In this document: piece after piece, positions 1 to 64,000 of the stretch
Numbering within the stretch: the stretch's first letter is position 1
Layout of the letters: every line of letters starts with the position of its first letter
From: a virus
IMG/VR virus record: IMGVR_UViG_3300047494_000107
Span: 32,001 to 96,000 of that record
Strand: one strand, 5' to 3'
DNA length: 64,000 nucleotides
Notes under the pieces: generated by a model
Told to the model about the DNA's origin: nothing
Database searches by the model: none
What the model saw: only the letters and a program-made list of their open reading frames with translations
Translations under genes and position numbers: made by a program

Positions 1-1338
1 ACTGGGACGACCAGCGCTACCGTAGCCATCGGCAACGACAGCCGGATCACAGGTGCCGAGCAGACGTCCAATAAGGGTGCTCCCAGCGGTTACGCAGGCT
101 TGAATAGCGCCCAGCAGGTGGCGGTCGCCAACCTTCCCGTTGGCACGGCAGCAGGGACTGTAGCGGCCGGCAATGACAGCCGCATCTCTGGAGCTGAGCA
201 GACCTCGCACAAAGGTGCAGCAAGCGGCTACGCCCCGCTGAACGCGTCCTCGCAGGTACCGATCGGGAACATCCCAGTCGGCACAACCAGCACGACGGTC
301 GCTGCGGGTAACGACACGCGCATAGCGAATGCGGAGCAAGTCGGCAACAAGGGCGTCGCGAGCGGGTATGCGCCGTTGAACGGTTCCGCTAAAGTCCCGG
401 CAACCAACCTGGATGTTGCGGCGATCACCACGCCTGGTGTTGTTCAGGTGCCGACCACGGGTCTTATCGTCGATTCGTCCGGCAACGTCCAGGTCAGCAA
501 CCAAGTTCTATTCGCGATGATCGACACGGCGTTGCGGTCACTCGCAACGTCACCGACAAATCCAGGTGAGTACTGGAACAATGGCGGCGCTCCTGCGCGC
601 GTGCCTGGGACGTTCGTGCCCGCGAATGCGACGAGCCAAGCGCAGATTTTCCTGCAGACCGTCTTCACGGCACTCCCGACCACACCAGGCGCGGCCGGCA
701 CGTACTGGATGAACGGCGGTTTGCCGACGAAAGTTCCAGGGACGCTTGCGTCGCCTGCCACAACGACCCAAGACGCGTCGACCGCACTGTTGAATTTGGC
801 GCAAACGACGGGCGGTTCCGCGTCTGAGTGGAACAACGGCGGCGGTATATCTATCCGTAACACACCGGGCGTCATAGCGCCGCCAGTGGCGACGACCGCT
901 TCAACAGGTGTTGTCGCTGTGCCGGCGACCAGCCAGTTGGCGGTTGATACGTTCGGCAACATCGGCGTGAACAATCAGATTCTGTTCACCATGATCGACA
1001 CTGCGGTTCGGTATCTCCCGACGACGGTACCGAACGTCGGCGAGTACTGGGTCGACGGCGGCAAGCTGGCGCGACGACCGGGAGCGTTTGTGCTTGCGGC
1101 GGCATCAAGCCAGGCGCAGATCTTTTTGGTCGGCACGTTCGGCGCACTTCCAAATGCACCCGGCGGGGCAGGCACTTGGTGGAATAACGGCGGTTTCCCG
1201 ACACGTGTGCCAGGAAATCTCGTCACCTATGTGTCCGCCACACAGGACGTCTCCACCGCGCTTACGAACCTCCCCTTCAGCCCGGGTCGGTCAGGAACCG
1301 AGTGGGTCGACGGCGGCAGGTATGTCATCGTCAACTAA
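1..1338 (+). CDS. Tail-fibre-like repeat protein (5' partial)
   Basis: Frame is open from base 1; ~44-aa repeats GNDSRIxGAEQxxxKGxxSGYAPLN; duplicated C-terminal block with Wx(N/D)GG motifs. Confidence 0.7.
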   Translation, partial: TGTTSATVAIGNDSRITGAEQTSNKGAPSGYAGLNSAQQVAVANLPVGTAAGTVAAGNDSRISGAEQTSHKGAASGYAPLNASSQVPIGNIPVGTTSTTVAAGNDTRIANAEQVGNKGVASGYAPLNGSAKVPATNLDVAAITTPGVVQVPTTGLIVDSSGNVQVSNQVLFAMIDTALRSLATSPTNPGEYWNNGGAPARVPGTFVPANATSQAQIFLQTVFTALPTTPGAAGTYWMNGGLPTKVPGTLASPATTTQDASTALLNLAQTTGGSASEWNNGGGISIRNTPGVIAPPVATTASTGVVAVPATSQLAVDTFGNIGVNNQILFTMIDTAVRYLPTTVPNVGEYWVDGGKLARRPGAFVLAAASSQAQIFLVGTFGALPNAPGGAGTWWNNGGFPTRVPGNLVTYVSATQDVSTALTNLPFSPGRSGTEWVDGGRYVIVN

Positions 1339-1416
1339 GGCGTAGGCGCAACCCTGCGGCCTTCTTGGCGCCCCGTAGTAAGACAGGTCACGTCTCATTG
1401 CCGGGTACTGAGGTAA

Positions 1417-4233
1417 ATGCGCGCTTTCAATTTCGTCTTTAGCGCCCTCGCGACGCTGGCTGTATCATCGCCGCTGTTCGCGCAGACGCCGCCTGATTCG
1501 TCTTTGCCGTTCGGCGCGCTGCTTCAGACTCAGAACGCGACAAACTCCGACACACGGCTTGAGGCCACTCAGGGCTATGTCCTCGCTCACGCGTCGGCGG
1601 TTTCGGTGCCGGTGGCGAGTGTGCTGGCCGGCGTCACTTCCGGGTCTACTACCGTTCTGCAGGCCGCCACGGCGTCGGGCATTGAAAGCGTCCTCGGTTT
1701 CACGCCGCTTAGCCCCGCGAACAATCTGTCTGAACTGACGTCTACGGCAGTGACGGCCAGGTCGAATCTTGGTGTGCCGCCTGTTCCGACCAACGCCACT
1801 GTCCTAGGTTGGAATTCGGGCGCTTGGTACGCTCCTGCGCTATCGGGTAGCGGTACCACTGTGATGACGTCTAGCCAGACGTCATTCACGCTCGGCGATG
1901 TGTTGACGCCGTCCGGTTCGGGCGATCTTGCCGACCTCGGCGTGATGAATTTGTCCAGCACCGTGGTCACGATGCAGGGTGCTCAAAACAACATTTATTT
2001 CACGCCATCTGCAGCCGCCAACACCCAAGACGTTATCGGGACCAGCGGGACGGACACGAATGTTAACCTGCGGTTCACGATGCAGGGCGCGGGTGCGGCG
2101 CAGTTCCAGAATGCCGGGGCGACATGCCCCGTCAATATCGGCTCGGTGAACGGTGGGTCTCCCTTCATCAACACAGGCGGTGTGGCATGCGACCTGTATG
2201 TGTCGGCGGGGACCTCCGCCGGTGCGAATAACATCCATTTTCAGCCGGCCGGTCTTCAGGTTCTTGAACTGAGCGTCGCGAGCGGGTCACCGACTGGCGG
2301 CGTGCAGATTACGAGCGGCGCTGGCCAAGCCAAAATCGGTGTCATTGATGGCACGAACGCTAACTCGAATCTGATCTTGGCGGCCAAAGGCACTGGCACT
2401 GTCCAGGCGCCGACGAATTCGTCCGCTATCGATTCCACGGCGCAGGTGGCGACGGATAAGTTCGTGCAAAACGCCATGGCGGCGGTTGTGCCAAATATCC
2501 CCGCGGTGTCGCCGATCTGCAGCACGACGATGGCGACGGGCACAACTGGCAACCCAGGCGGCAACGTCTACGGCCGCAAGGTGTTTTATTGCCCCCAGGG
2601 CGGCAGCCCTCTTCAGCTTCTGATTCCTAGTTTTTACGTCAGCGGGTCTCAGGTTGAGACGCCGTTGACCTCAGTTATCATGGTCAATCTGTCGGTGCAG
2701 CCGAACTTGCCGGCGCCGTGGAATCCAGCAACGACCTATACGAGCGGACAAAGTGTCACGTACACGCCGACGGGCACGTCCAGCGCGCCGACACCATACG
2801 TCTATACGGCGACGACATCTAACACGAACAGTCTGCCGACTCCTGGCAACAGCAACTGGTCGGCCGGCACGGAACCAGCTCGCGTTTCGGTCACGTGCAA
2901 TCATTCGCAGACATGCATCATCCCGGTGACGTTGACCGGGGCCGGCGTCTATCAGACCGCAGCCGACGTCCTGACCGATCCGATTCCAGTCGCGGTCTCT
3001 GCTGGGTCGTACCTTGGCGTCTACACTTGGATGCCGAAGACCAGCGCCAACAGCCAGTACGCAGGCACGTCGCAGGGTTTCGTTGAACTCGGCGACAGCC
3101 TGCATGTGTCGCAGTTCGGGGTCGACCTCACGGCGTCTGGGGATACGAACACCAACACGGCTGGTGGTTTTCCCGTCACCGCGATCGTCGGTGTGCGCAC
3201 CACGCCGGGCCCGAGCGCTTGCGTTATCGGGACGAGTCTTGACGACGGGTTCTCTGAGGCGGGCGGCGGTCTGAGCAGCTTCACTTTCGTGAGCGCCGGA
3301 ACTGGACACACATCGGCGGAAATTGGGCATCGACTGCGGATGAACAACGCGGGCGCCAGTACCCACGCTGTCGGCCAGGTTGTGGCAGGTGCGGGGAACG
3401 GTGGTATCGGCACGGGCACCGTCGACAACGGCGCAGAGTTCATTATCTCGTCCGTATCAGGCGGCGCTGTAACGCTGACGACAGCCTGGAACGGTATCTA
3501 CAGTTCCGGTCAAGGGGAGACGGTACCGAACGGCACGCAAGGTTTGTACGATCTGGATTCGTCGACCCCTACGACCTTGACCAACATCACGATCACACCG
3601 AACTTCGGTTTGGCAACGTACGACAACTACCACCAGTTCTTTCAGCGCGGGATGCTTGCTCGCGGTCTCAACGATGCCGACATCCCGACGGTCATGCTGG
3701 CGCGCAGCGGCGATACACTCGTCGGCTTTCTGTCTCGCGCCGTTGACCGGTTGGCGGAAATTCAGCGCGTCGGCTGCAGCACGGTCATCATCGACAGCGG
3801 CTACAACGATCTATCGGCGGGCACGTCTGCGTCCGTAGTAGAGGGATATATCACGTCGGTTGCGCAGGAAGTCGCGCTTATTCCGGCTGTAAAGTCGGTC
3901 CTCGTGGCGACGATCAAGCCGTTGGCGATCACGACGACGGACGGTTTTGAGACGACCGCCAACATGACGGTCAGTGCAAACAACGCCAATGTCCAAGCCG
4001 TCAACGCCTGGATGCGTACGAATTTCGCCGGGGCCGCAGCGCCACCTACGCAGACCGCTCCGATCACCGGCTACTTGGAGATATCGGACACGCTGTCGCC
4101 GAACCGCGACGGCAAGCTGATCCCAGGAACCGGTGTCGTCTGCCAATACACCGCTGATGGGGTGCATTTGACGCCGGCCGGTTACGCGAAAGTCGAGACG
4201 GCTGTTGCCGCACAAGCGGGGAAGATCCTGTGA
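1417..4233 (+). CDS. Exported fibre-like protein with CBM5/12-like module and C-terminal SGNH hydrolase
   Basis: Signal peptide (..SPLFA|Q); fibre motif DSTAQVATDKFVQ; WNPATTYTSGQSVTY..NWS; SGNH blocks IGTSL, GYND, DGVH. Confidence 0.7.
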   Translation: MRAFNFVFSALATLAVSSPLFAQTPPDSSLPFGALLQTQNATNSDTRLEATQGYVLAHASAVSVPVASVLAGVTSGSTTVLQAATASGIESVLGFTPLSPANNLSELTSTAVTARSNLGVPPVPTNATVLGWNSGAWYAPALSGSGTTVMTSSQTSFTLGDVLTPSGSGDLADLGVMNLSSTVVTMQGAQNNIYFTPSAAANTQDVIGTSGTDTNVNLRFTMQGAGAAQFQNAGATCPVNIGSVNGGSPFINTGGVACDLYVSAGTSAGANNIHFQPAGLQVLELSVASGSPTGGVQITSGAGQAKIGVIDGTNANSNLILAAKGTGTVQAPTNSSAIDSTAQVATDKFVQNAMAAVVPNIPAVSPICSTTMATGTTGNPGGNVYGRKVFYCPQGGSPLQLLIPSFYVSGSQVETPLTSVIMVNLSVQPNLPAPWNPATTYTSGQSVTYTPTGTSSAPTPYVYTATTSNTNSLPTPGNSNWSAGTEPARVSVTCNHSQTCIIPVTLTGAGVYQTAADVLTDPIPVAVSAGSYLGVYTWMPKTSANSQYAGTSQGFVELGDSLHVSQFGVDLTASGDTNTNTAGGFPVTAIVGVRTTPGPSACVIGTSLDDGFSEAGGGLSSFTFVSAGTGHTSAEIGHRLRMNNAGASTHAVGQVVAGAGNGGIGTGTVDNGAEFIISSVSGGAVTLTTAWNGIYSSGQGETVPNGTQGLYDLDSSTPTTLTNITITPNFGLATYDNYHQFFQRGMLARGLNDADIPTVMLARSGDTLVGFLSRAVDRLAEIQRVGCSTVIIDSGYNDLSAGTSASVVEGYITSVAQEVALIPAVKSVLVATIKPLAITTTDGFETTANMTVSANNANVQAVNAWMRTNFAGAAAPPTQTAPITGYLEISDTLSPNRDGKLIPGTGVVCQYTADGVHLTPAGYAKVETAVAAQAGKIL

Positions 4234-4688
4234 AATATCTGACACGCCTACTTGTCGCGCTGGCCGTCGCGTCGCTGCCGTTCTGTGCTTTCGCGCAGAT
4301 GCCGCGGATTCCTGGCTCTTATATCGGCTGGGCGACTGGCGTGAACATGGCGAGCACTGCTGATCAGCTCGTTTTCATCAATATCGGGGTACTGAACGTT
4401 CTGCCGACCCGCATGGTGTTGAAGAATTGCAGCGCGACGAACAGCGCCGCGGTAGGTGGCCTGTACACGGCGTCCAGCAAGGGCGGCACGGCGATAGTGT
4501 CGGCCTCTCAAACCTATTCGACGACAGTGGGTACAGGTGTTTCCCAGAGCGTCTCCATCAGCGGATCGACGATTTACACCGTGGGTCCGGGTGGCACAGG
4601 CAACTGGTTTTACTTTTCGTTGAGTACGGCAGGGTCCGGCACCTGCGACATCGTTTTGTTCGGCGATGACTACACGGCGCCGCTGTAA
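4230..4688 (+). CDS. Exported beta-rich hypothetical protein
   Basis: Signal peptide ..CAFA|Q; GTGA overlap with upstream gene; two Cys in mature part. Confidence 0.75.
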   Translation: MKYLTRLLVALAVASLPFCAFAQMPRIPGSYIGWATGVNMASTADQLVFINIGVLNVLPTRMVLKNCSATNSAAVGGLYTASSKGGTAIVSASQTYSTTVGTGVSQSVSISGSTIYTVGPGGTGNWFYFSLSTAGSGTCDIVLFGDDYTAPL

Positions 4689-4715
4689 ATCGCCGCACCA
4701 AAGGTTAGGTATAGT

Positions 4716-6692
4716 ATGCGTACGTTTCTGACTGGTTTGGCAGTTTCGTTCGGGGCGCTCCTTGCCGCTGCGACGGCTTTCGCGCAGACGCCGCCTGACT
4801 CGTCGTTGCCCGTCGGGTCGCTTCTGCAGCCTCAGCCGTACACCAATTCTGACACCCGTCTTCAGGCTACTCAGGGGTACGTGCTTGCGCATGCTGGCAC
4901 TGTCCAGGTGCCGACCGCCAGTGTATTGGCCGGCTCGGGAAACGCGCTGGTTGCGGCGACCGGCACTGGTATCGCAAACGTCCTCGGTTTCACACCGCTT
5001 AGCCCCGCAAACAACCTGTCTGAGCTGACGTCGACGGCCTCGACTGCTCGGTCGAACCTCGGCGTTCCACCTGTTCCGAGCGCTGCGGCGGCAGTGCTGG
5101 GTTGGAGCACGTCGACCGGGTGGACGTCGTCGTCTATCTCGGGGTCCGGCTCGACTCTTATGAGTTCGGCTCTGACGGCTTTTACGGCGGGCGATGTTCT
5201 CACACCGTCAAGCACAGGCGACCTTGTTGACGTCGGGCTGCTGAACCTCAACAGCGCCGGAACGCTAGCGCTCATCAAGGGCGCGCTTCATGTCCAGTCG
5301 TCTGGCGCGACATGCCCTGTCAACATTGGGTCTTCGAGCGGTGGCGTTCCCTTCATCAACACGGCTGGGGGCGCCTGCGATCTAGCCGTCACAGCTGGTA
5401 CGTCGGGCGGCACCAACAACCTCAAATTTTATCCGGACGGCCTTCAGGTTCTTGAACTGAGCGTGTCGTCCGGCACGCCGACAGGTGGCGTGCAAATCAC
5501 CGGAGGTGTCGGTCAGGCGAAAATTGGCGTCATCGACTCTGGGGCCAACTCCAATCTGGTTTTGGCGGCCAAAGGTACTGGCACTGTCCAGGCTCCGACG
5601 AACTCGTCCGCAGCAGACAGTACAAATCAGGTGGCCACTGACGGCTTCGTTCAGTCGGTGGCTGACGCGTTGGCGCCGAGCAGCACTACAGTCAACCCCA
5701 CGACACCCCCGTCTCTCGTCGGCCTGACAAGCACGGCCGGCAGCACCACGCCGATCACACTGGGCACGGGACTGACGCTAACGGGCGGTGTTTTGAGTTC
5801 CACTGGCAGCGGGTCGGGGTCTGGATCAGTCGCTAGTGGCGCGCTAGGCACTATTGCCTACTACGCTGCAGCCGGTACGTCGGTCGTTGGCGGTACGCCG
5901 TCTACGATCGGTATTGCTTCACTGTCGGCCACACAGACCTTCACCGGAAATAACACGTTCACTGGCACGGTGACGCTTCCTGGTGGCTACTTGCCTTCGA
6001 ACTTCAACGGCTGGACGACCGGCAGCCCTGTTGCGGTAACCAATTTAACGACGAATGACGGTTCGACTGATATCGCCACTGATGCGTTCGTCCAGGCAAA
6101 TGAGGCGCTTATTTCGCCGCAGGTGGCCGATAACACGCACTATCTGCTTGCACCTACGAGCACACTCGGTGCCACGCAGGTAATCACACTCGGCAGTAAC
6201 CTGTCCATTGCGAGCGGCGTTCTGAGCGCTACAGGCGGTGGCGGCTCTGGTTCGGGAACTGTCGGAAACGGAAGCCAGTATCAGGTCGCGTATTACAACG
6301 GCACAGGGACGACACAATCGGTCATTGGCGGCTCTCTTTCCACCATAGGTGCGGCGCCGATCGCCAGCCCTTACTTCACAGGTGTAATGGCGTTCAACAA
6401 CGCTGGTTCTGCGCCGATCATCAAGACAGCGAGCGAGACTTTAGCTGCCACGTATCAGTCTGTGCGCGAGTACAAACCGACCGCTAGCGGGTTGACAGTT
6501 ACGCTGTTTACGCCGTCAGGGGGAGCCCCCTACCCGAACTTCATTCTGCATAATTCCGCAAATTTCAGCCCTTCAACGGGCGGTTTCAATGTCACAGTTT
6601 TGGCACCGGATGGTTCTACCGTCATTGCCACCGAAGCGCCTGGTGGTACATGCGGCGCCAAATACGACGGCACGACATGGGAGTGCTGGTAA
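4716..6692 (+). CDS. Exported tail-fibre-like protein, paralogue of 1417..4233
   Basis: Signal peptide; N-terminal ~300 aa similar to the 1417 protein; fibre motifs QVATDGFVQ, DIATDAFVQ, APIASPYFTG; C-terminal YDGTTW. Confidence 0.75.
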   Translation: MRTFLTGLAVSFGALLAAATAFAQTPPDSSLPVGSLLQPQPYTNSDTRLQATQGYVLAHAGTVQVPTASVLAGSGNALVAATGTGIANVLGFTPLSPANNLSELTSTASTARSNLGVPPVPSAAAAVLGWSTSTGWTSSSISGSGSTLMSSALTAFTAGDVLTPSSTGDLVDVGLLNLNSAGTLALIKGALHVQSSGATCPVNIGSSSGGVPFINTAGGACDLAVTAGTSGGTNNLKFYPDGLQVLELSVSSGTPTGGVQITGGVGQAKIGVIDSGANSNLVLAAKGTGTVQAPTNSSAADSTNQVATDGFVQSVADALAPSSTTVNPTTPPSLVGLTSTAGSTTPITLGTGLTLTGGVLSSTGSGSGSGSVASGALGTIAYYAAAGTSVVGGTPSTIGIASLSATQTFTGNNTFTGTVTLPGGYLPSNFNGWTTGSPVAVTNLTTNDGSTDIATDAFVQANEALISPQVADNTHYLLAPTSTLGATQVITLGSNLSIASGVLSATGGGGSGSGTVGNGSQYQVAYYNGTGTTQSVIGGSLSTIGAAPIASPYFTGVMAFNNAGSAPIIKTASETLAATYQSVREYKPTASGLTVTLFTPSGGAPYPNFILHNSANFSPSTGGFNVTVLAPDGSTVIATEAPGGTCGAKYDGTTWECW

Positions 6693-6693
6693 G

Positions 6694-8094
6694 GTGCTTA
6701 TCCAGCGTCGCAGGAGCATTCTGCGGACTATCCCCGCTGTTGCGATGGCGGATTACTTCCGCCGCATAGAATGGGCACGGGCGAACGGCGCAAGCACGCT
6801 CGGGGATTCTGGTTTCGCGTGCGACTGGCGTGACATCACTCGTCAAGCCTACGCGCTGAACAGCCCGTGGAACACGCCGATCGGGAAGGGCGCGCAGTAC
6901 GGTCTGTCGACTGACGCTGACGTCCTGGCGCTTCAGGCACTCGGCAGCGCAAGCTACACGAATGGGTCGTCGACGAAATCTCACGTCCATTCCGGCGACA
7001 ACAACGCCCAGCTATGGGTCGTGTCGACGGCGTCCGATCCGCTCATTCCCGTGACGGACATATCCAACTCGTCGAGCCCTGACTGGGCGGGTTCATCGAC
7101 CCCTGTGCATATCCCGCTGGGGACTCGCCCCTATGGGGGCACAGAACATCTTAGTGTCATTGACACCGCGCAGAGTATCGTCTGGCATGGCTATTTGTGT
7201 CAGGTATCCGACGCAAGTGGCAGCAACTATCAGTACTACAATCCGGTTGTCTCGAACAGTAAGATACAGTTCAAAGGCGGCCGGTTTAACGATCTTTACG
7301 GCAACGCTGTTAGCCCGTGTACAGCGCCCGGCATCCCGTCAACCGAGTTGAACCGGCTGGGCTGGGGTGACTGCGCGCTGCGGGTCGAAGATGTCCTAGA
7401 CTTCTACGGCCCGAATAACCAGCGGATGGATTCAATCCGCCACGTTCTTCGCTTTGCGTTGAGCGTAGCCGAGATGAACGGCTACCTGGATACCGCGCCT
7501 AACACCCCAGGTTTTCATTGGCCAAACGTTGCGGTCGACTACTGCTACAACAAAGCGGGGAGCGGCACGGCGGGCGTAACGGCGGCATACGTTGGCAGTC
7601 AATACACCTCGGCGTGCGGCGCAACGGGCAACAGTCTGTATTCGGCCGGCGGTCAATTGGGAATCTCGACGGGGGGTATCGACCCCTGCTTGCTGTTTGC
7701 CATACCTACCATTGAGCAGAATGGCCCGGACATCCGGACAATCCGCACTCCGGACAATAACCTGCTTACCCCGGAAGCCATGGCGGTCGCTTGGACATTG
7801 CAGAATTTCGGCATGATGTGGCGCGACAGCACAGGCGGCGATCAGATCGCGCTGAAGTGCGATCCACGGCTCACCTCTGCCGCAGCGACTGGCGGGTGGC
7901 CGTATCGCCCAGCGTACAGCGCCGCGACTCAGCAGTTCTACAATGCGATCGTCTACGCATTCCCGACGCTGATGACATACATGTCGATCGTCCGAAACTA
8001 CTCCAACGGCTCGGATGGTTTGTTCCCCTATGCGGGTGGCGGCGGCCTCTACACTCGTCCTGCCGCACCGTACGGACCGGGAGATTGCCTGTGA
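6694..8094 (+). CDS. Hypothetical protein with possible twin-arginine leader (carbohydrate-active?)
   Basis: GTG at 6694 immediately after upstream stop; RRRSIL..WARA|N leader; SPWNTPI and LQNFGM motifs. Confidence 0.6.
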   Translation: MLIQRRRSILRTIPAVAMADYFRRIEWARANGASTLGDSGFACDWRDITRQAYALNSPWNTPIGKGAQYGLSTDADVLALQALGSASYTNGSSTKSHVHSGDNNAQLWVVSTASDPLIPVTDISNSSSPDWAGSSTPVHIPLGTRPYGGTEHLSVIDTAQSIVWHGYLCQVSDASGSNYQYYNPVVSNSKIQFKGGRFNDLYGNAVSPCTAPGIPSTELNRLGWGDCALRVEDVLDFYGPNNQRMDSIRHVLRFALSVAEMNGYLDTAPNTPGFHWPNVAVDYCYNKAGSGTAGVTAAYVGSQYTSACGATGNSLYSAGGQLGISTGGIDPCLLFAIPTIEQNGPDIRTIRTPDNNLLTPEAMAVAWTLQNFGMMWRDSTGGDQIALKCDPRLTSAAATGGWPYRPAYSAATQQFYNAIVYAFPTLMTYMSIVRNYSNGSDGLFPYAGGGGLYTRPAAPYGPGDCL

Positions 8095-8261
8095 AACTCC
8101 GTTATTGGATTCTTGTGTGCGGACCTCTGATCTACGGCGATATGCCGTCGCCTGACCAGTTCGCGCAGAACGATGTGGTCCAGACAGATGCCTCGCAGCC
8201 AGTGACACAGCCAGCCGCGCAGCCGACCACCCAGTCCGCGCCAGAGGCGCCTGCCCGGTGA
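8091..8261 (+). CDS. Small hypothetical protein
   Basis: GTGA overlaps at both ends; hydrophobic N-terminus and QP-rich tail. Confidence 0.5.
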   Translation: MKLRYWILVCGPLIYGDMPSPDQFAQNDVVQTDASQPVTQPAAQPTTQSAPEAPAR

Positions 8262-10009
8262 ACAAGCGCTGCAGTTTGATGGCGCTCGTGGCCGCGTTCG
8301 CGGTCCCTGCGGTTGCCGATGCGACCACTTGGTATGTTGATCCGCTTCATGGCAGTAACAGCCACGCAGGAACGTCGCCGTCTACGGCGTTTCAAACGGC
8401 GAGCCACGCGTATAGCCATACAGGCGGCGGGGTTTCACCGGGCGACACCGTTGTTCTGATGGCCGTCACCAGCAGCGGAGCGGTTGTCCCGCTGGCTAAT
8501 ATCGGCATCTACGGGCCACGAGAGCAGAATGGCACGGCGGCACATTTCGGAACGTCAAGTAATCACGTTCACTGGGTTGGTGGCGACGCGAACGGAAACC
8601 CGCTTACCCCGAATACAGACATATCCACTTCTCTGTGCAGCAATTCTAGCGGCGGCAGCAGCTTGCTGCCTATTTTCAGCATGCCATCCGGTGCGGGCAC
8701 CAATGTCGTTGTTCAGATCAAAGGGGGTAATACGGGGTCTACTCCAGGGTCTGGAATAAACGGTATTTTCATGGATTTTACCTGCATAAGTTTTCAGGGT
8801 ACGACAACACCAGGTTCACGGTACTTGCCATCGCAGCGTGGCAGTAAGGGCCCGATATCCGGCGTGTATATCAACACAAGTTCCGATATATGGTTTCAGA
8901 ACGTCGAAGTTGCCTACACAGGCGGGGACGGCTTGGGTACGGAAGCCACTGAAAATATATTTGTGGACCACTCGTGGTTTCACGATAATGCCTATGATAT
9001 CCCCTTCTACGATGGCGTTGAAGCGTACGGCTCCGCGCTCTCGTATTTGCGAGGATATGATTGGTACAACTACACAAGCGGGGCGTCGGTATACAGCACG
9101 CAAGTTGCGTTTGGCATAACCAACAGCCGTTTTTGGAATAACTATAATGACACGAGCACTTGTACGTCAGGAGAGCCCTGCAGCCCGACAGACGGTGAGG
9201 CCATTGAGCTTGACCGCAACGACGGGTCTTGTGAAGGCGATTTGGGGCCTTGCACGTCTGACGACCCCGGTACAGGCGCGGACAACCATCTGCCGCCGTT
9301 CACGGCGAAAATTCTCGTCGCCAACAACCAGATATGGCAGTCGGGTGGTCCAGGCATCAACTCGTACTTGACCGCCGGCCTCGTCGACATACTCGGCAAT
9401 TCGCTCTATTTGAACAACTTCAAGTCGACGAACTCCGGGTCAAACCAAGGCGAGATCAGTCTTAGCGGCGCCGCTGCGCCCCCTACGACGACAGGCGGCG
9501 TCGCATCGCCGCTAGCGTCTCAAAACTATGGCGCTCGGGTTATCGGCAATATCGGGTATTTCAACAGCAGTTTTGTGCGCTCAAATAATTCTAGCGCCCA
9601 TGCACGGTGTATTCAGGTTGAGAATAACGGTCAAACGTCGTTAAATGGAACCTACACTCCAGTCGGTTCGCCAAGTATATTGAAGAACAACCTATGTTAC
9701 GACGTGGCGGGTAGCACGTCTTACACCACGTACTTTACAAGCAACAAGACGACTCCCGCGCTGAGCACCGTAAACGGTAATGGCACGACGAGTGCGATAC
9801 TTCTCGGCAATCCGCTGTATACCTCGCCGTCGACGTCAAGCAGCGCGAACTTTCAATTGTCGCCTACCTCACCGGCTTTCGGGTTCATCGCCGCTAGTAC
9901 AAGCGAATATCTATCTCCCGACACGCTTGGTGTTGCGCGTGTGCAATCAGACCTGACGGCAGGCGCTTTTCAGGGTTCTTCGTCCACTACGTCGCTTTGC
10001 CATCGGTAA
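8258..10009 (+). CDS. Exported right-handed beta-helix (pectate-lyase-like/depolymerase) protein
   Basis: Signal peptide ..ADA|T; WYVDPxxGSNxxxGTSPxxAFQT N-cap; Asn-rich coil repeats; NFQLSPTSPA C-cap. Confidence 0.7.
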   Translation: MNKRCSLMALVAAFAVPAVADATTWYVDPLHGSNSHAGTSPSTAFQTASHAYSHTGGGVSPGDTVVLMAVTSSGAVVPLANIGIYGPREQNGTAAHFGTSSNHVHWVGGDANGNPLTPNTDISTSLCSNSSGGSSLLPIFSMPSGAGTNVVVQIKGGNTGSTPGSGINGIFMDFTCISFQGTTTPGSRYLPSQRGSKGPISGVYINTSSDIWFQNVEVAYTGGDGLGTEATENIFVDHSWFHDNAYDIPFYDGVEAYGSALSYLRGYDWYNYTSGASVYSTQVAFGITNSRFWNNYNDTSTCTSGEPCSPTDGEAIELDRNDGSCEGDLGPCTSDDPGTGADNHLPPFTAKILVANNQIWQSGGPGINSYLTAGLVDILGNSLYLNNFKSTNSGSNQGEISLSGAAAPPTTTGGVASPLASQNYGARVIGNIGYFNSSFVRSNNSSAHARCIQVENNGQTSLNGTYTPVGSPSILKNNLCYDVAGSTSYTTYFTSNKTTPALSTVNGNGTTSAILLGNPLYTSPSTSSSANFQLSPTSPAFGFIAASTSEYLSPDTLGVARVQSDLTAGAFQGSSSTTSLCHR

Positions 10010-10079
10010 TGCTTCGCTACCCTATGGGGTGAGACAGGCCGCGCGATATTGTGCGTGCAGTCTGGAGGTTTGGCTGAGA

Positions 10080-10337
10080 ATGAGCGAGACAACTGAAGGC
10101 CAAACGGAAATCGTCGAGGCTAGCACCGTCGCGATTAATACGCCTGTCCATATCTCGGCGTTCATCAAGTCTCTCAACGGCACGGCGAACGCCATCTACG
10201 GCAAGCTGCTCTCAGCCCGTTTCGGCAAGCGCGCATTTCCGCGCGCCCAGTGGGACCAGAATCTGGCTGACATCGCCGCTGAGTCGCTCCCGGTGACGAA
10301 CCACGGCCATTCGGTCGGCCGGTCTCGCGGTCGCTAA
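10080..10337 (+). CDS. Small hypothetical protein upstream of sheath
   Basis: ATG at 10080; fills the gap before the sheath gene. Confidence 0.55.
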   Translation: MSETTEGQTEIVEASTVAINTPVHISAFIKSLNGTANAIYGKLLSARFGKRAFPRAQWDQNLADIAAESLPVTNHGHSVGRSRGR

Positions 10338-10350
10338 AGGGACCTGAATC

Positions 10351-12186
10351 ATGCCAAACATGGACGTCCCGTTCCAGGGTTCCACGCTCATCATTCCGGG
10401 TGCCTATTACGCTGACAACGTCAGTGCCGCGCTGCCCGCCAACGCGCCCGTCACGCCGCCTCTGCTGTTCGTCGGCTTCGGCTACGGCCCAAAGCCGTTG
10501 ACGATCAACCAGTTCAGCAGCACACAGGACCTGCAGACGGCGCTTCGTGGCGGACCTGCCTCGGCTTTCATCCCCTTCATCGCCACGCCTTCGCCGCAGC
10601 TCAATGGCGCGCAGATCGTCACGTTCATTGATGTCAGTTCGAACACCCAGAGCACCATCAACCTGACCGGCGGCACGGGTGCGACCAACGTCCTGGCGTT
10701 GACGTCGGACCTTTATGGGTTGCCGTCGAACCTGTTGCAGACCAGCGTATCCACCTCGTCGTACGGCGCGGTCTACACCGGCAACACGAATGCCGCGGCA
10801 TCGCGCCTTCTGACGATCTACGACGGCTATACCGGCACAACGGTTCAGCAAGACAACCTCGGCATTCCGTTCCAAGTCGCTTACACGGGCGCTGCGTCAG
10901 CCGCGAGTTACACCGTCACGGCTACGGGCGGTGTTGCCACGAAGATCGTGCTGACGAGCAGCAATCCGGGCGAGAGCGTCACGGTTCCGATCAGTTCGGG
11001 TGCTTACCAGACCATTTCTCAAGTCGTCAGTTACATCGAAGGCACAGGTTTCTGGACAGCGAACACGCTGACCAACGGCGATTTGCCCGCGACGAACCTC
11101 GACGCTGGCAGTGGTGTTCTTCCGGTCCCGTCGGGCAGTACGCTCACGTATGGCTATCCGTCGGCCACACTCGGCGATGTCGTTTGGTGGATCAACAACC
11201 ACGCCGGCAATCTCGCCACGGCGTCTGTTAGCGGGTCGCCCACGGCTGGTCCTGCGAGCGCTCTGACGGCGCTGCCGTTGACGCATTTCACGGGCGGCCA
11301 GAGCATTCCGCCGACGACTTCCAGCTACGCCAGCGGTCTGACTGTGGCGCTGTCCACGGCGGCTTGGACGGTTATCACGGACACCGCGGCTCCAGCCGCC
11401 CAGCAGCTCATGGCGCAGCACGCCTTGCTGGCGTCCGAGCCTGGCTATGGCAAGTGGCGGCGCGCGGTCACGGGTTCGAACCTGGGTGATAGCGTCTCGA
11501 CGACGCTGACGAACGCCGCGGCTTTGAACGTCGTTGAGGCGACCTACGTCTACCCGGGCATTCAGCGTGCTGATCCGGTGAGCGGCCAGATCATCAACCG
11601 ACCTGGTCTCTACGCCGCGGCGGCTGTGGCGGCGATGATGACGGGCAATGGCGCCAATGTGCCGCTGACGAACAAGGCGCTCGTCGCGTCCGGCATGGAG
11701 TTGAACAACAACCTGCCAGTTAGCTTGACGCTGTCGCAGATCGACCAGCTTCAACAGGGCGGCGTCATGCCGATCGCTGTGCTGGACAATACGCGTGTGC
11801 CGAAAGTCGTGTCGGATTTCACGACCTGGCTGATCGACGACAATCCCGAGAACGTCTTCAACCAGCAGATCGCCGAAAGATTCTACCTCGCCTACACGAT
11901 GGTGAACACGCTGCAGCCGTACGTGGGGACCACTGCTGACCCGTATGACGAGATGAAGATCTTGAATGCGGCGAAAGCGGCGTTGAACAACGTCACGTAC
12001 AGCCAGGGTAACCCGACTGGGGTGATCTCGTCATGGGACCCCAGCACATTGGCGCTGGTCTACTCGGGCAGCAATCAGGTCGCGGCGATCACGGTGAACG
12101 CGGTGTTGGTGGGCCAGAACAGGTTTATCACATGCGTCGTTAACGTACTGGCGCTGAATATCTCCATTACTGCGTCTTCGACCTAA
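10351..12186 (+). CDS. Contractile tail sheath protein
   Basis: 611 aa; N-terminal IIPGAY; AAAVAAM..PLTNK..L..GGV sheath C-terminal pattern; directly precedes tube gene. Confidence 0.88.
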   Translation: MPNMDVPFQGSTLIIPGAYYADNVSAALPANAPVTPPLLFVGFGYGPKPLTINQFSSTQDLQTALRGGPASAFIPFIATPSPQLNGAQIVTFIDVSSNTQSTINLTGGTGATNVLALTSDLYGLPSNLLQTSVSTSSYGAVYTGNTNAAASRLLTIYDGYTGTTVQQDNLGIPFQVAYTGAASAASYTVTATGGVATKIVLTSSNPGESVTVPISSGAYQTISQVVSYIEGTGFWTANTLTNGDLPATNLDAGSGVLPVPSGSTLTYGYPSATLGDVVWWINNHAGNLATASVSGSPTAGPASALTALPLTHFTGGQSIPPTTSSYASGLTVALSTAAWTVITDTAAPAAQQLMAQHALLASEPGYGKWRRAVTGSNLGDSVSTTLTNAAALNVVEATYVYPGIQRADPVSGQIINRPGLYAAAAVAAMMTGNGANVPLTNKALVASGMELNNNLPVSLTLSQIDQLQQGGVMPIAVLDNTRVPKVVSDFTTWLIDDNPENVFNQQIAERFYLAYTMVNTLQPYVGTTADPYDEMKILNAAKAALNNVTYSQGNPTGVISSWDPSTLALVYSGSNQVAAITVNAVLVGQNRFITCVVNVLALNISITASST

Positions 12187-12202
12187 GTAGAGGATCAGGA
12201 CA

Positions 12203-12727
12203 GTGCCCGGGTTTGGCGCCAAGCAACTTAACTACGCGGCCCTAAACGCTAACAGCGTTGCCGTTCTTATCGGTGACATTGTTGTTGCGTTCGCCCAGAC
12301 CGCGTCGTACTCGTTTGGGTTCGGCACCGAGGCGTACTACGGTATCGGATCTGCCATGCCGCAGGAGATTCAGCAGCTGCGCGTCGGGCCCGACATCAGC
12401 ATCGACTCGATCGTCTTGACGGCAGCCGGCACGACACTTCTGCAAGGCGGGACAGACATCAGCACCCTGCTTGCCAACAACGCTGTAGACCTCCACGTAA
12501 CCTCGGGAACCACTAACCCGCAGGTTCTGTTTACTTATGTCGGGTGTGTCGCGTCGAACTTCTCCGAGTCCGTGTCGGCCAACCGTCCCGTTACGAGGAC
12601 GATTTCGTTTATGGCGCTCGATGTTTTGTCAAAGGACGGGACCTCGATTCTTAACAGTGGAAGCGCCTTCACTGTGACGAGCGCGGTGGCTGGCGGGTCT
12701 GCAGCACTCGGGCTAGTGACAAGCTAA
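12203..12727 (+). CDS. Tail tube protein
   Basis: Follows sheath; GTxxYxIGSxMPQE..LR and YxGCxAxNxxE pattern. Confidence 0.85.
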   Translation: MPGFGAKQLNYAALNANSVAVLIGDIVVAFAQTASYSFGFGTEAYYGIGSAMPQEIQQLRVGPDISIDSIVLTAAGTTLLQGGTDISTLLANNAVDLHVTSGTTNPQVLFTYVGCVASNFSESVSANRPVTRTISFMALDVLSKDGTSILNSGSAFTVTSAVAGGSAALGLVTS

Positions 12728-12826
12728 ATAGTCCTTGCGCTATGTACCGAGCATCAGGTAAACTGACGCTGCATAAAGCGGCCAAGCAGGCGGCGTCGTA
12801 GCGCCTCGCTATACTCTCTTTCGAAG

Positions 12827-12854
12827 TGACCCCGTCGTTGGTGCGGCGGGGTCA
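12827..12854. terminator. Hairpin between convergent units
   Basis: TGACCCCGTCG-TTGGTG-CGGCGGGGTCA, 11-bp stem with one G-U pair; no clear U-tract. Confidence 0.55.
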
Positions 12855-12861
12855 TAAACTA

Positions 12862-13113
12862 TCACGCAGCCGGCCGGATTGAGGCTGGTGGTAGCGCCTC
12901 CATGAACTCCTGCAGACTGTCAGACGGTATCAGCGTACGTGAGCCGAACTTCACGGCGCGGATCTGTCCAGCGGCGATGATCCGATTGACTTGAGACCGG
13001 CTGGAGTCGAGCGCATCCACCACGTCTCGAATACTCAACATTCGATGCGTAGGCGGCGTGCGCCTGTCAGGAGACAGGGCGGCTCGATTTGCGGTTCGGG
13101 TGTCTGATGTCAT
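12862..13113 (-). CDS. Excisionase-family (HTH_17) DNA-binding protein
   Basis: LSIRDVVDALDSSRSQVNRIIAAGQIRAVKFGSRTLIP. Confidence 0.8.
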   Translation of the reverse strand: MTSDTRTANRAALSPDRRTPPTHRMLSIRDVVDALDSSRSQVNRIIAAGQIRAVKFGSRTLIPSDSLQEFMEALPPASIRPAA

Positions 13114-13114
13114 G

Positions 13115-13321
13115 TTAACGCGCCTTATATGCTGGCATCGAATCCAGCAGGCGGTTCAGTTCGGCAACTGGGATCAACGTCCGACGGCCGGACTTTATTG
13201 CCCGCAGCTGTCCGCTGGAGAGATACTCGTACAGCTTCGTCGTTTTGATCCCGGTGAATCTGACGGATTCACTAACAGTAAGATTTGCAGGCTTTATCTC
13301 GTCTGAAACAACGGCGGTCAT
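13115..13321 (-). CDS. Excisionase-family (HTH_17) DNA-binding protein
   Basis: LTVSESVRFTGIKTTKLYEYLSSGQLRAIKSGRRTLIP. Confidence 0.82.
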   Translation of the reverse strand: MTAVVSDEIKPANLTVSESVRFTGIKTTKLYEYLSSGQLRAIKSGRRTLIPVAELNRLLDSMPAYKAR

Positions 13322-13379
13322 ATCTATACCTCATCTATGGCGTATACGATGGCATACGCGCTTGCTCGCACTGATGTGC

Positions 13380-13466
13380 AGTATCGTGCAGTCATGTGTC
13401 TCATGTCAAGACAAATCTCCCCGCATGAGACAACTCTTGACGGGTGAGATGTATCACCTGTAGCAT
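13380..13466. promoter_or_regulatory. Divergent sigma70-type promoters with inverted repeats
   Basis: Minus strand TTGACA-18-GATACT; plus strand TTGACG-18-TAGCAT; IR TGTCTCATG/CATGAGACA (13397/13424); GGTGA-N6-TCACC in the plus-strand spacer. Confidence 0.6.
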
Positions 13467-13494
13467 ACGGCCATTCAGCATACTGGGTGGTCGC

Positions 13495-13959
13495 GTGAGC
13501 GGTACGGTCTCGGAGTCCCAAGAGAAGCGCTGGGATTTTCTCAACAATCAAATCGTCATCCGGGCGAAGTCGGGCGAGACCTTTACGTTCAAGGTCCCCA
13601 GCATGATGCAATTCGCGGCGATCGGCTGCGCTGCTGCGGCGATGCGGCGCTCTCTGTCGCCCGACGGTATTGGCCTGATCTCCACGCTCGACCGCGGCAC
13701 TGCCGACGCTGTGTGGGGCTTCGCCATGTTCGAAGCCCTGCTCGTCAAGGCCAGCGTCGAATGGCCGTTCTCAAAGGACGCCGACGGCAAGCCAGTCGTC
13801 AAAGCCGCGAACTTCGGCGCCGAGCACACCGTGGAGTTCGAGGAGGTAGTCGCCCTTCTGGACGACGCGCTGTTTCAAGTTAGAAGCGGACGGGTTGCCA
13901 ACGGATCATCCAACACTCAACAAGCTGTGGATGGCGGCGGAAATACAGGGGCACCGTGA
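13495..13959 (+). CDS. Tail assembly chaperone
   Basis: Lies between tube and tape measure; GTG start at 13495. Confidence 0.7.
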   Translation: MSGTVSESQEKRWDFLNNQIVIRAKSGETFTFKVPSMMQFAAIGCAAAAMRRSLSPDGIGLISTLDRGTADAVWGFAMFEALLVKASVEWPFSKDADGKPVVKAANFGAEHTVEFEEVVALLDDALFQVRSGRVANGSSNTQQAVDGGGNTGAP

Positions 13960-14281
13960 CCCCTTTCATCCGAGGCTTCTCGGCCTGACACTACCTCAAC
14001 TTGACTTCGTCCTTGAAAAAGCGGCGCTGTCTGAGCCGGACAAATACCGGTTTAGCCGCGGCAAGCCTCCGGAGCCTGTATCAAACGCGACCGCCGCATG
14101 GTGGAGTGTCTTCGAGGGCGGGGCGTTGCAGCGTCTCATGTCTCGCACTCTGAACATGTCCGTGATACGAAAGCGAAAAGCGGAAGCAACTCCTCCGCCA
14201 GGACTTGGATTGCGCGGAAAGGGCTTGAAGGATGGTGTCGCGGATACTGCTGACGGGCCCGACACCGGGCGGGGCCAATAG
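13874..14281 (+). CDS. Tail assembly chaperone extension, probably reached by +1 frameshift
   Basis: +1 frame is open from 13850 and overlaps the chaperone; TTT-C at 13873-13876. Confidence 0.55.
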   Translation, partial: FKLEADGLPTDHPTLNKLWMAAEIQGHRDPFHPRLLGLTLPQLDFVLEKAALSEPDKYRFSRGKPPEPVSNATAAWWSVFEGGALQRLMSRTLNMSVIRKRKAEATPPPGLGLRGKGLKDGVADTADGPDTGRGQ

Positions 14282-16718
14282 GCGCGCGGCGAACGGCAAG
14301 ACCGTCGGGGACAATATCAGGGACGCTGCGGCTGATACGAACGCTCGCCAAGCCGGCGCTGAAGACTCCAAGCTATCAGGCAACGGCATCGCCGGCATAG
14401 CAGATGCCATCAAGGCGTCCATGGCGTCGCAGATGGGCGTGTTGACGAGCATCGCGTCCAACACGGCGGCGATCGCGACGAACACCGCGCAGGCTAACAC
14501 ACACCTCGCCGCTATAGCCGGGAAACTAGGCGGCGCGATCGGAGGTGGTTCTGGCGGCGGGAGCGGTGGGGGTGGCGCGCGAGCAAGAGGCAGTCGCGCA
14601 AGCCCCGCAGCATCAGCGGGTGGCCCTGCAAGCGCATATCGTTACGGCGCTATGGCGAACGGTCTTGCTCCAGGTATGGGCGGCTTCAACGCGGCTGGTT
14701 CGCTAGGACGAGGCCGTAGCTTCACGCCACGCGGTATGACTGCGGGAGCGCCGCTCGGGACAGGTGGCGGAGGTCGAGGAGGCACCCCGACGACGCGATC
14801 CTTCGGCGGTGGCGGAGGCTGGGGCTGGGGAGGGGGTGGCGGTCTAGGCGCTGGCGCCAGCATGGTAGCCCGATACGCTGGTATGGGTGAGGCTGCGGGG
14901 CTTATGCGCCTTGCAGGCGCCGGTCCTCTAGGCGCCGTGGCGGGACTAGGCGTGGCGGCTGTCATGGGCCCCGAACTCCTCCATGGCATCGGCGGGTTCA
15001 TCGTTGATAAGACGGACGTCTACCGGGATTACGCGAAGGGTGTCGCCAACCTCGGAAATGCGGGCGGCTACGACTCGTCTATGCTGAACGGGATGTTCAG
15101 ACCAGGCAGCGGACTACCGACAGGCTGGATGCGCCAAACCGGTACGAGCGCCACCGACGCCGTGTCCAACTTGAACAAATACGGAATTGTTCAACGTAGC
15201 GCTCAAGGCGCCCACATGACAGCGGCGGCGCTCGCGGGCATTCCGCTTATGCAGGGTACGTCGGGCATGGACCCGAGCACCATCATCGCTTACGCGCGTA
15301 TGAGGGCTGGGCTTAGCGACGAACCGAACGTCGCCATGGGTGGATCTGCGTTCGGTTACGGCATAGGCACGGACGACTCTGGCGACTACAAGACCGCAGG
15401 CGGAGGCAGCGCCGCTGGTCGCATCCTGGGGCGGCTTGACACGGTGCTGAGCCGTGCTGTTGCGCAAGGTCTTGACCGCGCTACGGTCTTGCGATCAATC
15501 GACGCCAACATTCAGTATTCTGTTCGAAGCGGCGGCAACATCGTCGGCGGTCAAGCCGAGAGTTTCGTCAGCAGTATGATGAGTGGAAAATCGGCCGCGT
15601 CGCGATCAGGAACTCTTGCCGCGGATTTCCAGGCCGGCATTGGAAACTATCTTCAGGACCCCACCGCTAGCCCGACCTCGATGTTTTTCAGTACGGCTAT
15701 GATCCGAAAATACTCAACCAGGGACGCGCTTAAAGCTCTGAACCCTGAAACTTACAACAGCATTATGGCTGACCCACCTAAGAGACAATTGCTGGAGGAC
15801 CATCTTCGCCTAGCGGCAAACCCTGCGCAAGACACGACGTGGCCAGCAGTAATAGCTATGTACAGCGCCGCCGACCAAGCAACGGCGTTTGAGAGCGTGG
15901 CTAGTGGAATGCTGGGCGGCCTTGATACGCCGATCGGGCGAGCACGCTACTCGACAATGACAAACACGAAACCCTTGGCGACCGCGCAGTACGTTACAAC
16001 CCGCGGCCAGCGCAACAACAACCCACTGAACTTAACGTACGCGCCGGGCCAGGGCACGATAGGGCGCGACGGCAGGTTCGGTCGGTACTCGACCATGGAA
16101 GAAGGCGTCGCCGCAGCAGAGCGGCAGTTGCTGATTGATCAAGACAAGTACGGTTTTCGTACGCTGGCAAGCCTTATCGGTGACCCAGATCACGGGTGGT
16201 CTCCCGCCAAAGACGGCAATGACGTACCCGGCATTCTTGCCGACCTGAAGACCCTGTCTGGATACGGTCCGAACGACCCGATAAATATGCGCGATCCGGC
16301 CACGGCGCGAAAAGTCATCAACGCGATGGGTCGCCGTGAATCAGGGTTCAACGATCCGGCCGTCGTGAATCGTGGCGTTGCACAAGCGCTGGGTATTCCT
16401 GAGTCCGGTATTCCGACTGCCGCTGGGCCGGCTACTCGTCAAAAGATCGCCATGTTCGACAACACAGCCTCTGGCGTCCGAAACACCGAAGCGCTGAACG
16501 GTCAAGCCGCCCTGTCGACGTCGGAGGACGCATTCAAGAAGCTCTCGGCCGTCGCTGATTTGTCCAACACGGCGTCAATCGAGTTCGCTACGGCCACACG
16601 CAGCTTCGCCACGGCGGTCGACAAGCTCGTTGCCGCGGTCACGCCGATCATGGCGGGTAGAGCCGGCCGTGCTTATGGGCCTGGAGGCACTCCACTCGCC
16701 GAGCCGGGCAACCGCTAA
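14232..16718 (+). CDS. Tape measure protein with C-terminal lysozyme-like domain
   Basis: Ala/Gly-rich, 828 aa, follows chaperones; RNNNPLNL..GRFxxYxTxEEG..WSP..GND motif. Confidence 0.8.
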   Translation: MVSRILLTGPTPGGANRRAANGKTVGDNIRDAAADTNARQAGAEDSKLSGNGIAGIADAIKASMASQMGVLTSIASNTAAIATNTAQANTHLAAIAGKLGGAIGGGSGGGSGGGGARARGSRASPAASAGGPASAYRYGAMANGLAPGMGGFNAAGSLGRGRSFTPRGMTAGAPLGTGGGGRGGTPTTRSFGGGGGWGWGGGGGLGAGASMVARYAGMGEAAGLMRLAGAGPLGAVAGLGVAAVMGPELLHGIGGFIVDKTDVYRDYAKGVANLGNAGGYDSSMLNGMFRPGSGLPTGWMRQTGTSATDAVSNLNKYGIVQRSAQGAHMTAAALAGIPLMQGTSGMDPSTIIAYARMRAGLSDEPNVAMGGSAFGYGIGTDDSGDYKTAGGGSAAGRILGRLDTVLSRAVAQGLDRATVLRSIDANIQYSVRSGGNIVGGQAESFVSSMMSGKSAASRSGTLAADFQAGIGNYLQDPTASPTSMFFSTAMIRKYSTRDALKALNPETYNSIMADPPKRQLLEDHLRLAANPAQDTTWPAVIAMYSAADQATAFESVASGMLGGLDTPIGRARYSTMTNTKPLATAQYVTTRGQRNNNPLNLTYAPGQGTIGRDGRFGRYSTMEEGVAAAERQLLIDQDKYGFRTLASLIGDPDHGWSPAKDGNDVPGILADLKTLSGYGPNDPINMRDPATARKVINAMGRRESGFNDPAVVNRGVAQALGIPESGIPTAAGPATRQKIAMFDNTASGVRNTEALNGQAALSTSEDAFKKLSAVADLSNTASIEFATATRSFATAVDKLVAAVTPIMAGRAGRAYGPGGTPLAEPGNR

Positions 16719-18358
16719 TGATCAGCATCTCCCAATGCTTCATCGAGGTATACCCGTTCGAAGGCACGCCCTACGCCATCTCCTCGCCGAACATCCTCGC
16801 CGTCACAACCTCACGCAACATCCGCGAACCGGCTGGGTCTTTCTCTTTGTCATTGCGACCTGGCGGTCCTGGCGGTGTCGACGCCATCCCAACGTGGACA
16901 CAAATCATCACGCCGATGTCGCTCGTGCTGATCGGCATGCGGCGCGGTACGCATTCTCAGATCGTCATGATTGGTCTCGTGAGCGCTACGGCCGAAGACC
17001 AGGTTTGGCAGACGGGACGCGGCGCTCAGCGCGCCACGGTCGTCTCAGGCGGCGACTTTGGCTACTACTTCTCGCTGATGAACTACTACAGCTTGGGCTT
17101 CCTGGGCATGACAGCCGGCGCCGTGGCAGGAGAGGGGAGCCTGCTTCATACCGCAGTGGCTTTCCCGTCCATCTTGACCGGCAACGCCTACCAGTTCGGG
17201 CCGCCAGATCAGATTGGGCTGGCGTTCTACAACAACATCATGGTCGGGCCTGACGGGCTTCTGGCCAACAGCTTCGTGCCGTACCAGAACAACGCGCGCA
17301 TCCACATACGCGACGTGATCGGGACCTTCGTCGAGAAGTTCTACGACCTGATTATCCCCAACAACTCTGTCTTCATCACGACGGAAGGGTCGTGGCTGTC
17401 CAAGTTCTTCAACCTGTTCATGTTCCCGGTCTACGAGTTTTTCGTCACGACAGCGCCGCTGAACTACTACGGGACAGCGTCAGGGCAAAGCGCCGGCTAC
17501 TCTTTCACGATGAAGAGCATGCCCGAGGCAAAGGCTAGCGCGCCTGTCATGGTGGCACGGCTCAACCCGACACCGACGTTCACGACGACCTCCAACGGGT
17601 TCAACCAGGCGTTCAAATTGACCGGCATGGACATGTCACGCTGGAGTGCTCTGCCGGTGTTCACGCCGGAAGCCGGGTTCATTCAGTCGCATGTCGGGTT
17701 CTCCATGGACGAGGTGCGCAACTTCTACATCTTGAACCCTGTCGCCATGCGCAGCCTGACCGGCGACACGAACACCCAGACGAACATATTCGCATTTTCG
17801 ACCTACGGCATGGTCGACCCAGCGAGCGTGGTGCGGTACGGCTATAGGCCAGAGATCACGGCGACAGACTACTTCTCTGATCCGAACGGTTTGTACGCCC
17901 AAAAGGGCACCGTCGATGCGTCGCAGACCTTGTCCGTTATCTTGGCGCGAATTGCGGCGCACTACCACCCGACGCAGTTCATGGCACGGGCCGAAGTGAC
18001 GCTGCCGCTGAGGCCAGACATCATGATCGGCAATGTGTTTCGCTACGCGCCGTTCAAGGGGCAGCCGACGTGGGACTTCTACATCGAAGGCATTTCGCAC
18101 GTCTTTGACTTTGAACACGCGCAATCGGTGACGACGTTGAACCTGTCCCGCGGTCTTCCGTCGTCGATCTACGCTGACAGTTCAAGCGCTGGGCTGTTGA
18201 TGAGCGTCCACACGGGGAACGCGCAGAGAGTCGACGGAGTCTACGAGGCGGGGCTGCCGGCTGGAACAGGCCCCGCTCTTGAGTCATTCACACCCGGACC
18301 GCAGATCAATCAGTTCCTGGGGCAGATCTCCCCAGGTTTCACACAGCCGCAGTTTTAG
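16718..18358 (+). CDS. Baseplate hub-like tail protein
   Basis: Follows tape measure; GSFSLSL..W..IITPMSLV; LRPDIMIG..FYIEGISHVF..TTLNLSRG. Confidence 0.7.
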   Translation: MISISQCFIEVYPFEGTPYAISSPNILAVTTSRNIREPAGSFSLSLRPGGPGGVDAIPTWTQIITPMSLVLIGMRRGTHSQIVMIGLVSATAEDQVWQTGRGAQRATVVSGGDFGYYFSLMNYYSLGFLGMTAGAVAGEGSLLHTAVAFPSILTGNAYQFGPPDQIGLAFYNNIMVGPDGLLANSFVPYQNNARIHIRDVIGTFVEKFYDLIIPNNSVFITTEGSWLSKFFNLFMFPVYEFFVTTAPLNYYGTASGQSAGYSFTMKSMPEAKASAPVMVARLNPTPTFTTTSNGFNQAFKLTGMDMSRWSALPVFTPEAGFIQSHVGFSMDEVRNFYILNPVAMRSLTGDTNTQTNIFAFSTYGMVDPASVVRYGYRPEITATDYFSDPNGLYAQKGTVDASQTLSVILARIAAHYHPTQFMARAEVTLPLRPDIMIGNVFRYAPFKGQPTWDFYIEGISHVFDFEHAQSVTTLNLSRGLPSSIYADSSSAGLLMSVHTGNAQRVDGVYEAGLPAGTGPALESFTPGPQINQFLGQISPGFTQPQF

Positions 18359-18699
18359 AAGTGCGTCGTACCGTCAGGGTCGATCGTCTCACCATCGACA
18401 GGCGGTGTTGAGTCGGGGGACGACGTGGTTGCCGGCGCCGACCCAGGTTTCGTGTCGTCGGTCTTAAGCGTGATGTGTGTGTTCGGGAACAGGTCGCGCA
18501 GGGCGTAGCAGCGATGGTCGACGATCTGAAGATGCGCCTTGGTTGCCTTTTCGGAATTGACTTTGTAGTATTTGTCGCACTCGACAACCGTCATGAGCGT
18601 CGGCTGTTCCACGCTGGCGACGTGGCAGGTTGCGGCTGAGGGGGCTTGACCCGCCGCGCAGACTGTCATCAGAAGTCCGAAGATCGTAGGCGCCGCCAT
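18355..18699 (-). CDS. Small exported/Cys-containing hypothetical protein
   Basis: Hydrophobic N-terminus, four Cys. Confidence 0.6.
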   Translation of the reverse strand: MAAPTIFGLLMTVCAAGQAPSAATCHVASVEQPTLMTVVECDKYYKVNSEKATKAHLQIVDHRCYALRDLFPNTHITLKTDDTKPGSAPATTSSPDSTPPVDGETIDPDGTTHF

Positions 18700-18700
18700 G

Positions 18701-18967
18701 TCAGGTATCCTTCTGGGTTGAAAGTCGGTTCAGTTTTCGCTCGTCACGCTGGAAACCCGCCACGCTGAGCAGGATGGCGGGGTCCATGGCCAAGGCCGTC
18801 GCCATGTCGGCAAAGAAAGTGTCATGCGGGACGCGCTTGCCGGCGACGACGATGGATATGTACGCAGGGCTTTTGCACATCACTTGCGCCAGCTTTGACT
18901 GGTTCCAGCCAAGCTCGGCGAGGCGCGTTCGGATGACGTGGCCGATCGTAGGCATGTAGCCGTTCAT
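18701..18967 (-). CDS. XRE-family HTH regulator
   Basis: LGWNQSKLAQVMCKSPAYISIVVAGKR. Confidence 0.8.
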   Translation of the reverse strand: MNGYMPTIGHVIRTRLAELGWNQSKLAQVMCKSPAYISIVVAGKRVPHDTFFADMATALAMDPAILLSVAGFQRDERKLNRLSTQKDT

Positions 18968-19296
18968 TCGTTGTCACCGTTTTCAAGATACTCGCAGTGG
19001 AAATGCTCGTCGTCTCCTTCGACGCCCCAGACCATGACACAGGGGCCGTTCACGTCGTCAATCAGGTCGGCGTGGTGGAATATCAGGCTGGACGGTTTTC
19101 CCAGACCCCAGAGGGTTCGAATGTCTGCAATCGTCCTCTCGACGATGTCGTCCAACGGGACAGGCCCTTTCCAGGCCAGCGAAATAGGGCCTTCGTATCT
19201 CGGGTATCGCTCTTTGGCTTTAAGCATGGTGATTTCGTCCGTGATGTCGACGGGGTCCAACGCGACGTATCCGAGTTTGTCTGTCACAGGAACCAT
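18964..19296 (-). CDS. Hypothetical protein
   Basis: ATGA overlap with the HTH gene; start chosen at 19296. Confidence 0.5.
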   Translation of the reverse strand: MVPVTDKLGYVALDPVDITDEITMLKAKERYPRYEGPISLAWKGPVPLDDIVERTIADIRTLWGLGKPSSLIFHHADLIDDVNGPCVMVWGVEGDDEHFHCEYLENGDNE

Positions 19297-19448
19297 CTCG
19301 CCAAACTGGCAAGTGCTAGCAGCCCGATTACGCAGAAGCCATGAACCACCCCGTTGCAAGCGGGACAGTCTTCAAACGGCCAATGGATAAACCAGGGGCA
19401 GCCACAGTCTCGCTTGCGGCTCTGAGCACCCTCGCCGTCATTCGACAT
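19284..19448 (-). CDS. Small Cys-rich membrane protein
   Basis: GGAGG RBS then ATG at 19448; CGC..CPAC and a hydrophobic C-terminus. Confidence 0.5.
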   Translation of the reverse strand: MSNDGEGAQSRKRDCGCPWFIHWPFEDCPACNGVVHGFCVIGLLALASLARWFL

Positions 19449-19620
19449 CAACACAGTCCTCCGGTGAATACGCCTCGCAAGCCAGATCCAGCTTAGCGAA
19501 AGCGCCGGGCAGGCCGCAGTCGCCGACCTTCCCGTTAGTTGCTCGGACAAGAGACCAACGCGCCAGGACTTCCTCGGCAGCGTCAAGTAGCTTGGCTTCT
19601 CGGTTGGCTGGCTCAGAGAT
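19438..19620 (-). CDS. 60-aa ORF with ATC start (non-canonical or mutated)
   Basis: GGAGG-cttcag-ATC TCT GAG; fills the gap between neighbours; (I)SEPANREAKLLDAAEEVLARW.. Confidence 0.4.
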   Translation of the reverse strand: MSEPANREAKLLDAAEEVLARWSLVRATNGKVGDCGLPGAFAKLDLACEAYSPEDCVDVE

Positions 19621-19843
19621 CTGAAGCCTCCATCCGGTCTAACGCACGTGTCAGGTTCGCCGTCATGTAGCCCACCACAGATTCGGCATTCAAATTCATT
19701 CCGTGAAGCGTACCGTCTACGTATAGATGAAACCGCACACCCCTTTCCGGGTGGTTTTTCCACGTGAAAGCCGAGACCTTGAAGGACTCACCGAGGATTG
19801 TGCCTTCGGCTACGTCAGTCTCATGCACGTCAGACACGCTCAA
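19613..19843 (-). CDS. Hypothetical protein
   Basis: GAGGAGG RBS; overlaps neighbours. Confidence 0.6.
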   Translation of the reverse strand: MSVSDVHETDVAEGTILGESFKVSAFTWKNHPERGVRFHLYVDGTLHGMNLNAESVVGYMTANLTRALDRMEASDL

Positions 19844-20339
19844 CCCTCCTCGTGATCTCCTGAACAGAAAACGGAAGGCCGCCGGTCAAGTGCCCAGCCG
19901 TCACAGCATCATGAATCGTGTCCATGACGGCGATGCACTGTGCATTGCGATAGAGCGCGAACTTGCCGGTATAGTTCGGCTCTAGCCTGTCAAGGTCGGC
20001 GAGGAACGCCTTGTGGTTAGCGTCGACCTCAGTCTGCTGCGCCTTCGCCTCGTCAACCGCGGTATCGCGCCGCCAACCAAACGGCAAGAGATCGGCGTGC
20101 GGCACGGGCTCGCCGGCTGCAGCCGCGGCTAAGTTGTCCAGCAGTTTGGTGATTTGATGCTGGCCCGGCTCATCGGGCTTCATCTGCCAGTAGCCGAGCA
20201 AGTCGGCGAGAAAGCCTACTGCTTGATACACCTCGGCGCAGACGTCTTGCGCGTCGGACAGAGTGGCGACATGTGTCGGCCACGGGCTTATCCGGCTGTA
20301 CGGCTGGGACCTGATGTCACGGTAAGCTGTATCACCCAA
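19830..20339 (-). CDS. Hypothetical two-part protein
   Basis: GAGGAG RBS before TTG at 20339; TTGACA boxes upstream. Confidence 0.6.
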   Translation of the reverse strand: MGDTAYRDIRSQPYSRISPWPTHVATLSDAQDVCAEVYQAVGFLADLLGYWQMKPDEPGQHQITKLLDNLAAAAAGEPVPHADLLPFGWRRDTAVDEAKAQQTEVDANHKAFLADLDRLEPNYTGKFALYRNAQCIAVMDTIHDAVTAGHLTGGLPFSVQEITRRVERV

Positions 20340-20417
20340 GCGGGCGTCTCCTCGCAGCGTCTCGCTACAAGGTGTCAACATCCCCCAGGTGTGTCAAGCG
20401 GATTGTATCAAGGCAGA

Positions 20418-21632
20418 TTAGCCGACCCACTCTATGATACACAGACCGTCAGCGCCGTTGCCGCCTCCGTAGCCGTTGCCGCCCGCGCCGTTGCCGCCCA
20501 TGCCGGGGTAATTTCCGGGCGAGCCTGCGCCGCCCAAGTTACCTGTTCGGCCGCCGCTGCAGAACGACCCGCCGCCCACGCCACCTACGATAGCACCTGC
20601 AGCTATTCCAATGGAGAACCCGCCGAAGTTGCCGGTAAAGGCCAGACCGCCTGTGGCCGAACCTGGCGTTCCTCCCGAGTTCCCGTTGCCTGCCCCCGCG
20701 CCACCACCATAAGCGATGAGCGTCCCAAACACGGACGCGTTTCCGGCCGCACCATTCGCAGCCGCTCCGCCGCCCGCGCCGCCCGCGCCCACCGAGAAGC
20801 TCAGCACCTGCCCCGACGACACGGTGATGATGTTCTCAACATAACCAGCGCCTCCGCCACCCGTGCCACCCGCCGCCGAGCCGCCGCCACCACCGCCGCC
20901 ACCGCCGCCCCAAAGTCTGATTTTTGCGTAATTTACGCCTGCTGGGACGGTCTGCGTACTACTGCCCGGCCCGAAAATGAGCAGTGCTTTCGGAACCGCG
21001 GAGAAAGTCGGACGACCGTCCGCGTCAACGGTTACCAGACTGCTGGCATATGTCCCCGACGGAATATCAAGCTGAGCCCCGGCACGAACTTGGAAGGCTG
21101 TGGAGAAGTTCGTAACCGTCGTACTGCCGTGTGTGAGCGTCCCTCGCGCAATCTCCAGACTGCCGGCCGGCGTCGTCGTACCAACGTTCAGCGAAAAGCT
21201 ATCGACCACATTCGAATACGCCACGTATGGTATGAAGTTAGGGTCATACGAAGGGTGCCCCTGGGGCGGTCCGATCACCGTGAACGGACCTTGCTGCACC
21301 GTGGTCGGCGTCGCGTACCAATAGACGCTCAGCGTCCCACTACTCGGCACCAGCGACGTCGCGTTCACGACGTAGGTCTGCGTGTCCGACCCGTTCGTCG
21401 CCCCGTGCGCGCGAGCGGCGAAGTCTCCGTAGATCATCTCAAACGGCGCCGGGAATGTGGCCGTCAACGTCAACCCGCTGAAATTGTAAGTCGCGACACT
21501 CTGGTTTAGGAGCCCAATCTTGTTGGACCCGCGCTGCCGTTCAGCGATCGACGCCGTGACGGCTTGAAAAGCGGCGTCAAGCACAACGGACGAGACGTAT
21601 TGTTTATTTGAGAAGTTCGGTGTCGACGACAT
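20418..21632 (-). CDS. Baseplate/tail fibre protein with glycine-rich C-terminal domain
   Basis: Last gene of baseplate operon; TVPAGV..LWGGGGGG..GADG.CIIEW glycine-rich domain. Confidence 0.75.
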   Translation of the reverse strand: MSSTPNFSNKQYVSSVVLDAAFQAVTASIAERQRGSNKIGLLNQSVATYNFSGLTLTATFPAPFEMIYGDFAARAHGATNGSDTQTYVVNATSLVPSSGTLSVYWYATPTTVQQGPFTVIGPPQGHPSYDPNFIPYVAYSNVVDSFSLNVGTTTPAGSLEIARGTLTHGSTTVTNFSTAFQVRAGAQLDIPSGTYASSLVTVDADGRPTFSAVPKALLIFGPGSSTQTVPAGVNYAKIRLWGGGGGGGGGGSAAGGTGGGGAGYVENIITVSSGQVLSFSVGAGGAGGGAAANGAAGNASVFGTLIAYGGGAGAGNGNSGGTPGSATGGLAFTGNFGGFSIGIAAGAIVGGVGGGSFCSGGRTGNLGGAGSPGNYPGMGGNGAGGNGYGGGNGADGLCIIEWVG

Positions 21633-21642
21633 AAGGCACCTG

Positions 21643-22284
21643 CTAGCTAGAAGGATTCAAACCTGGGTCAGTCAAGTAGATGTCAGGCAAAAGCGGCTGC
21701 GCGTTCTGCGTCGACGCCGACACCACGAGAGGAACAGCCGTCACACTGTCGTCGAGGTAGCTGCCTTCGACGCGATGCGTGTCGGTGTAGTTGATAGTAT
21801 CCAGGAACAAACCGCCGTCTTGTTGCACTAGGTTGAACGGGACACCGGCTGGCCGGATACGAGAGAGGCTCACGACGAAAGCGTTGATCGCCGCTGTTGT
21901 TACACCGTTCGGAAGCGTGATCGTATAGCCTACCGGCGTCCTATCCGAGACGGTTACCGGCTGGCCGAAAACGAACTGACCCCAGATCTCAATGGCCGGC
22001 GTTGTGCCGACAAAAGCCAAAACCGTGGCGACGATACGCGTTGAATACGAGCTGTCAGCTTCGTTCTGCGCCCGCTGAATACCGAGCAGCAATCCCCACA
22101 CGTCTAGCCAACCCCACTGGGCGCTCGAAAACGAGTTGATCTGAGCGGCGATCATGTCAGCGCTGCTCGTGAAGTCCGCCGCCGGCACCGCTGATGTATC
22201 CGACAACTGCGCGAACGTCGTGCCTGGGCGAAGATAGGTCGCCGGCTGGTCCGCCAGTTGTTTCAGGACATCAAAGAAGTTCAC
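21643..22284 (-). CDS. Baseplate wedge subunit (gpI-like)
   Basis: WLDVWG..GIQR..E.D..Y..RI and RPAGV motifs; follows baseplate J. Confidence 0.8.
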   Translation of the reverse strand: MNFFDVLKQLADQPATYLRPGTTFAQLSDTSAVPAADFTSSADMIAAQINSFSSAQWGWLDVWGLLLGIQRAQNEADSSYSTRIVATVLAFVGTTPAIEIWGQFVFGQPVTVSDRTPVGYTITLPNGVTTAAINAFVVSLSRIRPAGVPFNLVQQDGGLFLDTINYTDTHRVEGSYLDDSVTAVPLVVSASTQNAQPLLPDIYLTDPGLNPSS

Positions 22285-23444
22285 GAGACGGAGACCGTGA
22301 GCGTGCTGAGAATGACGCGGTTTGGCGGCCCGCACGTGATACTCGGCACGGACGAGCCGCCGCTCGCGTAGGTCAGCGACACCGTGAGGGACGAGAAATA
22401 CCCAAGGCCAGCGTCAGCCGCCGCTGCGGCGATCTGTGATTGAGCGGCGGTGTTCGTAATCTGCAAGGCGGCAAAATAGTTCTGCACCTGCGTCTGCACC
22501 GCGACCGCAACCTGAGACGGCGACGCGCTCGGCAGAAGGGTTCCCGTCACGCCAACGTTCGCGTAGATAGGCGTAACCCCGCTCACGGTGTACGGGACAC
22601 CGGCTGGACGGTACCCCGACGTGTTTGTCGCCGCGCTCCCAAGCAGATAGGCCGCGCAGGCGCTTATCAGGTCCGGCTGAGCGCCGCCCGACCCGTCATC
22701 AATGAAGACAGTGAATCCTGCTGTGCCGCTGCCCGATCCAGACCCTGCGGTGATCCAAGGCTCCCAGCATGACGCGAACTGACAGACCGTGCCGCCTGAC
22801 CCTCTGACACCCACGCACGCGTTCGCCACAGCCGTTGGCGAGCAAAGGCCGAGTTTGGCCTGCGCCGCGGCTAGGCGGGCTAGCGTGACGCTTGGCGCCT
22901 CTGCCGACGCCCCGTTCGTGATCGGCGCCGCGTTGTTCACGTAGAGCGGGTAGCCGATGTTGCTCAGAATTTGCGTGACGGAATCAGCTGGCGCGTTGCC
23001 TGCCGCTCCGCCGATGAGCGCGGAGATCGACGCTGTGGCACCCGTGCCGCCGACAGATATCGTCGTGTCGATCGTCGTCTGATATTGCGCGCCGCCCGCC
23101 GTGGCGACGATTGTGCCGGACGGAATGTCGATGTCTTGCGACGCGGCCGGCGGCGAACTCGTGAACGACGTCGCGAACGTCACGCTTCCTGTAGCTTGCT
23201 GCGCGGGGTAAGCGGCGATCCCATACGCGGACGCAGACCCATACGCGAGGGCTTTCACGGCTTGTGCGGTCGTCGCAACACCTTCAAAGTCAAGCACACT
23301 ACCGAACGCTTCGGCCATGGTGCGCACTTGCGACCCAACGTTGTAGTCGGTCGGCTGGCCACTGAGCGCCGCAATGGTCGTGAGAGTACGCTGAGCGACG
23401 CTTGCGGTTGTCGGAGGCGCTGCGAGAGATGTCGTGCCAGACAT
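22281..23444 (-). CDS. Baseplate J-like protein
   Basis: DYNVGSQVRT; ATGSVTF; IPSGT; GAAGN; V.N...ITNG...E; YRPAG. Confidence 0.88.
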   Translation of the reverse strand: MSGTTSLAAPPTTASVAQRTLTTIAALSGQPTDYNVGSQVRTMAEAFGSVLDFEGVATTAQAVKALAYGSASAYGIAAYPAQQATGSVTFATSFTSSPPAASQDIDIPSGTIVATAGGAQYQTTIDTTISVGGTGATASISALIGGAAGNAPADSVTQILSNIGYPLYVNNAAPITNGASAEAPSVTLARLAAAQAKLGLCSPTAVANACVGVRGSGGTVCQFASCWEPWITAGSGSGSGTAGFTVFIDDGSGGAQPDLISACAAYLLGSAATNTSGYRPAGVPYTVSGVTPIYANVGVTGTLLPSASPSQVAVAVQTQVQNYFAALQITNTAAQSQIAAAAADAGLGYFSSLTVSLTYASGGSSVPSITCGPPNRVILSTLTVSVS

Positions 23445-23462
23445 GAGACTGTTCCTGGTGGG

Positions 23463-24926
23463 CTAGCCCGGTCCTACCGGGGTAAATGTCTGGTTCACGC
23501 TGATCGGCTGCGTACCAAAGCCGACTGGCTGGACCGTGGCGCTGAAGGTGACCAGCGAATTGCCGCCGCTTGGCGCCGTGGCTGTCGCTGATACGACGCT
23601 GCTGACACGACCGTCGCTCAGCAGGGCGGACTCTCCATATGCGGAGATACGCTGCAGCTCGTACGCCGCCTGCACGCTGCCGACTTCTGGCGGTATCCGC
23701 GAGCCGAACTGCGTATGGTAGATCAGGTCGCCGATCGTCGTTTGGAGGCGACGCCCGAGCGAGAACGCCAGATTGGCGTAGCCTGTGATCGTCTGAAAAT
23801 CGCCCGTCCATGGCGGCATCGGCGCGTTCATCGGGCCGAGATAGATGTCGACACCGAGAATGTCGGTCACGTAGGACGGCACCGGATAGCCAGCGACATA
23901 GTTGCTGCCAAACGACGGCGGCAGAAGGATGTCGTTGCCATAGTTCGCGATCGTCGTGCTGTCCGGCGCATACCCCGTCCAAGGCGCTGACAGTCCGTTC
24001 AGGGCGGCGATGTTCGACCACTGGCTGTAATCGCCGAGATTACGGGCGGCAACGTCCATCAGACTGTCGTTCGTGCGCACCTGCGCGAGGTTGATCGTGC
24101 TGGACACGGACTTGCGCAGCGTCAACAGAAGGAGCGCCAAGTTGTCGGCCAGCAAGCCGAGCGTGTGCTTGATCGCGCCACATTCCTGGTTGATGAAGAC
24201 GTGCGGCGGCGAGAACAGGAGGCTTGCCAATGTCGTGAGCGTCGGCAGCGACACCATCTGATTCCAGAGAGTTGACGGGTCGCTGGCGCCCAGGACGTCC
24301 CGAGAATCGAACGGCCCCGATTGCAGGCTGGCCAAGCCGTTTGCGATATACGCAGACGAGGCCAGCATCCTCGCGGGGGCGTCTTGCGCCTGCGTGGCAC
24401 CCATGCCTTGGACCGTCACCACCGCGTCGAACACTTCCTGCCACGCAGCAACTTCGGCGTTGGCGTTTGCAACCAGACTAGCTGCGGTCAAGCCACTCGG
24501 GACAGCCTCGTAGGCGGATTGCAGCCAAGATTCGATGAGGCTGCCATAGGCAATGCACGGCTGGCTGGCCGTTAGGAGCGCGATAGCGTTCGTGGGTGTG
24601 GCAGCCGGTATGGCATAGGCGATGCCGGCTATTGCGGCTTCGAGCGCGGCGATGCGCGCATCGAACAGGATCTGCGTGGGCGTTGACAGCGACAGGTCAA
24701 GCGCCTGCGTCTCATTCAGGAAAATGAGTTCACCCTGCCACGCGTTCTGAGTTTGCCACGCCTGTATGGCGTACATGCCGTTACGAAGAGACGTATAAAC
24801 CGCCTGTATGGCGCTCGCGGAGTTGATGGGGTTGGTTGTGTCAAGAGTCGACGACAGCCACTGGACCGCGGCGTAGCAACAACCCCAGACCGCTCCAGGA
24901 TAGCCGATGTAAGCGCGACTGCTCAC
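23463..24926 (-). CDS. Baseplate protein: LysM-like domain fused to gp25/gpW-like domain
   Basis: DSLMDVAARNLGDYSQWSNIAALNGL; NL..RRL.T..G.L..H..FG; ALLSDGRV. Confidence 0.75.
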   Translation of the reverse strand: MSSRAYIGYPGAVWGCCYAAVQWLSSTLDTTNPINSASAIQAVYTSLRNGMYAIQAWQTQNAWQGELIFLNETQALDLSLSTPTQILFDARIAALEAAIAGIAYAIPAATPTNAIALLTASQPCIAYGSLIESWLQSAYEAVPSGLTAASLVANANAEVAAWQEVFDAVVTVQGMGATQAQDAPARMLASSAYIANGLASLQSGPFDSRDVLGASDPSTLWNQMVSLPTLTTLASLLFSPPHVFINQECGAIKHTLGLLADNLALLLLTLRKSVSSTINLAQVRTNDSLMDVAARNLGDYSQWSNIAALNGLSAPWTGYAPDSTTIANYGNDILLPPSFGSNYVAGYPVPSYVTDILGVDIYLGPMNAPMPPWTGDFQTITGYANLAFSLGRRLQTTIGDLIYHTQFGSRIPPEVGSVQAAYELQRISAYGESALLSDGRVSSVVSATATAPSGGNSLVTFSATVQPVGFGTQPISVNQTFTPVGPG

Positions 24927-25645
24927 GGATCGGCAATCGAGAACGACGGCACATTGTTGCCCGCTATGAAGTCGGTCAACCCGGAGCCTGTGTAAAGCGT
25001 CGCGAAAATGTTCAGGTTGTTGGCGACGTTCGCCGCGGTAGCCGTCGCCGACCCGCCGAACACATTGGCCAAAGCGTCAAGAACGCCGGTTATGGGGGCG
25101 CTGACTTTCTTGATCGCCACCAGCCGAAACCGGTAGTTGACGTAGAGCGGCCGGTCTTTTGACTGGTATAGCCCTTGCGGTCCTTCTGGCGCCACCTGCC
25201 AGTAGTCGTTCCGAAAATAATCGTAGAACTCCAGCGTATAGAGCGGCGCTTGCTGGGCGATCTGCGTCTGGTTAAGTCTGGCGAATTTCGCAAAGAGCAG
25301 TTCGACGGCCTGGACAGACGCGAGACCAGTGAACAAATAGCCGTCCGTCTGGTGGCGTTTGTTGCCGGTCGACCCTTCTATCGTGAAGACGGGCGGCGCT
25401 TGGCCGAACATGTCAACTTCGCGGTCCACGCCGCCTTGGAATGGTTGTCCCTGCGTATCGTAGACAGCCGTCATGGCCGTCCACTCTTTGCGGAGACTTT
25501 CAGGCGACATGGGAAACGTGTAGGTCAGGTATTCAGAACGCAGTTCGCCGGGTCCGCGAATCGACAGTGCGTAAATCGCCGCTTGGTAGTTTGGGTTGTC
25601 GATCGTCCTGAACGACATCCCTGTCGTGGAGATGAACTCGCTCAT
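24923..25645 (-). CDS. Baseplate/tail-tube-initiator-like protein
   Basis: FPMSPES..TQG..D.FG..P.FTIEGSTG; within the baseplate operon. Confidence 0.6.
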   Translation of the reverse strand: MSEFISTTGMSFRTIDNPNYQAAIYALSIRGPGELRSEYLTYTFPMSPESLRKEWTAMTAVYDTQGQPFQGGVDREVDMFGQAPPVFTIEGSTGNKRHQTDGYLFTGLASVQAVELLFAKFARLNQTQIAQQAPLYTLEFYDYFRNDYWQVAPEGPQGLYQSKDRPLYVNYRFRLVAIKKVSAPITGVLDALANVFGGSATATAANVANNLNIFATLYTGSGLTDFIAGNNVPSFSIADP

Positions 25646-27369
25646 GACAGCTTAATCAGCGCGCCAGTCATGCTGGTCGAGACGTATGTGACAGCACCAC
25701 TGACCAGGATGCCGCTAGTACCGAGAGGCACGTTTTGAGGCTGACCAGACTGTTGGGCCACAACACCCGAACTGACTATGCCGCTCGGCGCGACAGTGTA
25801 GAGATTGTTGTTAGTCGTCGTGACGTAGGCACTGCCTGATCCCGTATCAGCGATGGCGGTCGGCACATTGTCAGGGCCCAGAGGGACACTCGTCCATCCC
25901 GACGTCGAAAAATTGTAGAACGAGACTTCGCCGCCCCTAACAGGCACGACAGTATAGGGGGCACCAAAGTTGTAGAGCGCCGTGTCAGACGAGCCGTAAC
26001 AAAATAGAGTTTCATTCACGAGCAACAAGCCGTGGCCACTACCGACGGCGGTCGTAACCGAAGACTGCTGTGACCAAGTGCTGCTCGCGGATGGGTTACC
26101 TATGACGTGCAATTGAGCCGACGTCGGATACTCTAGCAAAGATACTTGACTATTGAACGCCGCCATAGCTGTACATGCGCCGTCCAGAGTCCCGTATTTC
26201 ACCTGCGCGCCGTTGATTGCCGCGAAATGCCCTGTCGCAGCGGCGTAAACCGTGCCCGTGTTGTCAAGCGCGAGCTGCGTCGGCGTGAATGAAAGCGCCG
26301 CCGTTGATGTCACCGACCAAGTATTGACGACCAGCGATAGTTTCGCCACGCCGCTCGTCGTCGTCGCGACAGCGGTGGATGGCGTCGTCAGCAATACAGC
26401 AGACGAGTTCGCCAGTACGATGTCGTTGGAGGGATTGGTCGCCCACGTGCCTCCCGTCTGAAGAAGAGGAACGATCGTGCCGCCTGTGCAGACTAACGCG
26501 TGCGTGTTGTCCGCTACTGCGAGCATACCGGCGGCGCCCAATGACGCCGTCTGCGCCACCGACAGCGCACCTGCCGAGTAGCCGAGGACTTTAATGAGGT
26601 TGTTGGCCGTATCGGAGATCAAAATCTGCGTGCCGTTCGGCGTCCACGCGCAGCTCACCGGGCTTGACGACAGACCTGTCAACGTCGTCACAGGCGTCCA
26701 TAGGTTCGTCCCAGTCGATGCCGCCGAGTAGACGGTCGCGGAACCCGCCGTCACCGCCACGATCTGGATAGCCGCGGCATCGGCTGCCATCGTCGCGTAA
26801 CCTGACCCAAGACTGTACGGCGCGTAGCCTGCAGCAGCCATGAAGCCTGATACTGACGCAGCACATGTCACATTCGCCACGCCAGACGGGAGCGCCACAT
26901 AAGAAGGTGTGCCACTAGGCGGTACCGACAGCCCCATGCCCGAAGCGCCGAACGCTGCGATATAGCCGCTGACCGCATAAGCCGCGCAGGCTGTCGGCGC
27001 CACGAACGTCGTCTCAAGCGTGCCCGACGCGTTTACGAGTTGACCGCCGTATTGCAGAGCGTAGACCGCGCCCGAGGCGTAAATCGCGTCGCTATAGACG
27101 CCACTGGGCAGCGTCACCTCGCCGTTTGGTCCGTAGAGAAGTCCTGCGGTGTTCAGCGCGTACAGGTTGCCGCTGCCATCGTTGACCATGGCCGCGATTG
27201 AGCCGCCGTCCGTGGTGCTGAACGCAACGGGCGACCCGCCTGCCGTCGGCGTAAACTCCCATGCAACAGGGTTGTAATCGTCGCCGACCACGATGTTGGC
27301 GCCCGACGTCGCCAGTGACTGGCCGCGCGCCGCCTGTCCTGATACGGGCCAAAGATACGTCGTGGTCAT
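25642..27369 (-). CDS. Beta-propeller-like virion protein
   Basis: Repeated strand motifs (DGSGNLY, AWTPNG..I, ALDNTG.VY); first large gene of the operon. Confidence 0.55.
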   Translation of the reverse strand: MTTTYLWPVSGQAARGQSLATSGANIVVGDDYNPVAWEFTPTAGGSPVAFSTTDGGSIAAMVNDGSGNLYALNTAGLLYGPNGEVTLPSGVYSDAIYASGAVYALQYGGQLVNASGTLETTFVAPTACAAYAVSGYIAAFGASGMGLSVPPSGTPSYVALPSGVANVTCAASVSGFMAAAGYAPYSLGSGYATMAADAAAIQIVAVTAGSATVYSAASTGTNLWTPVTTLTGLSSSPVSCAWTPNGTQILISDTANNLIKVLGYSAGALSVAQTASLGAAGMLAVADNTHALVCTGGTIVPLLQTGGTWATNPSNDIVLANSSAVLLTTPSTAVATTTSGVAKLSLVVNTWSVTSTAALSFTPTQLALDNTGTVYAAATGHFAAINGAQVKYGTLDGACTAMAAFNSQVSLLEYPTSAQLHVIGNPSASSTWSQQSSVTTAVGSGHGLLLVNETLFCYGSSDTALYNFGAPYTVVPVRGGEVSFYNFSTSGWTSVPLGPDNVPTAIADTGSGSAYVTTTNNNLYTVAPSGIVSSGVVAQQSGQPQNVPLGTSGILVSGAVTYVSTSMTGALIKLS

Positions 27370-27601
27370 ATTGACGCTTGTAGCACGCGTCTTGAGACAG
27401 GCGGAGGGCTAGAACCCTGCCGCTCGCCGGCTGTCCGGTAGTAGACGTAAAGGTAGTATTTTGAGTACGGCGCCGAGCCTGGAGGCCAACCAGACCCGGC
27501 GCCTGACCCATCGCTCACAGGAGCTTCGCCATGGGCTACCGAGACTCTACACCGCTTCATCTAGGCCGGCCTGGAACAAAAACGTCAACAGGATCGGTTT
27601 C

Positions 27602-27829
27602 GTGAGCGAGCACAACGACATCGTAGCTGACTGGTCCGGCTGGATTGTCGGCCACATCTTGGTGGTTATGAGTCTGTTCTCCACCGCGCTGGTCGGGATC
27701 ATACGGTTCGCATTCGGCGCTTCGAAGCTACTCACCGAAGTCAAAGGGCTGAGCGACCGGATCGACCGCCAAGGCGACCAACTCAACCTCATCATCGACA
27801 AGCTGAAGTTGCCGATCGCGGACAGGTAG
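27602..27829 (+). CDS. Small membrane protein (holin/antiholin-like)
   Basis: One TM segment plus coiled coil; directly before endolysin. Confidence 0.55.
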   Translation: MSEHNDIVADWSGWIVGHILVVMSLFSTALVGIIRFAFGASKLLTEVKGLSDRIDRQGDQLNLIIDKLKLPIADR

Positions 27830-27845
27830 CTTTATATTCTCCGCT

Positions 27846-27889
27846 CTTGATACATCTTGCGATTCTTGAGACATTCGTGGTATGATACA
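27846..27889 (+). promoter_or_regulatory. Lysis promoter with three operator-like repeats
   Basis: CTTGATACA, CTTGAGACA, TATGATACA; TTGCGA-18-TATGAT. Confidence 0.55.
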
Positions 27890-27912
27890 CGTCGACACGG
27901 CGAGATGGTGCG

Positions 27913-28479
27913 ATGGCCTCGGTTGACCGTTTCATGGCGTTGATGCGCGAGGTCGAAAGCGACACACTCGACCTGGACCCGAATGACAGCGGCAACTACC
28001 CGAGCGGACAAGTCGGCGTGGGGCCACTCGTCGGCAGCAAATGTGGCATCAGCGCCGCGTCCTACCCGACCCTGGATATAGCCAATCTGTCCGATGACGC
28101 CATTCAGGCTATCTACCAGCGCGACTACCTTGACCCGATACAGTTCTCGGCGCTGCCCGACGCGACCGGTATTATGGTAGCGGATGAAGCCGTCAACCAA
28201 GGCGTGGCCGCGGCGAAGATCACACTGCAGCAGGCGGTCGGTGTGACAGCTGATGGCTGGATCGGGCCGCAAACTTTGGCGGCGGCGGCGGCAGCGGATG
28301 ATGCGTCTCTCGCGGCTGAGATCTGGGCTCGTCGCGCGTTGAAATACGCGACCACGAACCGCTTCAGCCTTTACGGATTGGGCTGGATGCGCCGCATCGT
28401 CAAGGCGTTCACATCGGCGGTCCCTGCGGCATTGCCGTTGAGTGTCAAGTTCTCTGGCAAAACACCGAAGTCCGGCTGA
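27913..28479 (+). CDS. Endolysin, glycoside hydrolase family 108 with peptidoglycan-binding C-terminus
   Basis: DPND.GN..GSKCGIS..YP.LDI.NL..AIY..DY; D.AVNQG; LQ..G..ADG.IGP.T; GW.RR. Confidence 0.88.
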   Translation: MASVDRFMALMREVESDTLDLDPNDSGNYPSGQVGVGPLVGSKCGISAASYPTLDIANLSDDAIQAIYQRDYLDPIQFSALPDATGIMVADEAVNQGVAAAKITLQQAVGVTADGWIGPQTLAAAAAADDASLAAEIWARRALKYATTNRFSLYGLGWMRRIVKAFTSAVPAALPLSVKFSGKTPKSG

Positions 28480-29519
28480 TGCGTGCCGACCTTCTTCATG
28501 TCGTGACGGCTATCTCCAATCCGGTTCGCTGGAAGAGCCGCTTGTCGCTCTACAAAGACTTTGAGCAGCACATGCTCGAAAGTGGCGTCAAACTCTATAC
28601 CGTCGAGTGGGCTTTGGGTGATCGGCCGTTCGAAGTGACATGCGCCGACAACCCAATGCACCTGCAGATCCACGGCAATGACCTGCAAGAGATCTGGATT
28701 AGGGACGCTCTGATCAACGCGGGTGTCCGCACGCTGCTGCCGAAAGAAGCGAAATATATCGCCTGGATCGACGCCGACATCAAGTTCTTGCGGAGGGACT
28801 GGGCGGCTGAGACCGTCCATATGCTCCAGCACTACGCCGTTGGTCAGGTGTGGACGAACAGCATCGACGTGGCGCCCAACGGCGACATCGCACCGAACGA
28901 GTGGAACAACTCGGCGGATCGCTCCTTTTGCGCAGCGTGGCAAGCCGGTGACCTGGACGACCCGTGTGAAATCGGCAAACAGATCGCAGCCGGTTCAAGT
29001 TCACCGCCTCCAAGCGCGTTGGCGGCCCGACCAAAGTCGAGCGTGTTCAAGCGCCCGGACGGCAAAGAGAAAGACTGGAGAGCACACACCGGCTACGGCT
29101 GGGCGATCCGCAAGGACGTGTTCTCCGAGATGGGCGGCCTTCTTGACTGGATGGTGACGGGTAGCTGCGATTGGCACATGGCGCGTGCATTCGTCGGGCT
29201 GCCGGAGCCGAACGACCAGCGGATGACACCGGCCTACAACAGGCGTTTACAGGAGTTCTGGCTGCGGGCTGACCGCGCTGTGAAGCAGAACGTCGGCGTG
29301 GTGCCGGGGACCGTCGTGCATGGCTGGCACGGGCGTAAGAAGGATCGCCAGTATTTCACGCGGTTCGACGTGCTGATCGACAGCAAATTCGACCCTGACC
29401 TCGACCTTTCGTACGACTGGCAAGGCATCCCTCAGATCACAGGCGACAACCGTCAGCTCCGCGACGGGCTGCGCAAGCTAGCGCGCAACAAGAATGAAGA
29501 CTCCGTCGATATCGCCTAA
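28479..29519 (+). CDS. Putative GT-A fold glycosyltransferase
   Basis: W.RD.LIN.G..YIAWIDADI (DxD); HTGYGWA..GG..GS.D; H.WHG. Confidence 0.65.
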   Translation: MRADLLHVVTAISNPVRWKSRLSLYKDFEQHMLESGVKLYTVEWALGDRPFEVTCADNPMHLQIHGNDLQEIWIRDALINAGVRTLLPKEAKYIAWIDADIKFLRRDWAAETVHMLQHYAVGQVWTNSIDVAPNGDIAPNEWNNSADRSFCAAWQAGDLDDPCEIGKQIAAGSSSPPPSALAARPKSSVFKRPDGKEKDWRAHTGYGWAIRKDVFSEMGGLLDWMVTGSCDWHMARAFVGLPEPNDQRMTPAYNRRLQEFWLRADRAVKQNVGVVPGTVVHGWHGRKKDRQYFTRFDVLIDSKFDPDLDLSYDWQGIPQITGDNRQLRDGLRKLARNKNEDSVDIA

Positions 29520-29538
29520 CACCACAGGACCCAACACC

Positions 29539-30072
29539 GTGAACAAGACTGCTCTTTTCGCCGCTACCATCCTCGCCGCGTCGACGCCGCTGTTCGCACA
29601 CGCTGCGGATATCGTCGTCAGTGCGGCGCCGATCACGGACTACCTGCAGCCGGCTGTCGACGCCATGAAAGCGGGGCTGGTTGCGGCGCTCAGCGCGTGG
29701 CTCATCAAGCATGTGCGCAATCAGCTGCTTCGCGCGGCGCTGCAGAAAGCGATCGTGTCGGCCGGGGCAGGCGTCTACAGCGCCTTGGTGATCGGCGGCA
29801 AGACACTACTTGATGGCGGCTTGGTCGAAGGCGCCGTGGCGTCGAAGACGAACGCGCTCATCGCCGCTTTTCCCGACACGATGAAGACGCTCGGCGTGAC
29901 ACCGGCCGACCTGCACAACGCTGTCGCCAATGCGTTCGGGCTGCACCTCGCCGCCGACCCAACCGTGACACTGCCGAAAGTGGTAGCGACGAAACCCGCA
30001 ACCGCTAACGCGGACACGACGAACACTACCCCCGCTACGACCGTCTCAGGCGGCACCGTAGCCGTTTCGTAA
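29539..30072 (+). CDS. Membrane protein in lysis module (holin-like)
   Basis: Signal-like N-terminus plus hydrophobic segments. Confidence 0.5.
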   Translation: MNKTALFAATILAASTPLFAHAADIVVSAAPITDYLQPAVDAMKAGLVAALSAWLIKHVRNQLLRAALQKAIVSAGAGVYSALVIGGKTLLDGGLVEGAVASKTNALIAAFPDTMKTLGVTPADLHNAVANAFGLHLAADPTVTLPKVVATKPATANADTTNTTPATTVSGGTVAVS

Positions 30073-30092
30073 CCACAGAAGGACCAATAAAC

Positions 30093-30614
30093 ATGCGCGT
30101 TCTCATCGGCGGTGGCACTGCTGGCCGCCGCGCATTCCTATCCGGCACCGCTCTCGTGAGCGTCGCCGCCCTGGCCGCCTGCGCCGGCACCGCGGTGACC
30201 ACACCCACTCCGACAACCCCGTCCGTCATCGCGACCAATGTGGCGCTAATCTCGACCGGCCTCTCTGTGCTGTCGACCGAAATCGCGGCTGCGGGTGTCG
30301 CCGTGCCGGCCGCTGTCACCAAGGACCTGGCGACGCTCCAGGCACTTGCGAAGGCCGCCGCGGCTGCCACAGTCAGCGACTCGGTCACGACAGTCCAGTC
30401 GGTCATCACGACCGTGCAGGACATCGCCTCCATCGTTCCTGCGCTCGTCCCAGGCTCGGCGACGATCATCGCACTGGTTCAAGCGGCGCTATCTCTGCTG
30501 CCCGTCCTGAAAGCGGCTCTCCCGGCCAGCGTCAAGCTGAGCGCGCTGGCGCCGCCGAAGTACACACCGGACCAAGCACGTCTCATCCTCTCTGGCGCCG
30601 TACTGGCGCGCTGA
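30093..30614 (+). CDS. Twin-arginine lipoprotein (spanin candidate)
   Basis: RRAFL followed by lipobox LAA-C; hydrophobic helices near the C-terminus. Confidence 0.6.
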   Translation: MRVLIGGGTAGRRAFLSGTALVSVAALAACAGTAVTTPTPTTPSVIATNVALISTGLSVLSTEIAAAGVAVPAAVTKDLATLQALAKAAAAATVSDSVTTVQSVITTVQDIASIVPALVPGSATIIALVQAALSLLPVLKAALPASVKLSALAPPKYTPDQARLILSGAVLAR

Positions 30615-30616
30615 CC

Positions 30617-31369
30617 ATGAGGTTCGGCCGTCTGCAGCACGATCCCGACACGCTCGCAAGGGCGCCGTCGCTTCGGTTGTCGGCGGTCGAACCACCAGCC
30701 GTGCTTGACCGGTCATCGGTCAACGTCAATCTCGGCCTCTACCAGAACGACGTCTATCCGGATTGCACCGCGGCAGGCGCGTTCAACTATGTCTGCTGCA
30801 TCGCCGCGTTGAACGGCTACGGACTCCCGATCGACAACACAAAGGCCCCGACGTTCTACGCCGCTTGTATCGGTTGCGCGGACACGCCCGAAGCGATCGC
30901 CGCTACCGACGGTGCTTTGATGACCGACGTCATCGCGAGGCTCGGGAGCCATGGCCTGGATATCGGATCGCAGACCCTTGTCGGGTTCGGAGGCACAATC
31001 CCTCTACGACGTATACAGCTTGCTTTGTCGCTCGCTCAGGTCGGCGCCGGTTATTGGGGCATTGACGTTTATCAGAACGACATGGACAATGTCGGCAAGG
31101 TCTGGACAACGGACTACAGCCCTGGTCCTGTCGAAGGCGGCCATTGCGTCGTCGGGTTCGACTACGCTGGACTGGGCAACAACGACGTCGTTCGCATCGC
31201 TACGTGGGGCGCTTGGCAGATGGCAACTTGGGCGTGGGTAGACGCACGCCTTCAAGAAGCGCACGGCCTGGCGTTCCGAGATTTGACACCGGCAAGTGGA
31301 AAATACTGGTCAGGTGTGACGTACGACACACTTCTTGCCGAGGCGGGTGTGTCGCCGGTCACGGTCTGA
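30617..31369 (+). CDS. Papain-like (C1) cysteine peptidase
   Basis: ND..PDCTAAG catalytic Cys; GGHCV..Y; TWG. Confidence 0.75.
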   Translation: MRFGRLQHDPDTLARAPSLRLSAVEPPAVLDRSSVNVNLGLYQNDVYPDCTAAGAFNYVCCIAALNGYGLPIDNTKAPTFYAACIGCADTPEAIAATDGALMTDVIARLGSHGLDIGSQTLVGFGGTIPLRRIQLALSLAQVGAGYWGIDVYQNDMDNVGKVWTTDYSPGPVEGGHCVVGFDYAGLGNNDVVRIATWGAWQMATWAWVDARLQEAHGLAFRDLTPASGKYWSGVTYDTLLAEAGVSPVTV

Positions 31370-31374
31370 CGTCG

Positions 31375-32505
31375 ATGAGCGCCGTAGACGAAGCGGACAT
31401 CAAGCGTTTCGCGGAAATATACCGCGCCGCAGTAGAATCTGGCGCTCAACCAAAAGGCGCGACATTCGGTGTAGGGCGGCGATCGGCGCTTTGGGACGCC
31501 TGCGAGAAGGGCGGCTGGAGCCGCAACGAGGGAAATTACCGGCTAGACAGAGCGCTCCGCGCTGGGCTGTTGGATGGGTTGCGCGTTGAAGTCTCATCCA
31601 TAGAAGCCTTCACGGTTCAAGAACTGCCATCAGCGGAAGGCCCGATCGAAGACCTCATCGACCGGATGGCCGTTCAGTTTCAGCGCCAAAAGGTTGCCCG
31701 CGAAGCACGGACGCTCATTCAGGTGCAGGTGAACATCGAGGGCGCCTACGGTATCTGTCATATGGGCGACCCGCATCTTGACGATAACGGATGCGACTGG
31801 ACCACACTTCGCCGCCACATAGAGGTCATCAAGCGTACCGAGGGCTTGTTCGGCGCGAATGTGGGAGACTATCAGAACGGCTGGATCGGCCGTCTAGCGC
31901 GTCTATGGGCGAACCAGTCGACGAGTTCTCGTGACGCGCAGCGCTTGGTTGAGTGGTTCGTCAATGAGGTTCGGTGGCTGTACCTTGTGGGCGGCAATCA
32001 TGACGCCTATTGCGGTGTCAACGATCCGGTCAAATGGTTCGCCGGCCAAGTCGGCGCGCTATACGAGCCTCATGGCTTGCGGCTGAATCTGGCGCAGTCA
32101 GACGGGTCGTCTGTCCGTGTTCATGCTCGCCACAACTTCTCGGGCACGAGCATGTGGAACCCGACCCACGGCGCGGCGAAGAAGGCTAGGTTCGCGTGGG
32201 AGCGCGACCATATCTACACCTGCGGGCACCTGCACCACGCTGGGCACCAGGAAGTGCTATTCGACGATGGACCTGATCAATTCATCGCGCACGCTATCCG
32301 GCTTGGGTCGTACAAGGTCTACGATGACCACGCCGACGCGAACGGGTTTGACGGCGTCAATATCCCAGCCGCGGTGACGGTGGTCAATCCGACCGCGAAG
32401 ACTCAGGCAGGGCGCGTGTCATTCTTCTGGGAACCGGAAGCTGCCGCAGACTACCTGACGTTCTTGCGGCGCCCGAAGTTCCGCGTAAAAGCCGCGACAA
32501 GCTAG
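31375..32505 (+). CDS. Calcineurin-like metallophosphoesterase
   Basis: GDPH, GD, GNHD, H, GHLH motifs. Confidence 0.85.
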   Translation: MSAVDEADIKRFAEIYRAAVESGAQPKGATFGVGRRSALWDACEKGGWSRNEGNYRLDRALRAGLLDGLRVEVSSIEAFTVQELPSAEGPIEDLIDRMAVQFQRQKVAREARTLIQVQVNIEGAYGICHMGDPHLDDNGCDWTTLRRHIEVIKRTEGLFGANVGDYQNGWIGRLARLWANQSTSSRDAQRLVEWFVNEVRWLYLVGGNHDAYCGVNDPVKWFAGQVGALYEPHGLRLNLAQSDGSSVRVHARHNFSGTSMWNPTHGAAKKARFAWERDHIYTCGHLHHAGHQEVLFDDGPDQFIAHAIRLGSYKVYDDHADANGFDGVNIPAAVTVVNPTAKTQAGRVSFFWEPEAAADYLTFLRRPKFRVKAATS

Positions 32506-32507
32506 CC

Positions 32508-32750
32508 GTGACGCCTCGTCGACCTGCCGACAAGGCGAGCGACCTCACGCAGATACAAGAAATGGTAGTCGCGTTCGTGGCGCAGGCGATCGTCGCTCCT
32601 GCCGGCGAAGACAGCCCAGTGGCGTTCATGGTGTCGTACGAAACTCAGAGCGGCGAACTCGTGACACGCTGCTTCCCTGACCTGACGACAGTTGAGCAGG
32701 GGTTCATTCGCATCCTGTCAGCGAAACCGATCTACGACTTATCTGACTAA
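32508..32750 (+). CDS. Hypothetical protein
   Basis: Directly follows the phosphoesterase. Confidence 0.55.
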   Translation: MTPRRPADKASDLTQIQEMVVAFVAQAIVAPAGEDSPVAFMVSYETQSGELVTRCFPDLTTVEQGFIRILSAKPIYDLSD

Positions 32751-32877
32751 CCTGCGCACCCTGTTTTGATATTTCGCCGTAGCTTTTCCCACTTGCGTTC
32801 GATGTCAGCCCGCCGCACTGCTCGTGAAACTAAAACAGCGGTTACGGCAGCGCCGAGCAGCCCTAGATACACGCAAA

Positions 32878-33189
32878 TCATAGGCAGTTCTCAACCTCCA
32901 TGGCTTCAACTACGCGCTGAGCTATCAGGCGCGGAGAAATGTGCTCCTCGTAGAAGGCGGTCCCGGCTGGACACTTACGGCGTTCGTCATCCCGGTATTG
33001 GCGGACGATCTCTTCTCGGACCACCCGAGCTACGCGCTTCACGACAGCGCCCGGCGATAAGCAGCTTGTTGAGGCTGTCGGCGGCGTCGCAAACCGCTTT
33101 GGCGCAGGCGGCCTATCCGTCACCTGGAAGGTGTCATTTCTGCCGCCTTTCCTGCGATTGCCCTCAGCTAAAGGTTTGACCGTGCTCAT
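32878..33189 (-). CDS. Small hypothetical protein (MSTVKPL start)
   Basis: ATGA overlap with upstream gene. Confidence 0.45.
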   Translation of the reverse strand: MSTVKPLAEGNRRKGGRNDTFQVTDRPPAPKRFATPPTASTSCLSPGAVVKRVARVVREEIVRQYRDDERRKCPAGTAFYEEHISPRLIAQRVVEAMEVENCL

Positions 33190-33548
33190 ATCGCAACTCC
33201 GTCGTGATACCAAGCGCTATAACTGAGCGGCGCACCGCTTACCGGAAAGCCAATCAGCTTAGCGACAGACGCATAGCCTTTGCACACGCGCGATTCGTCG
33301 TAGTGGCAACCCCAGGGTCGCCCTGCGGCTCTTGCCATATCCAGTATTTGGATATTGGTGGGTAGACATCCGTAATTTTGGGCTTGCTCTGCCCACTCAT
33401 TGACGCTGAACGGGCATGTCAAACATCCGTCGCATCCGGCAGATAGCGCTTTTGAGACGGTTGCCGAATCAAGGGGCGTTAATTCAGACCGACCGTCGAC
33501 TACCGCCAGTTCACGCAGCGCATCAGATAAAGGTTTGACCGTGCTCAT
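33186..33548 (-). CDS. Cys-rich hypothetical protein (MSTVKPL start)
   Basis: CxxCPF..YGCLP..WGCH..CKG; AAGGA RBS. Confidence 0.7.
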   Translation of the reverse strand: MSTVKPLSDALRELAVVDGRSELTPLDSATVSKALSAGCDGCLTCPFSVNEWAEQAQNYGCLPTNIQILDMARAAGRPWGCHYDESRVCKGYASVAKLIGFPVSGAPLSYSAWYHDGVAI

Positions 33549-33588
33549 GTTTCGTCCTTTGGCGCGACCATATGTCGCCTTCCGTAAA

Positions 33589-33804
33589 TCACAGTGGCCT
33601 CAAGGGCTGCGGCCGCACCTGATCCGCAAGGGCGGATATTCGCGCGCGTCGATCCGCTAATATTCTTTGCACGCGAGGGCTGGCCGTGTTGAGCGTCGTC
33701 TTGAACTCCACCTTTGCCGCCAGTTCGCGCAAAGCCTCGGCCACGAAGCGCCGGTCATCGCCAGAAACTGTGATCGTCACATCGTCAGGGTCCGACTCGC
33801 TCAT
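33589..33804 (-). CDS. Small hypothetical protein
   Basis: GGAGG RBS, ATGA overlap. Confidence 0.55.
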   Translation of the reverse strand: MSESDPDDVTITVSGDDRRFVAEALRELAAKVEFKTTLNTASPRVQRILADRRARISALADQVRPQPLRPL

Positions 33805-33995
33805 CCCCCACCCCTCCGCTGTTCAATCCGCCCGCATGGTGCCCAATCCGCTAGATCGGCCCAGGCGTTGGCAATGTCGGCCGGGGTTCCTGTCGGGCTA
33901 GCGTCGCCATGAAACCATATGCCGTGCGCCGCCACGACGTTCATGAGAAGCCGCTGGCGCTCGCTTATGGCCGGCTCTTGGGACTTGTCAGTCAT
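33801..33995 (-). CDS. Small hypothetical protein
   Basis: Overlap-coupled in array. Confidence 0.55.
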   Translation of the reverse strand: MTDKSQEPAISERQRLLMNVVAAHGIWFHGDASPTGTPADIANAWADLADWAPCGRIEQRRGGG

Positions 33996-34144
33996 CGCGG
34001 GAACCCTGCCGCTACAACTAGACGGACGCTAGCCATTCGTGACCACGGCCAGCGGAACCTATGCCGACCTGTGCAAGACCATGCGCGCCGCTCATCACGG
34101 TCTTTGACCCAGATCCAAAGACGGCCGATTGTCGAATCAGCCAT
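33992..34144 (-). CDS. 50-aa hypothetical protein (below ORF-track cutoff)
   Basis: MADSTIGRLWIW..; overlaps both neighbours. Confidence 0.5.
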   Translation of the reverse strand: MADSTIGRLWIWVKDRDERRAWSCTGRHRFRWPWSRMASVRLVVAAGFPR

Positions 34145-34364
34145 TGCGCAACTCCCATGCCGCACCCACTTGTTCCGGCGTCATTGCCGTCGATGACACC
34201 ACAATCGCGTATGCATCCTGCCCGGTATCGGCATCATACAGGCGAGGTGCATTTCGGCCGTCGAATACACGCTGGATCGCCTCATCCAGATCAGCGGCAT
34301 CGACCTGCTCTTTCCAGTCTCTGAACAAGACTTCGTACTTGGGAAGTTTTGTCGCCTCACTCAT
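34137..34364 (-). CDS. Small hypothetical protein
   Basis: GGAGG RBS, 8-bp overlap. Confidence 0.55.
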   Translation of the reverse strand: MSEATKLPKYEVLFRDWKEQVDAADLDEAIQRVFDGRNAPRLYDADTGQDAYAIVVSSTAMTPEQVGAAWELRNG

Positions 34365-34656
34365 CCCCCGCCCTCCTTCGCTCAATCCACACCCGCAGTT
34401 CCCGCGCCGCATGCAGCAACTCCGAACTCCAGCGCCTAGGCACGCCGCTCCATTCCGTGAACGGGCCGGCAGGTCGCCACCACACGCCGGGCAGGCGCTC
34501 CCACAGGTCGAAGCCTCGCACGGTCAAAGGCGCATCCATGCCGGCGCACCATACCTGGATCATCTTGGGGCCGTAGGGTAGTTGGCTCATGCAGGAGCGC
34601 CAGTCGTCGCCGACGGGAAATGGGGTGCTTTCGAAGGTGAGGGAGGCGTTAGGCAT
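34357..34656 (-). CDS. Small hypothetical protein
   Basis: ATGCCTAA overlap. Confidence 0.55.
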   Translation of the reverse strand: MPNASLTFESTPFPVGDDWRSCMSQLPYGPKMIQVWCAGMDAPLTVRGFDLWERLPGVWWRPAGPFTEWSGVPRRWSSELLHAARELRVWIERRRAGDE

Positions 34657-35056
34657 GCTTAACCGACCCCGCGCCCATTAATTCAGTGATCTCATTGAAG
34701 CACAGAACGGCGGCAAACCCCTCGTCCGTTCCAAGCCTGTCGGCGATTTCCTCACACGCGGCCAACGAAGCGGCCAGAACGCCCCGCAGCCTCTGTATCT
34801 CCCCCGCGCATTCCCCCAACGTCGCCGAGCGCAGCCGACCCGCGCCGTCCGGTCGCCACCAGAGGTTGCCGTAGAATTCGTCGGTGGGGGTTGGATCAGA
34901 TTGGGTTTGGTCCGTCGTGCCGGCGACCACAGCAAAACCGCATCGCTCAAGGGCCGCCAGAACCTCGGTCGCCACACGCCGCGCATCGCTGTTGCCGTCG
35001 CCGCACACGCATTCGATTTCCCGTGCGATGATTGAGATCGGCGTCGATTCAGGCAT
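34649..35056 (-). CDS. Hypothetical protein (MPEST start)
   Basis: ATGCCTGA overlap. Confidence 0.6.
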   Translation of the reverse strand: MPESTPISIIAREIECVCGDGNSDARRVATEVLAALERCGFAVVAGTTDQTQSDPTPTDEFYGNLWWRPDGAGRLRSATLGECAGEIQRLRGVLAASLAACEEIADRLGTDEGFAAVLCFNEITELMGAGSVKHA

Positions 35057-35309
35057 GCGGATTCACCTTCTGCATGGCCGCAACCACGGCAAGCGTCACC
35101 GCTTTGACGCCGCGCGTAACCGGCCAGAGACTGGGATTGCCCGCAAGTTCGTCGCCAGGGTCGGCCTCGTTCGCCGCCTGATCAAAAATTTGCACAAGGT
35201 CCTGCAACGCCAAGCCGGGGGCAATCGCTTTACACGACAACACCATTCCGGCGTGCTCCGTGGTGAGGGTTCCGAAGTCCGGGGCTGTGGATTCAGGCAG
35301 TTCGGTCAT
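35049..35309 (-). CDS. Hypothetical protein (MTELPEST start)
   Basis: Overlap-coupled in array. Confidence 0.6.
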   Translation of the reverse strand: MTELPESTAPDFGTLTTEHAGMVLSCKAIAPGLALQDLVQIFDQAANEADPGDELAGNPSLWPVTRGVKAVTLAVVAAMQKVNPHA

Positions 35310-35608
35310 GTCAGCTTACCTAGCAGGACGCGAGCCAATATCTGGTGCGGTTTGTCTGCCCACCAATCAGCGTAGATGCTTTCCGTTCCGTCGAGCGGAC
35401 CGAATGCGAGCTTTTCAACTTCGCGTCTATCCAGCGCGTCTGCCGACTTCATAGCGATTGCCCGCTCAAGGGTGGCGAGATCATCCTTTGATCGGCGTGG
35501 GTTTATTTCGCAGCCGCTTTGGTCCAGCGCGCGGCGCAATGTGGCCGTCTTGCGTTCAGCTATCGCGGCGGCCTCGGTCACGGCGGAGTAGCCGGTCGAT
35601 TCAGGCAT
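35306..35608 (-). CDS. Hypothetical protein (MPEST start)
   Basis: GGAGG RBS, ATGCCTGA overlap. Confidence 0.6.
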   Translation of the reverse strand: MPESTGYSAVTEAAAIAERKTATLRRALDQSGCEINPRRSKDDLATLERAIAMKSADALDRREVEKLAFGPLDGTESIYADWWADKPHQILARVLLGKLT

Positions 35609-35849
35609 GGACGCGCGCCTCCCGTATGTTGTCGAGAACCAACCGGCGCGCATACTCCGCATTGAGGCAATAGCAGTCCGTCACCCACCCTCGCCGGGTC
35701 CACTTTTGGACCTCGGCGGGGCCGACGCGCCAAGCCCCGGATGGCGTGCCGCATTCATCGTCCAACGTCACGCCGCAGAACGGGCATTCGTCGGTGTCGG
35801 GGTCGAGGCCGATGCAGGGTGGTTCTGTTGATTCAGGTTCCCCACTCAC
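35601..35849 (-). CDS. Cys-rich hypothetical protein (MSGEPEST start)
   Basis: GTGA overlap; CPFC, CYC. Confidence 0.55.
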   Translation of the reverse strand: MSGEPESTEPPCIGLDPDTDECPFCGVTLDDECGTPSGAWRVGPAEVQKWTRRGWVTDCYCLNAEYARRLVLDNIREARVHA

Positions 35850-36088
35850 CGCCGCACCCCCAACGCTTCCTTCATCCACCCGACCCCATGCAGGAACCAA
35901 GCTTGGCCAGGCGTGCAATTCGGCATGATCGCCCGCGCGGCCGCGATGACCTCCACGGGCACGACGATTTGGGCGGTTTCCTCGAACTGATACCACCCGT
36001 TCGGCCCGAAGCCACCGCCGCCTCGTTTGAGGGTGATGGTGCGTTCAGGCTCGGTCAGGTCGCAGGGGGCGATCAGTTCGTCCGTCAC
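35846..36088 (-). CDS. Small hypothetical protein
   Basis: GTGA overlap. Confidence 0.55.
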   Translation of the reverse strand: MTDELIAPCDLTEPERTITLKRGGGGFGPNGWYQFEETAQIVVPVEVIAAARAIMPNCTPGQAWFLHGVGWMKEALGVRR

Positions 36089-36261
36089 CGCCGCACCTTC
36101 TTCGCTTCCGCCCGCAGCCCCGACTGGATTAACCGCCGCAGCGTCTCCATCTCTGAGCCGATCTGCTCGGACAGCCGGAACTCAGCGACGCTCGCCCACA
36201 GACTCTCTGGCAGGGTCACGCTCTTTCGGATCATAGGCTCGGGCGGCTTCGGCTTGCTCAT
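36085..36261 (-). CDS. Ribbon-helix-helix (CopG/Arc-like) regulator
   Basis: RKSVTLPESLW..V..FR....I.SE.E.LRRLI..GL. Confidence 0.75.
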   Translation of the reverse strand: MSKPKPPEPMIRKSVTLPESLWASVAEFRLSEQIGSEMETLRRLIQSGLRAEAKKVRR

Positions 36262-36372
36262 GCCTCTTGGTAGCAGGATGCAGCGCACCATGCAAGCGCG
36301 ACAGTGGTGAGATTGGTGTTGCGCGGCGGCGGGGGATGTGCTGTAAGTTGCGAACAGAATATGGAGGACGGG

Positions 36373-36525
36373 ATGAGCGACTATCGGATCACCTACGATA
36401 CGCTGCTAGGTGGCTACTCAATTGAGCGGCTAGCGACTGGCAAGCGAGGATATCGCGGCTGGCTCAGGATCAGCAACCACCGCACCTATGACGATGCCAA
36501 GGCCGCTTTCACCGCATTCACCTAA
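36373..36525 (+). CDS. Small hypothetical protein
   Basis: GGAGG RBS. Confidence 0.55.
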   Translation: MSDYRITYDTLLGGYSIERLATGKRGYRGWLRISNHRTYDDAKAAFTAFT

Positions 36526-36543
36526 CCCTTGATCGAGGTAGCC

Positions 36544-36810
36544 ATGAGCCAGGAGGATTACGACGTAGGCTACGAAGAAGGTCGCGCCTCCCGCCAATGG
36601 GAAATCGACCTAACCGCCGAGGACACGATGCCGTCCGGACACACCGACGACCGCGCTATGACGCCATATCGGGCCGCGCTGCTTGCGCGCCTTCCGGTGG
36701 CGCGGATCGCGCTGGAGACACAAGAGCGGCGGCAGCTAAACGAAATGGTGCGCTTCGGCTGGGTCGAAGATGACGGCACCGTTTACCGCCGCGTTGAACA
36801 ATCAACCTGA
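36544..36810 (+). CDS. Small hypothetical protein, possibly a fusion (second RBS+ATG at 36628)
   Basis: GAGG RBS; internal junction motif at 36603. Confidence 0.5.
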   Translation: MSQEDYDVGYEEGRASRQWEIDLTAEDTMPSGHTDDRAMTPYRAALLARLPVARIALETQERRQLNEMVRFGWVEDDGTVYRRVEQST

Positions 36811-36828
36811 TCGCCGGAGGACCGAACG

Positions 36829-37017
36829 ATGCCTTACGCCACACACAGCCTCGAACGCACAAGTCCCAAAGGCCGGGGGCAAAAATTCCTCGGTCGCTGC
36901 ATTCGATGCGGCATGACAGACTTGCCAGCCAGCGCCGCGTTTGATCCGTGCGAGAATCATGCGCGGGTGAGCGACGATGAGGCGTTGTTGCTAGCCATCC
37001 GTGGCCCTTCAACCTAA
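36829..37017 (+). CDS. Small Cys-containing protein
   Basis: GGAGG RBS; CIRC..CEN. Confidence 0.65.
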   Translation: MPYATHSLERTSPKGRGQKFLGRCIRCGMTDLPASAAFDPCENHARVSDDEALLLAIRGPST

Positions 37018-37033
37018 TCCAGGAGCCTGCCCC

Positions 37034-37294
37034 GTGGTGGACTGGCGTGCGCGATTGCAGGAATTTCGGGGTAAATTCAACCTCTGGCACCGCGCTGTTT
37101 GCGAATGGCGCCGAGGTCAAATCCGCGTCTGGCCGCTCAACCCCAGCGACGACTTTTCGGGCGAATTGCCGAAAGCCTACAAGGGCACGCCGGTCGTCTG
37201 GAACAATCTGGGCGTTTCGAAACCACCCAAGCCACCAGCCAATTGGTCGCCGCCGCCCGGCTGGGTGCCTTTCGACAAACGCAAATCAACCTAA
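37034..37294 (+). CDS. Small hypothetical protein
   Basis: AGGAG RBS, GTG start. Confidence 0.55.
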   Translation: MVDWRARLQEFRGKFNLWHRAVCEWRRGQIRVWPLNPSDDFSGELPKAYKGTPVVWNNLGVSKPPKPPANWSPPPGWVPFDKRKST

Positions 37295-37299
37295 CCCCC

Positions 37300-37497
37300 A
37301 TGGCCCGATGCGCCCGCTGCGACGCCCCCGAAAGCCAATGGCGCATCCACCCATGCCCAGCGTGCGGCTATCCAGGCCCCGACACACGCCCGCCAGAGCG
37401 CGTCACGCAGGACGAAGCTGACCGGCATGCGCGGATTTGGGGCGACGAACATGTCTATGCGCCGGGGGCGGATGGGTGTGTGGTTTGTGGGTGGTGA
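37300..37497 (+). CDS. Small zinc-ribbon-like protein
   Basis: CARC, CPAC, CVVC. Confidence 0.6.
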   Translation: MARCARCDAPESQWRIHPCPACGYPGPDTRPPERVTQDEADRHARIWGDEHVYAPGADGCVVCGW

Positions 37498-37508
37498 GGG
37501 TGGAGACG

Positions 37509-37541
37509 CAAAAGGACCGCCCGGTTTCCCGAGCGGTCCTT
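37509..37541. terminator. Intrinsic terminator between convergent operons
   Basis: AAGGACCGC..GCGGTCCTT stem; short U-tract on minus strand. Confidence 0.7.
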
Positions 37542-37564
37542 CATAAAATTTGTCCCAGCGTCAA

Positions 37565-37822
37565 TCACCAATGGGTCAGCGGTGCCCGCACGGTGACTGC
37601 CCAAGGCGTGGTGGCTGGGGCGGTTTGCAGAACAATCCCGACGCTCACTTTCGTTACCCAGACACCCTTATACTGAATGACAACACCAGGAGAGACCTTC
37701 GAAAATTGTGCTCCTGTGTTTTGCAGCACAACACCAGGAGAGACCTTCGAAATCTCCGCCTGCTGTGCCATTGCGATGCTCGGAAGAAACAACATCAGCC
37801 CAGCGACAATCCAACGGATCAC
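37565..37822 (-). CDS. Small exported repeat protein
   Basis: Signal peptide ..AMA|Q; three xxKVSxGxVxQ repeats; 25-bp direct repeat at 37680/37728. Confidence 0.7.
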   Translation of the reverse strand: MIRWIVAGLMLFLPSIAMAQQAEISKVSPGVVLQNTGAQFSKVSPGVVIQYKGVWVTKVSVGIVLQTAPATTPWAVTVRAPLTHW

Positions 37823-38925
37823 GGGATCGTCTCCACCCCAAAGTCAACGCCGGCAGCGGTCAAATCAGACGGCAACCATGCAACGCCAGTGTTGGGATTT
37901 GTCGCCTGAATATAGCTGCTGAAGTTCGAGAAGCTATTCGTCGGAGCATAGCTGCTGCTGAGATAGTCCGTGCCGCCGACCCGCGTATCGAACTCGAAGT
38001 GCTGAGGACCAGACGAACCAACCAATGCCTGAGCGCTCATCGCTACGCCAAGCACGCTATAACTGCCGCTGGGTAGCGTGTTGTAGATGGCGCAGTTGTG
38101 CAGAACGTTGTTCGATGCGCTGTAGGCGTAGTTAGCTTGGTTCAGCGTCGAAGCATTCCAAATCGACGAGCAGACGTTCGTGCCACTCAAGCCGGTGCTA
38201 TTGCCATTTGCGTTTGTGTAGGCCGTGAAGACGCCCATGGCGCGCGTGTCGGTGGTGGCGACGATGACTTCGGACCAGAGACCTAAGTTAGTTTGGGGCA
38301 CTGCGAACTCGACCTGGTTAAGCGTCGTAGCTCCATCGCCATTCGTGACGTTACCAGTATAGTCACAGACTTGTGTGCTGTTACTATAAAGAGTAACTTC
38401 CCCGCTTGATCCGTAGTTCACATACATGTCGAATTGATCAAGCGACGCAGGGATCGCGGATGAACATGTGACAAGGTCGGTAAATGTGCCCCCTGATGTG
38501 CGGGATGATATCTTTACCTGGCCATTCGTTCCGGTGCCTCGCACAATTAATGTCGGGTTTCCGCTGCTATCGTTAATTCGCAACATCTGATAGTTGGACG
38601 CCGTCGTGGTTATGCAAGTATTTGAGTTATCGGTGCAATACTGCCCGTGAATCCAAATAGTAGAATTTCCTGCGAAAGTAGACGTTTGAAACCTGTTCAC
38701 AGGCGGATCAGAGGCGGAAGTATCGGAAACGTCATACGAGCCACGGGACCAGGCTGAGCGGTAAAGCCCAGATGGCGCAGTAAATCCACACGTGCCACCA
38801 CTCAAGCACGTAAAGTCCGAGTCCTCTTTACCCACGAACAATAGCGTCGCTTGCGCCGAGTGCGCTGCACCCAGCATCAGCCCAATCAGCACCAATAGCG
38901 GGAAAAGCCGACGAATGAAGTTCAT
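37819..38925 (-). CDS. Exported beta-sandwich/lectin-like protein
   Basis: Signal peptide ..AQA|T; paired Cys; C-terminal NPNTG.AW...L...FG. Confidence 0.75.
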   Translation of the reverse strand: MNFIRRLFPLLVLIGLMLGAAHSAQATLLFVGKEDSDFTCLSGGTCGFTAPSGLYRSAWSRGSYDVSDTSASDPPVNRFQTSTFAGNSTIWIHGQYCTDNSNTCITTTASNYQMLRINDSSGNPTLIVRGTGTNGQVKISSRTSGGTFTDLVTCSSAIPASLDQFDMYVNYGSSGEVTLYSNSTQVCDYTGNVTNGDGATTLNQVEFAVPQTNLGLWSEVIVATTDTRAMGVFTAYTNANGNSTGLSGTNVCSSIWNASTLNQANYAYSASNNVLHNCAIYNTLPSGSYSVLGVAMSAQALVGSSGPQHFEFDTRVGGTDYLSSSYAPTNSFSNFSSYIQATNPNTGVAWLPSDLTAAGVDFGVETIP

Positions 38926-39530
38926 GAACCATCTCCAATAAAGACATAAGCTGCGGCTGAGCCGTTATTCGATATGACCGTCGCACCAATGATTGATTTC
39001 GACCCATAGGTGCCCGTGAAGCTGTGTGGCGAAGTCAGCGTGGCCCCCGAGCCGGCCGACAGAGTGACCTTGGCGGTGCCGCCCTGGATCATCCCGATGT
39101 TACACCCGGCCGCTAGGCTGTTAGGTAATGTGACGGTTACAGCGCTGTTGGAGCTGAAGTTGATCAAGGTGCCGCAGTCAGAGGCTGCTAGCGTATACGT
39201 GGTGCCGCTCTGCGTCGAAACTGCGCCGTAGACGGCACCGAACGTCTGTGGACCCGTCCAAGTGTTGGTGCCCGCGAGAGAGACGCCGCCCGTGCTGCAT
39301 GTCATAGTTCCACTCGAAATTGTACACCCCGACAGATTAAGAGGCGTTGCTGCTCCAGCTCCGCCTGTGCCTCCATATATTTGAGACGTTGTGCCGGACG
39401 GAATAGCCGACGTAATCGCGCTGGAAAGTTGCCCCGATGTCACCCCCGGCGGCGGGATAGGTCCGCCAGCAAACGCCTGCGAAACCCCGAGCAGTGCGCA
39501 CAGCCAAAGTGCGACAAATTTTACCATCAC
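38922..39530 (-). CDS. Exported protein with tail-fibre-type C-terminal domain
   Basis: Signal peptide ..AFA|G; NTWTG.QTF; TQSGTTYTLAASD.G..AVTVTLP..IQGG...VT. Confidence 0.75.
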   Translation of the reverse strand: MMVKFVALWLCALLGVSQAFAGGPIPPPGVTSGQLSSAITSAIPSGTTSQIYGGTGGAGAATPLNLSGCTISSGTMTCSTGGVSLAGTNTWTGPQTFGAVYGAVSTQSGTTYTLAASDCGTLINFSSNSAVTVTLPNSLAAGCNIGMIQGGTAKVTLSAGSGATLTSPHSFTGTYGSKSIIGATVISNNGSAAAYVFIGDGS

Positions 39531-40135
39531 TGGAACGCCTCGCCGGCCAGCGTCGCGGACGCTGAGACCATGATGCAGTTAATCGCCGCATTCCCAACCG
39601 TGGGGTAATCCCACTCATAGCCGCCGCCCGGCTGTATGCGGACGCCGTAATTGAGAACAGCCGACGCACCGTCAGAGCGGCACCAAGCGTCGTTGCCGCT
39701 GCCCGCAGTTGCGAGGCTGTAAATGACGACGCGCGCCCGCGTGCCGGTCGAGGCGGCCACGACGGGGGTTGCGGACGTCGAAGCGGAGACCGAAAAAGCG
39801 GACGTGGTCGCCGCCACAGGGGGTGCCGCAGCGGTGATATGGGACGGAACACCCCCGTCAGAATTGAGCGTATAAGGCCAAAAGTTGCCGGTTGGCGGGG
39901 TCACAAACCAAGGCGAAGAAGACGACCCCTGAGCCCCTTGGGTGACCGTACCGCCCCCTCCGCCCCCGTTTAGGTTGTAGACCACAGACGCCCTGGAGCA
40001 GTCCGACAGCAAGACCTGGTTGAGTGGTACCCCGGCAGGACAACCTGTCACCGCATTGCCGGGCGTCTGAGCACGGGCGCCTGTGGCGCCCCAGACCCCG
40101 CAAATGAGAAACACTAAAGCAAGCAGAATCCGCAT
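39527..40135 (-). CDS. Exported hypothetical protein
   Basis: GGAGG RBS; signal peptide ..ARA|Q; four Cys in mature part. Confidence 0.75.
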   Translation of the reverse strand: MRILLALVFLICGVWGATGARAQTPGNAVTGCPAGVPLNQVLLSDCSRASVVYNLNGGGGGGTVTQGAQGSSSSPWFVTPPTGNFWPYTLNSDGGVPSHITAAAPPVAATTSAFSVSASTSATPVVAASTGTRARVVIYSLATAGSGNDAWCRSDGASAVLNYGVRIQPGGGYEWDYPTVGNAAINCIMVSASATLAGEAFQ

Positions 40136-40265
40136 GACCGCCTCCAAGGAGGCAGCATTTTAAGACGTCTCAGTCTTTAGACGGCAGGGTTGCTGTCTGC
40201 CTTCAGGTCGACAAGTATGTTCTTATAGTCACAAGGTAGCAACACGGCGTTAAGCGGTCTAAAAT

Positions 40266-40449
40266 CCTTTCAACTCGTACTCCGCCTATTGAGCTTTTTG
40301 ACCGCCTAGAGGTGCAAAAAGTTGAAAGGATTGGCGTATATACGCGGCTGTCGTCGCATTACAAAACCGCTGCACTACCGCTGTGCTAACCCGGCGGACT
40401 GTTGTTTTCGATATATTTTATGGCGGCTCTAACCGCTAATTTCAACTCG
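40266..40449. repeat. Candidate integrase arm-type sites flanking attP core
   Basis: TTTCAACT at ~40268 and ~40440, inverted copy AGTTGAAA at ~40320. Confidence 0.5.
40359..40395 (-). tRNA. 5' half of tRNA-Thr(UGU), attP core (not a full tRNA)
   Basis: GCCGGGT-TA-GCAC-AGCGGTA-GTGC-A-GCGGT-TTTGTAA; tRNA structure stops at the end of the anticodon loop; 46 bp downstream of integrase stop. Confidence 0.85.
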
Positions 40450-41539
40450 CTTTCTGGGCCACTTTCGACTCATGCCGCTTGCCCGACCTCAGTTTACGCA
40501 TCGCACCCTCAGCAAACGTCCGGTCAGGTCTGACGTATACCGACAGCACATTTCGGCTTTTGTGGCCGGTTATCGCCCTGATTTGGTCCTCCGAACACCC
40601 TGCAGCCCCGAGCGCCGTGGCCAGAGTGCGCCGCAAATCACGAAACTGCAGATCGTCCGGCAGCCCTGCCAGCGCTCTTAGGCCGGCAAATCGGTGTTGA
40701 AAGTCACTTTCAGCGTAGGGTCGCCCCGTGGCCTCGGAGACGACGATAGGGCCATTTTCGACTCGCGGGGTTGTCTCCAGCAGCCGGCGGAGTTCAGGGA
40801 GCGCCGGCACCCAGACTGCGGCGCCCGTCTTCTCCTGGCGCAGCAAGACAGCCTTCCCGTCATACGCCGCCCAGGACAGCTTGCGGAGGTCGGCCGGGCG
40901 TTGGCCCAGGCACCAGCCCAGCATCACGGCCAAGGCCATGCTTGGGCGGCCAGCTTCAACGGCCTTGGCGCAGAAAACGTCGCGCTCATTGATCGTCCAG
41001 ACCCGTGAGCGACTATCCGGCACGGACACCATCATCTTGAGCGCCGGGTTCTTGTCAATCCAACCCTCGTCGACCCCAAAACTCAACAGGCGGCGCAGAG
41101 CGGCAATCGCGTTACGGGCGGCGGATTCACCGCGATCGGCTTTCAGACCCCGGTACCAGTTCTTAACCATTTTACGCTCAAGCAGGGCTACAGAAGATTC
41201 ACCCGCAGCGTCTAGCGCCGGCTTGATGTTGTAGAGGTAGTCGCGCTGAGTTCGCGGAGCCATGTCGACCATGAACTCCTCGTCGGCCTGGAACAGGTCG
41301 TGAAGAGCCAGTAGGCTATCCGACCGGTAAGATGGACCTGTCTTGGGTTCTTGCTTACGGCGCCACTGATCCAATTCCGCGTTCAGGCGCTCAGCTGCGA
41401 CGATGGCCTGTATGCGGTCGTCGGGGAGACGACGAGGGATGAACCCGGCGGCGAGGAGTTTTGGAGTCGGTTGCCAATACCAGAGCGTACGGCCTTTAAG
41501 GGGCCGCTTTACCAGATACCGGACGCCGATGTCCCGCAC
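40442..41539 (-). CDS. int: Tyrosine integrase
   Basis: GQRPADL (R), QEKTG (K), FRDLRRT (HxxR variant), TGH, VY. Confidence 0.93.
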   Translation of the reverse strand: MRDIGVRYLVKRPLKGRTLWYWQPTPKLLAAGFIPRRLPDDRIQAIVAAERLNAELDQWRRKQEPKTGPSYRSDSLLALHDLFQADEEFMVDMAPRTQRDYLYNIKPALDAAGESSVALLERKMVKNWYRGLKADRGESAARNAIAALRRLLSFGVDEGWIDKNPALKMMVSVPDSRSRVWTINERDVFCAKAVEAGRPSMALAVMLGWCLGQRPADLRKLSWAAYDGKAVLLRQEKTGAAVWVPALPELRRLLETTPRVENGPIVVSEATGRPYAESDFQHRFAGLRALAGLPDDLQFRDLRRTLATALGAAGCSEDQIRAITGHKSRNVLSVYVRPDRTFAEGAMRKLRSGKRHESKVAQKAS

Positions 41540-41798
41540 TCATCCGCTCCATCAAGATCGCTCGCTCATCTTCGCGCGGGTCGCCAGCGCCGACAACCTG
41601 CCATCGCCGCCGCACCCACGCCTCGACGGCCTCGACGGCGTAGAGCCCATAGAACGGGTCGGGCTTGGGGAAGTCAGGGGGCAGGTTGGCCTGCACCCAT
41701 AGGACGGGGCGGCGAAACACCCGATCGGCCACCTCGCTGATCGTCATCGTCAGCGGTGTCCAATCGTACCGCTTGTGCCGTGGAGCGCGGGTCATCAC
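41496..41798 (-). CDS. Putative excisionase/HTH protein
   Basis: Immediately upstream of int; MTISEVA..FPKPD..Y..AVEAW. Confidence 0.6.
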   Translation of the reverse strand: MMTRAPRHKRYDWTPLTMTISEVADRVFRRPVLWVQANLPPDFPKPDPFYGLYAVEAVEAWVRRRWQVVGAGDPREDERAILMERMSAGHRRPVSGKAAP

Positions 41799-43966
41799 CC
41801 GAACCTGTTGCTGATATGGGCGTCGACCTTCGTGGGGAGCCCTGCCGCCCAGGAGGGCTTGACGGTCATCAGGTCAACGAAGACGGGAAGAAGTCGCTCA
41901 GCGTCGTCCTCCCTGACCTCGGCGGCGATGCTGTCGTGGACGTGCAAGACGACGGGAAGGCCGCCGTGCCTGTCCATGTTGTCGAGTGCGATCGCGAGAA
42001 GGTCAGCGGCAATGGCTTGGTCTTGGTTTTCGACGAGGATGGTGTGGTATAGCGGCCGACGCGTAACAGACGCGCCTCGTGGGTTGAGCGCTGTGAGGAT
42101 AGGGTTGCCCCACTCGTCTAGCCCTTCAAGGCGAGGCGCCCAGTAGCGAAGCAACCGGCCAGCCGGTAATCTGCAGCAAAGAGCACCGTCTAGCATGAAG
42201 TAAGAACAATAGCCAAACGGGCCGACAGGAAACTCCCTGCCGGGGTGCTTTACCGCGTTAATCGCAGCACTGCTTGTTGCATACCAATACTTTACAATTT
42301 CAGCGTTAGCCGCACGCCACTTCGCAACAATAGGTTTTGCTTGGTCTCTGTTCATGCGTATGTTGTATGCCATGCTCATAATGACAAACACACCCGTTCC
42401 GCCACCGTAACCACAACCGAGCACACCGACCTTTCCCAATTGACGCTCCTCTTTTGTAACCTCCGATACTGGTTTCCCGACCATTGGGGCGGCAGCTATA
42501 CTGTATACATCATCGCCGTTAGCAAAGGCGTCTACGATATTCTGTTGCCCTGCCAGCCAGGCTATGATGCGCGCTTCGACCTGCGCGAAATCTCCCTGGA
42601 GGAGGGTACGGCCGCCGGGGGCGCGGAGCGTTCGACGCAGCATCCGGGAGACAAACGGCAGCACAGGTCCGTACGCAGTGCGGATCGCGATAGCATCGCC
42701 GCTTTGGCCGTAGGCAACTGCTTGGGCGAGCGCGTCAGCTTGCAACTTGCGGAGCAACTTCTTGTCGTCACCACTAGGTTTACGTCCCAATATGAGGGCG
42801 GCCTGCCGCTCGACGTAGCCTGCGTCCGGCAGCGCATTCCTGGGCAGGTTATGGGGCTGCCAACCTCCCCCGCCAGCCCAGCGCATCGTGGTTTGGGCGC
42901 CGCCAAGAATGAACGCACCACGTAGACGACCGTCGACGCCTGCAGCCCGCTCCATGACCGACAGCTTCTTCGCGGATATCTTCGCCGCATCAGCACGCAT
43001 CTGCAGGACGTCACGCACACGGCCGCACGGCTTGCCGTCTGGTCCTTCGTAGTCCTCGGGTAGGTCGCCGGCAAGTAAGTCTATGACGTCATTTTTGCGT
43101 AGACGATATCTCTTCGGGTTAAACTCATCCGTGTTGTCGTCGTCGTCCAAGGGGACGTCATCCTCGGGCTTGCGATTCGGATCGACTATGAGCGGGAGGC
43201 GAACGCCGCGCTCAAGCAGCCACGCCTTCAAGTCCTGCACAGCCGTCAGCTTCGGTATCTTGCCGTTCGTGACCCTGGCGACCTCGGCGTCTAGCCGCAG
43301 CGTCTCGTATTCCGACGCCTTGCGCATACCAATCACGAGCGGCATGTCGGCCAGAATGCCGCGGTCGTTGATCCGCATGTCGACGCCTGGCATGCGCGGC
43401 CACGGCTCAGCGGTTATCCAAGGCGGCGTCGCAGCGCCAGTAGCCTCTTCGGCCAGAACGTCGGTGATGCAGTACTGACCGAATGCGATCAGCTTGGGGC
43501 GCTTCTTCTCAGACCAGAGCGCCGCCCAGGACGTGTTCTTCGCCTGCGTAAGCTCTTTGACGAGCGCCGACCCCGCCTTATCTTTGACTGTGCTCGCGCC
43601 TGTAGCCCGGCTGGCGCCATCCAACGATCGAGGTAAATTAGCCCCGACAGCTCGCAGCATGGTGTCGGCCCACTGCCAATCTGGCACTTCCGGCCAACCA
43701 TATTTGCCGACGCAGACGTGTCGCCACATTAACCTCTCGAACCCCGCATTCCACGCGCATAGCGGCCAACCACGTTGAATATGCTCTGCAAGCGCCTCGG
43801 GTATCGGCTGACCGTGCCACCACAGTTCTGGCGGCGCTGAATCGCCGACAACGTGATAGGCCAGCATAATCGCTTCGGTAGACGGATGCGCCGCGTAGTG
43901 ATGAGCGCCGAGTTTTATGTCGGCTTCGCTCCAAGTCTCGAAATCCAGGCTGAGAGCGCGCATCAC
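41795..43966 (-). CDS. Phage family A DNA polymerase with 3'-5' exonuclease
   Basis: DFET, WNAGFER, YC..D; DFAQVEAR; RQLGKVGVLGCGYG; HVHDS. Confidence 0.95.
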   Translation of the reverse strand: MMRALSLDFETWSEADIKLGAHHYAAHPSTEAIMLAYHVVGDSAPPELWWHGQPIPEALAEHIQRGWPLCAWNAGFERLMWRHVCVGKYGWPEVPDWQWADTMLRAVGANLPRSLDGASRATGASTVKDKAGSALVKELTQAKNTSWAALWSEKKRPKLIAFGQYCITDVLAEEATGAATPPWITAEPWPRMPGVDMRINDRGILADMPLVIGMRKASEYETLRLDAEVARVTNGKIPKLTAVQDLKAWLLERGVRLPLIVDPNRKPEDDVPLDDDDNTDEFNPKRYRLRKNDVIDLLAGDLPEDYEGPDGKPCGRVRDVLQMRADAAKISAKKLSVMERAAGVDGRLRGAFILGGAQTTMRWAGGGGWQPHNLPRNALPDAGYVERQAALILGRKPSGDDKKLLRKLQADALAQAVAYGQSGDAIAIRTAYGPVLPFVSRMLRRTLRAPGGRTLLQGDFAQVEARIIAWLAGQQNIVDAFANGDDVYSIAAAPMVGKPVSEVTKEERQLGKVGVLGCGYGGGTGVFVIMSMAYNIRMNRDQAKPIVAKWRAANAEIVKYWYATSSAAINAVKHPGREFPVGPFGYCSYFMLDGALCCRLPAGRLLRYWAPRLEGLDEWGNPILTALNPRGASVTRRPLYHTILVENQDQAIAADLLAIALDNMDRHGGLPVVLHVHDSIAAEVREDDAERLLPVFVDLMTVKPSWAAGLPTKVDAHISNRFG

Positions 43967-44511
43967 ACAGCCGGCTTGGCTCGTATACCGCCAATTTCAA
44001 CACGGTCATCGTTGGCGGTCGTCCAGTCGCGCCAAACATCGCCGACAATGCCAGTTCCTGGGAACAAGTCGTCTAACGTATCATCCCGTTTGGCGTTCAG
44101 CAGAGAAAACACCCACTCACAAAACCGAGCAGGCTTAGCGCCCGTAAGCCCTTTTTTGAGTGTGATATTTTCAGCTAGCCAATCGCGACGAGTTGCCTCT
44201 TCCCGGGTCACCTTTCTTCCGCCCCGGAAGATCACAGGTTCCCACGCGTAAGCAACTCCGACGTTCGGCTTAAAAATCGCGAACGGTTTGGTCCACGCAC
44301 CCACTCTGACATCGTCCGGGCAGAGCGGCAGTATTGCGCGTAAACTGGTCGACGACGCACTCAGCGCCCATCCGTCAACATACTCATCCGAGAGGCGCTG
44401 AATAAGCCGGCGATGCTCACCGATGTTATCCCAGTCAGTCGCGTCAGCATGGTGTTTGACATAGAGCCGCCCACAGCCAAGGTACGGCGGGTCCGCGTAT
44501 GCGAACTTCAT
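43963..44511 (-). CDS. DNA amino-methyltransferase
   Basis: DPPY near the N-terminus, DLFPGTG near the C-terminus. Confidence 0.8.
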   Translation of the reverse strand: MKFAYADPPYLGCGRLYVKHHADATDWDNIGEHRRLIQRLSDEYVDGWALSASSTSLRAILPLCPDDVRVGAWTKPFAIFKPNVGVAYAWEPVIFRGGRKVTREEATRRDWLAENITLKKGLTGAKPARFCEWVFSLLNAKRDDTLDDLFPGTGIVGDVWRDWTTANDDRVEIGGIRAKPAV

Positions 44512-44571
44512 CCCACCCTCCACACGTAGAAAGGGCGTCACCCCGCAAAGAGCGACGCCCTTGTTCAGCGA

Positions 44572-45597
44572 TCAGCGCGGCGGAGCATACCCGGGATACT
44601 GGCCGGGCGGCGGAGCAGGGGGCTGCTGCGGGAAGTTCTGGTACGGCGGAGCAGGCGGAGCAGGCGGAGCAGGCGGAGCAGGCGGAACGGCCGGTGTCAG
44701 GTGGCCCTGGTACGCAGGAGCCGGTGCCGGCTGCGGGTAGCCCTGGTACGCAGGAGCCGGTGCCGGCTGCGGGTAGCCCTGGGGCGCATACTGAGGCGCG
44801 GGCGGCTGCGCTCCCGGATAACCCGGCTGCGGCGCCACGTACTGCGGGGGTGGCTGATACGCCGGCTGTGGCGTCTGCGGAGGGGCATTCCACGGCTGCG
44901 GCTGTTCCGGCACCGGATACCCCTGGAAGGCCGGCGCAGCTGGTGCCGACGGCGGAGCAGCAAACGCTCCTGGAGGACCTGCAGGCGCGGCGCCCGCGAT
45001 CGGCGCGAACCGCTTCTGCACATCTTCCAGACTACGCTCATTCGTCGACAGACGCTCACCGTCCCTGGCGAACTGGATCGTGTCGAGGTAGATCGTGATG
45101 CCGCGGTTCGTCACGGCGCCGGTCTTGCGGTCCTTGTATTCGAACTCACTGATCTTGATCTCGGCGATGACATAGCAGCCGCTGTAGATCGTCGACGCTG
45201 GCGCCGGGAACGCATTCGCGCCGAGCACGAACGGCACTTTCGCCGATGAGGCATTGATATACCACTTGCCCTGGTACTCGGGACCCTTGGCTTTGCCGGT
45301 CTTGACCGATACCGACGATCCGTTCTTCAGCGGCGACTGAATGAGGTTCTGCTTGACCTTGTCCGACCCACTGCCGCTCGCATCCGAGAACGCCGCGTCC
45401 GCAACGCGCAGAATGGCCGCGTAGATGTTGGCGATATCCTCTTGGTCTTCGAGGATCAGGTTCGTCCCGTAGTCGTAGACCTTGTTTCCATCCTTGTCCG
45501 TGTAATCTTTCTCGCGCGGTGCCGAGATGTTACAGTACGACGTACGGGCGACCCTCTTCAGGACATAGTTTTCCTGGGCCTTCGGTTTATCAGCCAT
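44572..45597 (-). CDS. ssDNA-binding protein (DUF2815-like) with Pro/Gln/Tyr-rich tail
   Basis: R.SY..P; PL.NG; INASS; IYSGCY; NRGI..L..IQF.RDGERL. Confidence 0.85.
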   Translation of the reverse strand: MADKPKAQENYVLKRVARTSYCNISAPREKDYTDKDGNKVYDYGTNLILEDQEDIANIYAAILRVADAAFSDASGSGSDKVKQNLIQSPLKNGSSVSVKTGKAKGPEYQGKWYINASSAKVPFVLGANAFPAPASTIYSGCYVIAEIKISEFEYKDRKTGAVTNRGITIYLDTIQFARDGERLSTNERSLEDVQKRFAPIAGAAPAGPPGAFAAPPSAPAAPAFQGYPVPEQPQPWNAPPQTPQPAYQPPPQYVAPQPGYPGAQPPAPQYAPQGYPQPAPAPAYQGYPQPAPAPAYQGHLTPAVPPAPPAPPAPPAPPYQNFPQQPPAPPPGQYPGYAPPR

Positions 45598-45611
45598 AGA
45601 TGTCAGACTTT

Positions 45612-46865
45612 CTACTGGTGGGTTAAGGCGGGAAAATGCTTCGCCGTGATCGGTTCGAAGAGCGGCTTCACTGTCTCAACTGTATCATCTGTCTCATCGA
45701 CCCTGACCAAGGTTGTAGCACCCTCGGGGCGAAAAACAAGCGTATTCACGAGCCACTTGTGCTGAGATGGGACGACCTTCTCGACCTGGGCCGGACTCAG
45801 CAGTTTCGGCTCCGTATAGAGTTCCTCGCGAAAAACGCCTGTTGTCAGTAACGTCTCTTCAGCCGCGACGGGGTCCACCCACTTGCGGTTACCTGTACGA
45901 CTCTTGAGACCCCAGCCTGGTACCTTGATACCGGCCTGTAGCATATCGACGGCGTGCTGCTTCACCATGGTGATCCACGCGGCGTAAACCGCTTCGCGTT
46001 CCAGAATCATTGATACATCTGCGCCGCTCATGCCGACCGGATCAGGCAGCACCGGCATCGGCCTCAGATCAGGCATTGGCGAGACGACCGTCATCTCCTG
46101 GCCGATCGGTTTGAACTTCGTCTGCGCGACATCCAGAGCCCGCTGCGCCATGGCCGGGCATGGACGTTTCGCGCCTGGGCACCAGCGGCACTGCTTCTCG
46201 CCAGGATTGAGCGGCGGGTTGGGGCTGAGTGCCGCCCGCATCGCCAAGTACATCGTATTGCCCCAGCCGTAGACATCGACGATATCGTGAATGTAGGTTT
46301 TCACGCGCTCGTCTTCGTACGGCGCCCTCGGCTGAATGATGATCGTCTCGACGTCTTTCCAGCCGCCCGCACAGGCGAAATTGACAAGGGCGAGGAAACT
46401 ATACGTCTTCAACTGCGGAGCGTCGGCGGCGACGGGCAGCATACCCGTCTTCAAGTCGATGACGGTGATCCGCCGCGTCGCCCAGTTCAGTAGAAGGATG
46501 TCGACGGTGCCCCCGAGTTCACCCCACAAAGGGTCCTTGGTGTCGAACGGCTGAGCCGACAGGAATTGCTCGGAGCGCATCTCCGTCGTGTTGGGGTCCC
46601 ACCGGGCCTTCGTCTCATCAATGGCGAGTTGAACGCCATCAGACATGACGTCGTCAAACTCAATCTTGTCGTCCTCGACGACAATGATGCGACCAACCAT
46701 TTCGGCGGGGGATGGGCCGCCTTTCAGCGCCGCTTCGAGGACTTGATGGCACGCCGTGCCTTCGCGCGCGGGGCGGCCTCCTTTGGAAGGTATCCCCTCC
46801 GACATCTGCGTCGAGCCGATGCAAGTCGTGATGCGGTCAGAAGACGACGGCCGGAAGCGAGGCAT
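45612..46865 (-). CDS. Cas4-like PD-(D/E)xK exonuclease (DUF2800-like)
   Basis: PSS..C; EGT..H; GTVD..IDLKTG; Q..Y; IIQPR; C.WC...CP. Confidence 0.88.
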   Translation of the reverse strand: MPRFRPSSSDRITTCIGSTQMSEGIPSKGGRPAREGTACHQVLEAALKGGPSPAEMVGRIIVVEDDKIEFDDVMSDGVQLAIDETKARWDPNTTEMRSEQFLSAQPFDTKDPLWGELGGTVDILLLNWATRRITVIDLKTGMLPVAADAPQLKTYSFLALVNFACAGGWKDVETIIIQPRAPYEDERVKTYIHDIVDVYGWGNTMYLAMRAALSPNPPLNPGEKQCRWCPGAKRPCPAMAQRALDVAQTKFKPIGQEMTVVSPMPDLRPMPVLPDPVGMSGADVSMILEREAVYAAWITMVKQHAVDMLQAGIKVPGWGLKSRTGNRKWVDPVAAEETLLTTGVFREELYTEPKLLSPAQVEKVVPSQHKWLVNTLVFRPEGATTLVRVDETDDTVETVKPLFEPITAKHFPALTHQ

Positions 46866-46894
46866 AACTTGTCCAGTCGAGCAGGGAGGGTAGG

Positions 46895-47689
46895 CTAGTG
46901 AGCAGCGTGTTGCTTTAGCAGCGCGACTTCGGCTTCGAGAGCTTTTATTCGTTGTTCCAGAATGTCGAAGTTATTCGACACAGCGATGATCGAGGCGCGA
47001 GGGTCAGACGCCCAGTTCTCTGGCGTAATCTTGTTCGGTGTGAGGTCTGCTGGTGTCAGTGTGACCGATCCACCGCCGTCGATTGACGTCACTGGCGGGT
47101 CTGCTACCCCCTCTACTACCAGTCCATTAGGGTATCCAGGCGGATACTTGATTGGCTCTTGATGATTAAGTGACTTAGCCTCAAGAGCAGCTGGTCCACG
47201 CGCAAGCGCATCCTGGTTCTGATATATCCACGTAGTCGTAGCTGCGGGTTCAGAGGACCAGATAAATGCGCTGGTGCCCCTGCTGACGAGAATACTAGAT
47301 GTACCGGTAACGACTACGGGGCTATCGGTAAAACGGTGTTCCAGAGTCGACGGAAATTCCGCTGCCGCCCGGAACGGGGCGGCCTCTGTCTCCCGCTTCT
47401 TCCGCTCTTCCTCGGCCTTATCCGCCGCATACATGGCGCCCAGTTCGCCGTTGATCTTCCAATCCTGGTCAACCTGCTGCGCTTGCGGCGACGGGTCTGC
47501 AGCCCAGTAACCTTCCAGGCAGTACCAATCCATACCCGTACACACCCAGTGCTGACCGGGGTGCTTGGCGATTTCCGCCTGCATTTCTTGCTCGGCCTTC
47601 GAAGGCGTCGTAAATGCGAGGTTGCTCGTCGTCTGCGCGTTCGCCGACAGAGGGAACATTAGTGCAGCGGCAAGCAGTACGTGCTTCAT
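46895..47689 (-). CDS. Exported hypothetical protein
   Basis: Signal peptide ..ANA|Q; C-terminal coiled coil. Confidence 0.65.
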   Translation of the reverse strand: MKHVLLAAALMFPLSANAQTTSNLAFTTPSKAEQEMQAEIAKHPGQHWVCTGMDWYCLEGYWAADPSPQAQQVDQDWKINGELGAMYAADKAEEERKKRETEAAPFRAAAEFPSTLEHRFTDSPVVVTGTSSILVSRGTSAFIWSSEPAATTTWIYQNQDALARGPAALEAKSLNHQEPIKYPPGYPNGLVVEGVADPPVTSIDGGGSVTLTPADLTPNKITPENWASDPRASIIAVSNNFDILEQRIKALEAEVALLKQHAAH

Positions 47690-47690
47690 C

Positions 47691-47993
47691 TCAGTCGACC
47701 TTCTTGAAACTTCCGCCGAGTATCTTCAGCACGTCCTCGTCGAACAGACAGCCGCGGTCATGGAGAACTTCGACGAGACGGCCGACGAGTTGATACGTGT
47801 TGTTTGCCGTTCCGAGCGCCATGTCAGCTACCGAGCCGGTATACTCGTCGTAACATTCCCGCTCTACAGCCTCTTTGATGGTATAGTTGTCAGGCGCCTT
47901 CTTATAGTCGTACAGGTAGTAGAGTTTCACAGGAACACGAACCCCAATGCGAGTGCCACATTCGGCAGAGAGCCGAACTGTATCCACTGCCAC
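47691..47993 (-). CDS. Hypothetical protein (start uncertain)
   Basis: Co-oriented, fills gap. Confidence 0.5.
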   Translation of the reverse strand: MAVDTVRLSAECGTRIGVRVPVKLYYLYDYKKAPDNYTIKEAVERECYDEYTGSVADMALGTANNTYQLVGRLVEVLHDRGCLFDEDVLKILGGSFKKVD

Positions 47994-48097
47994 TTCTGGA
48001 TACCCTCGGCGGCGCCGAACAGGCAGAACTCAGCCGCCAGGAACAACGCCGCTCCCAGCCACATCCGCCACTTCCTAGTCATCCTGAGCCCGCGCAT
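47927..48097 (-). CDS. Small two-TM membrane protein
   Basis: Two hydrophobic segments. Confidence 0.5.
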   Translation of the reverse strand: MRGLRMTRKWRMWLGAALFLAAEFCLFGAAEGIQKWQWIQFGSLPNVALALGFVFL

Positions 48098-48104
48098 GGC
48101 AGTG

Positions 48105-48566
48105 TCAGCGCGCGGCGGCGTAGAAGTCGGGCGACAGATCCAACTTCGTATTCGACGAAATGTCAAAGCCGTCGAGACGGTATGTGCGCGGCCCGAAGTG
48201 TATCAAGATTGTCCGCGAGCACTTGCTGGCGCCGAATGCGATAATCGCGCCGTAACCGTTGCTCAGAATACCGTTCGGGATTGACATAGGTGTCGTCGTC
48301 CAGTTCACGCAGTCGAGGCCGGTCACCGGATGGCCGCTCGTGTTCAGCACCATGATGAGCGGCGTCGCGCCAAGCGCCGACAGATCAATCCGGCTGATCG
48401 GGATGTCCGTAGTCACCGACTCTGAAGCGACCGGCTCTTGGTGCCACACGCCAAGACCATCTTGAACCCAGCCTGGAGGAGCCGACTGCGCCTTGGCCGT
48501 CACCGATCCGAACAAAAGTCCCGCGGCCAAGGCAGCGGAAGCCAGCGTCGCGATACGCACATTCAA
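48105..48566 (-). CDS. Exported hypothetical protein
   Basis: AAGGAG RBS; signal peptide ..AKA|Q; two Cys. Confidence 0.65.
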   Translation of the reverse strand: MNVRIATLASAALAAGLLFGSVTAKAQSAPPGWVQDGLGVWHQEPVASESVTTDIPISRIDLSALGATPLIMVLNTSGHPVTGLDCVNWTTTPMSIPNGILSNGYGAIIAFGASKCSRTILIHFGPRTYRLDGFDISSNTKLDLSPDFYAAAR

Positions 48567-48737
48567 CTCCTTCTACGGAGTAAAAACGAAGGAAGCTCGT
48601 CGCCTCTAGACCGCGGCCTACGAATGACCGGCGGGTTTTTAAAGCCAACGGCAGGCGCACTCCCTAAAGCGCTACCCCTGCTTTGGCGGCATACTCACGC
48701 GGGCTGATGCACCAGCTTGCGCGCCCCTAGCCGCATC

Positions 48738-49427
48738 TCACGGGGCTTCCGGCTTGAACATCTCCGTCATCATGTACCAGAGGTGCTCAGCCGGCACGCT
48801 CTCGACGGTCGGCCAGCCGTGCTTCTTGGTGGCGATACGGTGGAACTTCGCCGCCCCGTCCGGGATCTGGAACACCGCCGTCTTCAACTGCTCATGCGTG
48901 AAGATCGGGTGACCGCTGGCGTTGACGCCGACTGGGTCAGGGATCGTCGGCATCGGCGGCTCGACGATGACAGGCTGGGGAACCGGCGCAGGAGCCGGCA
49001 CAGGCGCCAATGGCACGACAGGCTGCAGCGTCACTGGCTGGCCGATCGGCGGCATAGGTGGCAGCGGCTTCGGCGCCTCGGTGCGGGTAGGAATCTGCAG
49101 CGGAGGCGTGAAGCCCGGCGAAGGCATATTGGTGGGCAAGAGGCCGGTGGTGGCAGCCGCCGCAAGGGTCTTGGCCTGCGCCGCGGCAATCGCGGCATTG
49201 TCGGCTTCGATCTGCGCCTTGGTGCGCTTAGCACGCTTGCCCGTGACGGCGTCAGTTTCGGCCGGTGTGCCGCCTTGATTGCCGGCAGGGGCGTCGTCCG
49301 ACTTAGCCTTGTCATCGCCGACGACATACTCGCCGCGCTCGATCGCGAGTCCGAGGTCGAACCAGCGCCGCAGCGCATCGGCGTCATAGTCGTCAGGCAG
49401 CGTAATTGTCTGCGAAATCTGGGCCAC
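48738..49427 (-). CDS. Proline-rich hypothetical protein
   Basis: AGGAGG RBS then GTG at 49427; KRTKAQIEAD motif. Confidence 0.7.
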   Translation of the reverse strand: MAQISQTITLPDDYDADALRRWFDLGLAIERGEYVVGDDKAKSDDAPAGNQGGTPAETDAVTGKRAKRTKAQIEADNAAIAAAQAKTLAAAATTGLLPTNMPSPGFTPPLQIPTRTEAPKPLPPMPPIGQPVTLQPVVPLAPVPAPAPVPQPVIVEPPMPTIPDPVGVNASGHPIFTHEQLKTAVFQIPDGAAKFHRIATKKHGWPTVESVPAEHLWYMMTEMFKPEAP

Positions 49428-49506
49428 GGAGCCTCCTGAGCGTAGGGTCAAGCGTGGGATTGATACAGCATGCCGGCTATCCGAAGTCAAGCAGCCTGTA
49501 TCAAGA

Positions 49507-50073
49507 TTAGCGTAGCCATTTGACCGCCGGATCGCCTTTGTAGCCGCGCTCAAAGATGAACCAGGCAAACGCCAATGCGCCGCCGGTCGTTCTCGGGTTG
49601 GGGTCGTCACCCCGCCATAGCGTCTGCCGACCGCAGAACTGCCAGATCCTGATCGGCGGATGCACGCTCCAGAGCGTGTCGTAGCGCTTACGGCCTTCGA
49701 GCCACCCAGACCTGGCAAAGAAGGCGATCTTCTCAGCGCCAAGGTTCAATGCGTGCAGAGCAAACTCGTCAATAAGGTTGAACGGCGGGTTCGTGATAAC
49801 GCTCCGAGCAAGCAGCCCGCCCGTCGACAAGAAGTCAACACCGGCTGTTCCGAATCCGCGGTCGACCAAATCCGTGCTGACGACCTGATAGCCGGCCTCC
49901 GTCATCGGAACGGCGATCGCACCGTCACCACACGCAGGCTCCCATACGTCGACAGTGAACTGCTCGACCCGCAACAGCGCGTCAATCGCCGACCTCGGTG
50001 TCCTGTAGAAATCTTGCGGTGAACGACCTGGATTACCGTCACGGCGTGTCTTTGCGAGTGTGGCTACGCTCAT
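49507..50073 (-). CDS. DNA N6-adenine methyltransferase
   Basis: DFY.TP; WEPACGDG; TNPPF. Confidence 0.85.
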   Translation of the reverse strand: MSVATLAKTRRDGNPGRSPQDFYRTPRSAIDALLRVEQFTVDVWEPACGDGAIAVPMTEAGYQVVSTDLVDRGFGTAGVDFLSTGGLLARSVITNPPFNLIDEFALHALNLGAEKIAFFARSGWLEGRKRYDTLWSVHPPIRIWQFCGRQTLWRGDDPNPRTTGGALAFAWFIFERGYKGDPAVKWLR

Positions 50074-50098
50074 GCCAGCCGCCCGAGGACAATGTCGC

Positions 50099-51433
50099 TC
50101 ACGTCGAATGCCCCAGCACTATCCCGCTCATCTGCGCCTTCTGCGCGATCAATCGGCTCGTCAGTTCGTCCAGCCAGCACCCCGACGCGAACAGAACCTC
50201 GACCAGCACAGGACGCTTCTGCCCGATGCGCGACATACGCTTCACCGCCTGCTCCATCGCCCGCGCTGTCCAAGGCTGCTCAACCATCACGCCGCGGTTC
50301 GCCCTTGTCAGCGTGATACCCGCGCCACCGGCCTGGATCTGCAACAACAAGACATCAAGCTGACCAGCCTGGAAGGCATCCTGGATCGGCTGCGACACAC
50401 CCGAGTTGCTGCCGTCGATGTACGCTACGCGCAGCTTCTTATCCGATAGTTGCGCGAACGCTGCGTCTTTGACGTCCCGGTGCAGATAGTAGACGACAAC
50501 CGGACCGGCACCACTCTTGACCAGATATTCCGTGTACACCGCCGCTTGCGACACCTTCGCCAGACCGAGGGCATGCCGGACGCGAGAGATGGCCGGGTCG
50601 TCAAGCGCATCAGCGACGATCCGCTCAACCTGCTCTTCCGTGAAGGCGCTGGCCAGCATCGCGCGGTGCAAGTCCGCCGTGATCTCGTCTAAAGACTCTT
50701 GCGAGACTTCGACGGGGTAGGTCGTCACCGTCAACGGCGGCAAGTTCAAGATGCCTCGGCGTGCCAACATGTGAGGCCGCAGAACCGCCCACAACTCTTC
50801 GCCGTTCTGCAGCACGCCGGATTTCGGCTCCATGGCGTGTGTGAAGCTGTTGCGCACCATCATGCAGTAGCGGTTGCAAAACGCATCGTAGGAGGGGAGC
50901 GCGCCGAGCCTTTTCGCCAGGGTACTCGACATGATCGGGTAGAGATCGGCAGCGCTGTTGACGATCGGAGTGCCTGTCAGCGGCCAGACGTAGCGGGCGT
51001 ACTGCCAAAGAGACTCAATGGCGCGGCCGAACAGAGCGACGGTGCGCCGTGCCGTGACTGACGTGTAATTGTCAGCCTCGTCACAGATGATCGCGTCCCA
51101 GGGTGAAGATTTGAGAAGGTTCAGATGAGAGTCGCGCTTCGCCATAGCGGCATGACTAGCGATGACGACGCCATGTGTGTGAACCGCGGTAACTAGGCCA
51201 TCAACGACGGTGACGGGACGGGGAATTTGCTGCCATTCGCGAAAGGTCCTGGCCCAGTGCTGCTTCACAACCGAAGGGCAGAGGACCAGGATGTGAAGAA
51301 GAGCGGCGAGATCACAGGCGAGAAGGACGCTCAGGGTCTTGCCAGCACCCGGCTCGTCAAACAGACAGCCGCCTTCATGCGAGGCTAAGAAATGGCCTGC
51401 CTCAATCTGATGAGGGTAGGGGTCTGGTCTCAC
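50099..51433 (-). CDS. SF2 (SNF2-like) helicase
   Basis: DEPGAGKT; DEAD; LTGTP; G.GITL; QA..R..RIGQ. Confidence 0.92.
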   Translation of the reverse strand: MRPDPYPHQIEAGHFLASHEGGCLFDEPGAGKTLSVLLACDLAALLHILVLCPSVVKQHWARTFREWQQIPRPVTVVDGLVTAVHTHGVVIASHAAMAKRDSHLNLLKSSPWDAIICDEADNYTSVTARRTVALFGRAIESLWQYARYVWPLTGTPIVNSAADLYPIMSSTLAKRLGALPSYDAFCNRYCMMVRNSFTHAMEPKSGVLQNGEELWAVLRPHMLARRGILNLPPLTVTTYPVEVSQESLDEITADLHRAMLASAFTEEQVERIVADALDDPAISRVRHALGLAKVSQAAVYTEYLVKSGAGPVVVYYLHRDVKDAAFAQLSDKKLRVAYIDGSNSGVSQPIQDAFQAGQLDVLLLQIQAGGAGITLTRANRGVMVEQPWTARAMEQAVKRMSRIGQKRPVLVEVLFASGCWLDELTSRLIAQKAQMSGIVLGHST

Positions 51434-51666
51434 TTACTATCAACCGGCTGGATTGACAGCGCCGAAAACTCAGATGCGTCAATCCCGTGTTCCACGGCTG
51501 CTTGCTTCGCGGCGTCAGCCAGCAAGTCCCAGTCTTCCGTAGAGAGGGGCCAGTGTATAGGAATCGTCGCCTCCGCAGAACAACGGGCTACACCCATCCC
51601 GAGAACGTTGTCCTTGTACGCGAACGCGACGCTCCAGACTTTGTGGCTCGGAGACCGGAACATCAC
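51430..51666 (-). CDS. Hypothetical protein
   Basis: Overlap-coupled. Confidence 0.5.
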   Translation of the reverse strand: MMFRSPSHKVWSVAFAYKDNVLGMGVARCSAEATIPIHWPLSTEDWDLLADAAKQAAVEHGIDASEFSALSIQPVDSK

Positions 51667-51902
51667 CCGCCCTCTTTCAGCAGTTCAGCCTTGGCAATCG
51701 ACACGGAGAAGTCGCAGCGCGTGCAACTGAACTCGACCATCCTGACTTCTGGCGCGTACCAATTGCCGCGTTCCTTGAAGCCGATGTCGTGCCCGAACAC
51801 CCAGCAAAATAGCCGTCGTATCGGGTTCGTCCCGCGTGTCGAATAGACAGCCTTAAAGGCGGCGAGTTCCGCGGTGGTCATCCCCAGAACCCTCCGAACC
51901 AC
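51663..51902 (-). CDS. Small protein with C..FGH..CxRC motif (DUF1660-like)
   Basis: LFCWVFGH..CTRC. Confidence 0.55.
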   Translation of the reverse strand: MVRRVLGMTTAELAAFKAVYSTRGTNPIRRLFCWVFGHDIGFKERGNWYAPEVRMVEFSCTRCDFSVSIAKAELLKEGG

Positions 51903-52045
51903 AGCACGATAGCCACGACGATAGTCTCCACCGGCACCGACGCGCCCTTCCAGTCATGCTTCGCGCAGACCCAGTCCCCGAGCGCATAGACGGCGCCCAA
52001 GTAGATCGCCATCGTCCATTGCGGCCAGTGCCAAGTCGTCACAGC

Positions 52046-52825
52046 TTACGCAGCCTCCCGTCGAAGCGCCGCGACGACGTCTTTCGGCTTCGTCCCTTCT
52101 ATCCACGCAATGAGCACCGGCAACTCAGCCACAGAGAAGCGATCACGCAGACAGGCGGCGTATTGCTGCGCTTCGGTCAATGCGATCATCCGATCTGTCT
52201 GCCGGTTCGCCTTGTGGGCTTCGATCTTAGCCTGCTCGTCACGGATACGCTGAAGCTGCAACGCAGGATCAGGGGCAGCCGCCGCACGCAACAACGCCGA
52301 TCGATTGTCGTCCAGGCCAGCCCCGCGCGCCGCAGCTTTTGCCTCGGCAGACAGCCCGTCGACCTTCGTAGCTCGATGAGCGTCGTTCTTACTCACGCCT
52401 ATCTCACGAGCTGCTCGACGAACGCCACTCTCTGGCCGACCAACAGGTAATTTCGTCCCAACTTGGGACGAAACCCTATCCGCCAGCCTGATCCACTCGG
52501 CTATATGCTCGTCCCGCTCAAGCGCCGTCAGATCAGCACGGTGAAGGTTCTCAGCGACTTCCCACATACGTGCTGTCGTCTCATCCTCAAAGAACACGCA
52601 ATCAATCAAAGGCCAGTCTAAACGCTTTGCCGCCTCTAGACGGTGAAGCCCGGCTACGAGAAACGGGTTATCGTCTGTGTCATTCGCGTACCGTACGGCG
52701 ATCGGCGACTGAAGGCCGAGGCTGCTCATGCTCTCCATCAGACGCAACACCGTCGTCTCGTCGAGGCGCGAACGCAGCCGATCACCAACGATGATCTCCT
52801 CTGGAGTGAGACGGTCTCGACGCAT
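52046..52825 (-). CDS. ParB N-terminal-domain protein with HTH
   Basis: L.ES...GL.SPI.V..LVAGLHRLEA; ENL.R.DL. Confidence 0.85.
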   Translation of the reverse strand: MRRDRLTPEEIIVGDRLRSRLDETTVLRLMESMSSLGLQSPIAVRYANDTDDNPFLVAGLHRLEAAKRLDWPLIDCVFFEDETTARMWEVAENLHRADLTALERDEHIAEWIRLADRVSSQVGTKLPVGRPESGVRRAAREIGVSKNDAHRATKVDGLSAEAKAAARGAGLDDNRSALLRAAAAPDPALQLQRIRDEQAKIEAHKANRQTDRMIALTEAQQYAACLRDRFSVAELPVLIAWIEGTKPKDVVAALRREAA

Positions 52826-53703
52826 CAGAGAACGTCGGGCAGCGACGTGGCCGACTTCCAAGTCAAGTCCATACGGACGCGATTCGACACCCACGTATTC
52901 CAGGCAATGGTGATTGCGGCCGCTATCTTCACGGCGCCATCTCGCGTGTTCTTCACCCTACGCAAATCGCCTCGCAGCGTCTCGCGCAGCTTGAGAAGCG
53001 GACTCGTCTTGTTCAGGTTCGCACCCGAGACAACCTTGTCCCAGAACTCTACCACCTTATCCTGATGTTTCGTGTTCTCACTTATCCAAACATACGCGAG
53101 CGCAAGCGACGTAGGCGAACCAAGGACGCGCCCTCTTTTTGCAACCAGTAGCGCGTCCCGAGTTGTAGGAGTGTTCATCTTCTTGGCTTGCGCGAGGATA
53201 GTCTGGGAGTCCATCGGCTCCCGGTAATCCTGCAGATACAGTGCCGTCGCAGCAAGTGAAGCGCGAGTTCTGGCGTTGTCCATGCCGTCAATCGCAACGA
53301 GATCGGCGCCTCCGCGCTTCGTGCCGCAGTCAAGTATCTCAAACTCGTCGTCTTCGGTGCCGAACCACACGGTGAACGGGAGCGTCGTGTCAGCCGCCAC
53401 AAGTGCCATCAGACGGTGCTGGCCATCAGTTAAGACACCAGACTTCGCGAACGCGATGGCTTCCGTCGACAGGCGCCAGCGACCCTTGACCATGATCTTG
53501 CGAAAACGCTCAACAGCCCTAGCGGTGACAGGCCGGTTTTTGGTATTCCGCTCCAGCATCGTCATCGCGATGGCGGGAGTGATGTCGATGATCTCGACAA
53601 ACCGCTCAACACGACCGCGCGTGAACTGACGTGTCAGCCACTGGTCGGCATTGATCGGAGACTTGACGCTCACGGATTTCCCGAGAGCCAGAGGCTTAGT
53701 CAT
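52825..53703 (-). CDS. ParB/Srx-fold protein with DGQHR motif
   Basis: NRP..M..G.W..IAF...G.L.DGQHRL.A. Confidence 0.75.
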   Translation of the reverse strand: MTKPLALGKSVSVKSPINADQWLTRQFTRGRVERFVEIIDITPAIAMTMLERNTKNRPVTARAVERFRKIMVKGRWRLSTEAIAFAKSGVLTDGQHRLMALVAADTTLPFTVWFGTEDDEFEILDCGTKRGGADLVAIDGMDNARTRASLAATALYLQDYREPMDSQTILAQAKKMNTPTTRDALLVAKRGRVLGSPTSLALAYVWISENTKHQDKVVEFWDKVVSGANLNKTSPLLKLRETLRGDLRRVKNTRDGAVKIAAAITIAWNTWVSNRVRMDLTWKSATSLPDVL

Positions 53704-53900
53704 GCTTTCACCTTTCCCGTACTCGCCAACGCTTCAGCGCGGCACTCGTCCAAGACCGCCGCCAGCTGCTTGCGCCACATAACGCCGACCGTGCCTGCCG
53801 GCTCGTAGTCGTAAATGAACGTCGACAAAGACGTTGGATGCGGCGTTTCGGACGCTTCCTCGCATTGCCCCCAGGTCGGAAGCACGACAGGCTTTTTCAC
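53700..53900 (-). CDS. Hypothetical protein
   Basis: Overlap-coupled; L..FIYD.EP. Confidence 0.55.
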   Translation of the reverse strand: MKKPVVLPTWGQCEEASETPHPTSLSTFIYDYEPAGTVGVMWRKQLAAVLDECRAEALASTGKVKA

Positions 53901-54595
53901 GGCTCAGGGACTTCAAGACTGTCAGGCGACGGCTCCAGACCGTCAATGACGGTTAGTGGGTCGACATGCCGCAAAAGACCGGTAATGACCTTCGCTTTGC
54001 CGTCTTCACCCGCGCAAGAAAGCGAGGAGTCGTACACGCCTTGTATGAGTCGGGCGATGACCTTCCCCAGATCTTCGGGGCTGATGTCATAGCCTCGCTT
54101 GAGGAACTTCTGCACGCGAAGAATGCTGCCGCCCGCGTCCTCGTTCCGCTTCGGTTGCGTGTAGACGAGGCGCTTAGCGGCGAGATCCTGGTAGAACTCC
54201 GCTGCGATCGCCGACTTCCACGCGCCATCCTCCCACCACACGCACGCCATGGCGACAGTGAAGTCAAAGCTCTCCAGCAGTTCTTGCGGTGTGCTGTAGA
54301 CCCACCGATGAATGAACTGGACCGGCACGCGCCCCGGCGTCAGCACCGTGTAGGCGTTCCGAGTCCTGAACGTCTTGGTGCCTTCACCACGTGTCCCCCT
54401 CAACTCGGTCGCCAACTCCTGGGCCTTGACCGGATCATCGGTGAACAAGTCGATGTCGTTTTGAACTTCGCCGGTTATACTGGAACGGATATAGCCCCCG
54501 CCCAGAATAGCGCCGCTCTTGCGCATCAACTCAAAGACGTCGCGGGGCATATGGCCGATCAAACGGCGCATATCCTGATAGTTCAACTCTTGCAT
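53897..54595 (-). CDS. Pol-beta-superfamily nucleotidyltransferase (CCA/poly(A) polymerase head-like)
   Basis: GGG.IR..NDIDLF; FDFTV; R..K...RGY. Confidence 0.7.
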   Translation of the reverse strand: MQELNYQDMRRLIGHMPRDVFELMRKSGAILGGGYIRSSITGEVQNDIDLFTDDPVKAQELATELRGTRGEGTKTFRTRNAYTVLTPGRVPVQFIHRWVYSTPQELLESFDFTVAMACVWWEDGAWKSAIAAEFYQDLAAKRLVYTQPKRNEDAGGSILRVQKFLKRGYDISPEDLGKVIARLIQGVYDSSLSCAGEDGKAKVITGLLRHVDPLTVIDGLEPSPDSLEVPEP

Positions 54596-54603
54596 GGAAT
54601 TTC

Positions 54604-55104
54604 CTACGTTGGGACAGGCACGCCGCTCTCGCGGCACCACAGCAGCACGGCCATCAACAAGGCGTCAGCTACGTTATGGTCTTTGACACGGCTGAACGAC
54701 GCCACGCTTCCAGGGAACAACCGCGCGCAGACCTGACGCGACATCTCCTTGCCTGGCTGCATTTTGAACGCCTTGCGCCACGTAACCGGCGCGATCCGCT
54801 TCACACTCATCCGGCGCCCCAGCATGATGCCTTCGAGCAGCCCCGCCGCATTCGCGAACCGCGCCGCCGACGCCACGCCTTCACCTGGACGCGACGATAC
54901 GATCTCGACGGCGCCGACGGTCGGACCATACTTGTCCAGGTTCGCCATGATCGTCGCCACGTCAGGGTCGCTCCGCTTCTTGCCGTCCCCACGTGTCCGA
55001 GAGACGCCTAGATCTGTATCAAGAAAAGGTGCGTAGTCCGGACCCGCATAGATCGCCATGCTCGGACTGACGCCCGGATCAAAGGCGCAGACGACCAGAG
55101 GCAT
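54604..55104 (-). CDS. RuvC-like Holliday junction resolvase
   Basis: DPG; VE.V; P..WRK; K..SR; D..ADA. Confidence 0.85.
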   Translation of the reverse strand: MPLVVCAFDPGVSPSMAIYAGPDYAPFLDTDLGVSRTRGDGKKRSDPDVATIMANLDKYGPTVGAVEIVSSRPGEGVASAARFANAAGLLEGIMLGRRMSVKRIAPVTWRKAFKMQPGKEMSRQVCARLFPGSVASFSRVKDHNVADALLMAVLLWCRESGVPVPT

Positions 55105-55496
55105 CAGAAGCCAAGTGCGCGCCTGTACACGTCGAGCAGGGTGTCCTGCTCCTCCAACTTAGCCTGGTCCATCGCCCGCAGCTTGATGATCTGGCGGATA
55201 GTTGCGACATCAAACCCAGCCGACTGAGCTTCTTGGCCGATCTCCTTGATGTCCTCGGACAGCGCCTTCTGCTCTTCTTTCAGCCGCTCGATCCGCTCGA
55301 CGATGCTCCGAAGCCGTCGCGCCGCATCCGCTTCGGAAATATCGGCCGCCTTCGTTTTCTTTTTACCCTTCTTCGTCTCACCGGAGTTATGGCCGATGCC
55401 AGCAATCTGATCCTCAACCGCGGCAATCTCATCCGCATTGATGACGTAGGCGGTAGGAGGAGCCGGCGGCGACAGCGTTGTCGACATCTGTGTCAA
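55104..55496 (-). CDS. gapR: GapR/DUF2312-family DNA-binding protein
   Basis: LRSIVERIERL.EE.KAL..DIKE...EA...GFD....RQII.LR..LL..Y..ALG. Confidence 0.88.
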   Translation of the reverse strand: MTQMSTTLSPPAPPTAYVINADEIAAVEDQIAGIGHNSGETKKGKKKTKAADISEADAARRLRSIVERIERLKEEQKALSEDIKEIGQEAQSAGFDVATIRQIIKLRAMDQAKLEEQDTLLDVYRRALGF

Positions 55497-55732
55497 TTCC
55501 CTGTCTTTTGTTGCGCGACGAACCGCTTCTTCGCCTCGTCGAAATCAGCCGGGGTCACCACGCCGCCCGTCAATTCCTGGATGCGCGCGGCATGCTTGGC
55601 GGTCGGTATCCGCCGACCCGTCGACCAATGATTCACACACGCCACGGTCACGCCGCATTCACCTGCGAGCCATGTTCGGGAGCGCCCTGTCTCAGCGAAC
55701 CAATCCATCAAGTTCATCGCGGCCCTTGCCAT
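55493..55732 (-). CDS. Cro-like HTH regulator
   Basis: LA...GV....V..W..G.R.P....A.RI..LT.G.VT..DF. Confidence 0.85.
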   Translation of the reverse strand: MARAAMNLMDWFAETGRSRTWLAGECGVTVACVNHWSTGRRIPTAKHAARIQELTGGVVTPADFDEAKKRFVAQQKTGN

Positions 55733-55739
55733 ACCCTGA

Positions 55740-55812
55740 GCCTTGATACATAAATGTCTTGATACACCGCGTCAACCAGGAACATCGCCGCTTGGCTTCT
55801 GCTGTATCAAAA
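55740..55812. promoter_or_regulatory. Divergent early control region with operator repeats
   Basis: CTTGATACA at 55742 and 55758, TGTATCAAA at 55803; minus-strand TTGACG. Confidence 0.65.
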
Positions 55813-55930
55813 CCTCCTGATCCGCCGCCAAACTTCGTCAACACACTGATATTGCAGGTCGATCGACGAGCACCCTGGTCAGCCCCGCCACCAACATGCT
55901 AGGCCGAGCCATCTTGACACAGAGGCATAT

Positions 55931-56125
55931 GTGAACACCGAATACGAAGACCTTGAAGGGACCTGTATCGTGGCGACCACTCGGGCGCTGCGAATCGCCT
56001 TCGACGGCGTAGCCGATCCAGTCTGGGCGCCGCGGTCAGTAGTCGAGGACGGCGAGGACAAGGTGAAGAGTGACGAAGACTTTCGAGTCGCGCGCTGGTT
56101 CGCCCTCCAGGAAGGTCTCATATGA
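55931..56125 (+). CDS. Small hypothetical protein
   Basis: GAGG RBS; T..A....F....VW.P.S. Confidence 0.6.
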   Translation: MNTEYEDLEGTCIVATTRALRIAFDGVADPVWAPRSVVEDGEDKVKSDEDFRVARWFALQEGLI

Positions 56126-56261
56126 GCGACGTGCCGCTTCACAAGACGGAAACCGTTTTTGACCGCGACTACGTCGTCGGGTACCGGCTGCGGGTCGAAA
56201 GCGGCTGGATCTACGTGTTTCGCGAACCCGAAGCTACTGTCTTCGTCCCTGACAAGCCGCC

Positions 56262-56618
56262 ATGCGCCACGTCACCGACGACTTCATAGAGGTGCTCCGG
56301 TACGCGCCGAAAAGCGACGAGGGCCTGCTCGTCTGCCGAGCCTTGCACCTCGCTCGCGCCGAAGGGTGGGTCAAGCCTCCCAAGTGCTTCGGCTACTTTG
56401 AGTTGTTCGTCGACTCACGAGCACTGGCGCTCTTGATACGGCCTGATGAAGCTATGGGGTATTCCGCCGTGACTCATTTTGACCTTGGCTACTCCAGCTC
56501 GGCCGTCCGTCTCGTGCTGCCAGACGGTGAAACCACCTATGTGACCGTCGACGCCCCCACAGAGCCATTGGCGCTCGCGCTCGCCTTTCTACTCGCTCAT
56601 TCTGCCCTGCGCGCGTAA
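56262..56618 (+). CDS. Hypothetical protein
   Basis: Precedes primase; APT.PLAL..A C-terminus. Confidence 0.55.
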   Translation: MRHVTDDFIEVLRYAPKSDEGLLVCRALHLARAEGWVKPPKCFGYFELFVDSRALALLIRPDEAMGYSAVTHFDLGYSSSAVRLVLPDGETTYVTVDAPTEPLALALAFLLAHSALRA

Positions 56619-56630
56619 CGCCGCCCCGAC

Positions 56631-58964
56631 GTGTCATCCGCAGTGGATGGGCGCGTGGATGCGCTGCAGCCCGACCCGGCCGCCATCAACCAATGGATGG
56701 CCACCTGGTTCGCCAAGTGCGATGCAGGGAACATCGAACTCGCATGGTCCGACCCTCAGACCGGGAAGGTCAACCGCGCTCGGCAGTTCGCGCTCGGCAA
56801 CCCTGAGATCGGCGAGATCGCCGCTCAACTGAACCGCACGCCGAACGTCAATGTCTACTACATGGCGGCGACGACCAGGAGCGCCGACAACCGTCGTTCC
56901 TGCGACGACGATGTTGTCCAATCTCCGGGGTTCTGGATCGACCAGGACTCCGAAGAGCACGTCAGGGCCACCGACAACATCCTGCCCATGCTCCGTCCCC
57001 AGTGGTGGATCGTCACGGGCCGGACGCCCTACCTTCGCCGCCACGGCTACTTCCTGACCGACGAGGTGATCCGCGAAGAGTCGGTCATCCGCAATTTCAA
57101 CGACCGTCTCATCAGCCTCTACCGCTGCGACAAGACCACGGTGAACCCGAGCCGCCTGCTTCGATGCCCCTACACTATCGCATGGCCGTCGAAACGCGGC
57201 GCACCGATCCCCGGCCGAATCCCCGAGCTGACGTACTTCACTCGGGAGGATCTATGCGCCCCGGACCACTACACCAGGGCCCACCTCGACCTGAACCTGC
57301 CGCGGATCGCTGAAGCCCCGGAACGGAAGCCGTTACCGGCCCAGCCCTCCAGCCCCGTCATCTTGCCCGACGGCGAGCGTGTCGAGACGTTCGACGAACT
57401 GTTCGCCAAGCTGCAGACGTCGGCATTCGGCCGACATGACACGCTGAATCGTCTCATCGCCTCCATGATGACGCGCGGCATGCCCGACAGCGCCATCATC
57501 GACCTGTTGGCACAGCCGAAGTTCAACGTGCCCGACCATGCCGGCCGGGCGATGGGCGATGCCGAGTGGCACGAAGAAGTCTCCAGCCGAGTCAAGCGCG
57601 ATCGCGCCAGTGGCAAGTTCGGGGCGCCTGACCCCGACCCGCCAGCCACCACGGCGTACGATCATGTCCGGCAGAATTTCCAGCCGATCACTCAAGACAC
57701 TGACCCGACCGCTGAGCCCCGCACGTACGGGACGCTCAGCCTCAGTCAAATGGTCATCAAGCACGGGCCGCCGCCCGAGTGGCTGATCCATGGCGTCATC
57801 CCTCGCCGCGATGTCACGCTGCTGTCGGGGCTTCCTGGCGCCGGCAAGTCCCCGATCGCACAGATGTGGGTCGCCCATCTCATCACAGGACAACCATGGG
57901 ACGAGCGGCCATCTGTCCCATGCAACGTGTGCTATGTCGCGCGAGAGAGCGAAGGCCAGACCGCTCGCAACATTCACTCCATGGTGCGGGAAATTCTTGA
58001 AGCCCGCGAGGGGCTTCCGAGAGATTCCATAACGGAACCGCTCCTCGACCACATGCTGTCTGGCAATTTTATATCAATCACCAGCCGTGCATGGAACGAT
58101 GAGGCCAACCCGCCGTTCTTCATTGAGACGGAAATGGACATCCTCATTGCCACGCTCGAAAAAGAGTGCCGCCCAGGCGGTCAGTTCGCTGGCGGCGAGC
58201 CCGACCTCACGGTCATCGACACACTGCGCGCCGCGTCCGTCGGCTCGCTCAGCGACGACAAGGACATGAGCGTCGTGCAGCGTGAGATCGCCCGGCTGAA
58301 GGCGCGATTCCCGAACATGGCCGTACTCCTGCTCACCCACGCGGCGAAAGCCCAACCCGGCGGCGTGTCCGGCACCAACCGCATTGACGGTTTCTCGGAC
58401 AATATCTTCAGCGTCATCCTGACCACCCGGGATGCTGACATCGACGATGACGACGCGGTCAAGCGGCCGAAGAACTACGGCCCTGACAGCGAGGGGTATG
58501 TCTACCGAGCGATGAAGCTCCTGCACCTGCGGTACAAGAACTGGCAGACCCTTCGTAATACGCGCATAACCGCGCGCATCAAGGAATCGCACCTGTCTCT
58601 GCTGGTCGGGGAGCAAGGGTCGAGGATGCTCGAAACAGCTACGAACGGAAAATTTACTTCTGTGGTTGAGCCCGAAGCCTTCGCGGCATCATCTCAGCAA
58701 AACGTGAACATACTCACAATAAATGACGAGGCCAACATCACGCTTCTTCTGCTAGTGTCGACGACGCATAAGGGCGGAGTGACGACGCAGTTTGTCGCAG
58801 ACGCTCTCAAGACTATGAAACTACGCGCTGACATTCAGCGGGTGCTTCGTATCGGCCACGACGACTGTTTGGGGGCTGTAAAGCGTCGGCTGTTCGTCAT
58901 GAGCGCCACAGGCCAACTGACACACTCCGTACACAACGGAGAAAACATATGGCGATATCCGTAG
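56631..58964 (+). CDS. Primase-helicase (RepB-like primase plus AAA_25 RecA-type helicase)
   Basis: WIDQD, H.Y, NPSRLLR.P.T; GLPGAGKS, VIDT, LLTH..K. Confidence 0.85.
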   Translation: MSSAVDGRVDALQPDPAAINQWMATWFAKCDAGNIELAWSDPQTGKVNRARQFALGNPEIGEIAAQLNRTPNVNVYYMAATTRSADNRRSCDDDVVQSPGFWIDQDSEEHVRATDNILPMLRPQWWIVTGRTPYLRRHGYFLTDEVIREESVIRNFNDRLISLYRCDKTTVNPSRLLRCPYTIAWPSKRGAPIPGRIPELTYFTREDLCAPDHYTRAHLDLNLPRIAEAPERKPLPAQPSSPVILPDGERVETFDELFAKLQTSAFGRHDTLNRLIASMMTRGMPDSAIIDLLAQPKFNVPDHAGRAMGDAEWHEEVSSRVKRDRASGKFGAPDPDPPATTAYDHVRQNFQPITQDTDPTAEPRTYGTLSLSQMVIKHGPPPEWLIHGVIPRRDVTLLSGLPGAGKSPIAQMWVAHLITGQPWDERPSVPCNVCYVARESEGQTARNIHSMVREILEAREGLPRDSITEPLLDHMLSGNFISITSRAWNDEANPPFFIETEMDILIATLEKECRPGGQFAGGEPDLTVIDTLRAASVGSLSDDKDMSVVQREIARLKARFPNMAVLLLTHAAKAQPGGVSGTNRIDGFSDNIFSVILTTRDADIDDDDAVKRPKNYGPDSEGYVYRAMKLLHLRYKNWQTLRNTRITARIKESHLSLLVGEQGSRMLETATNGKFTSVVEPEAFAASSQQNVNILTINDEANITLLLLVSTTHKGGVTTQFVADALKTMKLRADIQRVLRIGHDDCLGAVKRRLFVMSATGQLTHSVHNGENIWRYP

Positions 58965-59153
58965 GTTAGAGTTTCACTACGGCGATAGACAGTTACGATA
59001 CAGAACGTCACACGCGCGAAAAGCTGCCGAAATCGGCCGGTTAAACGTGTTTGTGAGAGCACGACCGTATGCCCGCGCTCGACAAAACTGAATCTATCTG
59101 TATCTTTCGTGCGGCAGATGTAAGAATGTGCGAACGTACGCAAAGGGGATTTC

Positions 59154-59603
59154 GTGTTGGCGGCTTACAGCGTAAAAGACCAAGCCCTTGATATCATTGT
59201 GCATATCCTCCTGAAGAAGCCGGAAGGCATGCGGATGAAGGAGCTGCTCAGCGAGATCGACGGCCACGCGATGACCGCGCCAATGCGAAAGACGTTCGGC
59301 GTGAACCCTCTCCAGCAGCGCACCTATACGGGGCGGCTCCTGAAAGCGGCGCGGGTCAAAGGTCTCGTCAACAAGACGGGCAAAATCCAGGATTCGACGT
59401 GGATAGCCGTATGGGGCGACATGATTCCGGACAATCAGCGCTTCAAGATAGAGAACGGCGAGATCGTGGAGAGCGAACTCGCCGCAATGGACACGCTTAG
59501 GAATGTGGTCAGTATCGCCATGGGCCGGAAGCCAAAGCCAGCCACTGCACCCAAGCGGGCGGGGCAAAAGCCACGGCCTGGAAAACCACCGCGCAGGAGT
59601 TAG
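59154..59603 (+). CDS. Basic hypothetical protein (winged-HTH-like)
   Basis: IL..KPEGMR.KEL; RBS AGGGG. Confidence 0.5.
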   Translation: MLAAYSVKDQALDIIVHILLKKPEGMRMKELLSEIDGHAMTAPMRKTFGVNPLQQRTYTGRLLKAARVKGLVNKTGKIQDSTWIAVWGDMIPDNQRFKIENGEIVESELAAMDTLRNVVSIAMGRKPKPATAPKRAGQKPRPGKPPRRS

Positions 59604-59806
59604 GCGACCGATCGCGGAGCAAATTCTTCTGCGCGCGAAACGCGCTTCTGAGCCCAGCGGCCTATCAAAAGGGCGAGTTCTTCTGGCGTATTCGCGATGT
59701 ACTGTTGAACCACGAACGAGCCATCTTCTTCGATCGTGTCACCCGTGATGACCCAGCCATTTGCGGCATTCACGACAGTCAGTTCGGCGTAGCTGGCATT
59801 TATCAC
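59600..59806 (-). CDS. Small hypothetical protein
   Basis: ANGWVI motif. Confidence 0.55.
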   Translation of the reverse strand: MINASYAELTVVNAANGWVITGDTIEEDGSFVVQQYIANTPEELALLIGRWAQKRVSRAEEFAPRSVA

Positions 59807-60025
59807 TTCTCTGCCCCTGTCCTGATTTTAGCCCGTTGTGGGCTGACTTGTTAGTTTAACATACGCTCAACCGACGACACCGCAACAAGATAAATACGTA
59901 TACTTCATAGCGTATAGAAAACGTAAAAGCCCATTTGCGATACGTTCTATTGCACAGCACAAGTGGTATATCGTATACGAGTTCACATGCCCGACTTTTT
60001 AAGTGCTGCCGTAAAACGCTTGACG

Positions 60026-60622
60026 CTAGTCGTCAAGGTGCAGCGGCGCCCATGGGTCCGGAGTCTTCACGTCATCCCGATCGGCCAGTAATTCGGCGAG
60101 TTCACGCTGGACCTGAGCCAACTCGGTCGCCAGCTTGATCTCAAGGTCTGTACGCGGACACGCAGTCGGAGGCTCGCCTGTCAAGCCGTTCCTCGACCAC
60201 AATTTTGTGATGTTGTGAGTTCGGGCATCGGCACCATCGGCGTTAATCTGACGGTAGACGTGCTCCAGATACCAGAGGATGTCGCCACACTCGGACAGGA
60301 CCGAATCGCGGTCGAGCGCAACCTCGCCCGCCAGCGCCTTGTGCAGGATCTCCGCCAGTTCACCGGCCTCGGAGATCACACCGATGACGCCTCTGGTAAT
60401 GTCCAGAAGGTCTTCGCGCAGTTGTACCGACGTCATGTGGTTCGTGCGGTGGCTGTCAAGGGGCTCACCGCGGAATAGGGCACGCTCTATCCGGTCGGCC
60501 CTGGCGGCGATCGTCGTGGCCTGAGTGAGGAAGGTATCCATCTCCCAGGAGAAGACCTTGTCGGTGTGGAACCCTCCCACGACGGTCTGCTGCACGGCTT
60601 CGGCGTAGGTGCGTTCATCCAT
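60026..60622 (-). CDS. MazG-like nucleotide pyrophosphohydrolase
   Basis: G..SEAGEL.E; E.GD.LWY; N..KL..R. Confidence 0.85.
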   Translation of the reverse strand: MDERTYAEAVQQTVVGGFHTDKVFSWEMDTFLTQATTIAARADRIERALFRGEPLDSHRTNHMTSVQLREDLLDITRGVIGVISEAGELAEILHKALAGEVALDRDSVLSECGDILWYLEHVYRQINADGADARTHNITKLWSRNGLTGEPPTACPRTDLEIKLATELAQVQRELAELLADRDDVKTPDPWAPLHLDD

Positions 60623-60644
60623 GAATTAAGTCCTTGGTGTAGTG

Positions 60645-60845
60645 TTAATATCCAGTCTTAACACAGTGGGTATCAGACGGAATACGGCCGTCAGCTAAGT
60701 GCTCCTGGAAATGCGCTTGGGCCTTATTGCACAGTGTCTCTGTGGCAAATGGTATCGTAAAACTGGTGACAGCCGGATGTTCGTAGTTCGAGTCACTTGG
60801 CATGTTCGTCCATAGCACGACCACGAGAACCCACGCCGGCAACAT
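60645..60845 (-). CDS. Small exported protein
   Basis: Hydrophobic N-terminus; F.T...C..A..CV. Confidence 0.55.
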   Translation of the reverse strand: MLPAWVLVVVLWTNMPSDSNYEHPAVTSFTIPFATETLCNKAQAHFQEHLADGRIPSDTHCVKTGY

Positions 60846-61024
60846 CACATGTAGTCCCGGCCGAACCACGCCAAGGCCACCAGCCCGGCAATGGCGATCA
60901 CCGCCAAAGTAAGCGTCCTGACAGGATGCTGCTCCCAGTCATCGCCGGCCTGCCACAGCCTGACGAGCCAACTCTCGGGCTTCACGGCGTAGGTCTCTGA
61001 CGGCGTCGCGTTCTCGCTGTCCAT
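60845..61024 (-). CDS. 59-aa membrane protein (MDSENATPS start; below ORF-track cutoff)
   Basis: AAGGAGG RBS, TGATG overlaps at both ends, C-terminal TM segment. Confidence 0.6.
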   Translation of the reverse strand: MDSENATPSETYAVKPESWLVRLWQAGDDWEQHPVRTLTLAVIAIAGLVALAWFGRDYM

Positions 61025-61962
61025 CAGACGTCCTCCTTCGGGCGCCCGTTTTCATCCAACGTGTACCAAACATAAGGTTTGATACCGTCTCTCCCCACGA
61101 TTCCGGCCCACGCGTGGGTGATGTTCCAGTCGTCGTCTCGTCGCGCTAAAAACAAAGCGTTTCCTGTAACGCCCATGACGCGACCGTACTTGCCGGATGA
61201 CATTGCGGCGGACCGGTCGCCCGTGGAGGAGGCGGCGGACTGATCGCCCGTGGAGGAGGCGGCGGACTGGTAGCCCGTGGAGGAGGCGGCGGACTGGTAG
61301 CCCGTGGAGGAGGCGGCGGACTGGTCGCCCGTGGAGGAGGCGGCGGACTGGTCGCCCGTGGAGGAGGCGGCGGACTGGTAGCCCGTGGAGGAGGCGGCGG
61401 ACTGGTCGCCCGTGGAGGAGGCGGCGGACTGGTAGCCCGTGGAGGAGGCGGCGGACTGGTAGCCCGTGGAGGAGGCGGCGGACCGGTCGCCCGTGGAGGA
61501 GGCGGCGGACTGGTAGCCCGTGGAGGAGGCGGCGGACCGGTCGCCCGTGGAGGAGGCGGCGGACTGGTAGCCCTCGACGTGCTTGCTCCCCGTAGCCGTT
61601 GCTCGCGCGATCACCCATTCGATGGCGCGCTTGACAAGATCGGGAATCTTGATCTCAGCGTCGATGGTGATGCGCGCGCTGGCGATCTTCGCGTCATCGG
61701 CGCTCTCACGTGATGTTTCGCCGGACTGCCGAACATCCGCGTAACGAGAGGCGCCGGGCGCATAGTAGCTGAACACGCTGAGCGGATGATGGTCGACGCT
61801 GCACGCGTGAAAACCAGACTGGCAGGCGATGACAGGTCCGACATGCTCGTAGGTCTTGCCGACCTCGAACTGATAGCCACGACATTTCCAGTCGAGGTCA
61901 AAGCCTTTAATTGACGCGATCTCTTCATCTGTATCCGACGGTGTTGCGTTCTCGCTGTCCAT
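61024..61962 (-). CDS. Phage protein with KGF..CRGYQFEVG/C.SGFHAC domain and 9-aa repeats
   Basis: GGGAG RBS then ATG at 61962; C-terminal VG..GIKP..WY.L. Confidence 0.8.
   Translation of the reverse strand: MDSENATPSDTDEEIASIKGFDLDWKCRGYQFEVGKTYEHVGPVIACQSGFHACSVDHHPLSVFSYYAPGASRYADVRQSGETSRESADDAKIASARITIDAEIKIPDLVKRAIEWVIARATATGSKHVEGYQSAASSTGDRSAASSTGYQSAASSTGDRSAASSTGYQSAASSTGYQSAASSTGDQSAASSTGYQSAASSTGDQSAASSTGDQSAASSTGYQSAASSTGYQSAASSTGDQSAASSTGDRSAAMSSGKYGRVMGVTGNALFLARRDDDWNITHAWAGIVGRDGIKPYVWYTLDENGRPKEDV
61195..61572 (-). repeat. 27-bp coding tandem repeat, 14 units
   Basis: G(YQ/DQ/DR)SAASST x13 plus one degenerate unit. Confidence 0.95.
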
Positions 61963-61982
61963 GTCTGTCTCCCATGTGCTGT

Positions 61983-62660
61983 TCATTCCCAGAAGCTCGC
62001 CAGCGGCTTCACGCCGGCCTCGTCTATCAACCGCGTCACCAAGTCGATGAATGCCCCGCGTGCCGCCGAGGGTGTCATCAGCGTCTGCGTCGGCACATGC
62101 GAACACGGCGGAAGCGCCGGCCAATCTCGCAACGGCGTCGCCATGAAGTCTCGCTTCTCGACCGCCAAGGCCAGCAGATCGGCCTTCTTGACCTTCCGCT
62201 CCAATTCGCCGAACTCATCGGCCGGGCAGTAGAGCAAACGCTCCGTCAGCCCTGCCGCGGCCTCGACCGCCACCTGGACGCGCTGTTGAAGCGCCTTCAC
62301 AGGGTTGAACGCCACGTCAAAACGCTGACGGATAAGCTCACCCAGGGCATCCTGCATCGGCGACGTGATATCGCCCGTGACGTATTCGTGGGCGTCATGC
62401 AGCGCCGCCATCAGCATCTCGAATGCCGAGGCTTTCGGGGGCATGAGACTGGCCACCAGGACGCTGTGCTGCGCCACCGAATAGGGCGGTTCGACGACTC
62501 CCGTAGCGACGCACGTATGGTTGGCGAACCTGCCCTCACGAGACAGCGCCACACCAATGTCACGCAGCCGAATGACGTGCGGATCAGGGTCCAAGAGTTG
62601 GAACGGGGCGCCGCTACGCAGCTGCATCCAGGTGCGGGACAGGACTTCAGGACTGGTCAT
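61983..62660 (-). CDS. HD-domain 5'-deoxynucleotidase (YfbR-like)
   Basis: DI..ALS...RF.NH; YSVAQHS; LHDAHE...GDI..P; AD. Confidence 0.88.
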   Translation of the reverse strand: MTSPEVLSRTWMQLRSGAPFQLLDPDPHVIRLRDIGVALSREGRFANHTCVATGVVEPPYSVAQHSVLVASLMPPKASAFEMLMAALHDAHEYVTGDITSPMQDALGELIRQRFDVAFNPVKALQQRVQVAVEAAAGLTERLLYCPADEFGELERKVKKADLLALAVEKRDFMATPLRDWPALPPCSHVPTQTLMTPSAARGAFIDLVTRLIDEAGVKPLASFWE

Positions 62661-63226
62661 GCCACGCTCGTCTCATTGAAGACGGTCTCGACGATGCACT
62701 TGACCTTGGAATGCAACTGCTCGACCGACCCGTCGTTGAACACAGTCCAGTCCACCTTCAAGTCGGCGATGAACGCCTCGCTGGCGTGGCTCTGGCCGAT
62801 GTCGCCGGGATTGTTGGGCCGTTCGATGCGGATGACGATGCCGCCCAGATCGTGAATGCGTTCGACCTCGTTGGGGAAGCGCACATCCGTCACGACGACG
62901 TCGGAGTGCTGAGATGCCACGTCTTCGAATGTATCAAGCCAAAAGTCGGGGTCCATATCCACGCGGCCCCACTCGGTCCCCAGCGTCTGGGCGGCATGCC
63001 GCGGTGTCTGGTTGGAGAGGTAAGGGCTTGGTACGTGTTTTAGGACGCCCCAAAGCGCGGCGTTGATGTGTTCCTCTTTTGCGCCGCGAATGCGCATCAG
63101 CGTCGCGAGCATCTCTTTGAGCGGATCGGCGAATGCGACGCGTGTGGCGCCTTCGCGCACGAGACCCAGCGCCGCCGTGTCCTTGCCGGCTCCCGCATAG
63201 CCGCACAACCCGACGAGGCGGATCAT
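62657..63226 (-). CDS. Deoxynucleoside monophosphate kinase
   Basis: G.AGAGKDT; FADPLK; Q.LGTEWGR; DVRFPNE; HASE. Confidence 0.92.
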   Translation of the reverse strand: MIRLVGLCGYAGAGKDTAALGLVREGATRVAFADPLKEMLATLMRIRGAKEEHINAALWGVLKHVPSPYLSNQTPRHAAQTLGTEWGRVDMDPDFWLDTFEDVASQHSDVVVTDVRFPNEVERIHDLGGIVIRIERPNNPGDIGQSHASEAFIADLKVDWTVFNDGSVEQLHSKVKCIVETVFNETSVA

Positions 63227-63450
63227 ACCTCGACTCCGAGTTCGGCGAGGCGCTGTTTGATGGCCGTGGCTTCGCCTTCGAAGAAAAAAGTGGCCGCTCG
63301 CACTATATCGGCGAGAAAGTCTTCGTTAGAGCTAATATGCCGATGTATCACGCTTAGCGCTACATAACCGTTAATGGCTGCACTAGTTAGCGCAGTTTTA
63401 TCCTCCTTCAACCTATGCAGGTCGTTGCGCAACCGCGCAACCTCATCCAT
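63223..63450 (-). CDS. Hypothetical protein
   Basis: GGAGG RBS; ends L.ELGVE. Confidence 0.6.
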   Translation of the reverse strand: MDEVARLRNDLHRLKEDKTALTSAAINGYVALSVIHRHISSNEDFLADIVRAATFFFEGEATAIKQRLAELGVEV

Positions 63451-63557
63451 ATCCTCCAGCTTCACAACGCCTGTCCTCCCATCCGTGTCACTTGAGACTC
63501 TGGCTGTATCAAGACAGGCTGTCAATCAGGTTTCCGGCATTTCAGCAACTTTTTGTA

Positions 63558-63755
63558 TCACCGCGTTGATACAACCCTCAGATGGCGGCGCTGTTCGACA
63601 TCGTACGCTTTCAAATCGTAAATTGAGCGGAAAGGTGGCCACTCAATGGCACCGACCTTCCTCTTTTCGTCCGCCTGGCGTTCCAGGTGCGCCAGAAGCG
63701 CTCGGTAACCGAGGACGATCGCCAAGGCCCCGCATGTGACAGCGAATCCGTACAT
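63558..63755 (-). CDS. Small membrane-anchored protein
   Basis: RBS AAGGGG; N-terminal TM segment. Confidence 0.5.
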   Translation of the reverse strand: MYGFAVTCGALAIVLGYRALLAHLERQADEKRKVGAIEWPPFRSIYDLKAYDVEQRRHLRVVSTR

Positions 63756-64000
63756 GGACTACCCCTTCTTTCGGTAGCCGATCGACGCCACGACGACGAG
63801 CACGACCAGCAATATGTCAAAACCCATCCAGACTTCCGCCGTGACAGGACTGTAGAGAGCACTCGGTGTCGTCGCCCCAGTATGCGTGGTGAGTGTCGGG
63901 TTCAAAATCTTACCTCCCATAGCGGCACATGGCCCTGTTTCAGAATGTCCGTCATGTTTCTCGTGCCAGGGCCGCCGGGGAACGCCACAGCCGCGTCGGG

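Follow-up and report, generated by a model that had tools for sequence, protein, structure and literature searches.

The window analysed here, 64,000 nucleotides in length (positions 32,001 to 96,000 of IMG/VR record IMGVR_UViG_3300047494_000107), is part of a complete 110.5-kb myovirus genome with terminal repeats and an integrase, for which no close relatives were found. The phage is temperate, as both an integrase and an attP site were identified. The host is probably an alphaproteobacterium. It probably also has two membranes, because a lipoprotein-type gene adjoins the GH108 endolysin gene and the tRNA-Thr half of attP matches Alphaproteobacteria. Separately from the locus described below, four further signal-bearing genes form a second operon next to attP.

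At the left end of the window, seven coupled late genes on the + strand are located between head-completion genes and the tail sheath gene. The first, fib0, encodes a 1120-aa fibre and begins at genome position 29976, 2024 nt before the window, with its 3' two-thirds occupying positions 1-1338. It is followed by the fibre-like ORF 1417 (1417-4233; 938 aa), the small orphan ORF 4230 (4230-4688; 152 aa), the fibre-like ORF 4716 (4716-6692; 658 aa), which is a paralogue of 1417, the orphan enzyme-like ORF 6694 (6694-8094; 466 aa), candidate gene 8091 (8091-8261; 56 aa) and the right-handed beta-helix ORF 8258 (8258-10009; 583 aa). The product of 8091 would have a short hydrophobic N terminus and a tail rich in Pro, Gln and Thr; it is possibly a real gene, and the one argument for it is its coupling at both ends by GTGA overlaps. 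The downstream edge of the block is formed by the signal-less sheath gene (10351-12186, + strand), which was recognized by a match to phrog_279 (E 2e-28) and by distant tblastn matches to annotated sheaths. The position just before the sheath gene that had been proposed in an earlier, sequence-only reading was thus correct. Block genes overlap each other, the first overlaps a signal-less gene upstream, and the block reads unbroken into the sheath gene. No promoter-like or terminator-like break was found inside the block, nor was the block delimited by a sigma-70-like promoter or terminator. Because of the overlaps and the lack of internal breaks, the block and its neighbours are taken as one operon.

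Six of these neighbouring genes carry export-type leaders, five of them Sec-type and ending in AxA, and one twin-arginine. With a slash marking the predicted cut, the Sec-type N termini are METLSTRCKSLVLLASTALALVFTSTVYA/GSP in fib0, MRAFNFVFSALATLAVSSPLFA/QTPPDSS in 1417 (leader 1417-1482), (V)KYLTRLLVALAVASLPFCAFA/QMPR in 4230 (leader 4230-4295), MRTFLTGLAVSFGALLAAATAFA/QTPPDSS in 4716 (leader 4716-4784) and (V)NKRCSLMALVAAFAVPAVADA/TTWY in 8258 (leader 8258-8323). The twin-arginine leader of 6694 (6694-6750) reads (V)LIQRRRSILRTIPAVAMA/DYF. The N termini were scored by a rule-based test that looked for an n-region with net positive charge, then 8-18 hydrophobic residues free of charge, and small residues at -3/-1 within 15-35 residues of the start; a score of at least 3.5 was counted as a pass. 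Five of the seven consecutive ORFs of the module passed (fib0 4.61, 1417 3.61, 4230 5.37, 4716 5.28 and 8258 5.58). At random internal positions in this genome's own proteins the pass rate was 0.8%, giving a binomial probability of ~6e-10 for five passes in seven by chance. The n-h-c layout with AxA was seen in all five of these leaders, and in every case the A-x-A lay at the expected distance. The Sec-type N termini claimed earlier for 1417, 4230, 4716 and 8258 were therefore recovered, with scores of 3.61-5.58. All six N termini look like real export signals, and the six proteins that bear them probably leave the cytoplasm.

The gene calls of the source record hide part of this, as P0006, P0027 and P0026 start 4716, 6694 and 8258, respectively, downstream of, or inside, the leader. 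The question of translation starts was addressed by comparing the paralogues 1417 and 4716, in which codons 22-150 comprise 42 identical, 50 synonymous and 32 non-synonymous positions, indicating purifying selection on the mature parts. In the leader codons the corresponding figures were 3, 3 and 16, that is, the sequence has drifted while hydrophobicity was kept. The ATG of 1417 is the only in-frame start 5' of the conserved, selected stretch; in 4716 an in-frame TTG occurs at codon 8, still within the leader. Judging from this codon pattern, the leader of 1417 and 4716 must be translated, because selection acts downstream of it and because it holds the only possible in-frame start. P0006, the 510-aa call made by the source for 4716, leaves out 148 residues on which purifying selection acts. 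In 8258, the P0026 start lies seven codons later and loses the charged n-region, and this later start may be the one used.

The leader of 6694 has the motif RRSILR followed by TIPAVAMA/D, with GGGAG located 10 nt 5' of the GTG start. The only known homologue, P0028, starts MVAIHIPRRSLLKVGCAFGAGAAAMYA, a classic Tat signal. The alignment of the two proteins begins at the RR motif, and RRS(I/L)L(R/K), which resembles the (S/T)RRxFLK pattern of Tat signals, is conserved between them (RRSILR in 6694, RRSLLK in P0028). The RR leader that had been described for 6694 is thus present and conserved, and the motif lies upstream of the alternative start used by the source. The h-region before AMA/D comprises only 8 residues (TIPAVAMA) in 6694 and 14 in P0028, where ~12-20 moderately hydrophobic residues would be expected of a Tat signal. 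In 4716 and 6694, respectively, the selected stretch and the RR motif lie 5' of the alternative starts, and for these two the downstream true starts that the earlier reading had allowed for are not favoured.

This evidence bears directly on one alternative, namely that nothing is exported and that neither Sec nor Tat makes use of the hydrophobic N termini late in infection, with translation of some of the genes perhaps starting further downstream. The segments could then be cytoplasmic, buried in a trimer or docking site, or could serve as an uncleaved membrane tether. The downstream starts picked by the source's gene caller for 4716, 6694 and 8258, the short Tat h-region of 6694, the calling of signals by a rule-based test only, and the odd number of cysteines in three of the six proteins (see below) all speak for it. 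Against it stand the selection and the conserved RR motif upstream of those starts, the regular placing of A-x-A, and an n-h-c design that was maintained in two paralogues despite the drift of their leaders; absence of export is accordingly considered improbable.

The three fibre-like proteins share an NNLSELT..ARxNLG module. Fib0 matched a minor tail protein family, phrog_13892 (E 4e-35), and phrog_2012 (E 7e-23). 1417 and 4716 are 61% identical over 346 aa and share an N-terminal part of ~340 aa; their match to tail families was limited to a weak phrog_692 or DUF5907 hit and the module in common with fib0. The typical fibre motifs that had been pointed out in both, QVATD(K/G)FVQ and APIASPYFTG, were present, and in the mature fibres shaft-type motifs begin within ~20 residues of the predicted cut site. 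An SGNH/GDSL esterase-like domain occupies about residues 600-926 at the C terminus of 1417. PF00657 narrowly passed on residues 750-926 (24.1 bits; cut-off, 23.6), and PF13472 fell below its cut-off (24.5 against 32.9). Candidate SGNH residues were read by eye as GTS607L, GYN797D and D914GVH917 (blocks I, III and V); block I lies ~130 residues ahead of the Pfam match, and the SGNH fit requires an inserted domain to be assumed. 4716 ends in a C-terminal knob that terminates in CGAKYDGTTWEC. The GTG start of 4230 overlaps the stop of 1417 (GTGA). No Pfam or PHROG match was found for 4230 and its AF2 model was unusable (pLDDT 41); it is possibly a partner or chaperone of a fibre. The closely paired cysteines that had been noted (CNHSQTC, CTSGEPC and CGAKYDGTTWEC) do occur, but the six mature parts contain 2, 9, 2, 4, 9 and 9 cysteines, and with parity so mixed the pairs make a weak argument for disulfide formation.

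The predicted mature end of 8258, TTWYVDP..., leads straight into the beta-helix. Comparison with the Atlas placed 8258 nearest to bacterial clusters of beta-helix families, with feature scores of 0.97-0.98 and TM values of 0.52-0.66 (about 0.6), and revealed no extra N-terminal or virion-docking domain ahead of the helix region. A word-index search gave no sequence homologues, and the Pfam Beta_helix model PF13229 scored 20.2, below its cut-off of 25.9. By its language-model features and predicted fold, 8258 looks like a bacterial secreted beta-helix enzyme of the Pel9A/DUF1565 type, from which it differs in being phage-borne and in its Beta_helix score. Because of this resemblance, and because the helix starts directly after the leader, 8258 is read as a secreted enzyme. 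The proposal of secreted matrix-degrading factors is favoured for 8258 and 6694.

The core tail and baseplate fibre of this myovirus are without signals. A canonical tail fibre gene (20418-21632, - strand; phrog_863 and phrog_6202 tail fibre) adjoins baseplate I-like and J-like genes, its neighbours matching PF21722 and Baseplate_J, and its product starts MSSTPNFSNKQY, with no signal peptide. The conservation of signals among homologues, a survey of which had been proposed, proved to be divided. Signals were found on fibre-like relatives at about 22 of 28 loci in bacterial genomes, and the RR motif was kept in P0028, but in viral contigs the count was about 3 of 37; an exhaustive search for distant homologues gave 5 of 16. 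At L027 and L038, contractile-tail loci unrelated to each other or to this phage, signal-bearing proteins occupy the true fibre slot directly after the baseplate genes, and exported proteins may therefore serve as real tail fibres elsewhere.

The preferred interpretation of these data, to which we assign a probability of about 0.5, is that accessory fibres and enzymes are made late, pass into the periplasm and are set free when the cell lyses. The signals, their conservation, the order of the genes and the types of domain are seen in the sequence, whereas export, cleavage, site of action and role are inferred from them. We would put at even odds that this part of the late operon encodes accessory proteins destined for export, as opposed to the usual virion components that assemble in the cytoplasm. 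It would comprise three trimer-type fibre-like proteins (the 1120-aa fib0, 1417 with its SGNH esterase end and 4716 with its small knob), the small partner 4230, the possibly enzymatic Tat-signal protein 6694 and the polysaccharide-acting beta-helix enzyme 8258. The genes would be transcribed along with head and tail genes, and five proteins would pass through Sec and one through Tat to the periplasm of a two-membraned host. Cleavage by signal peptidase I after AxA would be followed by folding in the periplasm, perhaps with disulfides in some of the proteins. Envelope or matrix polysaccharide could then be attacked from the periplasm and, after lysis, by free or envelope-bound factors, with possible roles in receptor destruction, matrix clearing or adhesion, while the virion would retain its own signal-less fibre at the baseplate. 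The location in a virion operon and the strong minor-tail match of fib0 count against this accessory role, and both favour a role in the virion.

These same two observations would be explained by a second, unlikely possibility, in which the fibres are exported, cut and oxidized in the periplasm and then dock on finished virions that are fibre-less or partly fibred, becoming true appendages when the cytoplasm and periplasm are connected through holin lesions, or shortly after lysis. Micron-scale holin holes would let the two compartments mix, the ~340-aa N-terminal part common to 1417 and 4716 is what would be expected of fibres docking on a single site, and the proteins at L027 and L038 offer a parallel. 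The virion-appendage reading is weakened here because a separate signal-less fibre fills the usual slot beside baseplate J/I, and further by the lack of a docking domain in 8258 and by shaft-type motifs that begin so soon after the cut site; no case of such two-compartment assembly was found in the literature searched. Least probable of all is that the block is lysogenic-conversion cargo, captured bacterial-type fibres and enzymes expressed in the lysogen to alter its surface, adhesion or matrix: the temperate lifestyle, the frequency of signal-bearing fibre-like proteins in bacterial genomes, the bacterial clusters nearest to 8258 and the operon beside attP are in its favour, but the block lacks delimiting promoters or terminators, is tied by overlaps and read-through to its signal-less neighbours, and resembles bacterial fibres over a motif of 30-70 aa only.

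In textbook tailed-phage assembly all virion parts are put together in the cytoplasm. Phage tailspikes and fibres with esterase or beta-helix depolymerase ends are not known to have signal peptides, and they bind the particle through an N-terminal domain. Like these, the block joins fibre or shaft regions to enzymes of the SGNH esterase or beta-helix kind in a structural operon; unlike them, each block protein has a cleavable-looking leader, and 8258 is without a particle-binding domain. Known exported phage proteins include spanins, SAR or signal-peptide endolysins, lambda Lom and Bor, and T5 Llp. They too are phage products on the host Sec route, some encoded in late regions, but to our knowledge all are small and serve in lysis, exclusion or surface modification; no tail-fibre-like protein of 650-1100 aa and no run of six is known among them. 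Signal-peptide genes have been described in Porphyromonas phages (Matrishin et al. 2023, PMC10367356). A published precedent for exported fibres is provided by the mosaic adhesive trimer (MAT) fibres of Bdellovibrio bacteriovorus, which are Sec-exported and phage-fibre-like (Caulton et al. 2024, PMC10769870). As in MAT fibres, the order is signal peptide, N-terminal part conserved among paralogues, long phage-fibre-like shaft and variable tips, and an NNLS(D/E)L..ARxNLG shaft module is held in common. The present genes differ in being phage-encoded within a late virion operon, in lacking an S74 domain and in including one fibre with an SGNH esterase end. When 1417, 4716 and fib0 were compared by BLASTP with five Bdellovibrio fibre ORFs (L019, L020, L007, L010 and L012), similarity was confined to 30-70 aa, the shaft module inside the proteins, and did not extend to the MAT N-domain (~130 aa, beta-rich).

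No published description of such an export-signal fibre block was found in the literature searched. The present case adds signal-less and signal-bearing fibres together in one myovirus, one Tat-type leader and, in L027 and L038, true-slot fibre genes that themselves bear the signal. Automatic start calling in the source record concealed half of the six leaders, and such signals are therefore probably under-counted in phage catalogues. Depolymerases and receptor-binding proteins of uncultured phages may need periplasmic or oxidizing expression to fold. Sec and Tat leaders on a series of late-operon products, some fibre-like and some acting on polysaccharide, would point to a programmed attack on the host envelope or matrix from the periplasm before lysis, or to fibre assembly outside the cytoplasm; were assembly in two compartments to prove true, the cytoplasm would not be the place where a tailed phage completes all of its host-recognition apparatus.

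Translation of the five ORFs named in the sequence-only reading (1417, 4230, 4716, 6694 and 8258, each designated by its start in the window and all on the + strand) bore out the claim that they begin with signal-type N termini. In 1417, 4230, 4716 and 8258, the translated N terminus carried one to three basic residues followed by 14–18 uncharged hydrophobic residues, and putative cut sites were located at residue 22–23 (LFA/Q, AFA/Q, AFA/Q and ADA/T, respectively). The group proposed in that reading was also extended by one member, as the ORF at the left edge of the window, fib0, was found to bear a leader too. This 1120-aa fibre, which starts at genome position 29976 and runs off the left edge of the window, opens with the leader METLSTRCKSLVLLASTALALVFTSTVYA/GSP and matches phage minor-tail-protein families strongly (phrog_13892, E 4e-35). 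The six leader-bearing proteins belong to a block of seven coupled late ORFs. Leaders were scored throughout with a rule-based test, with a score of at least 3.5 taken as a pass in the block. Five of the seven consecutive block ORFs passed, while 0.8% of random internal positions in this genome's own proteins did so at the same threshold, giving a binomial probability of ~6e-10 that five of seven would pass by chance. By the rule-based test, ~13 of the ~110 genes in the genome look signal-bearing; the figure was 2.8% among 427 ORFs drawn from 37 other viral loci (rule-based, cut-off 4.0).

Eight further genes with signal-like N termini were noted elsewhere in the genome. Sites of such genes in the window are 37565–40147 (−), 46895–47689 (−), 48105–48566 (−) and 29494–30614 (+); four of the eight form one operon adjoining attP, and their mature parts contain 0, 8, 4 and 4 cysteines. 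One lysis-region gene combines RRAFL with a LAAC lipobox. Genome-wide, Gln occupies the +1 position at 7 of 13 predicted cleavage sites.

The source gene caller places the start of 4716 at Met149 (P0006, 510 aa), that of 8258 at Met8 (P0026, 576 aa) and that of 6694 at Met18 (P0027, 449 aa). These starts lie downstream of or inside the leaders, so that three of the six predicted export signals are lost from the standard annotation. Comparison of codons 22–150 of 4716 with the paralogue 1417 found 42 codons identical, 50 changed synonymously and 32 non-synonymously, a pattern that points clearly to purifying selection in this frame; as judged from the coding sequence, the Met149 start is wrong. 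The FA/QTPPDSSLP stretch of 1417 and 4716 is almost identical in DNA. In 1417 the sole in-frame ATG, GTG or TTG 5′ of this stretch is the ATG adopted here, and in 4716 an additional in-frame TTG is present at codon 8, still within the leader. The leader codons of the pair have drifted (3 identical, 3 synonymous and 16 non-synonymous, with a one-codon length difference), and the n-h-c layout was retained in both despite this drift. Signal peptides typically evolve in this way, the sequence drifting while the n-h-c layout is kept.

A survey of homologues for conservation of the signal was informative for 6694, while no true orthologues of the other block genes were found. A word-index search of 5.8 billion proteins returned a single homologue of 6694, P0028 (49% identity), the N terminus of which, MVAIHIPRRSLLKVGCAFGAGAAAMYA, is a classic twin-arginine signal. 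The alignment between the two proteins begins exactly at RRSILR/RRSLLK, and GGGAG is found 10 nt 5′ of the 6694 GTG start; the RR leader, which has an h-region of 8 residues only, is therefore conserved, and the longer form of 6694 is better supported than the source call. The choice of start is less clear for 8258 than for 4716 and 6694. Its GTG start codon shares bases with the stop codon of a small ORF upstream, giving a GTGA coupling as seen at 4230 and 8091, and the hydrophobic run and ADA/T site are retained from either candidate start. A 56-aa ORF at window 8091–8261, which has GTGA overlaps with both neighbours, a short hydrophobic N terminus and a Pro/Gln/Thr-rich tail, is a candidate gene. 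The idea that the true starts lie 3′ of the leaders was rejected, as both the purifying selection and the conserved RR motif are found 5′ of the alternative starts.

The paralogues 1417 and 4716 share 61% identity over their first ~340 mature residues, and what fib0 has in common with the pair is the NNLSELT..ARxNLG shaft module only. At its C terminus, 1417 carries an SGNH/GDSL-type domain for which PF00657 scored barely above cut-off; Ser607, Asn797, Asp914 and His917 are legible by eye, the block I placement assuming an insertion. The C-terminal end of 4716 is a small knob with a cysteine pair at 646/657. For 8258, the Beta_helix match was sub-threshold only, and its nearest clusters in the ESM Atlas were without exception bacterial families of right-handed beta-helix proteins, many being DUF1565/Pel9A-like (feature scores 0.97–0.98, fold TM ~0.6). 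The mature end of 8258, TTWYVDP..GS..AGT, opens the helix region directly, and we saw no room for a particle-binding domain. Both 4230 and 6694 are orphan proteins with AlphaFold models too poor for use (pLDDT 41 and 26, respectively). Sequence searches of solved structures gave no match. The cysteine pairs named in the sequence-only reading are present in the block proteins, and one is kept between the paralogues (237/258 in 1417, equivalent to 200/221 in 4716). The mature parts of the block proteins contain 2, 9, 2, 4, 9 and 9 cysteines; with counts this mixed, parity lends no real support inside the block and was rejected as strong disulfide evidence. Even counts were observed in 8 of 10 signal-bearing proteins genome-wide, an excess that is only suggestive of disulfides.

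The IMG/VR record of the phage, of which the window spans bases 32001–96000, is 110,533 bp in length, has direct terminal repeats and a GC content of ~60%, and is rated complete. The late operon, on the + strand, comprises the terminase, portal, a 1224-aa protein with glycosyltransferase domains, protease and major head protein, and 3′ of the last the order is head-completion genes, the block, sheath (10351–12186, +; phrog_279, E 2e-28), tube and tape measure, which contains a lytic domain. No promoter-like or terminator-like break separating the block was found and its genes overlap, and so the idea that the block is transcribed as a unit of its own was rejected. The baseplate genes, including a Baseplate_J gene, lie on the minus strand, convergent with the late operon, and among them, in the usual fibre slot, is a 404-aa fibre without a signal that has a glycine-rich domain (20418–21632, −).

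The 1224-aa gene, upstream of the window at genome 16324–19998 (L190:4324–7998), lies between the portal and protease genes, an unusual placement within a head module; the protein has a glycosyltransferase match at residues 10–332 (phrog_7162) and a GT2 domain at 772–995, and could glycosylate virion proteins or Ser/Thr-rich proteins. A 441-aa gene without a signal (genome 28676–30001; L191:76–1401) precedes fib0 and overlaps its start. Its product, which has no match in Pfam or PHROG, contains a repeated GLPxGxxWxNG-type motif, identified by eye, that recurs at the fib0 C terminus.

An integrase is present, and attP contains the 5′ half of tRNA-Thr(UGU), the corresponding attB being a tRNA-Thr(UGU) gene. 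This 37-nt stretch of attP has exact matches in more than 120 genome contigs. Because the matches listed are almost solely from Alphaproteobacteria (e.g. Acetobacteraceae, Reyranella and Xanthobacter), the host is probably an alphaproteobacterium with two membranes. The GH108 endolysin gene is followed by a lipoprotein-type gene, an arrangement that fits a two-membrane host.

Searches of INPHARED phages (megablast, tblastn) gave only sheath matches, at 24–27% identity, and no relatives of the phage were detectable in IMG/VR viral contigs, JGI metagenomes or GTDB genomes, the last covering among others 401 genomes from the order to which a Roseomonas genome with a tRNA-Thr matching the phage attP belongs. 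For 4716 and 8258, the word-index search found no proteins other than those of the phage itself. An exhaustive HMMER search with the 1417 N-part returned 18 proteins, every one via the short shaft module, and 5 of the 16 foreign proteins had a signal peptide or lipobox at the N terminus. Two of these foreign matches led to a comparison set in which a fibre-like protein with a signal was found at ~22 of 28 loci in bacterial genomes (Bdellovibrio, Acidobacteriaceae, Bryobacteraceae and others) and ~3 of 37 in viral contigs. The Bdellovibrio proteins among them are members of the published mosaic adhesive trimer (MAT) family, Sec-exported surface adhesins that resemble phage fibres and have a conserved domain directly after the signal peptide (PMC10769870). 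The likeness of the phage proteins to these adhesins is confined to a 30–70 aa module, and the phage proteins, which did not show the N-domain, were therefore not filed as MAT.

Two contractile-tail loci stood out. The stretch L027:9797–17853, on a Bryobacteraceae MAG chromosome (OZ255713.1), includes a contractile-tail module with genes for the tube, a tape measure with transglycosylase and the hub, and with gp25-like, J-like and I-like genes. Immediately 3′ of this module come a 191-aa protein without a signal and then 910-aa and 1756-aa proteins with clear signal peptides (MKKGLLRAFVALLMATSVYA/QQ and MIARLLAIALLAVSFAQA/DS). A possible role for the 191-aa protein is that of a baseplate adaptor in the cytoplasm that serves exported distal fibres, and the L027 fibre was the only protein to align co-linearly with 4716 from residue 1. 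In the low-GC viral contig IMGVR_UViG_3300033067_000560, sheath, tube, tape-measure and baseplate-hub genes directly precede large signal-peptide proteins, including one of 1140 aa starting MRKIFFAALVIISFASSAQTW (L038:8261–11683). Two additional signal-like proteins lie within this locus.

The best reading of these sequences, to which we assign a probability of about 0.5, is that the six proteins are exported. They would be made late, together with the virion genes, cross the inner membrane via Sec or Tat, be cleaved behind AxA and then fold in the periplasm. The simplest role for 8258 and 6694 would be as free enzymes that act on polysaccharide of the envelope or matrix, both before lysis and after it. 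The fibres would be possible enzyme carriers or adhesins; they may remain on envelope fragments, and may clear or mask receptors, sparing progeny loss on debris. The virion has its own signal-less fibre in the usual slot. A bolder reading has the exported fibres dock on virions once the compartments are mixed by holin lesions or lysis. Such docking is physically possible, and both the L027 and L038 loci and the strong homology of fib0 to tail proteins speak somewhat in its favour; we consider it unlikely. That the proteins stay unexported despite their leaders seems somewhat less probable again. Lysogenic conversion is the least probable of the explanations weighed.

Full-text literature searches found no paper describing signal peptides on tailed-phage fibres, and the nearest case in print is a note on Porphyromonas phages in which capsid, spanin and unknown genes carry signal peptides (PMC10367356). 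Exported proteins encoded by phages are a kind already known, as are exported proteins resembling phage fibres. What the present case adds is a myovirus with both signal-bearing and signal-less fibres, a member of Tat type whose motif is conserved, and two contractile-tail loci in which the signal is found in the true fibre slot.

Follow-up and report, generated by a model that had tools for sequence, protein, structure and literature searches.

The DNA considered here, a window of 64,000 nucleotides (positions 32,001 to 96,000 of IMG/VR record IMGVR_UViG_3300047494_000107), belongs to a viral genome of 110,533 bp with direct terminal repeats at its ends. The genome encodes sheath, tape measure, baseplate, DNA polymerase, and helicase proteins, together with an integrase, a DUF2800 PD-(D/E)XK nuclease, and an Enc34-type SSB, and is that of a novel, temperate, myovirus-like phage. 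Positions 32747-36261 of the window hold a minus-strand operon of 14 ORFs (g01-g14), for which no close relative was found in any searchable collection. An initial, sequence-only reading had described 12 tiny genes at 32878-36261; the minus-strand array is indeed present, but 13 ORFs lie within that span and 14 are counted in the operon.

The first gene, g01 (36085..36261; 58 aa, with an alternative ATG at 36291), probably encodes a small ribbon-helix-helix (RHH) regulator, given its weak PHROG matches (phrog_4738, "transcriptional repressor," E=0.001; phrog_16979, E=3e-4); Pfam and PDB sequence searches gave no match. It ends VRR* in a GTGA overlap with g02 (35846..36088; 80 aa), which, like g03 (35601..35849; 82 aa), starts with GTG. 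The codon-position GC of g02 is 0.65/0.51/0.80, and repeated GGTGCGGCGGTGA lies on both sides of the gene, delimiting a 239-nt unit. The Cys-rich g03 product begins VSGEPEST and ends HA* within a ATGCCTGA overlap, which is followed by g04 (35306..35608; 100 aa, MPEST...) and g05 (35049..35309; 86 aa). The latter begins MTELPEST, with a CTG codon, one base from ATG, preceding CCT, and also ends HA*. No homologue or match for g03, g04, or g05 was present in the phage database.

The product of g06 (34649..35056; 135 aa, MPEST...) has two domains, an N-domain (residues 1-47) and a core (residues 48-100), with a disordered linker between them, and it ends HA* in a ATGCCTAA overlap. In the AlphaFold model (pLDDT 77.5), residues 1-5 are coil and residues 47-55 fall below pLDDT 50. 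Elsewhere, each domain is also encoded on its own, by genes of 52-90 aa. Thus, g06 is a mosaic of two families that are fused in this phage but are mostly separate small proteins elsewhere, although its homologues P0025, P0037, and P0052 likewise span both domains; the two domains define two families of tiny phage proteins, both widespread and unnamed. The next gene, g07 (34357..34656; 99 aa, MPNAS...), has a WWRPxG patch in common with the g06 core, a similarity that is weak (profile E=0.33). It overlaps g08 (34137..34364; 75 aa, MSEAT...) at ATGAGTGA, and g08 in turn overlaps g09 (33992..34144; 50 aa, MADST...) by 8 nt at ATGGCTGA; the coding status of g09 is the least certain within the array.

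After g10 (33801..33995; 64 aa, MTDKS...) and g11 (33589..33804; 71 aa, MSESD...) comes a gap of 40 nt and then g12 (33186..33548; 120 aa), a Cys-rich member of phrog_5821 with MSTVKPL repeats on either side, which together delimit a 359-nt unit. The composition of g12 is foreign-looking, with a low GC of 0.55 and flat codon-position GC. Like g06, g13 (32878..33189; 103 aa) is a mosaic: its conserved REEIVRQYRDDERRKCPAG core (residues 48-100) is preceded by a 47-aa N-terminal extension found only in this phage; the extension contains MSTVKPL, and its codon-position GC is atypical. The last gene, g14 (32747..32881; 44 aa, hydrophobic N-terminus), is convergent with plus-strand genes. Family or homologue matches are limited to g01, g06, g12, and g13, and none of these carries a known function; the anti-defense or host-takeover roles suggested for the cargo in the sequence-only reading would be speculative.

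Twelve of the 13 junctions are start/stop overlaps, seven of 4 nt and five of 8 nt, the gap after g11 being the sole exception. SD-like motifs lie upstream of the inspected starts of g04, g06, g07, g08, g09, and g11-g13; a convincing SD is absent from the g01 start. Such -4 and -8 spacing classes are enriched among coupled prokaryotic gene pairs [reviewed in PMC12548453]. The array uses the same -4 (NTGA) and -8 (NTGNNTGA) spacing at all but one of its junctions, with the SD in the 3' end of the upstream gene, and this layout of co-oriented ORFs is the one expected of a translationally coupled operon; coupling would thus be predicted across the array. Neither inverted repeats or hairpins nor promoter-like or terminator-like sites were found at the array junctions, junction RNA folds show no extra structure relative to shuffles (z from -1.4 to +1.8), and the array head likewise lacks a promoter-like site. 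However, generic coupling accounts for the architecture of the array and not for the identical blocks of 15-26 nt that are seen at particular neighboring junctions.

Repeated junction motifs had been noted in the sequence-only reading, and every motif it reported was recovered at its position and in register with gene starts. The motifs are unique in the genome to the array, save for one CCTGAATC in the start region of the tail-sheath gene, where it sits between the SD and the ATG. Four consecutive genes do carry CCTGAATCNAC (PEST): exactly four copies are present in the window (35043, 35287, 35595, and 35827, all on the minus strand) versus 0.16 expected from shuffles, and there is no further copy in the rest of the genome. 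They vary at synonymous sites only (TCA/TCG/TCC/TCG and ACA/ACC/ACA/ACG). In g03, the PEST head is internal (codons 5-8; 35825..35837, minus strand) and matches the internal copy in g05 (35285-35297) at 12/13 nt. The variant described at 34131 is real as well, ATGGCTGATTCGAC being the start of g09 in its 8-nt overlap with the g08 stop. Likewise, the three HA* ends in an ATGCCTRA overlap were confirmed; CATGCCTRA occurs three times in the genome, always at an array junction, and the three upstream proteins all end HA*.

Four pairs of minus-strand repeats bracket units of one to three genes each. The first pair, around g02, consists of 34 nt at 36076..36109 and at 35837-35870, which agree at 76% of positions and share an exact core of 13 nt, and it contains the GGTGCGGCGGTGA copies that had been reported at 35846 and 36085. 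In the second, CATGCCTGAATCGAC at 35595..35609 (g03 stop and g04 start) matches 35043..35057 (g05 stop and g06 start) at 15/15 nt and brackets g04 and g05, a 552-nt unit; the g04 and g06 heads are identical from -1 to +14, and their flanks are unrelated. The third pair (34353..34373 and 33793-33813; 86% identical) is a strong SD plus ATGAG and encloses g08-g10, a 560-nt unit. It had been described as a GGAGGG...GGGGGATGAG junction; the pair exists, but a 1-nt indel separates the copies (an 8-nt vs a 4-nt overlap), and the exact part is GGGGGATGAG only. In the fourth pair, the MSTVKPL head of g13 (33164..33189) matches that of g12 (33523-33548) at 25/26 nt, as previously reported, including an exact run of 21 nt; beyond this repeat, similarity ceases entirely.

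When contexts are aligned on the start codon, identical stretches of 21, 15, 13, and 10 nt emerge in the four pairs. Compared with the 11,476 pairs formed by the remaining gene starts of the genome, each of the four reaches P <= 0.001, and only about 0.1 pairs with runs of at least 10 nt would be expected among the 91 array pairs. Furthermore, three local direct repeats of at least 13 nt are seen in 3.7 kb, versus about 0.3 expected. These four best pairs are also near neighbors, at gene-index distances of 1, 2, 1, and 3, a clustering whose chance is estimated at about 0.025 (from the 36/91 pairs that lie at a distance of 3 or less). Removing any unit between repeats would keep the operon intact, and four in-register repeat pairs fit past insertion or duplication at gene boundaries.

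Tandem or diverged full-length paralogy has been ruled out as the source of this similarity. An all-against-all BLASTP of the array genes gave nothing below E=0.04, body similarity is absent from the motif-sharing pairs (shuffle z 0.2-0.5), and profiles of both g06 domains match g06 alone in the six-frame genome. Consequently, the description of the genes as otherwise dissimilar is borne out. The further claim that they are shuffled at boundary homologies holds in part. Gene turnover at or near boundaries is plausible given the dissimilar genes, the sharp in-register repeats, the foreign-looking g12, and the g06 fusion; however, the similarity of g06, g12, and g13 to their relatives sets in 100-140 nt into the gene, away from the motifs.

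The shared sequences could instead reflect pure functional convergence, i.e., they would be optimal initiation elements (SD, overlap, AU-rich CCUGAAUC-type patch), kept by selection or reinvented, that are uninformative about gene origin. All five CCTGAATC copies in the genome are on the coding strand and no more than 20 nt from a start codon, and because these include the one at the late sheath gene, much of the similarity may be a translation signal. CCT and GAA are invariant despite ending in A/T, taken as the rarer synonymous choice at 60% GC. The third repeat pair is, as noted, essentially a strong initiation signal, and the lack of junction structure is also in keeping with this idea. 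In addition, the ATGCCTGA overlap is used by two unrelated phages, arrays in the phages L018 and L020 have both this overlap and repeated heads, and ATGCCTGA overlaps together with MP[DE] heads are found again in L018, L020, L011, and L014. Yet convergence predicts fuzzy similarity rather than matches of 15/15 or 25/26 nt that have unrelated flanks and agree at all third positions. Similar junctions cluster by neighborhood, not by class, and the g04 and g06 heads, though identical, are preceded by different SD regions. Convergence as the whole explanation is thus possible but not likely.

Selection might also act on the encoded peptide. In this case, a disordered N-terminal tail (P-E-S/T-T or x-Q-T-T-x-P-D/E) would be a signal shared by small phage proteins that are otherwise unrelated, acting, for instance, in turnover, modification, or targeting. 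The g06 PEST, which is coil in the model, aligns with PETT/QTT tails on standalone homologues of both of its domains and is consequently native to the g06 family; TT is present in the N-terminal tail of 21 of about 57 such homologues. One homologue in the unrelated g13 family begins MTQDPKTT, and L020 has KPETTA, SPTTLP, and MPETTAP on three consecutive genes. The purely synonymous differences among the PEST copies, together with the conservative variant ADST in g09, would also suit a tag. However, tails that are homologous within a family are not independent counts, four residues hold very little information, and N-termini rich in Ser, Thr, Asp, Glu, and Pro are common among small proteins. 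Furthermore, the motif is at residues 5-8 in g03 and g05, not 2-5, and we know of no bacterial N-terminal signal that matches a PEST-type tail. A peptide tag is therefore a highly doubtful account. Nevertheless, since PEST varies only synonymously and is native in g06, and since CCTGAATC occurs at the sheath gene, selection on translation or on the peptide could maintain the similarity without recombination.

At the other extreme, the array could be an active cassette system, in which the repeats are dedicated crossover sites and genes, singly or in small groups, excise as circles and reinsert at any like junction, in the manner proposed for PeSL mini-circles. If so, it would be a translation-level analogue of an integron. 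The repeat pairs enclose units whose deletion leaves an intact coupled operon, and the PD-(D/E)XK nuclease and SSB could support annealing-type recombination. Campbell-type insertion of a circle would create such flanking repeats, as in the precedent of the PeSL cassettes (PMC2839356), and phage recombinases are described as tolerating short, diverged homology (PMC3945230). Against this, the repeats form four families of 2-5 copies each rather than one site; they are 10-26 nt long, lack hairpins, promoters, and terminators, and have no recombinase linked to them. At 13-21 nt, the repeats also offer little length for homologous recombination to act on. Nor is the 15-mer head conserved among other viral contigs, where its 33 matches are at chance level and none lies at a credible junction. 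An active cassette system is accordingly improbable.

The array does resemble integron arrays in its promoterless small genes of one orientation near a tyrosine recombinase gene. However, attC-type imperfect hairpins are absent from its junctions, no attI or Pc was identified, and the only integrase (PF00589; 40442-41539) is about 4 kb away and matches just the general phage integrase family. Thus, with no hairpins, promoters, or dedicated recombinase sites, the earlier label "integron-like" is unsupported.

A closer comparison is with PeSLs (promoter-early stem-loops), mobile regulatory cassettes in the hyperplastic regions of T4-type phages (Arbiol et al. 2010, PMC2839356; Comeau et al. 2014, PMC4122927). 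These are intergenic, combine a sigma-70 promoter with a terminator stem-loop, and number about 50 copies per genome; their recombination and mini-circles have been demonstrated experimentally (PMC2839356; PMC4122927). In both cases, short repeats bound small ORFan genes in a variable phage region and span the upstream stop, the SD, and the downstream start. As such repeats bracket single genes, recombination between them would delete or circularize a gene. Unlike PeSLs, each of which carries both elements, the array junctions have neither a sigma-70 promoter nor a stem-loop, and the repeats lie inside overlapping coding sequence in four small families. Moreover, the array is known from its sequence, whereas PeSL recombination has been seen in experiments.

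Other systems are more distant. In the modular theory of Susskind and Botstein, and in work by Clark and colleagues on HK620 in 2001, "linker" sequences at lambdoid gene boundaries were reportedly proposed for module exchange. These too are short gene-boundary homologies thought to guide the exchange of unrelated genes, but linkers were inferred by comparing related phages, while the visible homology breakpoints of the array fall inside genes. The SAS of cluster K mycobacteriophages, a single 13-bp motif dispersed genome-wide upstream of starts, is similarly a short conserved sequence tied to the translation starts of a gene subset; the array motifs, in contrast, continue past the start into coding sequence, comprise several kinds, and occur in one 3.5-kb operon plus the sheath octamer. 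The stoperators of mycobacteriophage L5 are copies of one asymmetric 13-bp repressor site that follows the direction of transcription and is scattered across the genome at the ends of genes. Dispersed sites of this type were rejected for the array, whose several unrelated motif families are confined to it apart from the one CCTGAATC.

Taken together, these results suggest that the junctions look like ordinary translation-restart signals plus insertion scars, not a dedicated gene-cassette machine. The explanation that we favor, by a modest degree, is a coupled accessory operon of 14 tiny fast-turnover genes with locally copied junction heads and direct-repeat scars of insertion. The operon begins beside the probable RHH regulator and ends convergent with lysis/nuclease genes. 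At each junction, the SD would be placed inside the last codons of the upstream gene, and because the next start overlaps the upstream stop by 4 or 8 nt, a terminating ribosome could restart on the next cistron, where the first codons past the start are comparatively AT-rich and unstructured. In this model, junction heads (the start codon and the 4-8 codons after it, in some cases together with the upstream tail) would have been copied locally as incoming coding sequence was fused in frame downstream of a start region already in place, duplicating that region. The resulting direct repeats of 13-26 nt would be those that bracket g02, g04 and g05, g08-g10, and g12, and phage or host recombination functions could subsequently use them to remove or duplicate a unit precisely. 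We infer this insertion history, like the coupling and any ongoing recombination in the array, from the DNA itself; it predicts four precise deletions, of 239, 552, 560, and 359 bp.

A bolder version, to which we give only a slim chance, is that the heads are portable modules, providing both translation restart and homology for in-frame capture, loss, and reshuffling of unrelated mini-genes, with the P-E-S/T-T tail, present on unrelated small proteins of several phages, as a protein-level footprint or functional tag. Such heads would be a counterpart of PeSL cassettes embedded in coding sequence, without promoter or hairpin. An old question is how phages gain and discard small accessory genes, which often serve host takeover or counter-defense, without breaking operon expression. 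Modular theory raised it, and an opposing view holds that recombination strikes at random and that its products are then filtered by selection. The present locus has repeats that lie in register with stop/start overlaps and bracket single genes; it is equally a cautionary example, as translation signals and family-native N-terminal tails can give the same similarity.

The array consists of 14 minus-strand ORFs of 44-135 aa (g01 to g14, numbered in transcription order from 36261 to 32747), and in most of them the GC content at the three codon positions (~0.65/0.50/0.70) follows the pattern of the phage's long genes. Among the 13 stop/start junctions, only g11-g12 is non-overlapping, with a 40-nt gap. 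The other twelve overlap, by 4 nt in seven cases (ATGA at five junctions, GTGA at two) and by 8 nt in five (ATGCCTGA at two junctions and ATGCCTAA, ATGAGTGA, and ATGGCTGA at one each). Spacings of -4 and -8 are the classes enriched among coupled gene pairs (PMC12548453). At the starts that were inspected, SD-like motifs lie within the last codons of the upstream gene; no convincing SD precedes g01's own start. Promoter-like or terminator-like sites are absent from all array junctions, RNA structure at the junctions does not exceed that of shuffled sequence, and a search there for hairpins, SD-sequestering structures, and attC-like folds found none. The architecture of the array is that of ordinary translational coupling. 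Judged by weak PHROG matches, g01 is probably a ribbon-helix-helix regulator; the small genes that it faces form a divergent array on the plus strand.

The repeated motifs at the gene heads (the start codon and first codons) that had been reported from the sequence-only reading are borne out by counts. CCTGAATCNAC occurs four times versus 0.16 expected, each time at a gene head in the minus-strand operon; the three genomic copies of CATGCCTRA are all at array junctions; and both GGTGCGGCGGTGA and the MSTVKPL head have two copies in the array and none elsewhere in the genome. When genes are aligned at their starts, exact runs of 21 nt (g12/g13), 15 nt (g04/g06), 13 nt (g02/g03), and 10 nt (g08/g11) are seen, each with P <= 0.001 against 11,476 control pairs of this genome's gene starts, and ~0.1 pairs with runs of at least 10 nt would be expected among the 91 array pairs. 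Similarly, three local direct repeats of at least 13 nt are present in 3.7 kb, versus ~0.3 expected from Markov simulations. The similar junctions are near neighbors (gene-index distances of 1, 2, 1, and 3), and the repeat pairs bracket units of one to three genes: g02 (239 nt), g04 and g05 (552 nt), g08 to g10 (560 nt), and g12 (359 nt).

Part of this similarity is functional, reflecting generic overlap types, AT-ending codons after the start, and, at the g08/g11 junctions, a strong SD followed by ATGAG. In addition, all differences among the four copies of PEST are at third positions, in the Ser and Thr codons, and consequently some of the similarity may reside at the level of the peptide. 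The sole other genomic copy of CCTGAATC (window 10343-10353, plus strand) separates the SD (AAGGGA) of the tail-sheath gene from its ATG, a position that points to a role in translation initiation; this gene also starts ATGCC (MPN). Other functional readings were set aside. The heads contain GANTC, but these sites do not cluster at the array as CcrM regulatory sites might, and the plus-strand motifs lack them. By reasoning, a programmed +1 frameshift at GCC-TGA would have no slippery pairing. To our knowledge, CCUGAAUC has no convincing pairing as a downstream box or complement of 16S rRNA.

That the genes are simply diverged full-length paralogues, the alternative that the sequence-only reading had itself named, was rejected: BLASTP, Smith-Waterman comparisons with shuffling (run after the N-termini had been removed, and judged by z-scores), and family profile searches all failed to detect similarity between the bodies of genes with common motifs. 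A degenerate g06 core (the WWRP patch) in g05, g07, and g09 was considered and rejected, since hhalign gave probabilities of 3-7%, below significance; the g06-core profile matched g07 with E=0.33 and did not match g05 or g09. The ESM Atlas returned nothing for g07.

Relatives in large protein collections were available for three genes, g06, g12, and g13. The first of these is a composite. Its residues 1-47 fall in one family, of standalone 52-87-aa proteins whose motif is VCSDGNSDARRVA; residues 48-100 fall in another, which has ~45 standalone members of 54-90 aa and the motifs DEFWxGIWWVPDG and GECAxEIKRLR. The closest member of the latter, P0002 (~82-90% identity by HMMER/BLASTP), begins exactly at the domain boundary. 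In the AlphaFold model of g06 (pLDDT 77.5), which has no fold match in the PDB, a disordered linker joins two distinct folded units and MPEST is coil. In the alignment of the N-domain family, MPESTPISII of g06 stands opposite QPETTPEEVI, QPETTAEAVI, and SQTTPEDVI, and in g06 PEST is thus a native N-terminal tail, not an imported linker. The two g06 domains (34649-35056, minus strand; homologues P0015-P0064) represent metagenome-wide families of tiny proteins for which there is no Pfam or PHROG model; most members are separate 52-90-aa proteins, and a few homologues (P0025, P0037, P0052) span both. The product of g12, whose structure model (pLDDT 56) was too poor for use, falls in phrog_5821 and is conserved from about residue 34, the N-termini of its relatives being unrelated; with a GC content of 0.55 and flat codon-position GC, g12 differs from its neighbors. 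In g13, the conserved core (residues 48-100) is preceded by a 47-residue extension with MSTVKPL at its start, found in this phage alone and atypical in codon-position GC. In all three genes, the repeated head lies outside the region of homology to relatives, which starts 100-140 nt into the gene.

Two unrelated viral contigs carrying the g06 N-domain family show similar junction habits. At its end, the N-domain gene of L020 overlaps, through GATGCCTGA, a gene that begins with ATGCCTGAAACCACC (MPETTAP), and a second copy of CCTGAAACCACCGC lies in another gene, 370 nt upstream (MSEHRKPETTAA). L018 has ATGCCTGAY at the start of three small genes in a row (MPDAP, MPDAL, MPDLV), two of which agree at ~20/22 nt around the start. 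L014, a viral contig of 85 kb in which the g06-core family is found, is a further example of junction reuse: its own small-gene array (1100-2275, plus strand) repeats GTGATGATG at the junctions and includes a tandem paralogue pair. The exact 15-mer head is not conserved elsewhere; a viral-contig scan yielded 33 matches, consistent with chance, and the one inspected in detail (L050) is antisense within a terminase gene.

In the divergent plus-strand array (36373-37497), about five small genes end in (A)ATCRACCTRAYC, giving proteins that end FT* or ST*. One copy, at 36603, is out of frame within ORF 36544-36810, with GAGGAC..ATGCC after it; this ORF thus appears to be a fusion of two former genes. 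The head ATGCCTTACGCC at 36829 differs by one base from ATGCCTAACGCC of g07. A single motif common to both arrays by "circular permutation" was rejected, its core being only AWTCNAC, and the window shows no enrichment of AATCNACC (4 versus 5.9 expected). The two arrays have been treated as independent. Beyond the plus-strand array and before the minus-strand operon that follows it, ACAACACCAGGAGAGACCTTCGAAA forms a 25-nt exact direct repeat (37680-37752, plus strand; spacing 48 nt) with a possible regulatory role, for example as an operator.

The phage genome, an IMG/VR record of 110,533 bp with direct terminal repeats, is judged complete; the window spans its bases 32001-96000. It encodes tail sheath, tape measure, baseplate and fiber proteins, an endolysin, a family-A DNA polymerase, a helicase, a primase-like protein, a tyrosine integrase, a DUF2800 PD-(D/E)XK nuclease, and an Enc34-type ssDNA-binding protein; given this gene content, the phage resembles a temperate myovirus that has a replication module of its own. 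GANTC is depleted genome-wide (242 sites versus ~396 expected from composition), which would fit a host with CcrM-type methylation. Other repeats were observed: a 67-130-nt repeat present three times at a spacing of ~535-570 nt near the right-end terminal repeat (genome 109298-110530, outside the window); numerous exact matches of 13-23 nt, offset by a constant ~3.2 kb, between two large adjacent plus-strand genes (window 1417-4233 and 4716-6692), which are thus apparently tandem paralogues; a 27-nt unit repeated in a long tandem array (61205-61570) within ORF 61024-62124 (minus strand), apparently coding for a repetitive low-complexity segment; and short tandem repeats of 9-nt and 36-nt units (44645-44780, minus strand) inside the ssDNA-binding protein gene. 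No GenBank phage has a DNA polymerase more than 33% identical to this one, and the gene flanking the array has relatives that are only 35-38% identical in viral contigs and none among bacterial genomes. Scans of the phage database and of viral, metagenome, and genome contigs found no contig with the array; those recovered (L011-L021, L055-L063) are distant and carry single families only.

How, then, might the repeated heads have arisen? The blocks are sharp-edged (15/15, 25/26, and 13 nt inside a 34-nt repeat), have unrelated flanks, and are identical at third positions between neighboring junctions, a pattern that is better explained by copying than by convergence. In one model, new coding DNA would be inserted behind a duplicated resident start region, leaving flanking repeats; a single crossover with a circle could produce the same pattern. 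A crossover between repeat copies would excise the bracketed unit without disrupting the operon. The stronger claim first made for this array was of an integron-like system that shuffles genes through boundary homology. The bracketing of one- to three-gene units agrees with that claim. However, there are several small motif families, not a single site; the repeats are short; the junctions have no hairpins and no linked recombinase; and the visible homology breakpoints, in g06, g12, and g13, are all intragenic. Such a shuffling system is therefore improbable. The composite g06, the extended g13, and the relic junction in the fused plus-strand ORF indicate that fusion, splitting, and in-frame capture occur here. 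Taken together, these results lean somewhat toward a coupled operon whose copied start regions would be the scars of gene capture.

Follow-up and report, generated by a model that had tools for sequence, protein, structure and literature searches.

Tiny orphan genes abound in phages, and how they are gained and lost without breaking the operons that carry them is only partly understood. Recombination at boundary sequences has so far been documented for the ~100-bp PeSLs (promoter-early stem-loops; PMC2839356) and for one 50-bp case (PMC3029335). In T4-type phages, recombination between neighboring PeSL copies removes or inserts single orphan genes (PMC2839356, PMC4122927); in the mycobacteriophages Island3 and Brujita (gp67/gp68), ~50-bp repeats (18 codons) of a gene's 3′ end flank the orphan gene 68, and recombination between them was proposed (PMC3029335). 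A further kind of short repeat, the start-associated sequences (SAS) of Cluster K mycobacteriophages, is unexplained in function, with a role in translation suspected (PMC3203893). The phage genome described here is a compact example of such arrangements: independent junction repeats bracket one or two genes each, and the internal junctions of one operon all share a stop-containing word. The feature is real but modest, and comparable arrangements have already been described in other phages.

The source is a complete IMG/VR phage record of 110,533 bp with direct terminal repeats; coordinates below are those of the window, the 64,000-nucleotide stretch spanning bases 32,001–96,000 of that record. 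The phage encodes a terminase, a portal, a major head protein, and a baseplate J protein, and its replication and recombination genes include a family-A DNA polymerase, a Gp2.5-like annealing protein, an exonuclease, and a tyrosine integrase; no tRNAs were found. Searches of GenBank phages and IMG/VR found no sequenced kin, the best match of the polymerase among GenBank phages being 33% identical and the best IMG/VR matches of the terminase reaching 40–45%. The host is likely alphaproteobacterial because a 368-aa secreted protein encoded next to the operon has homologs in Mesorhizobium, Rhizobium, Rhizomicrobium, and similar genomes (50–66% in Rhizobiales). The array of small genes is absent from the Rhizobiales loci that hold these homologs, and the motif matches at one such locus are antisense inside a 478-aa ORF.

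The operon consists of five tiny plus-strand genes, g1–g5, divergent from an RHH-like regulator gene and lying between that gene and a hairpin. Its parts and the copies of the motif are as follows.

36085–36261, minus strand: RHH-like regulator gene, opening a divergent minus-strand array of small genes; weak PHROG repressor match
36262–36372, no strand: divergent intergenic region, presumed from the gene layout to hold the promoters of both arrays
36373–36525, plus strand: g1, 50 aa; GGAGGA Shine–Dalgarno sequence (SD); GC3 0.69; ends TAFT-stop
36516–36527, plus strand: junction j1, ATTCACCTAACC; the weakest copy, its TAA being the g1 stop
36544–36810, plus strand: g2, 88 aa; ends EQST-stop
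36603–36632, plus strand: relic junction inside g2, AATCGACCTAACC, followed by GAGGAC (SD) and ATGCC; TAA out of frame
36800–36833, plus strand: junction j3, AATCAACCTGATC; TGA is the g2 stop, followed by GGAGGAC (SD) and ATGCC (g3 start)
36829–37017, plus strand: g3, 62 aa; Cys-rich; ends GPST-stop
37007–37019, plus strand: junction j4, CTTCAACCTAATC; TAA is the g3 stop, followed by AGGAG
37034–37294, plus strand: g4, 86 aa; start codon GTG, either at 37034 or at 37037; ends RKST-stop
37284–37296, plus strand: junction j5, AATCAACCTAACC; TAA is the g4 stop, with the g5 ATG 5 nt on and no SD
37300–37497, plus strand: g5, 65 aa; CxxC zinc-ribbon-like; closes the operon, its end without the motif
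37512–37541, no strand: hairpin with a 13-bp stem between convergent operons; an inverted repeat and probable two-way terminator

Base composition by codon position is consistent with coding in the g1–g5 frames, and an SD precedes each of g1–g4. In PHROG, the RHH-like gene weakly matches a transcriptional repressor (phrog_4738, E = 1.2e-3); it has no Pfam match. The divergent intergenic region holds no copy of the motif and, by a simple scan, no consensus sigma-70 site, and the hairpin, missed by that scan, weakly matches in Rfam the terminator end of an sRNA. None of the five small genes matches a Pfam, PHROG, or NCBIfam family, apart from a weak Zn_ribbon hit of g5. Three homologs of g1 are known, all metagenomic, on contigs of 1.4–3.1 kb, and 56–71% identical; g2 and g4 have none among 5.8 billion proteins, and g3 has no match among GenBank phages. 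Outside the junctions, no protein or interior DNA similarity was found among the five, save for a weak Cys-rich resemblance between g3 and g5 (z = 3.5; empirical p of 0.01, uncorrected for the 15 comparisons made).

What these genes have in common lies at their ends. The first-pass annotation had listed five strings of the type (A/T)TCRACCTRA, and all are in place on the plus strand, starting at 36516, 36603, 36800, 37007, and 37284. Four of the five supply the in-frame stops of the consecutive genes g1–g4, whose proteins indeed end FT, ST, ST, and ST, with the stop codon inside the motif. An alignment of the junctions, run as that annotation had proposed, gave an invariant T..ACCT.A.C block in all five. 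The core contains no SD itself and ends 3–9 nt before the next SD and 5–18 nt before the next start; it occurs at each of the four internal junctions and is missing after g5.

The fifth copy, at 36603, is the odd one, and its description as an out-of-frame copy inside an ORF, trailed by a GAGGAC block like that of the 36800 copy, also held. In the frame of g2, it reads E-I-D-L-T; its TAA (36611–36613) is out of frame and would serve a frame that is open from 36569 only. The copy is trailed by GAGGAC..ACGATGCC, the ATG of which (36628) is in frame with g2, and the 36800 copy is trailed by GGAGGACCGAACGATGCC; the string CGCC(G)GAGGAC..ACGATGCC is shared downstream of both. As a whole, the relic and j3 have in common AATCRACCTRAYCGCC(G)GAGGAC..ACGATGCC, and the pair flanks exactly g2b (197 nt). 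Gene g2 is probably a fusion of a short remnant, g2a (to 36627), with g2b, which starts at the in-frame ATG at 36628 and is 60 aa long. On its other side, the relic resembles j5, with 11 of the 17 upstream bases identical (65%). Junction similarity extends, in pairs, into noncoding flanks, and the pairs bracket whole, unrelated genes: g2b between the relic and j3, g3 between j3 and j4, and g4 between j4 and j5. With the genes unrelated, one copy out of frame, and the similarity confined to junctions, the evidence supports an element of DNA rather than protein conservation, as first proposed; on the best reading, the junctions are a homologous family, related by descent while the intervening genes are not, and the motif is their conserved core.

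The motif is local to one operon, and the habit of sharing gene ends is genome-wide. For all gene pairs, we compared the nine bases that precede the stop and found eight neighboring pairs (rank distance ≤2) with at least 7/9 identical ends, where 1.47 were expected (P = 1.5e-4). Just 11 gene-end pairs, g2/g4 among them, reach at least 8/9 identity, and five of the 11 lie within two genes of each other. Among local exact repeats of at least 12 nt, 10 of 58 have neither copy more than 12 nt from a gene boundary; half of these ten fall outside the repeat zone that adjoins the terminal repeats. Gene boundaries outside the array came from a crude ORF/codon-usage caller, which missed at least the 82-aa gene at 35601–35849, g5, and the two genes at the 33169/33528 repeat. 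At least five perfect junction repeats of 13–21 nt outside the plus-strand array each bracket one or two genes; the repeat pairs located were these.

35595–35609, minus strand: upstream copy of CATGCCTGAATCGAC, holding the stop of one gene and the start of the next (MPEST)
35043–35057, minus strand: downstream copy of CATGCCTGAATCGAC; the 15-nt perfect pair brackets two genes (552 nt)
36085–36097, minus strand: first copy of GGTGCGGCGGTGA, 13 nt; end of the RHH-like gene and an overlapping start
35846–35858, minus strand: second copy of GGTGCGGCGGTGA; the perfect pair brackets exactly the 80-aa gene
76416/76667: 15-mer pair bracketing an 83-aa gene
-31621/-31238: 16-mer pair bracketing one gene
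73829/75364: 13-mer pair spanning several genes
33169/33528: 21-mer pair, the first 21 nt (seven codons) of two neighboring genes

The 21-nt pair is not among the ten boundary repeats because the gene calls missed both of its genes. The bracketed genes are mutually unrelated in sequence, and the junction words differ by site. A foreign composition of the bracketed genes was considered and rejected, their G+C content showing no departure from that of their neighbors. The control phage G407 (89 kb, a distant relative), treated in the same way, gave 0/24 boundary repeats and no neighbor effect; its three matches to TCRACCTRA are all inside genes, none at gene ends.

The minus-strand array has a junction word of its own, CCTGAATCRAC, which in four consecutive genes codes for an N-terminal P-E-S-T. 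The string AATCRAC is common to the words of the two arrays, in each case oriented with the transcription of its own array, and a 2.3-kb region around the regulator gene holds six of its 25 copies in the genome.

We hold, with moderate confidence, that the junction repeats were left by, and are usable for, the gain and loss of single genes through short homology. Unequal or Campbell-type exchange at the short homology of the junctions, whether the partners are co-infecting relatives or sister genomes, would add or remove genes singly, with a junction copy remaining on either side; since the junction holds the upstream stop together with the downstream ribosome-binding site and start, the operon would still function after every such event. 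On this view, the out-of-frame copy in g2 would be a former junction whose upstream mini-gene has since fused to g2b, and its mosaic flanks, the left like j5 and the right like j3, fit the expectation of a crossover in the core. Homologous junctions surround unrelated genes at several places in the genome, each place with its own word, which argues for a process that copies or uses junctions and not for one factor reading one sequence; recombination at short junction homology is the simplest such process, and we infer that the pattern originated in this way. The putative executors are the phage's Gp2.5-like annealing protein and exonuclease, the genes for which lie 7–9 kb from the array, and the repeats may still act as crossover points. 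The copies in the plus-strand array are, however, poor substrates for homologous exchange today because they are short and imperfect (9–13 nt core). The original proposal of a cassette boundary site stands in part: other junction repeats of the genome bracket genes, and the ends of neighbors are alike, but its site-specific version, integron attC, found no support.

No relative carrying the array was found by DNA search of GenBank phages, by tblastn searches of phages with g1, g3, and g5, among 401 genomes of the order of Mesorhizobium (Rhizobiales-type), or with peptide patterns of g2, the 368-aa neighbor, the DNA polymerase, and the g1 family in IMG/VR, GTDB genomes, and JGI metagenomes. A 22-nt junction pattern matched one IMG/VR contig, inside a nuclease-like ORF, and the match was discarded as chance.

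On the other hand, the presence of the motif at every internal junction and its lack after the last gene would equally be expected of an element for translational coupling. The word could be a functional "stop-associated sequence" on the mRNA, an unstructured, C/A-rich, and G-free stretch for landing or standby, with the stop inside it, that from 3–9 nt ahead of the ribosome-binding site would promote coupled translation or bind a host or phage factor. We regard this, the main alternative, as possible but less probable. The orientation of the motif and its distance to the next SD are constant, and the relic still has an SD and an in-frame ATG after it. In four of the five cases, the junction RNAs are less stable than their shuffles, with the motif unpaired in the predicted folds and no hairpin or stem-loop shared among them; few G-free runs in the genome are as long as those of 12–17 nt that precede g2, g3, and g4, and such G-free, unfolded junctions hint at selection on the mRNA. 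There is also a precedent in the SAS, asymmetric 13-bp repeats by the starts of unrelated nonstructural genes (PMC3203893). The SAS, however, number ~15–20 per genome, whereas the present motif has ~5 copies in one 800-nt stretch and recurs in no other operon. It contains no SD and was not retained at the gene ends of the distantly related control phage, and other arrays have different junction repeats, which again suggests a process rather than one recognized sequence. Two more specific identities were rejected: the anti-SD-like ACCT does not pair into an SD-masking hairpin in the folds, and the junctions match no known RNA family.

Recombination and action on the mRNA are compatible, as a functional junction word would also be the best available homology. 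The two could be combined further, the motif, its minus-strand counterpart CCTGAATCRAC, and the other junction repeats being parts of a deliberate, homology-addressed cassette system in which termination and re-initiation signals double as crossover addresses for a Gp2.5-type annealing protein. This is an unlikely reading; were it true, orphan genes would slot in frame into an operon without a site-specific recombinase.

The pattern might also come from chance and the ordinary gene-end bias of a GC-rich genome. TCRACCTRA has ten occurrences in the window, where shuffles average 1.30 ± 1.00 and none of 100 reached ten, although the word was picked post hoc; four of the copies share a strand and a stretch of 700 nt, and the matches outside the array, out of 12 genome-wide, are mostly inside genes. 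Recurrence by itself is weak evidence here because in half of the genome's 1-kb segments, some 9-mer or other is present four times at ≤1 mismatch. The significance rests on position, with the out-of-frame relic and the common flanks in addition. The g2–g3–g4 triple is the genome's best set of three consecutive gene ends, and its P of 0.008 (20,000 permutations of gene order) is by itself only moderately significant. Against this, one and the same word holds four consecutive stops, the out-of-frame fifth copy shares ~20 further bases with j3, and the excess of similar ends among neighbors is genome-wide and absent in the control phage. We therefore consider chance improbable as an explanation.

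Two further readings are each slightly more doubtful still. In the first, the copies would be operator-like sites for the RHH-like regulator or another repressor, located at junctions and pointing along transcription as stoperators do, and would silence both divergent arrays. The string AATCRAC in the words of both arrays, clustered around the regulator gene, speaks for it, but by our own estimate, the sharing of this 7-mer could be chance (roughly 0.01–0.02), and the divergent promoter region, the expected site of repression, has no copy. RHH operators are usually paired or tandem, whereas the sites here are single and ~200 nt apart. The stoperators of Cluster A mycobacteriophages are similar in that their 13-bp sites are asymmetric, occupy short intergenic spaces, and follow the direction of transcription (PMC3029335, PMC6550527, PMC9283540). 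They are spread genome-wide, however, in 24–34 copies, as in L5 and Bxb1 (PMC3029335), are bound by an HTH repressor, and recur with the same sequence at the operator of the early promoter; the present copies are local.

The second of these doubtful readings, of about the same low standing, has the array arise by tandem duplication of a unit of gene plus junction, the bodies diverging and the junctions being kept. The junction copies are clearly homologous, and the weak resemblance of g3 to g5 would agree with it, but there is no further protein or DNA similarity between the units. Slow divergence is also insufficient as an account because, elsewhere in the genome, junction repeats of 13–21 nt are perfect while the genes they bracket are unrelated.

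The identity of the copies with integron attC sites, ACCTAAC being the inverse RYYYAAC core and a tyrosine recombinase the driver, is effectively refuted: attC likewise stands at the 3′ end of each promoterless cassette, RYYYAAC fits three of the five copies, and a tyrosine integrase gene lies 3 kb away, but the attC core pairs with a GTTRRRY 50–140 nt off in an imperfect inverted repeat, and no copy has such a downstream partner or repeat, GTTRRRY is unenriched (100 vs. 87 expected), bottom-strand DNA folds of the five 130-nt regions were no better than those of shuffles (z = +1.5 to -1.4), with the core unpaired or in a trivial local stem, and the sole tyrosine recombinase (40442–41539) matches the phage integrase family phrog_1, resembles a phage attP integrase, and scores 17–22 bits against NCBIfam cutoffs of 220–335 for integron and Xer models. 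The length of attC is 57–141 nt, for which a stop-to-start spacing of just 5–18 nt leaves no room; the paired core, the hairpin, the spacing, and the IntI-type integrase are all lacking. Nor is a promoter for a phage polymerase supported. The motif resembles the start of the T3 promoter, but no single-subunit RNA polymerase was found: PF00940 had no match in six frames of the whole genome (the control genomes likewise gave none), and no RNA polymerase was seen among the annotated large proteins.

Should relatives or read variants confirm exchange at the junctions, boundary-guided recombination would extend to repeats of 9–20 nt and to an alphaproteobacterial phage lineage without sequenced kin. 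If the word instead proves to work at the mRNA level, the start-associated sequences would have in it a counterpart anchored on the stop. To the latter, the SAS, it is similar as a ~13-bp asymmetric repeat in one orientation at the junctions of unrelated nonstructural genes, sometimes with the upstream stop included. The SAS, however, contain the SD (GGGATAGGAGCCC), lie 3–7 bp before starts, occur ~15–20 times per genome, and are conserved across subclusters, while the present motif lacks the SD, is anchored to the stop, and is known from a single operon in a single genome.

The likeness to the PeSLs lies in repeated modules within orphan-rich regions, reaching from the upstream stop to the SD and start of the next gene. 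Those modules are ~100 bp long, carry a sigma-70 promoter and a terminator stem-loop, number ~50 per genome, and give rise to mini-circles that were shown experimentally; their units are autonomous. The present array has no promoter-like site within 36373–37497 and no stem-loop, its spacers are 5–18 nt, its copies are ~5 and local, and its genes form one operon. In the case of Island3, a small orphan gene also ends like the gene upstream of it, the similarity being at the DNA level and confined to the 3′ end, and the event being read as recombination between the two copies that adds or removes exactly one gene. There, a relative lacking the gene proves the indel, and the repeat is ~50 bp; in the present array, the core is 9–13 nt (~35 nt for the relic and j3) and recurs at four to five consecutive junctions.

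Within IMG/VR, the 22-nt junction pattern taken from the array matched only at positions 9223-9244 of one contig (L009). We rejected this site as a related junction: it lies inside a nuclease-like ORF of 277 aa (…GSIDLIAEDG…), and the match is a coding-sequence coincidence.

On the other side of the RHH-like regulator gene, a word of the form CCTGAATCRAC gives four consecutive small minus-strand genes (34649-35849) an M(x)PEST start, and the overlap CATGCCTRA forms the HA* end of three upstream genes. Two of these junctions, at 35043-35057 and 35595-35609, are identical over 15 nt. The set includes a gene absent from the gene caller's output:

35601-35849, minus strand, 82-aa gene (MSGEPEST...VHA*)

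Elsewhere in the window, a perfect 21-nt direct repeat (33169-33189 and 33528-33548) makes up, on the minus strand, the opening seven codons (MSTVKPL) of two adjacent ORFs that are unrelated beyond them. Overlaps combining SD, spacer and stop/start are common to more neighbour pairs, at 76416-76430/76667-76681 and at the gene ends 75173/75637 (GGAGTCGGTGTGATG; GAGGYGACGCCGTGA), each pair bracketing one gene. Direct repeats of 16-130 nt cluster at 77086-78470 and at the genome start, adjoining the terminal repeat, and two genes of this zone share their final 15 nt (CPSQ*).

Other repeats are tandem and lie inside genes. About 13 units of 27 nt (GCCCGTGGAGGAGGCGGCGGACTGGTN) at 61205-61570 encode a nonapeptide repeat in the DUF7666 protein, and units of 9 nt (GGCGGAGCA) and 36 nt at 44577-44780 fall within the coding region for the C-terminal tail of the Gp2.5-like annealing protein. 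These two genes, and an RNA ligase gene in the same phage genome, are:

61024-62124, minus strand, DUF7666 gene
44572-45597, minus strand, Gp2.5-like gene
genome 4199-5509 (L020), minus strand, RtcB-type RNA ligase (phrog_1075, E=5e-71)

Beside the array lie two genes for secreted or secreted-looking proteins:

37565-37822, minus strand, 85-aa secreted-looking protein
37819-38925, minus strand, 368-aa signal-peptide protein (phrog_6368)

A 25-nt direct repeat (37680/37728) in the former yields repeated FSKVSPGVV(L/I)Q units. For the latter, over 200 homologues that are 50-66% identical occur in Mesorhizobium, Bradyrhizobium, Rhizomicrobium and metagenomes; many Cys, Trp and Gly residues are invariant among them. 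At least some bacterial genomes carrying such homologues have no counterpart of the array, judging from the one locus inspected, that of Rhizobium sp. Root1203 (L013). There, a homologue of the 85-aa protein (9095-9406) follows that of the 368-aa protein and is itself followed by a 1,556-aa RHS/YD-repeat protein.

Follow-up and report, generated by a model that had tools for sequence, protein, structure and literature searches.

The region between positions 40263 and 40447 of the window is, with a probability of about 0.9, the attachment site (attP) of a temperate 110-kb phage that has reversed polarity and targets the anticodon loop of a tRNA-Thr(UGU) gene. By the window we denote the whole stretch of DNA analysed here, 64,000 nucleotides corresponding to bases 32001–96000 of an IMG/VR virus record of 110,533 bp. 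The record is rated complete and possesses direct terminal repeats (our own check yields an exact terminal repeat of 127 bp), and we therefore regard it as the free form of the phage. The features of the site and its surroundings are listed in Table 1.

The core of the site is the 5' half of a tRNA-Thr gene. The 37-mer occurs only once in the window as well as in the whole 110,533-bp record, and is not matched in shuffled sequences. Read as a tRNA, it consists of a 7-bp acceptor strand, the dinucleotide TA, a D arm (GCAC/AGCGGTA/GTGC), a single A, the anticodon-stem strand GCGGT, and the loop TTTGTAA with the anticodon TGT. The half starts 46 nt past the TGA stop of the integrase gene (40444–40442) and is located on the same strand. 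The bases that follow the loop in the window (TGCGACG...) are not complementary to the anticodon stem, and nothing of the 3' half of the tRNA is found in attP, which holds bases 1–37 only. ARAGORN detects no complete tRNA in either the window or the full genome; likewise, the region has no match in Rfam, as is expected because only half a tRNA is present. A preliminary description of this DNA had already reported a tRNA-Thr(UGU) 5' half that ends at the anticodon loop on the minus strand downstream of the integrase gene, and had pointed to an upstream TTGAAA-19-TAAAAT element, flanking AGTTGAAA/TTTCAACT repeats and four co-oriented ORFs with signal-peptide-like N-termini. All of these are recovered here.

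Table 1. Features of the attachment site and neighbouring genes, in coordinates of the window.
Feature	Position	Strand	Remarks
tRNA-Thr(UGU) 5' half, 37 nt	40359..40395	-	exact copy of the tRNA from its first base through the end of the anticodon loop; block common to attB
Anticodon loop TTTGTAA	40359..40365	-	putative 7-bp overlap (crossover) region; identity to intact tRNA stops here in 6/6 free forms
-10-like TAAAAT	40415..40420	-	spaced 19 nt from the first tRNA base; candidate promoter element contributed by the phage
P-arm repeat AGTTGAAA	40440..40447	-	overlaps the integrase stop codon; includes the -35-like TTGAAA
P' arm	40263..40332	-	arm motif as a perfect inverted pair of 13 nt with a gap of 44 nt
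Tyrosine integrase, 365 aa	40442..41539	-	Pfam PF00589 (Phage_integrase) 1.8e-13; phrog_1 integrase 1.9e-32
100-aa ORF	41496..41798	-	overlaps the integrase start; no Pfam or PHROG family
Four overlapping ORFs	37565..40135	-	signal-peptide-like N-termini; co-oriented with the tRNA half
Intrinsic terminator closing the cassette	37510..37539	-	14-bp hairpin and UUUU, -27.5 kcal/mol, z = -6.8

The use of such a half as a recombination site is evident from related integrases. Scans of genomes, metagenomes and viral sequences with the integrase or its alignment yielded 109 loci, all of which were searched with tblastn and ARAGORN. In 16 of these, an integrase (37–67% identical to that of the window) is situated 53–114 nt upstream of an intact tRNA-Thr(tgt) gene on the same strand; two further loci have a tRNA-Leu(caa) at the same position. 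The first 37 bases of the 16 intact tRNA-Thr genes are those of the window half or differ from it in a single base. The proposal of the preliminary description that attP carries the 5' part of tRNA-Thr(UGU) is thus borne out by the layout of integrated relatives. [quoted passage not shown] Five other free forms (L012, L015, L016, L085 and L086) consist of the integrase gene, a 5' half cut at the same base as in the window, and unrelated sequence thereafter. A second complete free genome of the same layout is G043 (42.3 kb, with terminal repeats); the source record of L085 has terminal repeats and is rated complete. The pairing of base 6, which lies in the phage half, with base 67, which lies in the host half, is G:C for the window type and for every integrated locus. 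In L012 and L086 base 6 is an A, matching the A:T pair of Methylobacterium and Sphingomonas genes.

The attB, attL and attR sites of the window phage itself are not found among the loci and records gathered, and the phage would presumably integrate in the manner of its relatives. No locus covers both ends of an integrated relative (flanks of at most 10 kb), and a second copy of the 5' half, as expected for the displaced host fragment, does not occur in any locus or record within flanks of the same size. A search of IMG/VR for the pattern of an attL-type junction matches free forms and one unrelated intact tRNA only, and the sequences of up to 10 kb upstream of ten integrated integrases contain no repeats of the tRNA 5' part other than chance 7- to 10-mers. 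Several of the integrated copies may be remnants; locus L002, for one, has a frameshift in its integrase gene, and only about 700 bp upstream of it host genes begin.

Identity with the intact tRNAs of the 16 loci extends through the final loop base and no further. The loop is bounded by an imperfect dyad that reads CAGCGGT on its left and NNCGCTG on its right in the relatives; the right-hand arm is weaker in the window (CGACG) than in the relatives (CGCTG). By analogy with att sites of the anticodon-loop class, we infer that the crossover takes place within the 7-bp loop, the exact cleavage positions being putative.

Arm-type repeats are found on both sides of the half. The P' arm of the window consists of AATCCTTTCAACT at 40332–40320 and AGTTGAAAGGATT at 40275–40263 on the minus strand. 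In an alignment of six free forms the tRNA half is invariant, a copy of the arm motif in reverse orientation follows about 33 nt further on, and a forward copy comes 45–55 nt after that; between the integrase stop and the half there are 1–3 forward copies (one in the window, 2–3 in the relatives). The layout of the P' arm, at the same distance and with lineage-specific motifs, is present in L015, L016, L085, L086 and L012. The motif itself is AGTTGAAA (GTTGAAA) in the window, GTTGAAC in L085 and L016, and GTTGGAT in L015, L012 and L086, with unchanged positions. Variation of the motif by integrase lineage at fixed positions is as expected of sites for the arm-binding domain of the integrase, and the repeats on both sides would be candidate binding sites of this protein. 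As RNA, the P' inverted repeat folds into a long and stable hairpin that is followed by UUUU. A role of this hairpin as a conserved terminator was considered and rejected: the U-run is present in only about 4 of the 6 free forms, and the loop comprises about 44 nt.

The degenerate right dyad arm and the single arm repeat on the integrase side, where relatives have two or three, would also be compatible with the half being a relic, that is, what remains of an imprecise excision long ago, or an attP that has decayed, in a phage that integrates elsewhere or never. We consider this very improbable. All 37 bases are intact amid flanks that cannot be aligned among relatives whose integrases are only ~50–65% identical, the two 13-nt repeats of the P' arm match perfectly, the integrase gene and the ORF upstream of it are open and conserved, and six independent free forms stop at the same base.

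The integrase has 195 homologues at E<=1e-10. Residues R214, K237, R303, H326 and Y335 are invariant in the integrase alignment (A1), and their R, K, R, H, Y spacing is lambda-like. We also observe a family consensus LQFRDLRRT at residues ~297–305 (window 40630–40650), whose Phe sits at the position of the first catalytic His of lambda Int (H308). The integrase gene is preceded by the 100-aa ORF and a gene for a family-A DNA polymerase. Homologues of the 100-aa ORF immediately precede the integrase gene in 17 related loci (34–53% identity), with which the rest of the phage is not shared; the ORF probably encodes an excisionase or a directionality factor.

A maximum-likelihood tree of 51 integrases places all rows of the 5' type in one clade (SH-aLRT 99, 15 rows). 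The sole other row of this clade is L004, the closest relative of the window integrase (62% identity), for which no tRNA half is found in the 390 nt available downstream (L004:2267–2654). In that locus another ORF seemingly follows directly after the integrase gene. In 13 more distant loci, whose integrases are 35–48% identical, the tRNA is located on the opposite strand after the integrase, corresponding to the usual 3' side. The tRNAs concerned are Thr-cgt, Thr-tgt, Met, Arg or Lys, and the integrases belong, where full-length, to neighbouring clades of the tree. With one clade of the 5' type and relatives on the 3' side, reversed polarity is a heritable trait of a single integrase clade. 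Examples of relatives with classical polarity are L018 with tRNA-Thr(tgt), L019 and L023 with tRNA-Thr(cgt), L021 with Met, L022 with Arg, and L025, L038 and L092 with Lys. Their integrases are 36–48% identical to that of the window, their hosts are of alphaproteobacterial type (named homologues are from Azospirillum and Pararhodospirillum), and their arm repeats, which are of the AGTTGGAA type and of the same kind as in the window, lie between the integrase stop and the tRNA.

The arrangement suggests the following course of integration. The tyrosine integrase would bind the AGTTGAAA-type arm repeats on both sides as well as the imperfect dyad around the 7-nt loop, and would recombine attP with the anticodon-loop segment of the host tRNA-Thr(UGU) gene. 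As attP brings tRNA bases 1–37 and not the 3' part, the junction next to the integrase gene would hold an intact tRNA, of which the 5' half and everything upstream is phage DNA and the 3' half is host DNA. The far junction would retain the host promoter, the displaced host 5' half and the P' arm. The probable excisionase would be supplied by the small ORF upstream of the integrase.

A consequence of this layout concerns the expression of the restored tRNA. In integrated relatives all sequence 5' of the tRNA is element DNA, and hence, by deduction, the element must supply expression of the gene. This agrees with the preliminary description in so far as the restored tRNA, held there to depend on a phage promoter behind int, has nothing but phage DNA upstream. 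In the window, TTGAAA (40445–40440) and TAAAAT are separated by a spacer of 19 nt on the minus strand. The pair is absent from the output of a consensus promoter scan, which takes spacers of 16–18 nt only. The sequence (T/G)AAAAT is located exactly 19 nt before the tRNA start in four lineages (the window, L010, L002 and L008), the flanks of which have diverged. In most other relatives a module CTAAG(T/C)C-N-TTGAAAT abuts the tRNA; it resembles the GCTAG that precedes the native tRNA genes of Sphingomonas and Methylobacterium by a few bases. Both upstream modules are candidate promoters of the restored tRNA. Alternatively, the tRNA may be expressed by read-through from the integrase gene, as there is no terminator between the two.

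The -10-like element at a conserved distance of 19 nt in four lineages is also what would be seen if the half were transcribed in the free phage from TTGAAA-19-TAAAAT and acted as an RNA, for instance as a tRNA-half decoy or a regulator. We give next to no credence to this role: the element is equally explained as a promoter for the restored tRNA, most relatives possess the different upstream module (CTAAGTC...TTGAAAT), and the conserved layout of arm repeats together with the integrated relatives shows use as a recombination site.

On its other side, attP adjoins the cassette of four overlapping ORFs. Two of the encoded proteins resemble phage proteins whose role is structural or unknown: the third ORF has a match to phrog_6368 (1.3e-21), and the second a weak one to PHROGs of virion proteins. 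The nearest Atlas clusters to the cassette proteins are viral hypothetical proteins. The GC content is 0.52 at 38–39 kb as compared to ~0.60 elsewhere. The terminator that closes the cassette (-27.5 kcal/mol) was missed by the consensus scan. In these respects the cassette resembles morons and lysogenic-conversion cassettes beside attP: it is likewise compositionally distinct, closed by a terminator, composed of genes for putatively exported proteins, and adjoins attP. It differs from them in that it is known here from its sequence, with two of the four proteins having relatives among phage proteins.

The preliminary description had proposed an integration-activated cargo switch for this neighbourhood, which could stabilise the prophage if the tRNA is single-copy. 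In the full form of this model the reversal is a selected switch. In lysogens, and only there, transcription from the strong, growth-rate-regulated host tRNA-Thr promoter at the far junction would pass through the displaced 5' half and P' arm and enter the cassette, while the sole tRNA-Thr(UGU) would come to depend on a phage promoter whose -35 element overlaps an arm site, and this dependence would stabilise the prophage. The cassette would then be turned on by integration and its expression tied to the growth rate of the host. The geometry is suitable, as the half, the P' arm and the operon are located on one strand with ~220 nt between, and the consensus scan detects no canonical terminator or sigma-70-type promoter in 40136–40358; the moron-like character of the cassette (lower GC, a strong terminator of its own, not common to relatives) is also in keeping with cargo of this kind. 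We nevertheless regard the switch as unlikely. Of 6 free forms, only 4 (the window, L012, L016 and L112) have a co-oriented gene next to attP; in L085 and L086 this gene is convergent, a split as expected by chance. A homologue of the cassette is not found in any related locus fetched. Furthermore, the P' hairpin with its UUUU could stop or process such a transcript, and weak candidates for promoters of the cassette itself can be seen by eye, e.g. TATAAG near 40226. The proposed stabilisation does not follow from the layout, because precise site-specific excision rebuilds the host tRNA gene together with its promoter, as it does in the usual layout, and no addiction would arise.

Returning to the reading of the region as an attP of reversed polarity, we note that this kind of site is rare but already described. 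According to the account in PMC6563490, recombination at the 5' side of tRNA genes is considerably rarer than at the 3' side, and cases are represented there by Zhao and Williams (2002) and four archaeal studies. The statement of the preliminary description that integrases targeting tRNA genes usually take the 3' part agrees with this account, whereas the implied novelty of the layout does not. As far as they are summarised there, the elements with reversed polarity of Zhao and Williams (2002) resemble the window in that the element holds the 5' portion of the tRNA and that its integrase gene flanks the restored tRNA gene at the 5' end; an element of this layout must therefore supply the upstream region. 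They differ from the case described here, which concerns the free genome of a tailed phage of 110 kb, a tRNA-Thr(UGU) target, and a whole integrase clade that has the trait. The anticodon-loop class of att sites (Williams 2002, as outlined in PMC1635311) shares with the window a block of identity bounded by the 7-nt loop, flanking dyad symmetry that derives from the anticodon stem, and arm-type repeats to either side. [quoted passage not shown]

The present case contributes a phage of 110 kb in its free form, a tRNA-Thr(UGU) target, and a coherent clade of reversed polarity whose sisters are classical, providing a well-documented example from a bacterial phage as well as a whole alphaproteobacterial integrase clade for a rare class of att sites. 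Since the classical sister clades have the same arm repeats, the group constitutes a natural system for studying how an integrase lineage flips the polarity of its target. The clade could further reveal how promoters of essential tRNA genes are usurped by mobile elements. In practical terms, programs for the detection of islands and prophages that seek only 3' tRNA fragments will misplace the ends of reversed elements.

Several lines of similarity concern the host. The most similar tRNA genes (88–93%) are located on plasmid or chromid records of Sphingomonas, Methylobacterium and Bosea, and the 5' half of the unoccupied Methylobacterium gene is exactly that of L012 and L086. The phosphoglycerate mutase beside the tRNA in L009 is 85–89% identical to proteins named as originating from Acetobacteraceae MAGs, and the named homologues of the integrase are from Azospirillum and Pararhodospirillum. 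Taken together, the homologues of the tRNA, the phosphoglycerate mutase and the integrase indicate that the host is probably an alphaproteobacterium.

A number of individual loci have features of their own. In L002 (L002:9700–12954, MAG contig CAWGFA010000007.1) one tRNA-Thr is used from both sides: the frameshifted integrase of the window clade is located upstream of the gene, a second integrase (DUF6538 and Phage_integrase) starts ~90 nt past its 3' end, and another tRNA-Thr(tgt) is found 6 kb away. The MAG, labelled Acidimicrobiia, is the sole genome match, and none of 40 relatives of this genome has a homologue of the integrase; the contig is perhaps misbinned, or else the island occurs sporadically. 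Locus L077 (L077:1900–1990) contains a normal 5' half and loop, followed by a non-tRNA stretch that ends in CCCGGCACCA, the acceptor 3' end, and is a hybrid or decayed tRNA-Thr beside an integrase of the window's clade. Many metagenome contigs of the integrated layout (L005, L009, L011, L043 and L049) start only 0–400 nt upstream of the pair of small ORF and integrase; perhaps assemblies break there because the interior of the element varies between strains. ParA-like partition genes are found a few kb upstream of the integrase in integrated relatives (L006:1064–1714 and L008:2017–2757), and part of the clade may consist of plasmid-like integrative elements and not of phages. Finally, L112 (IMGVR_UViG_3300045941_000223; L112:5260–6783) has a same-strand 5' half of tRNA-Thr(UGU), cut at the anticodon loop, after a tyrosine integrase without significant similarity to that of the window, and AGTGGCTACAAAAGTGGCTACAGTC repeats on both sides of the half. 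The reversed layout at tRNA-Thr(UGU) may have arisen in a second integrase lineage as well.
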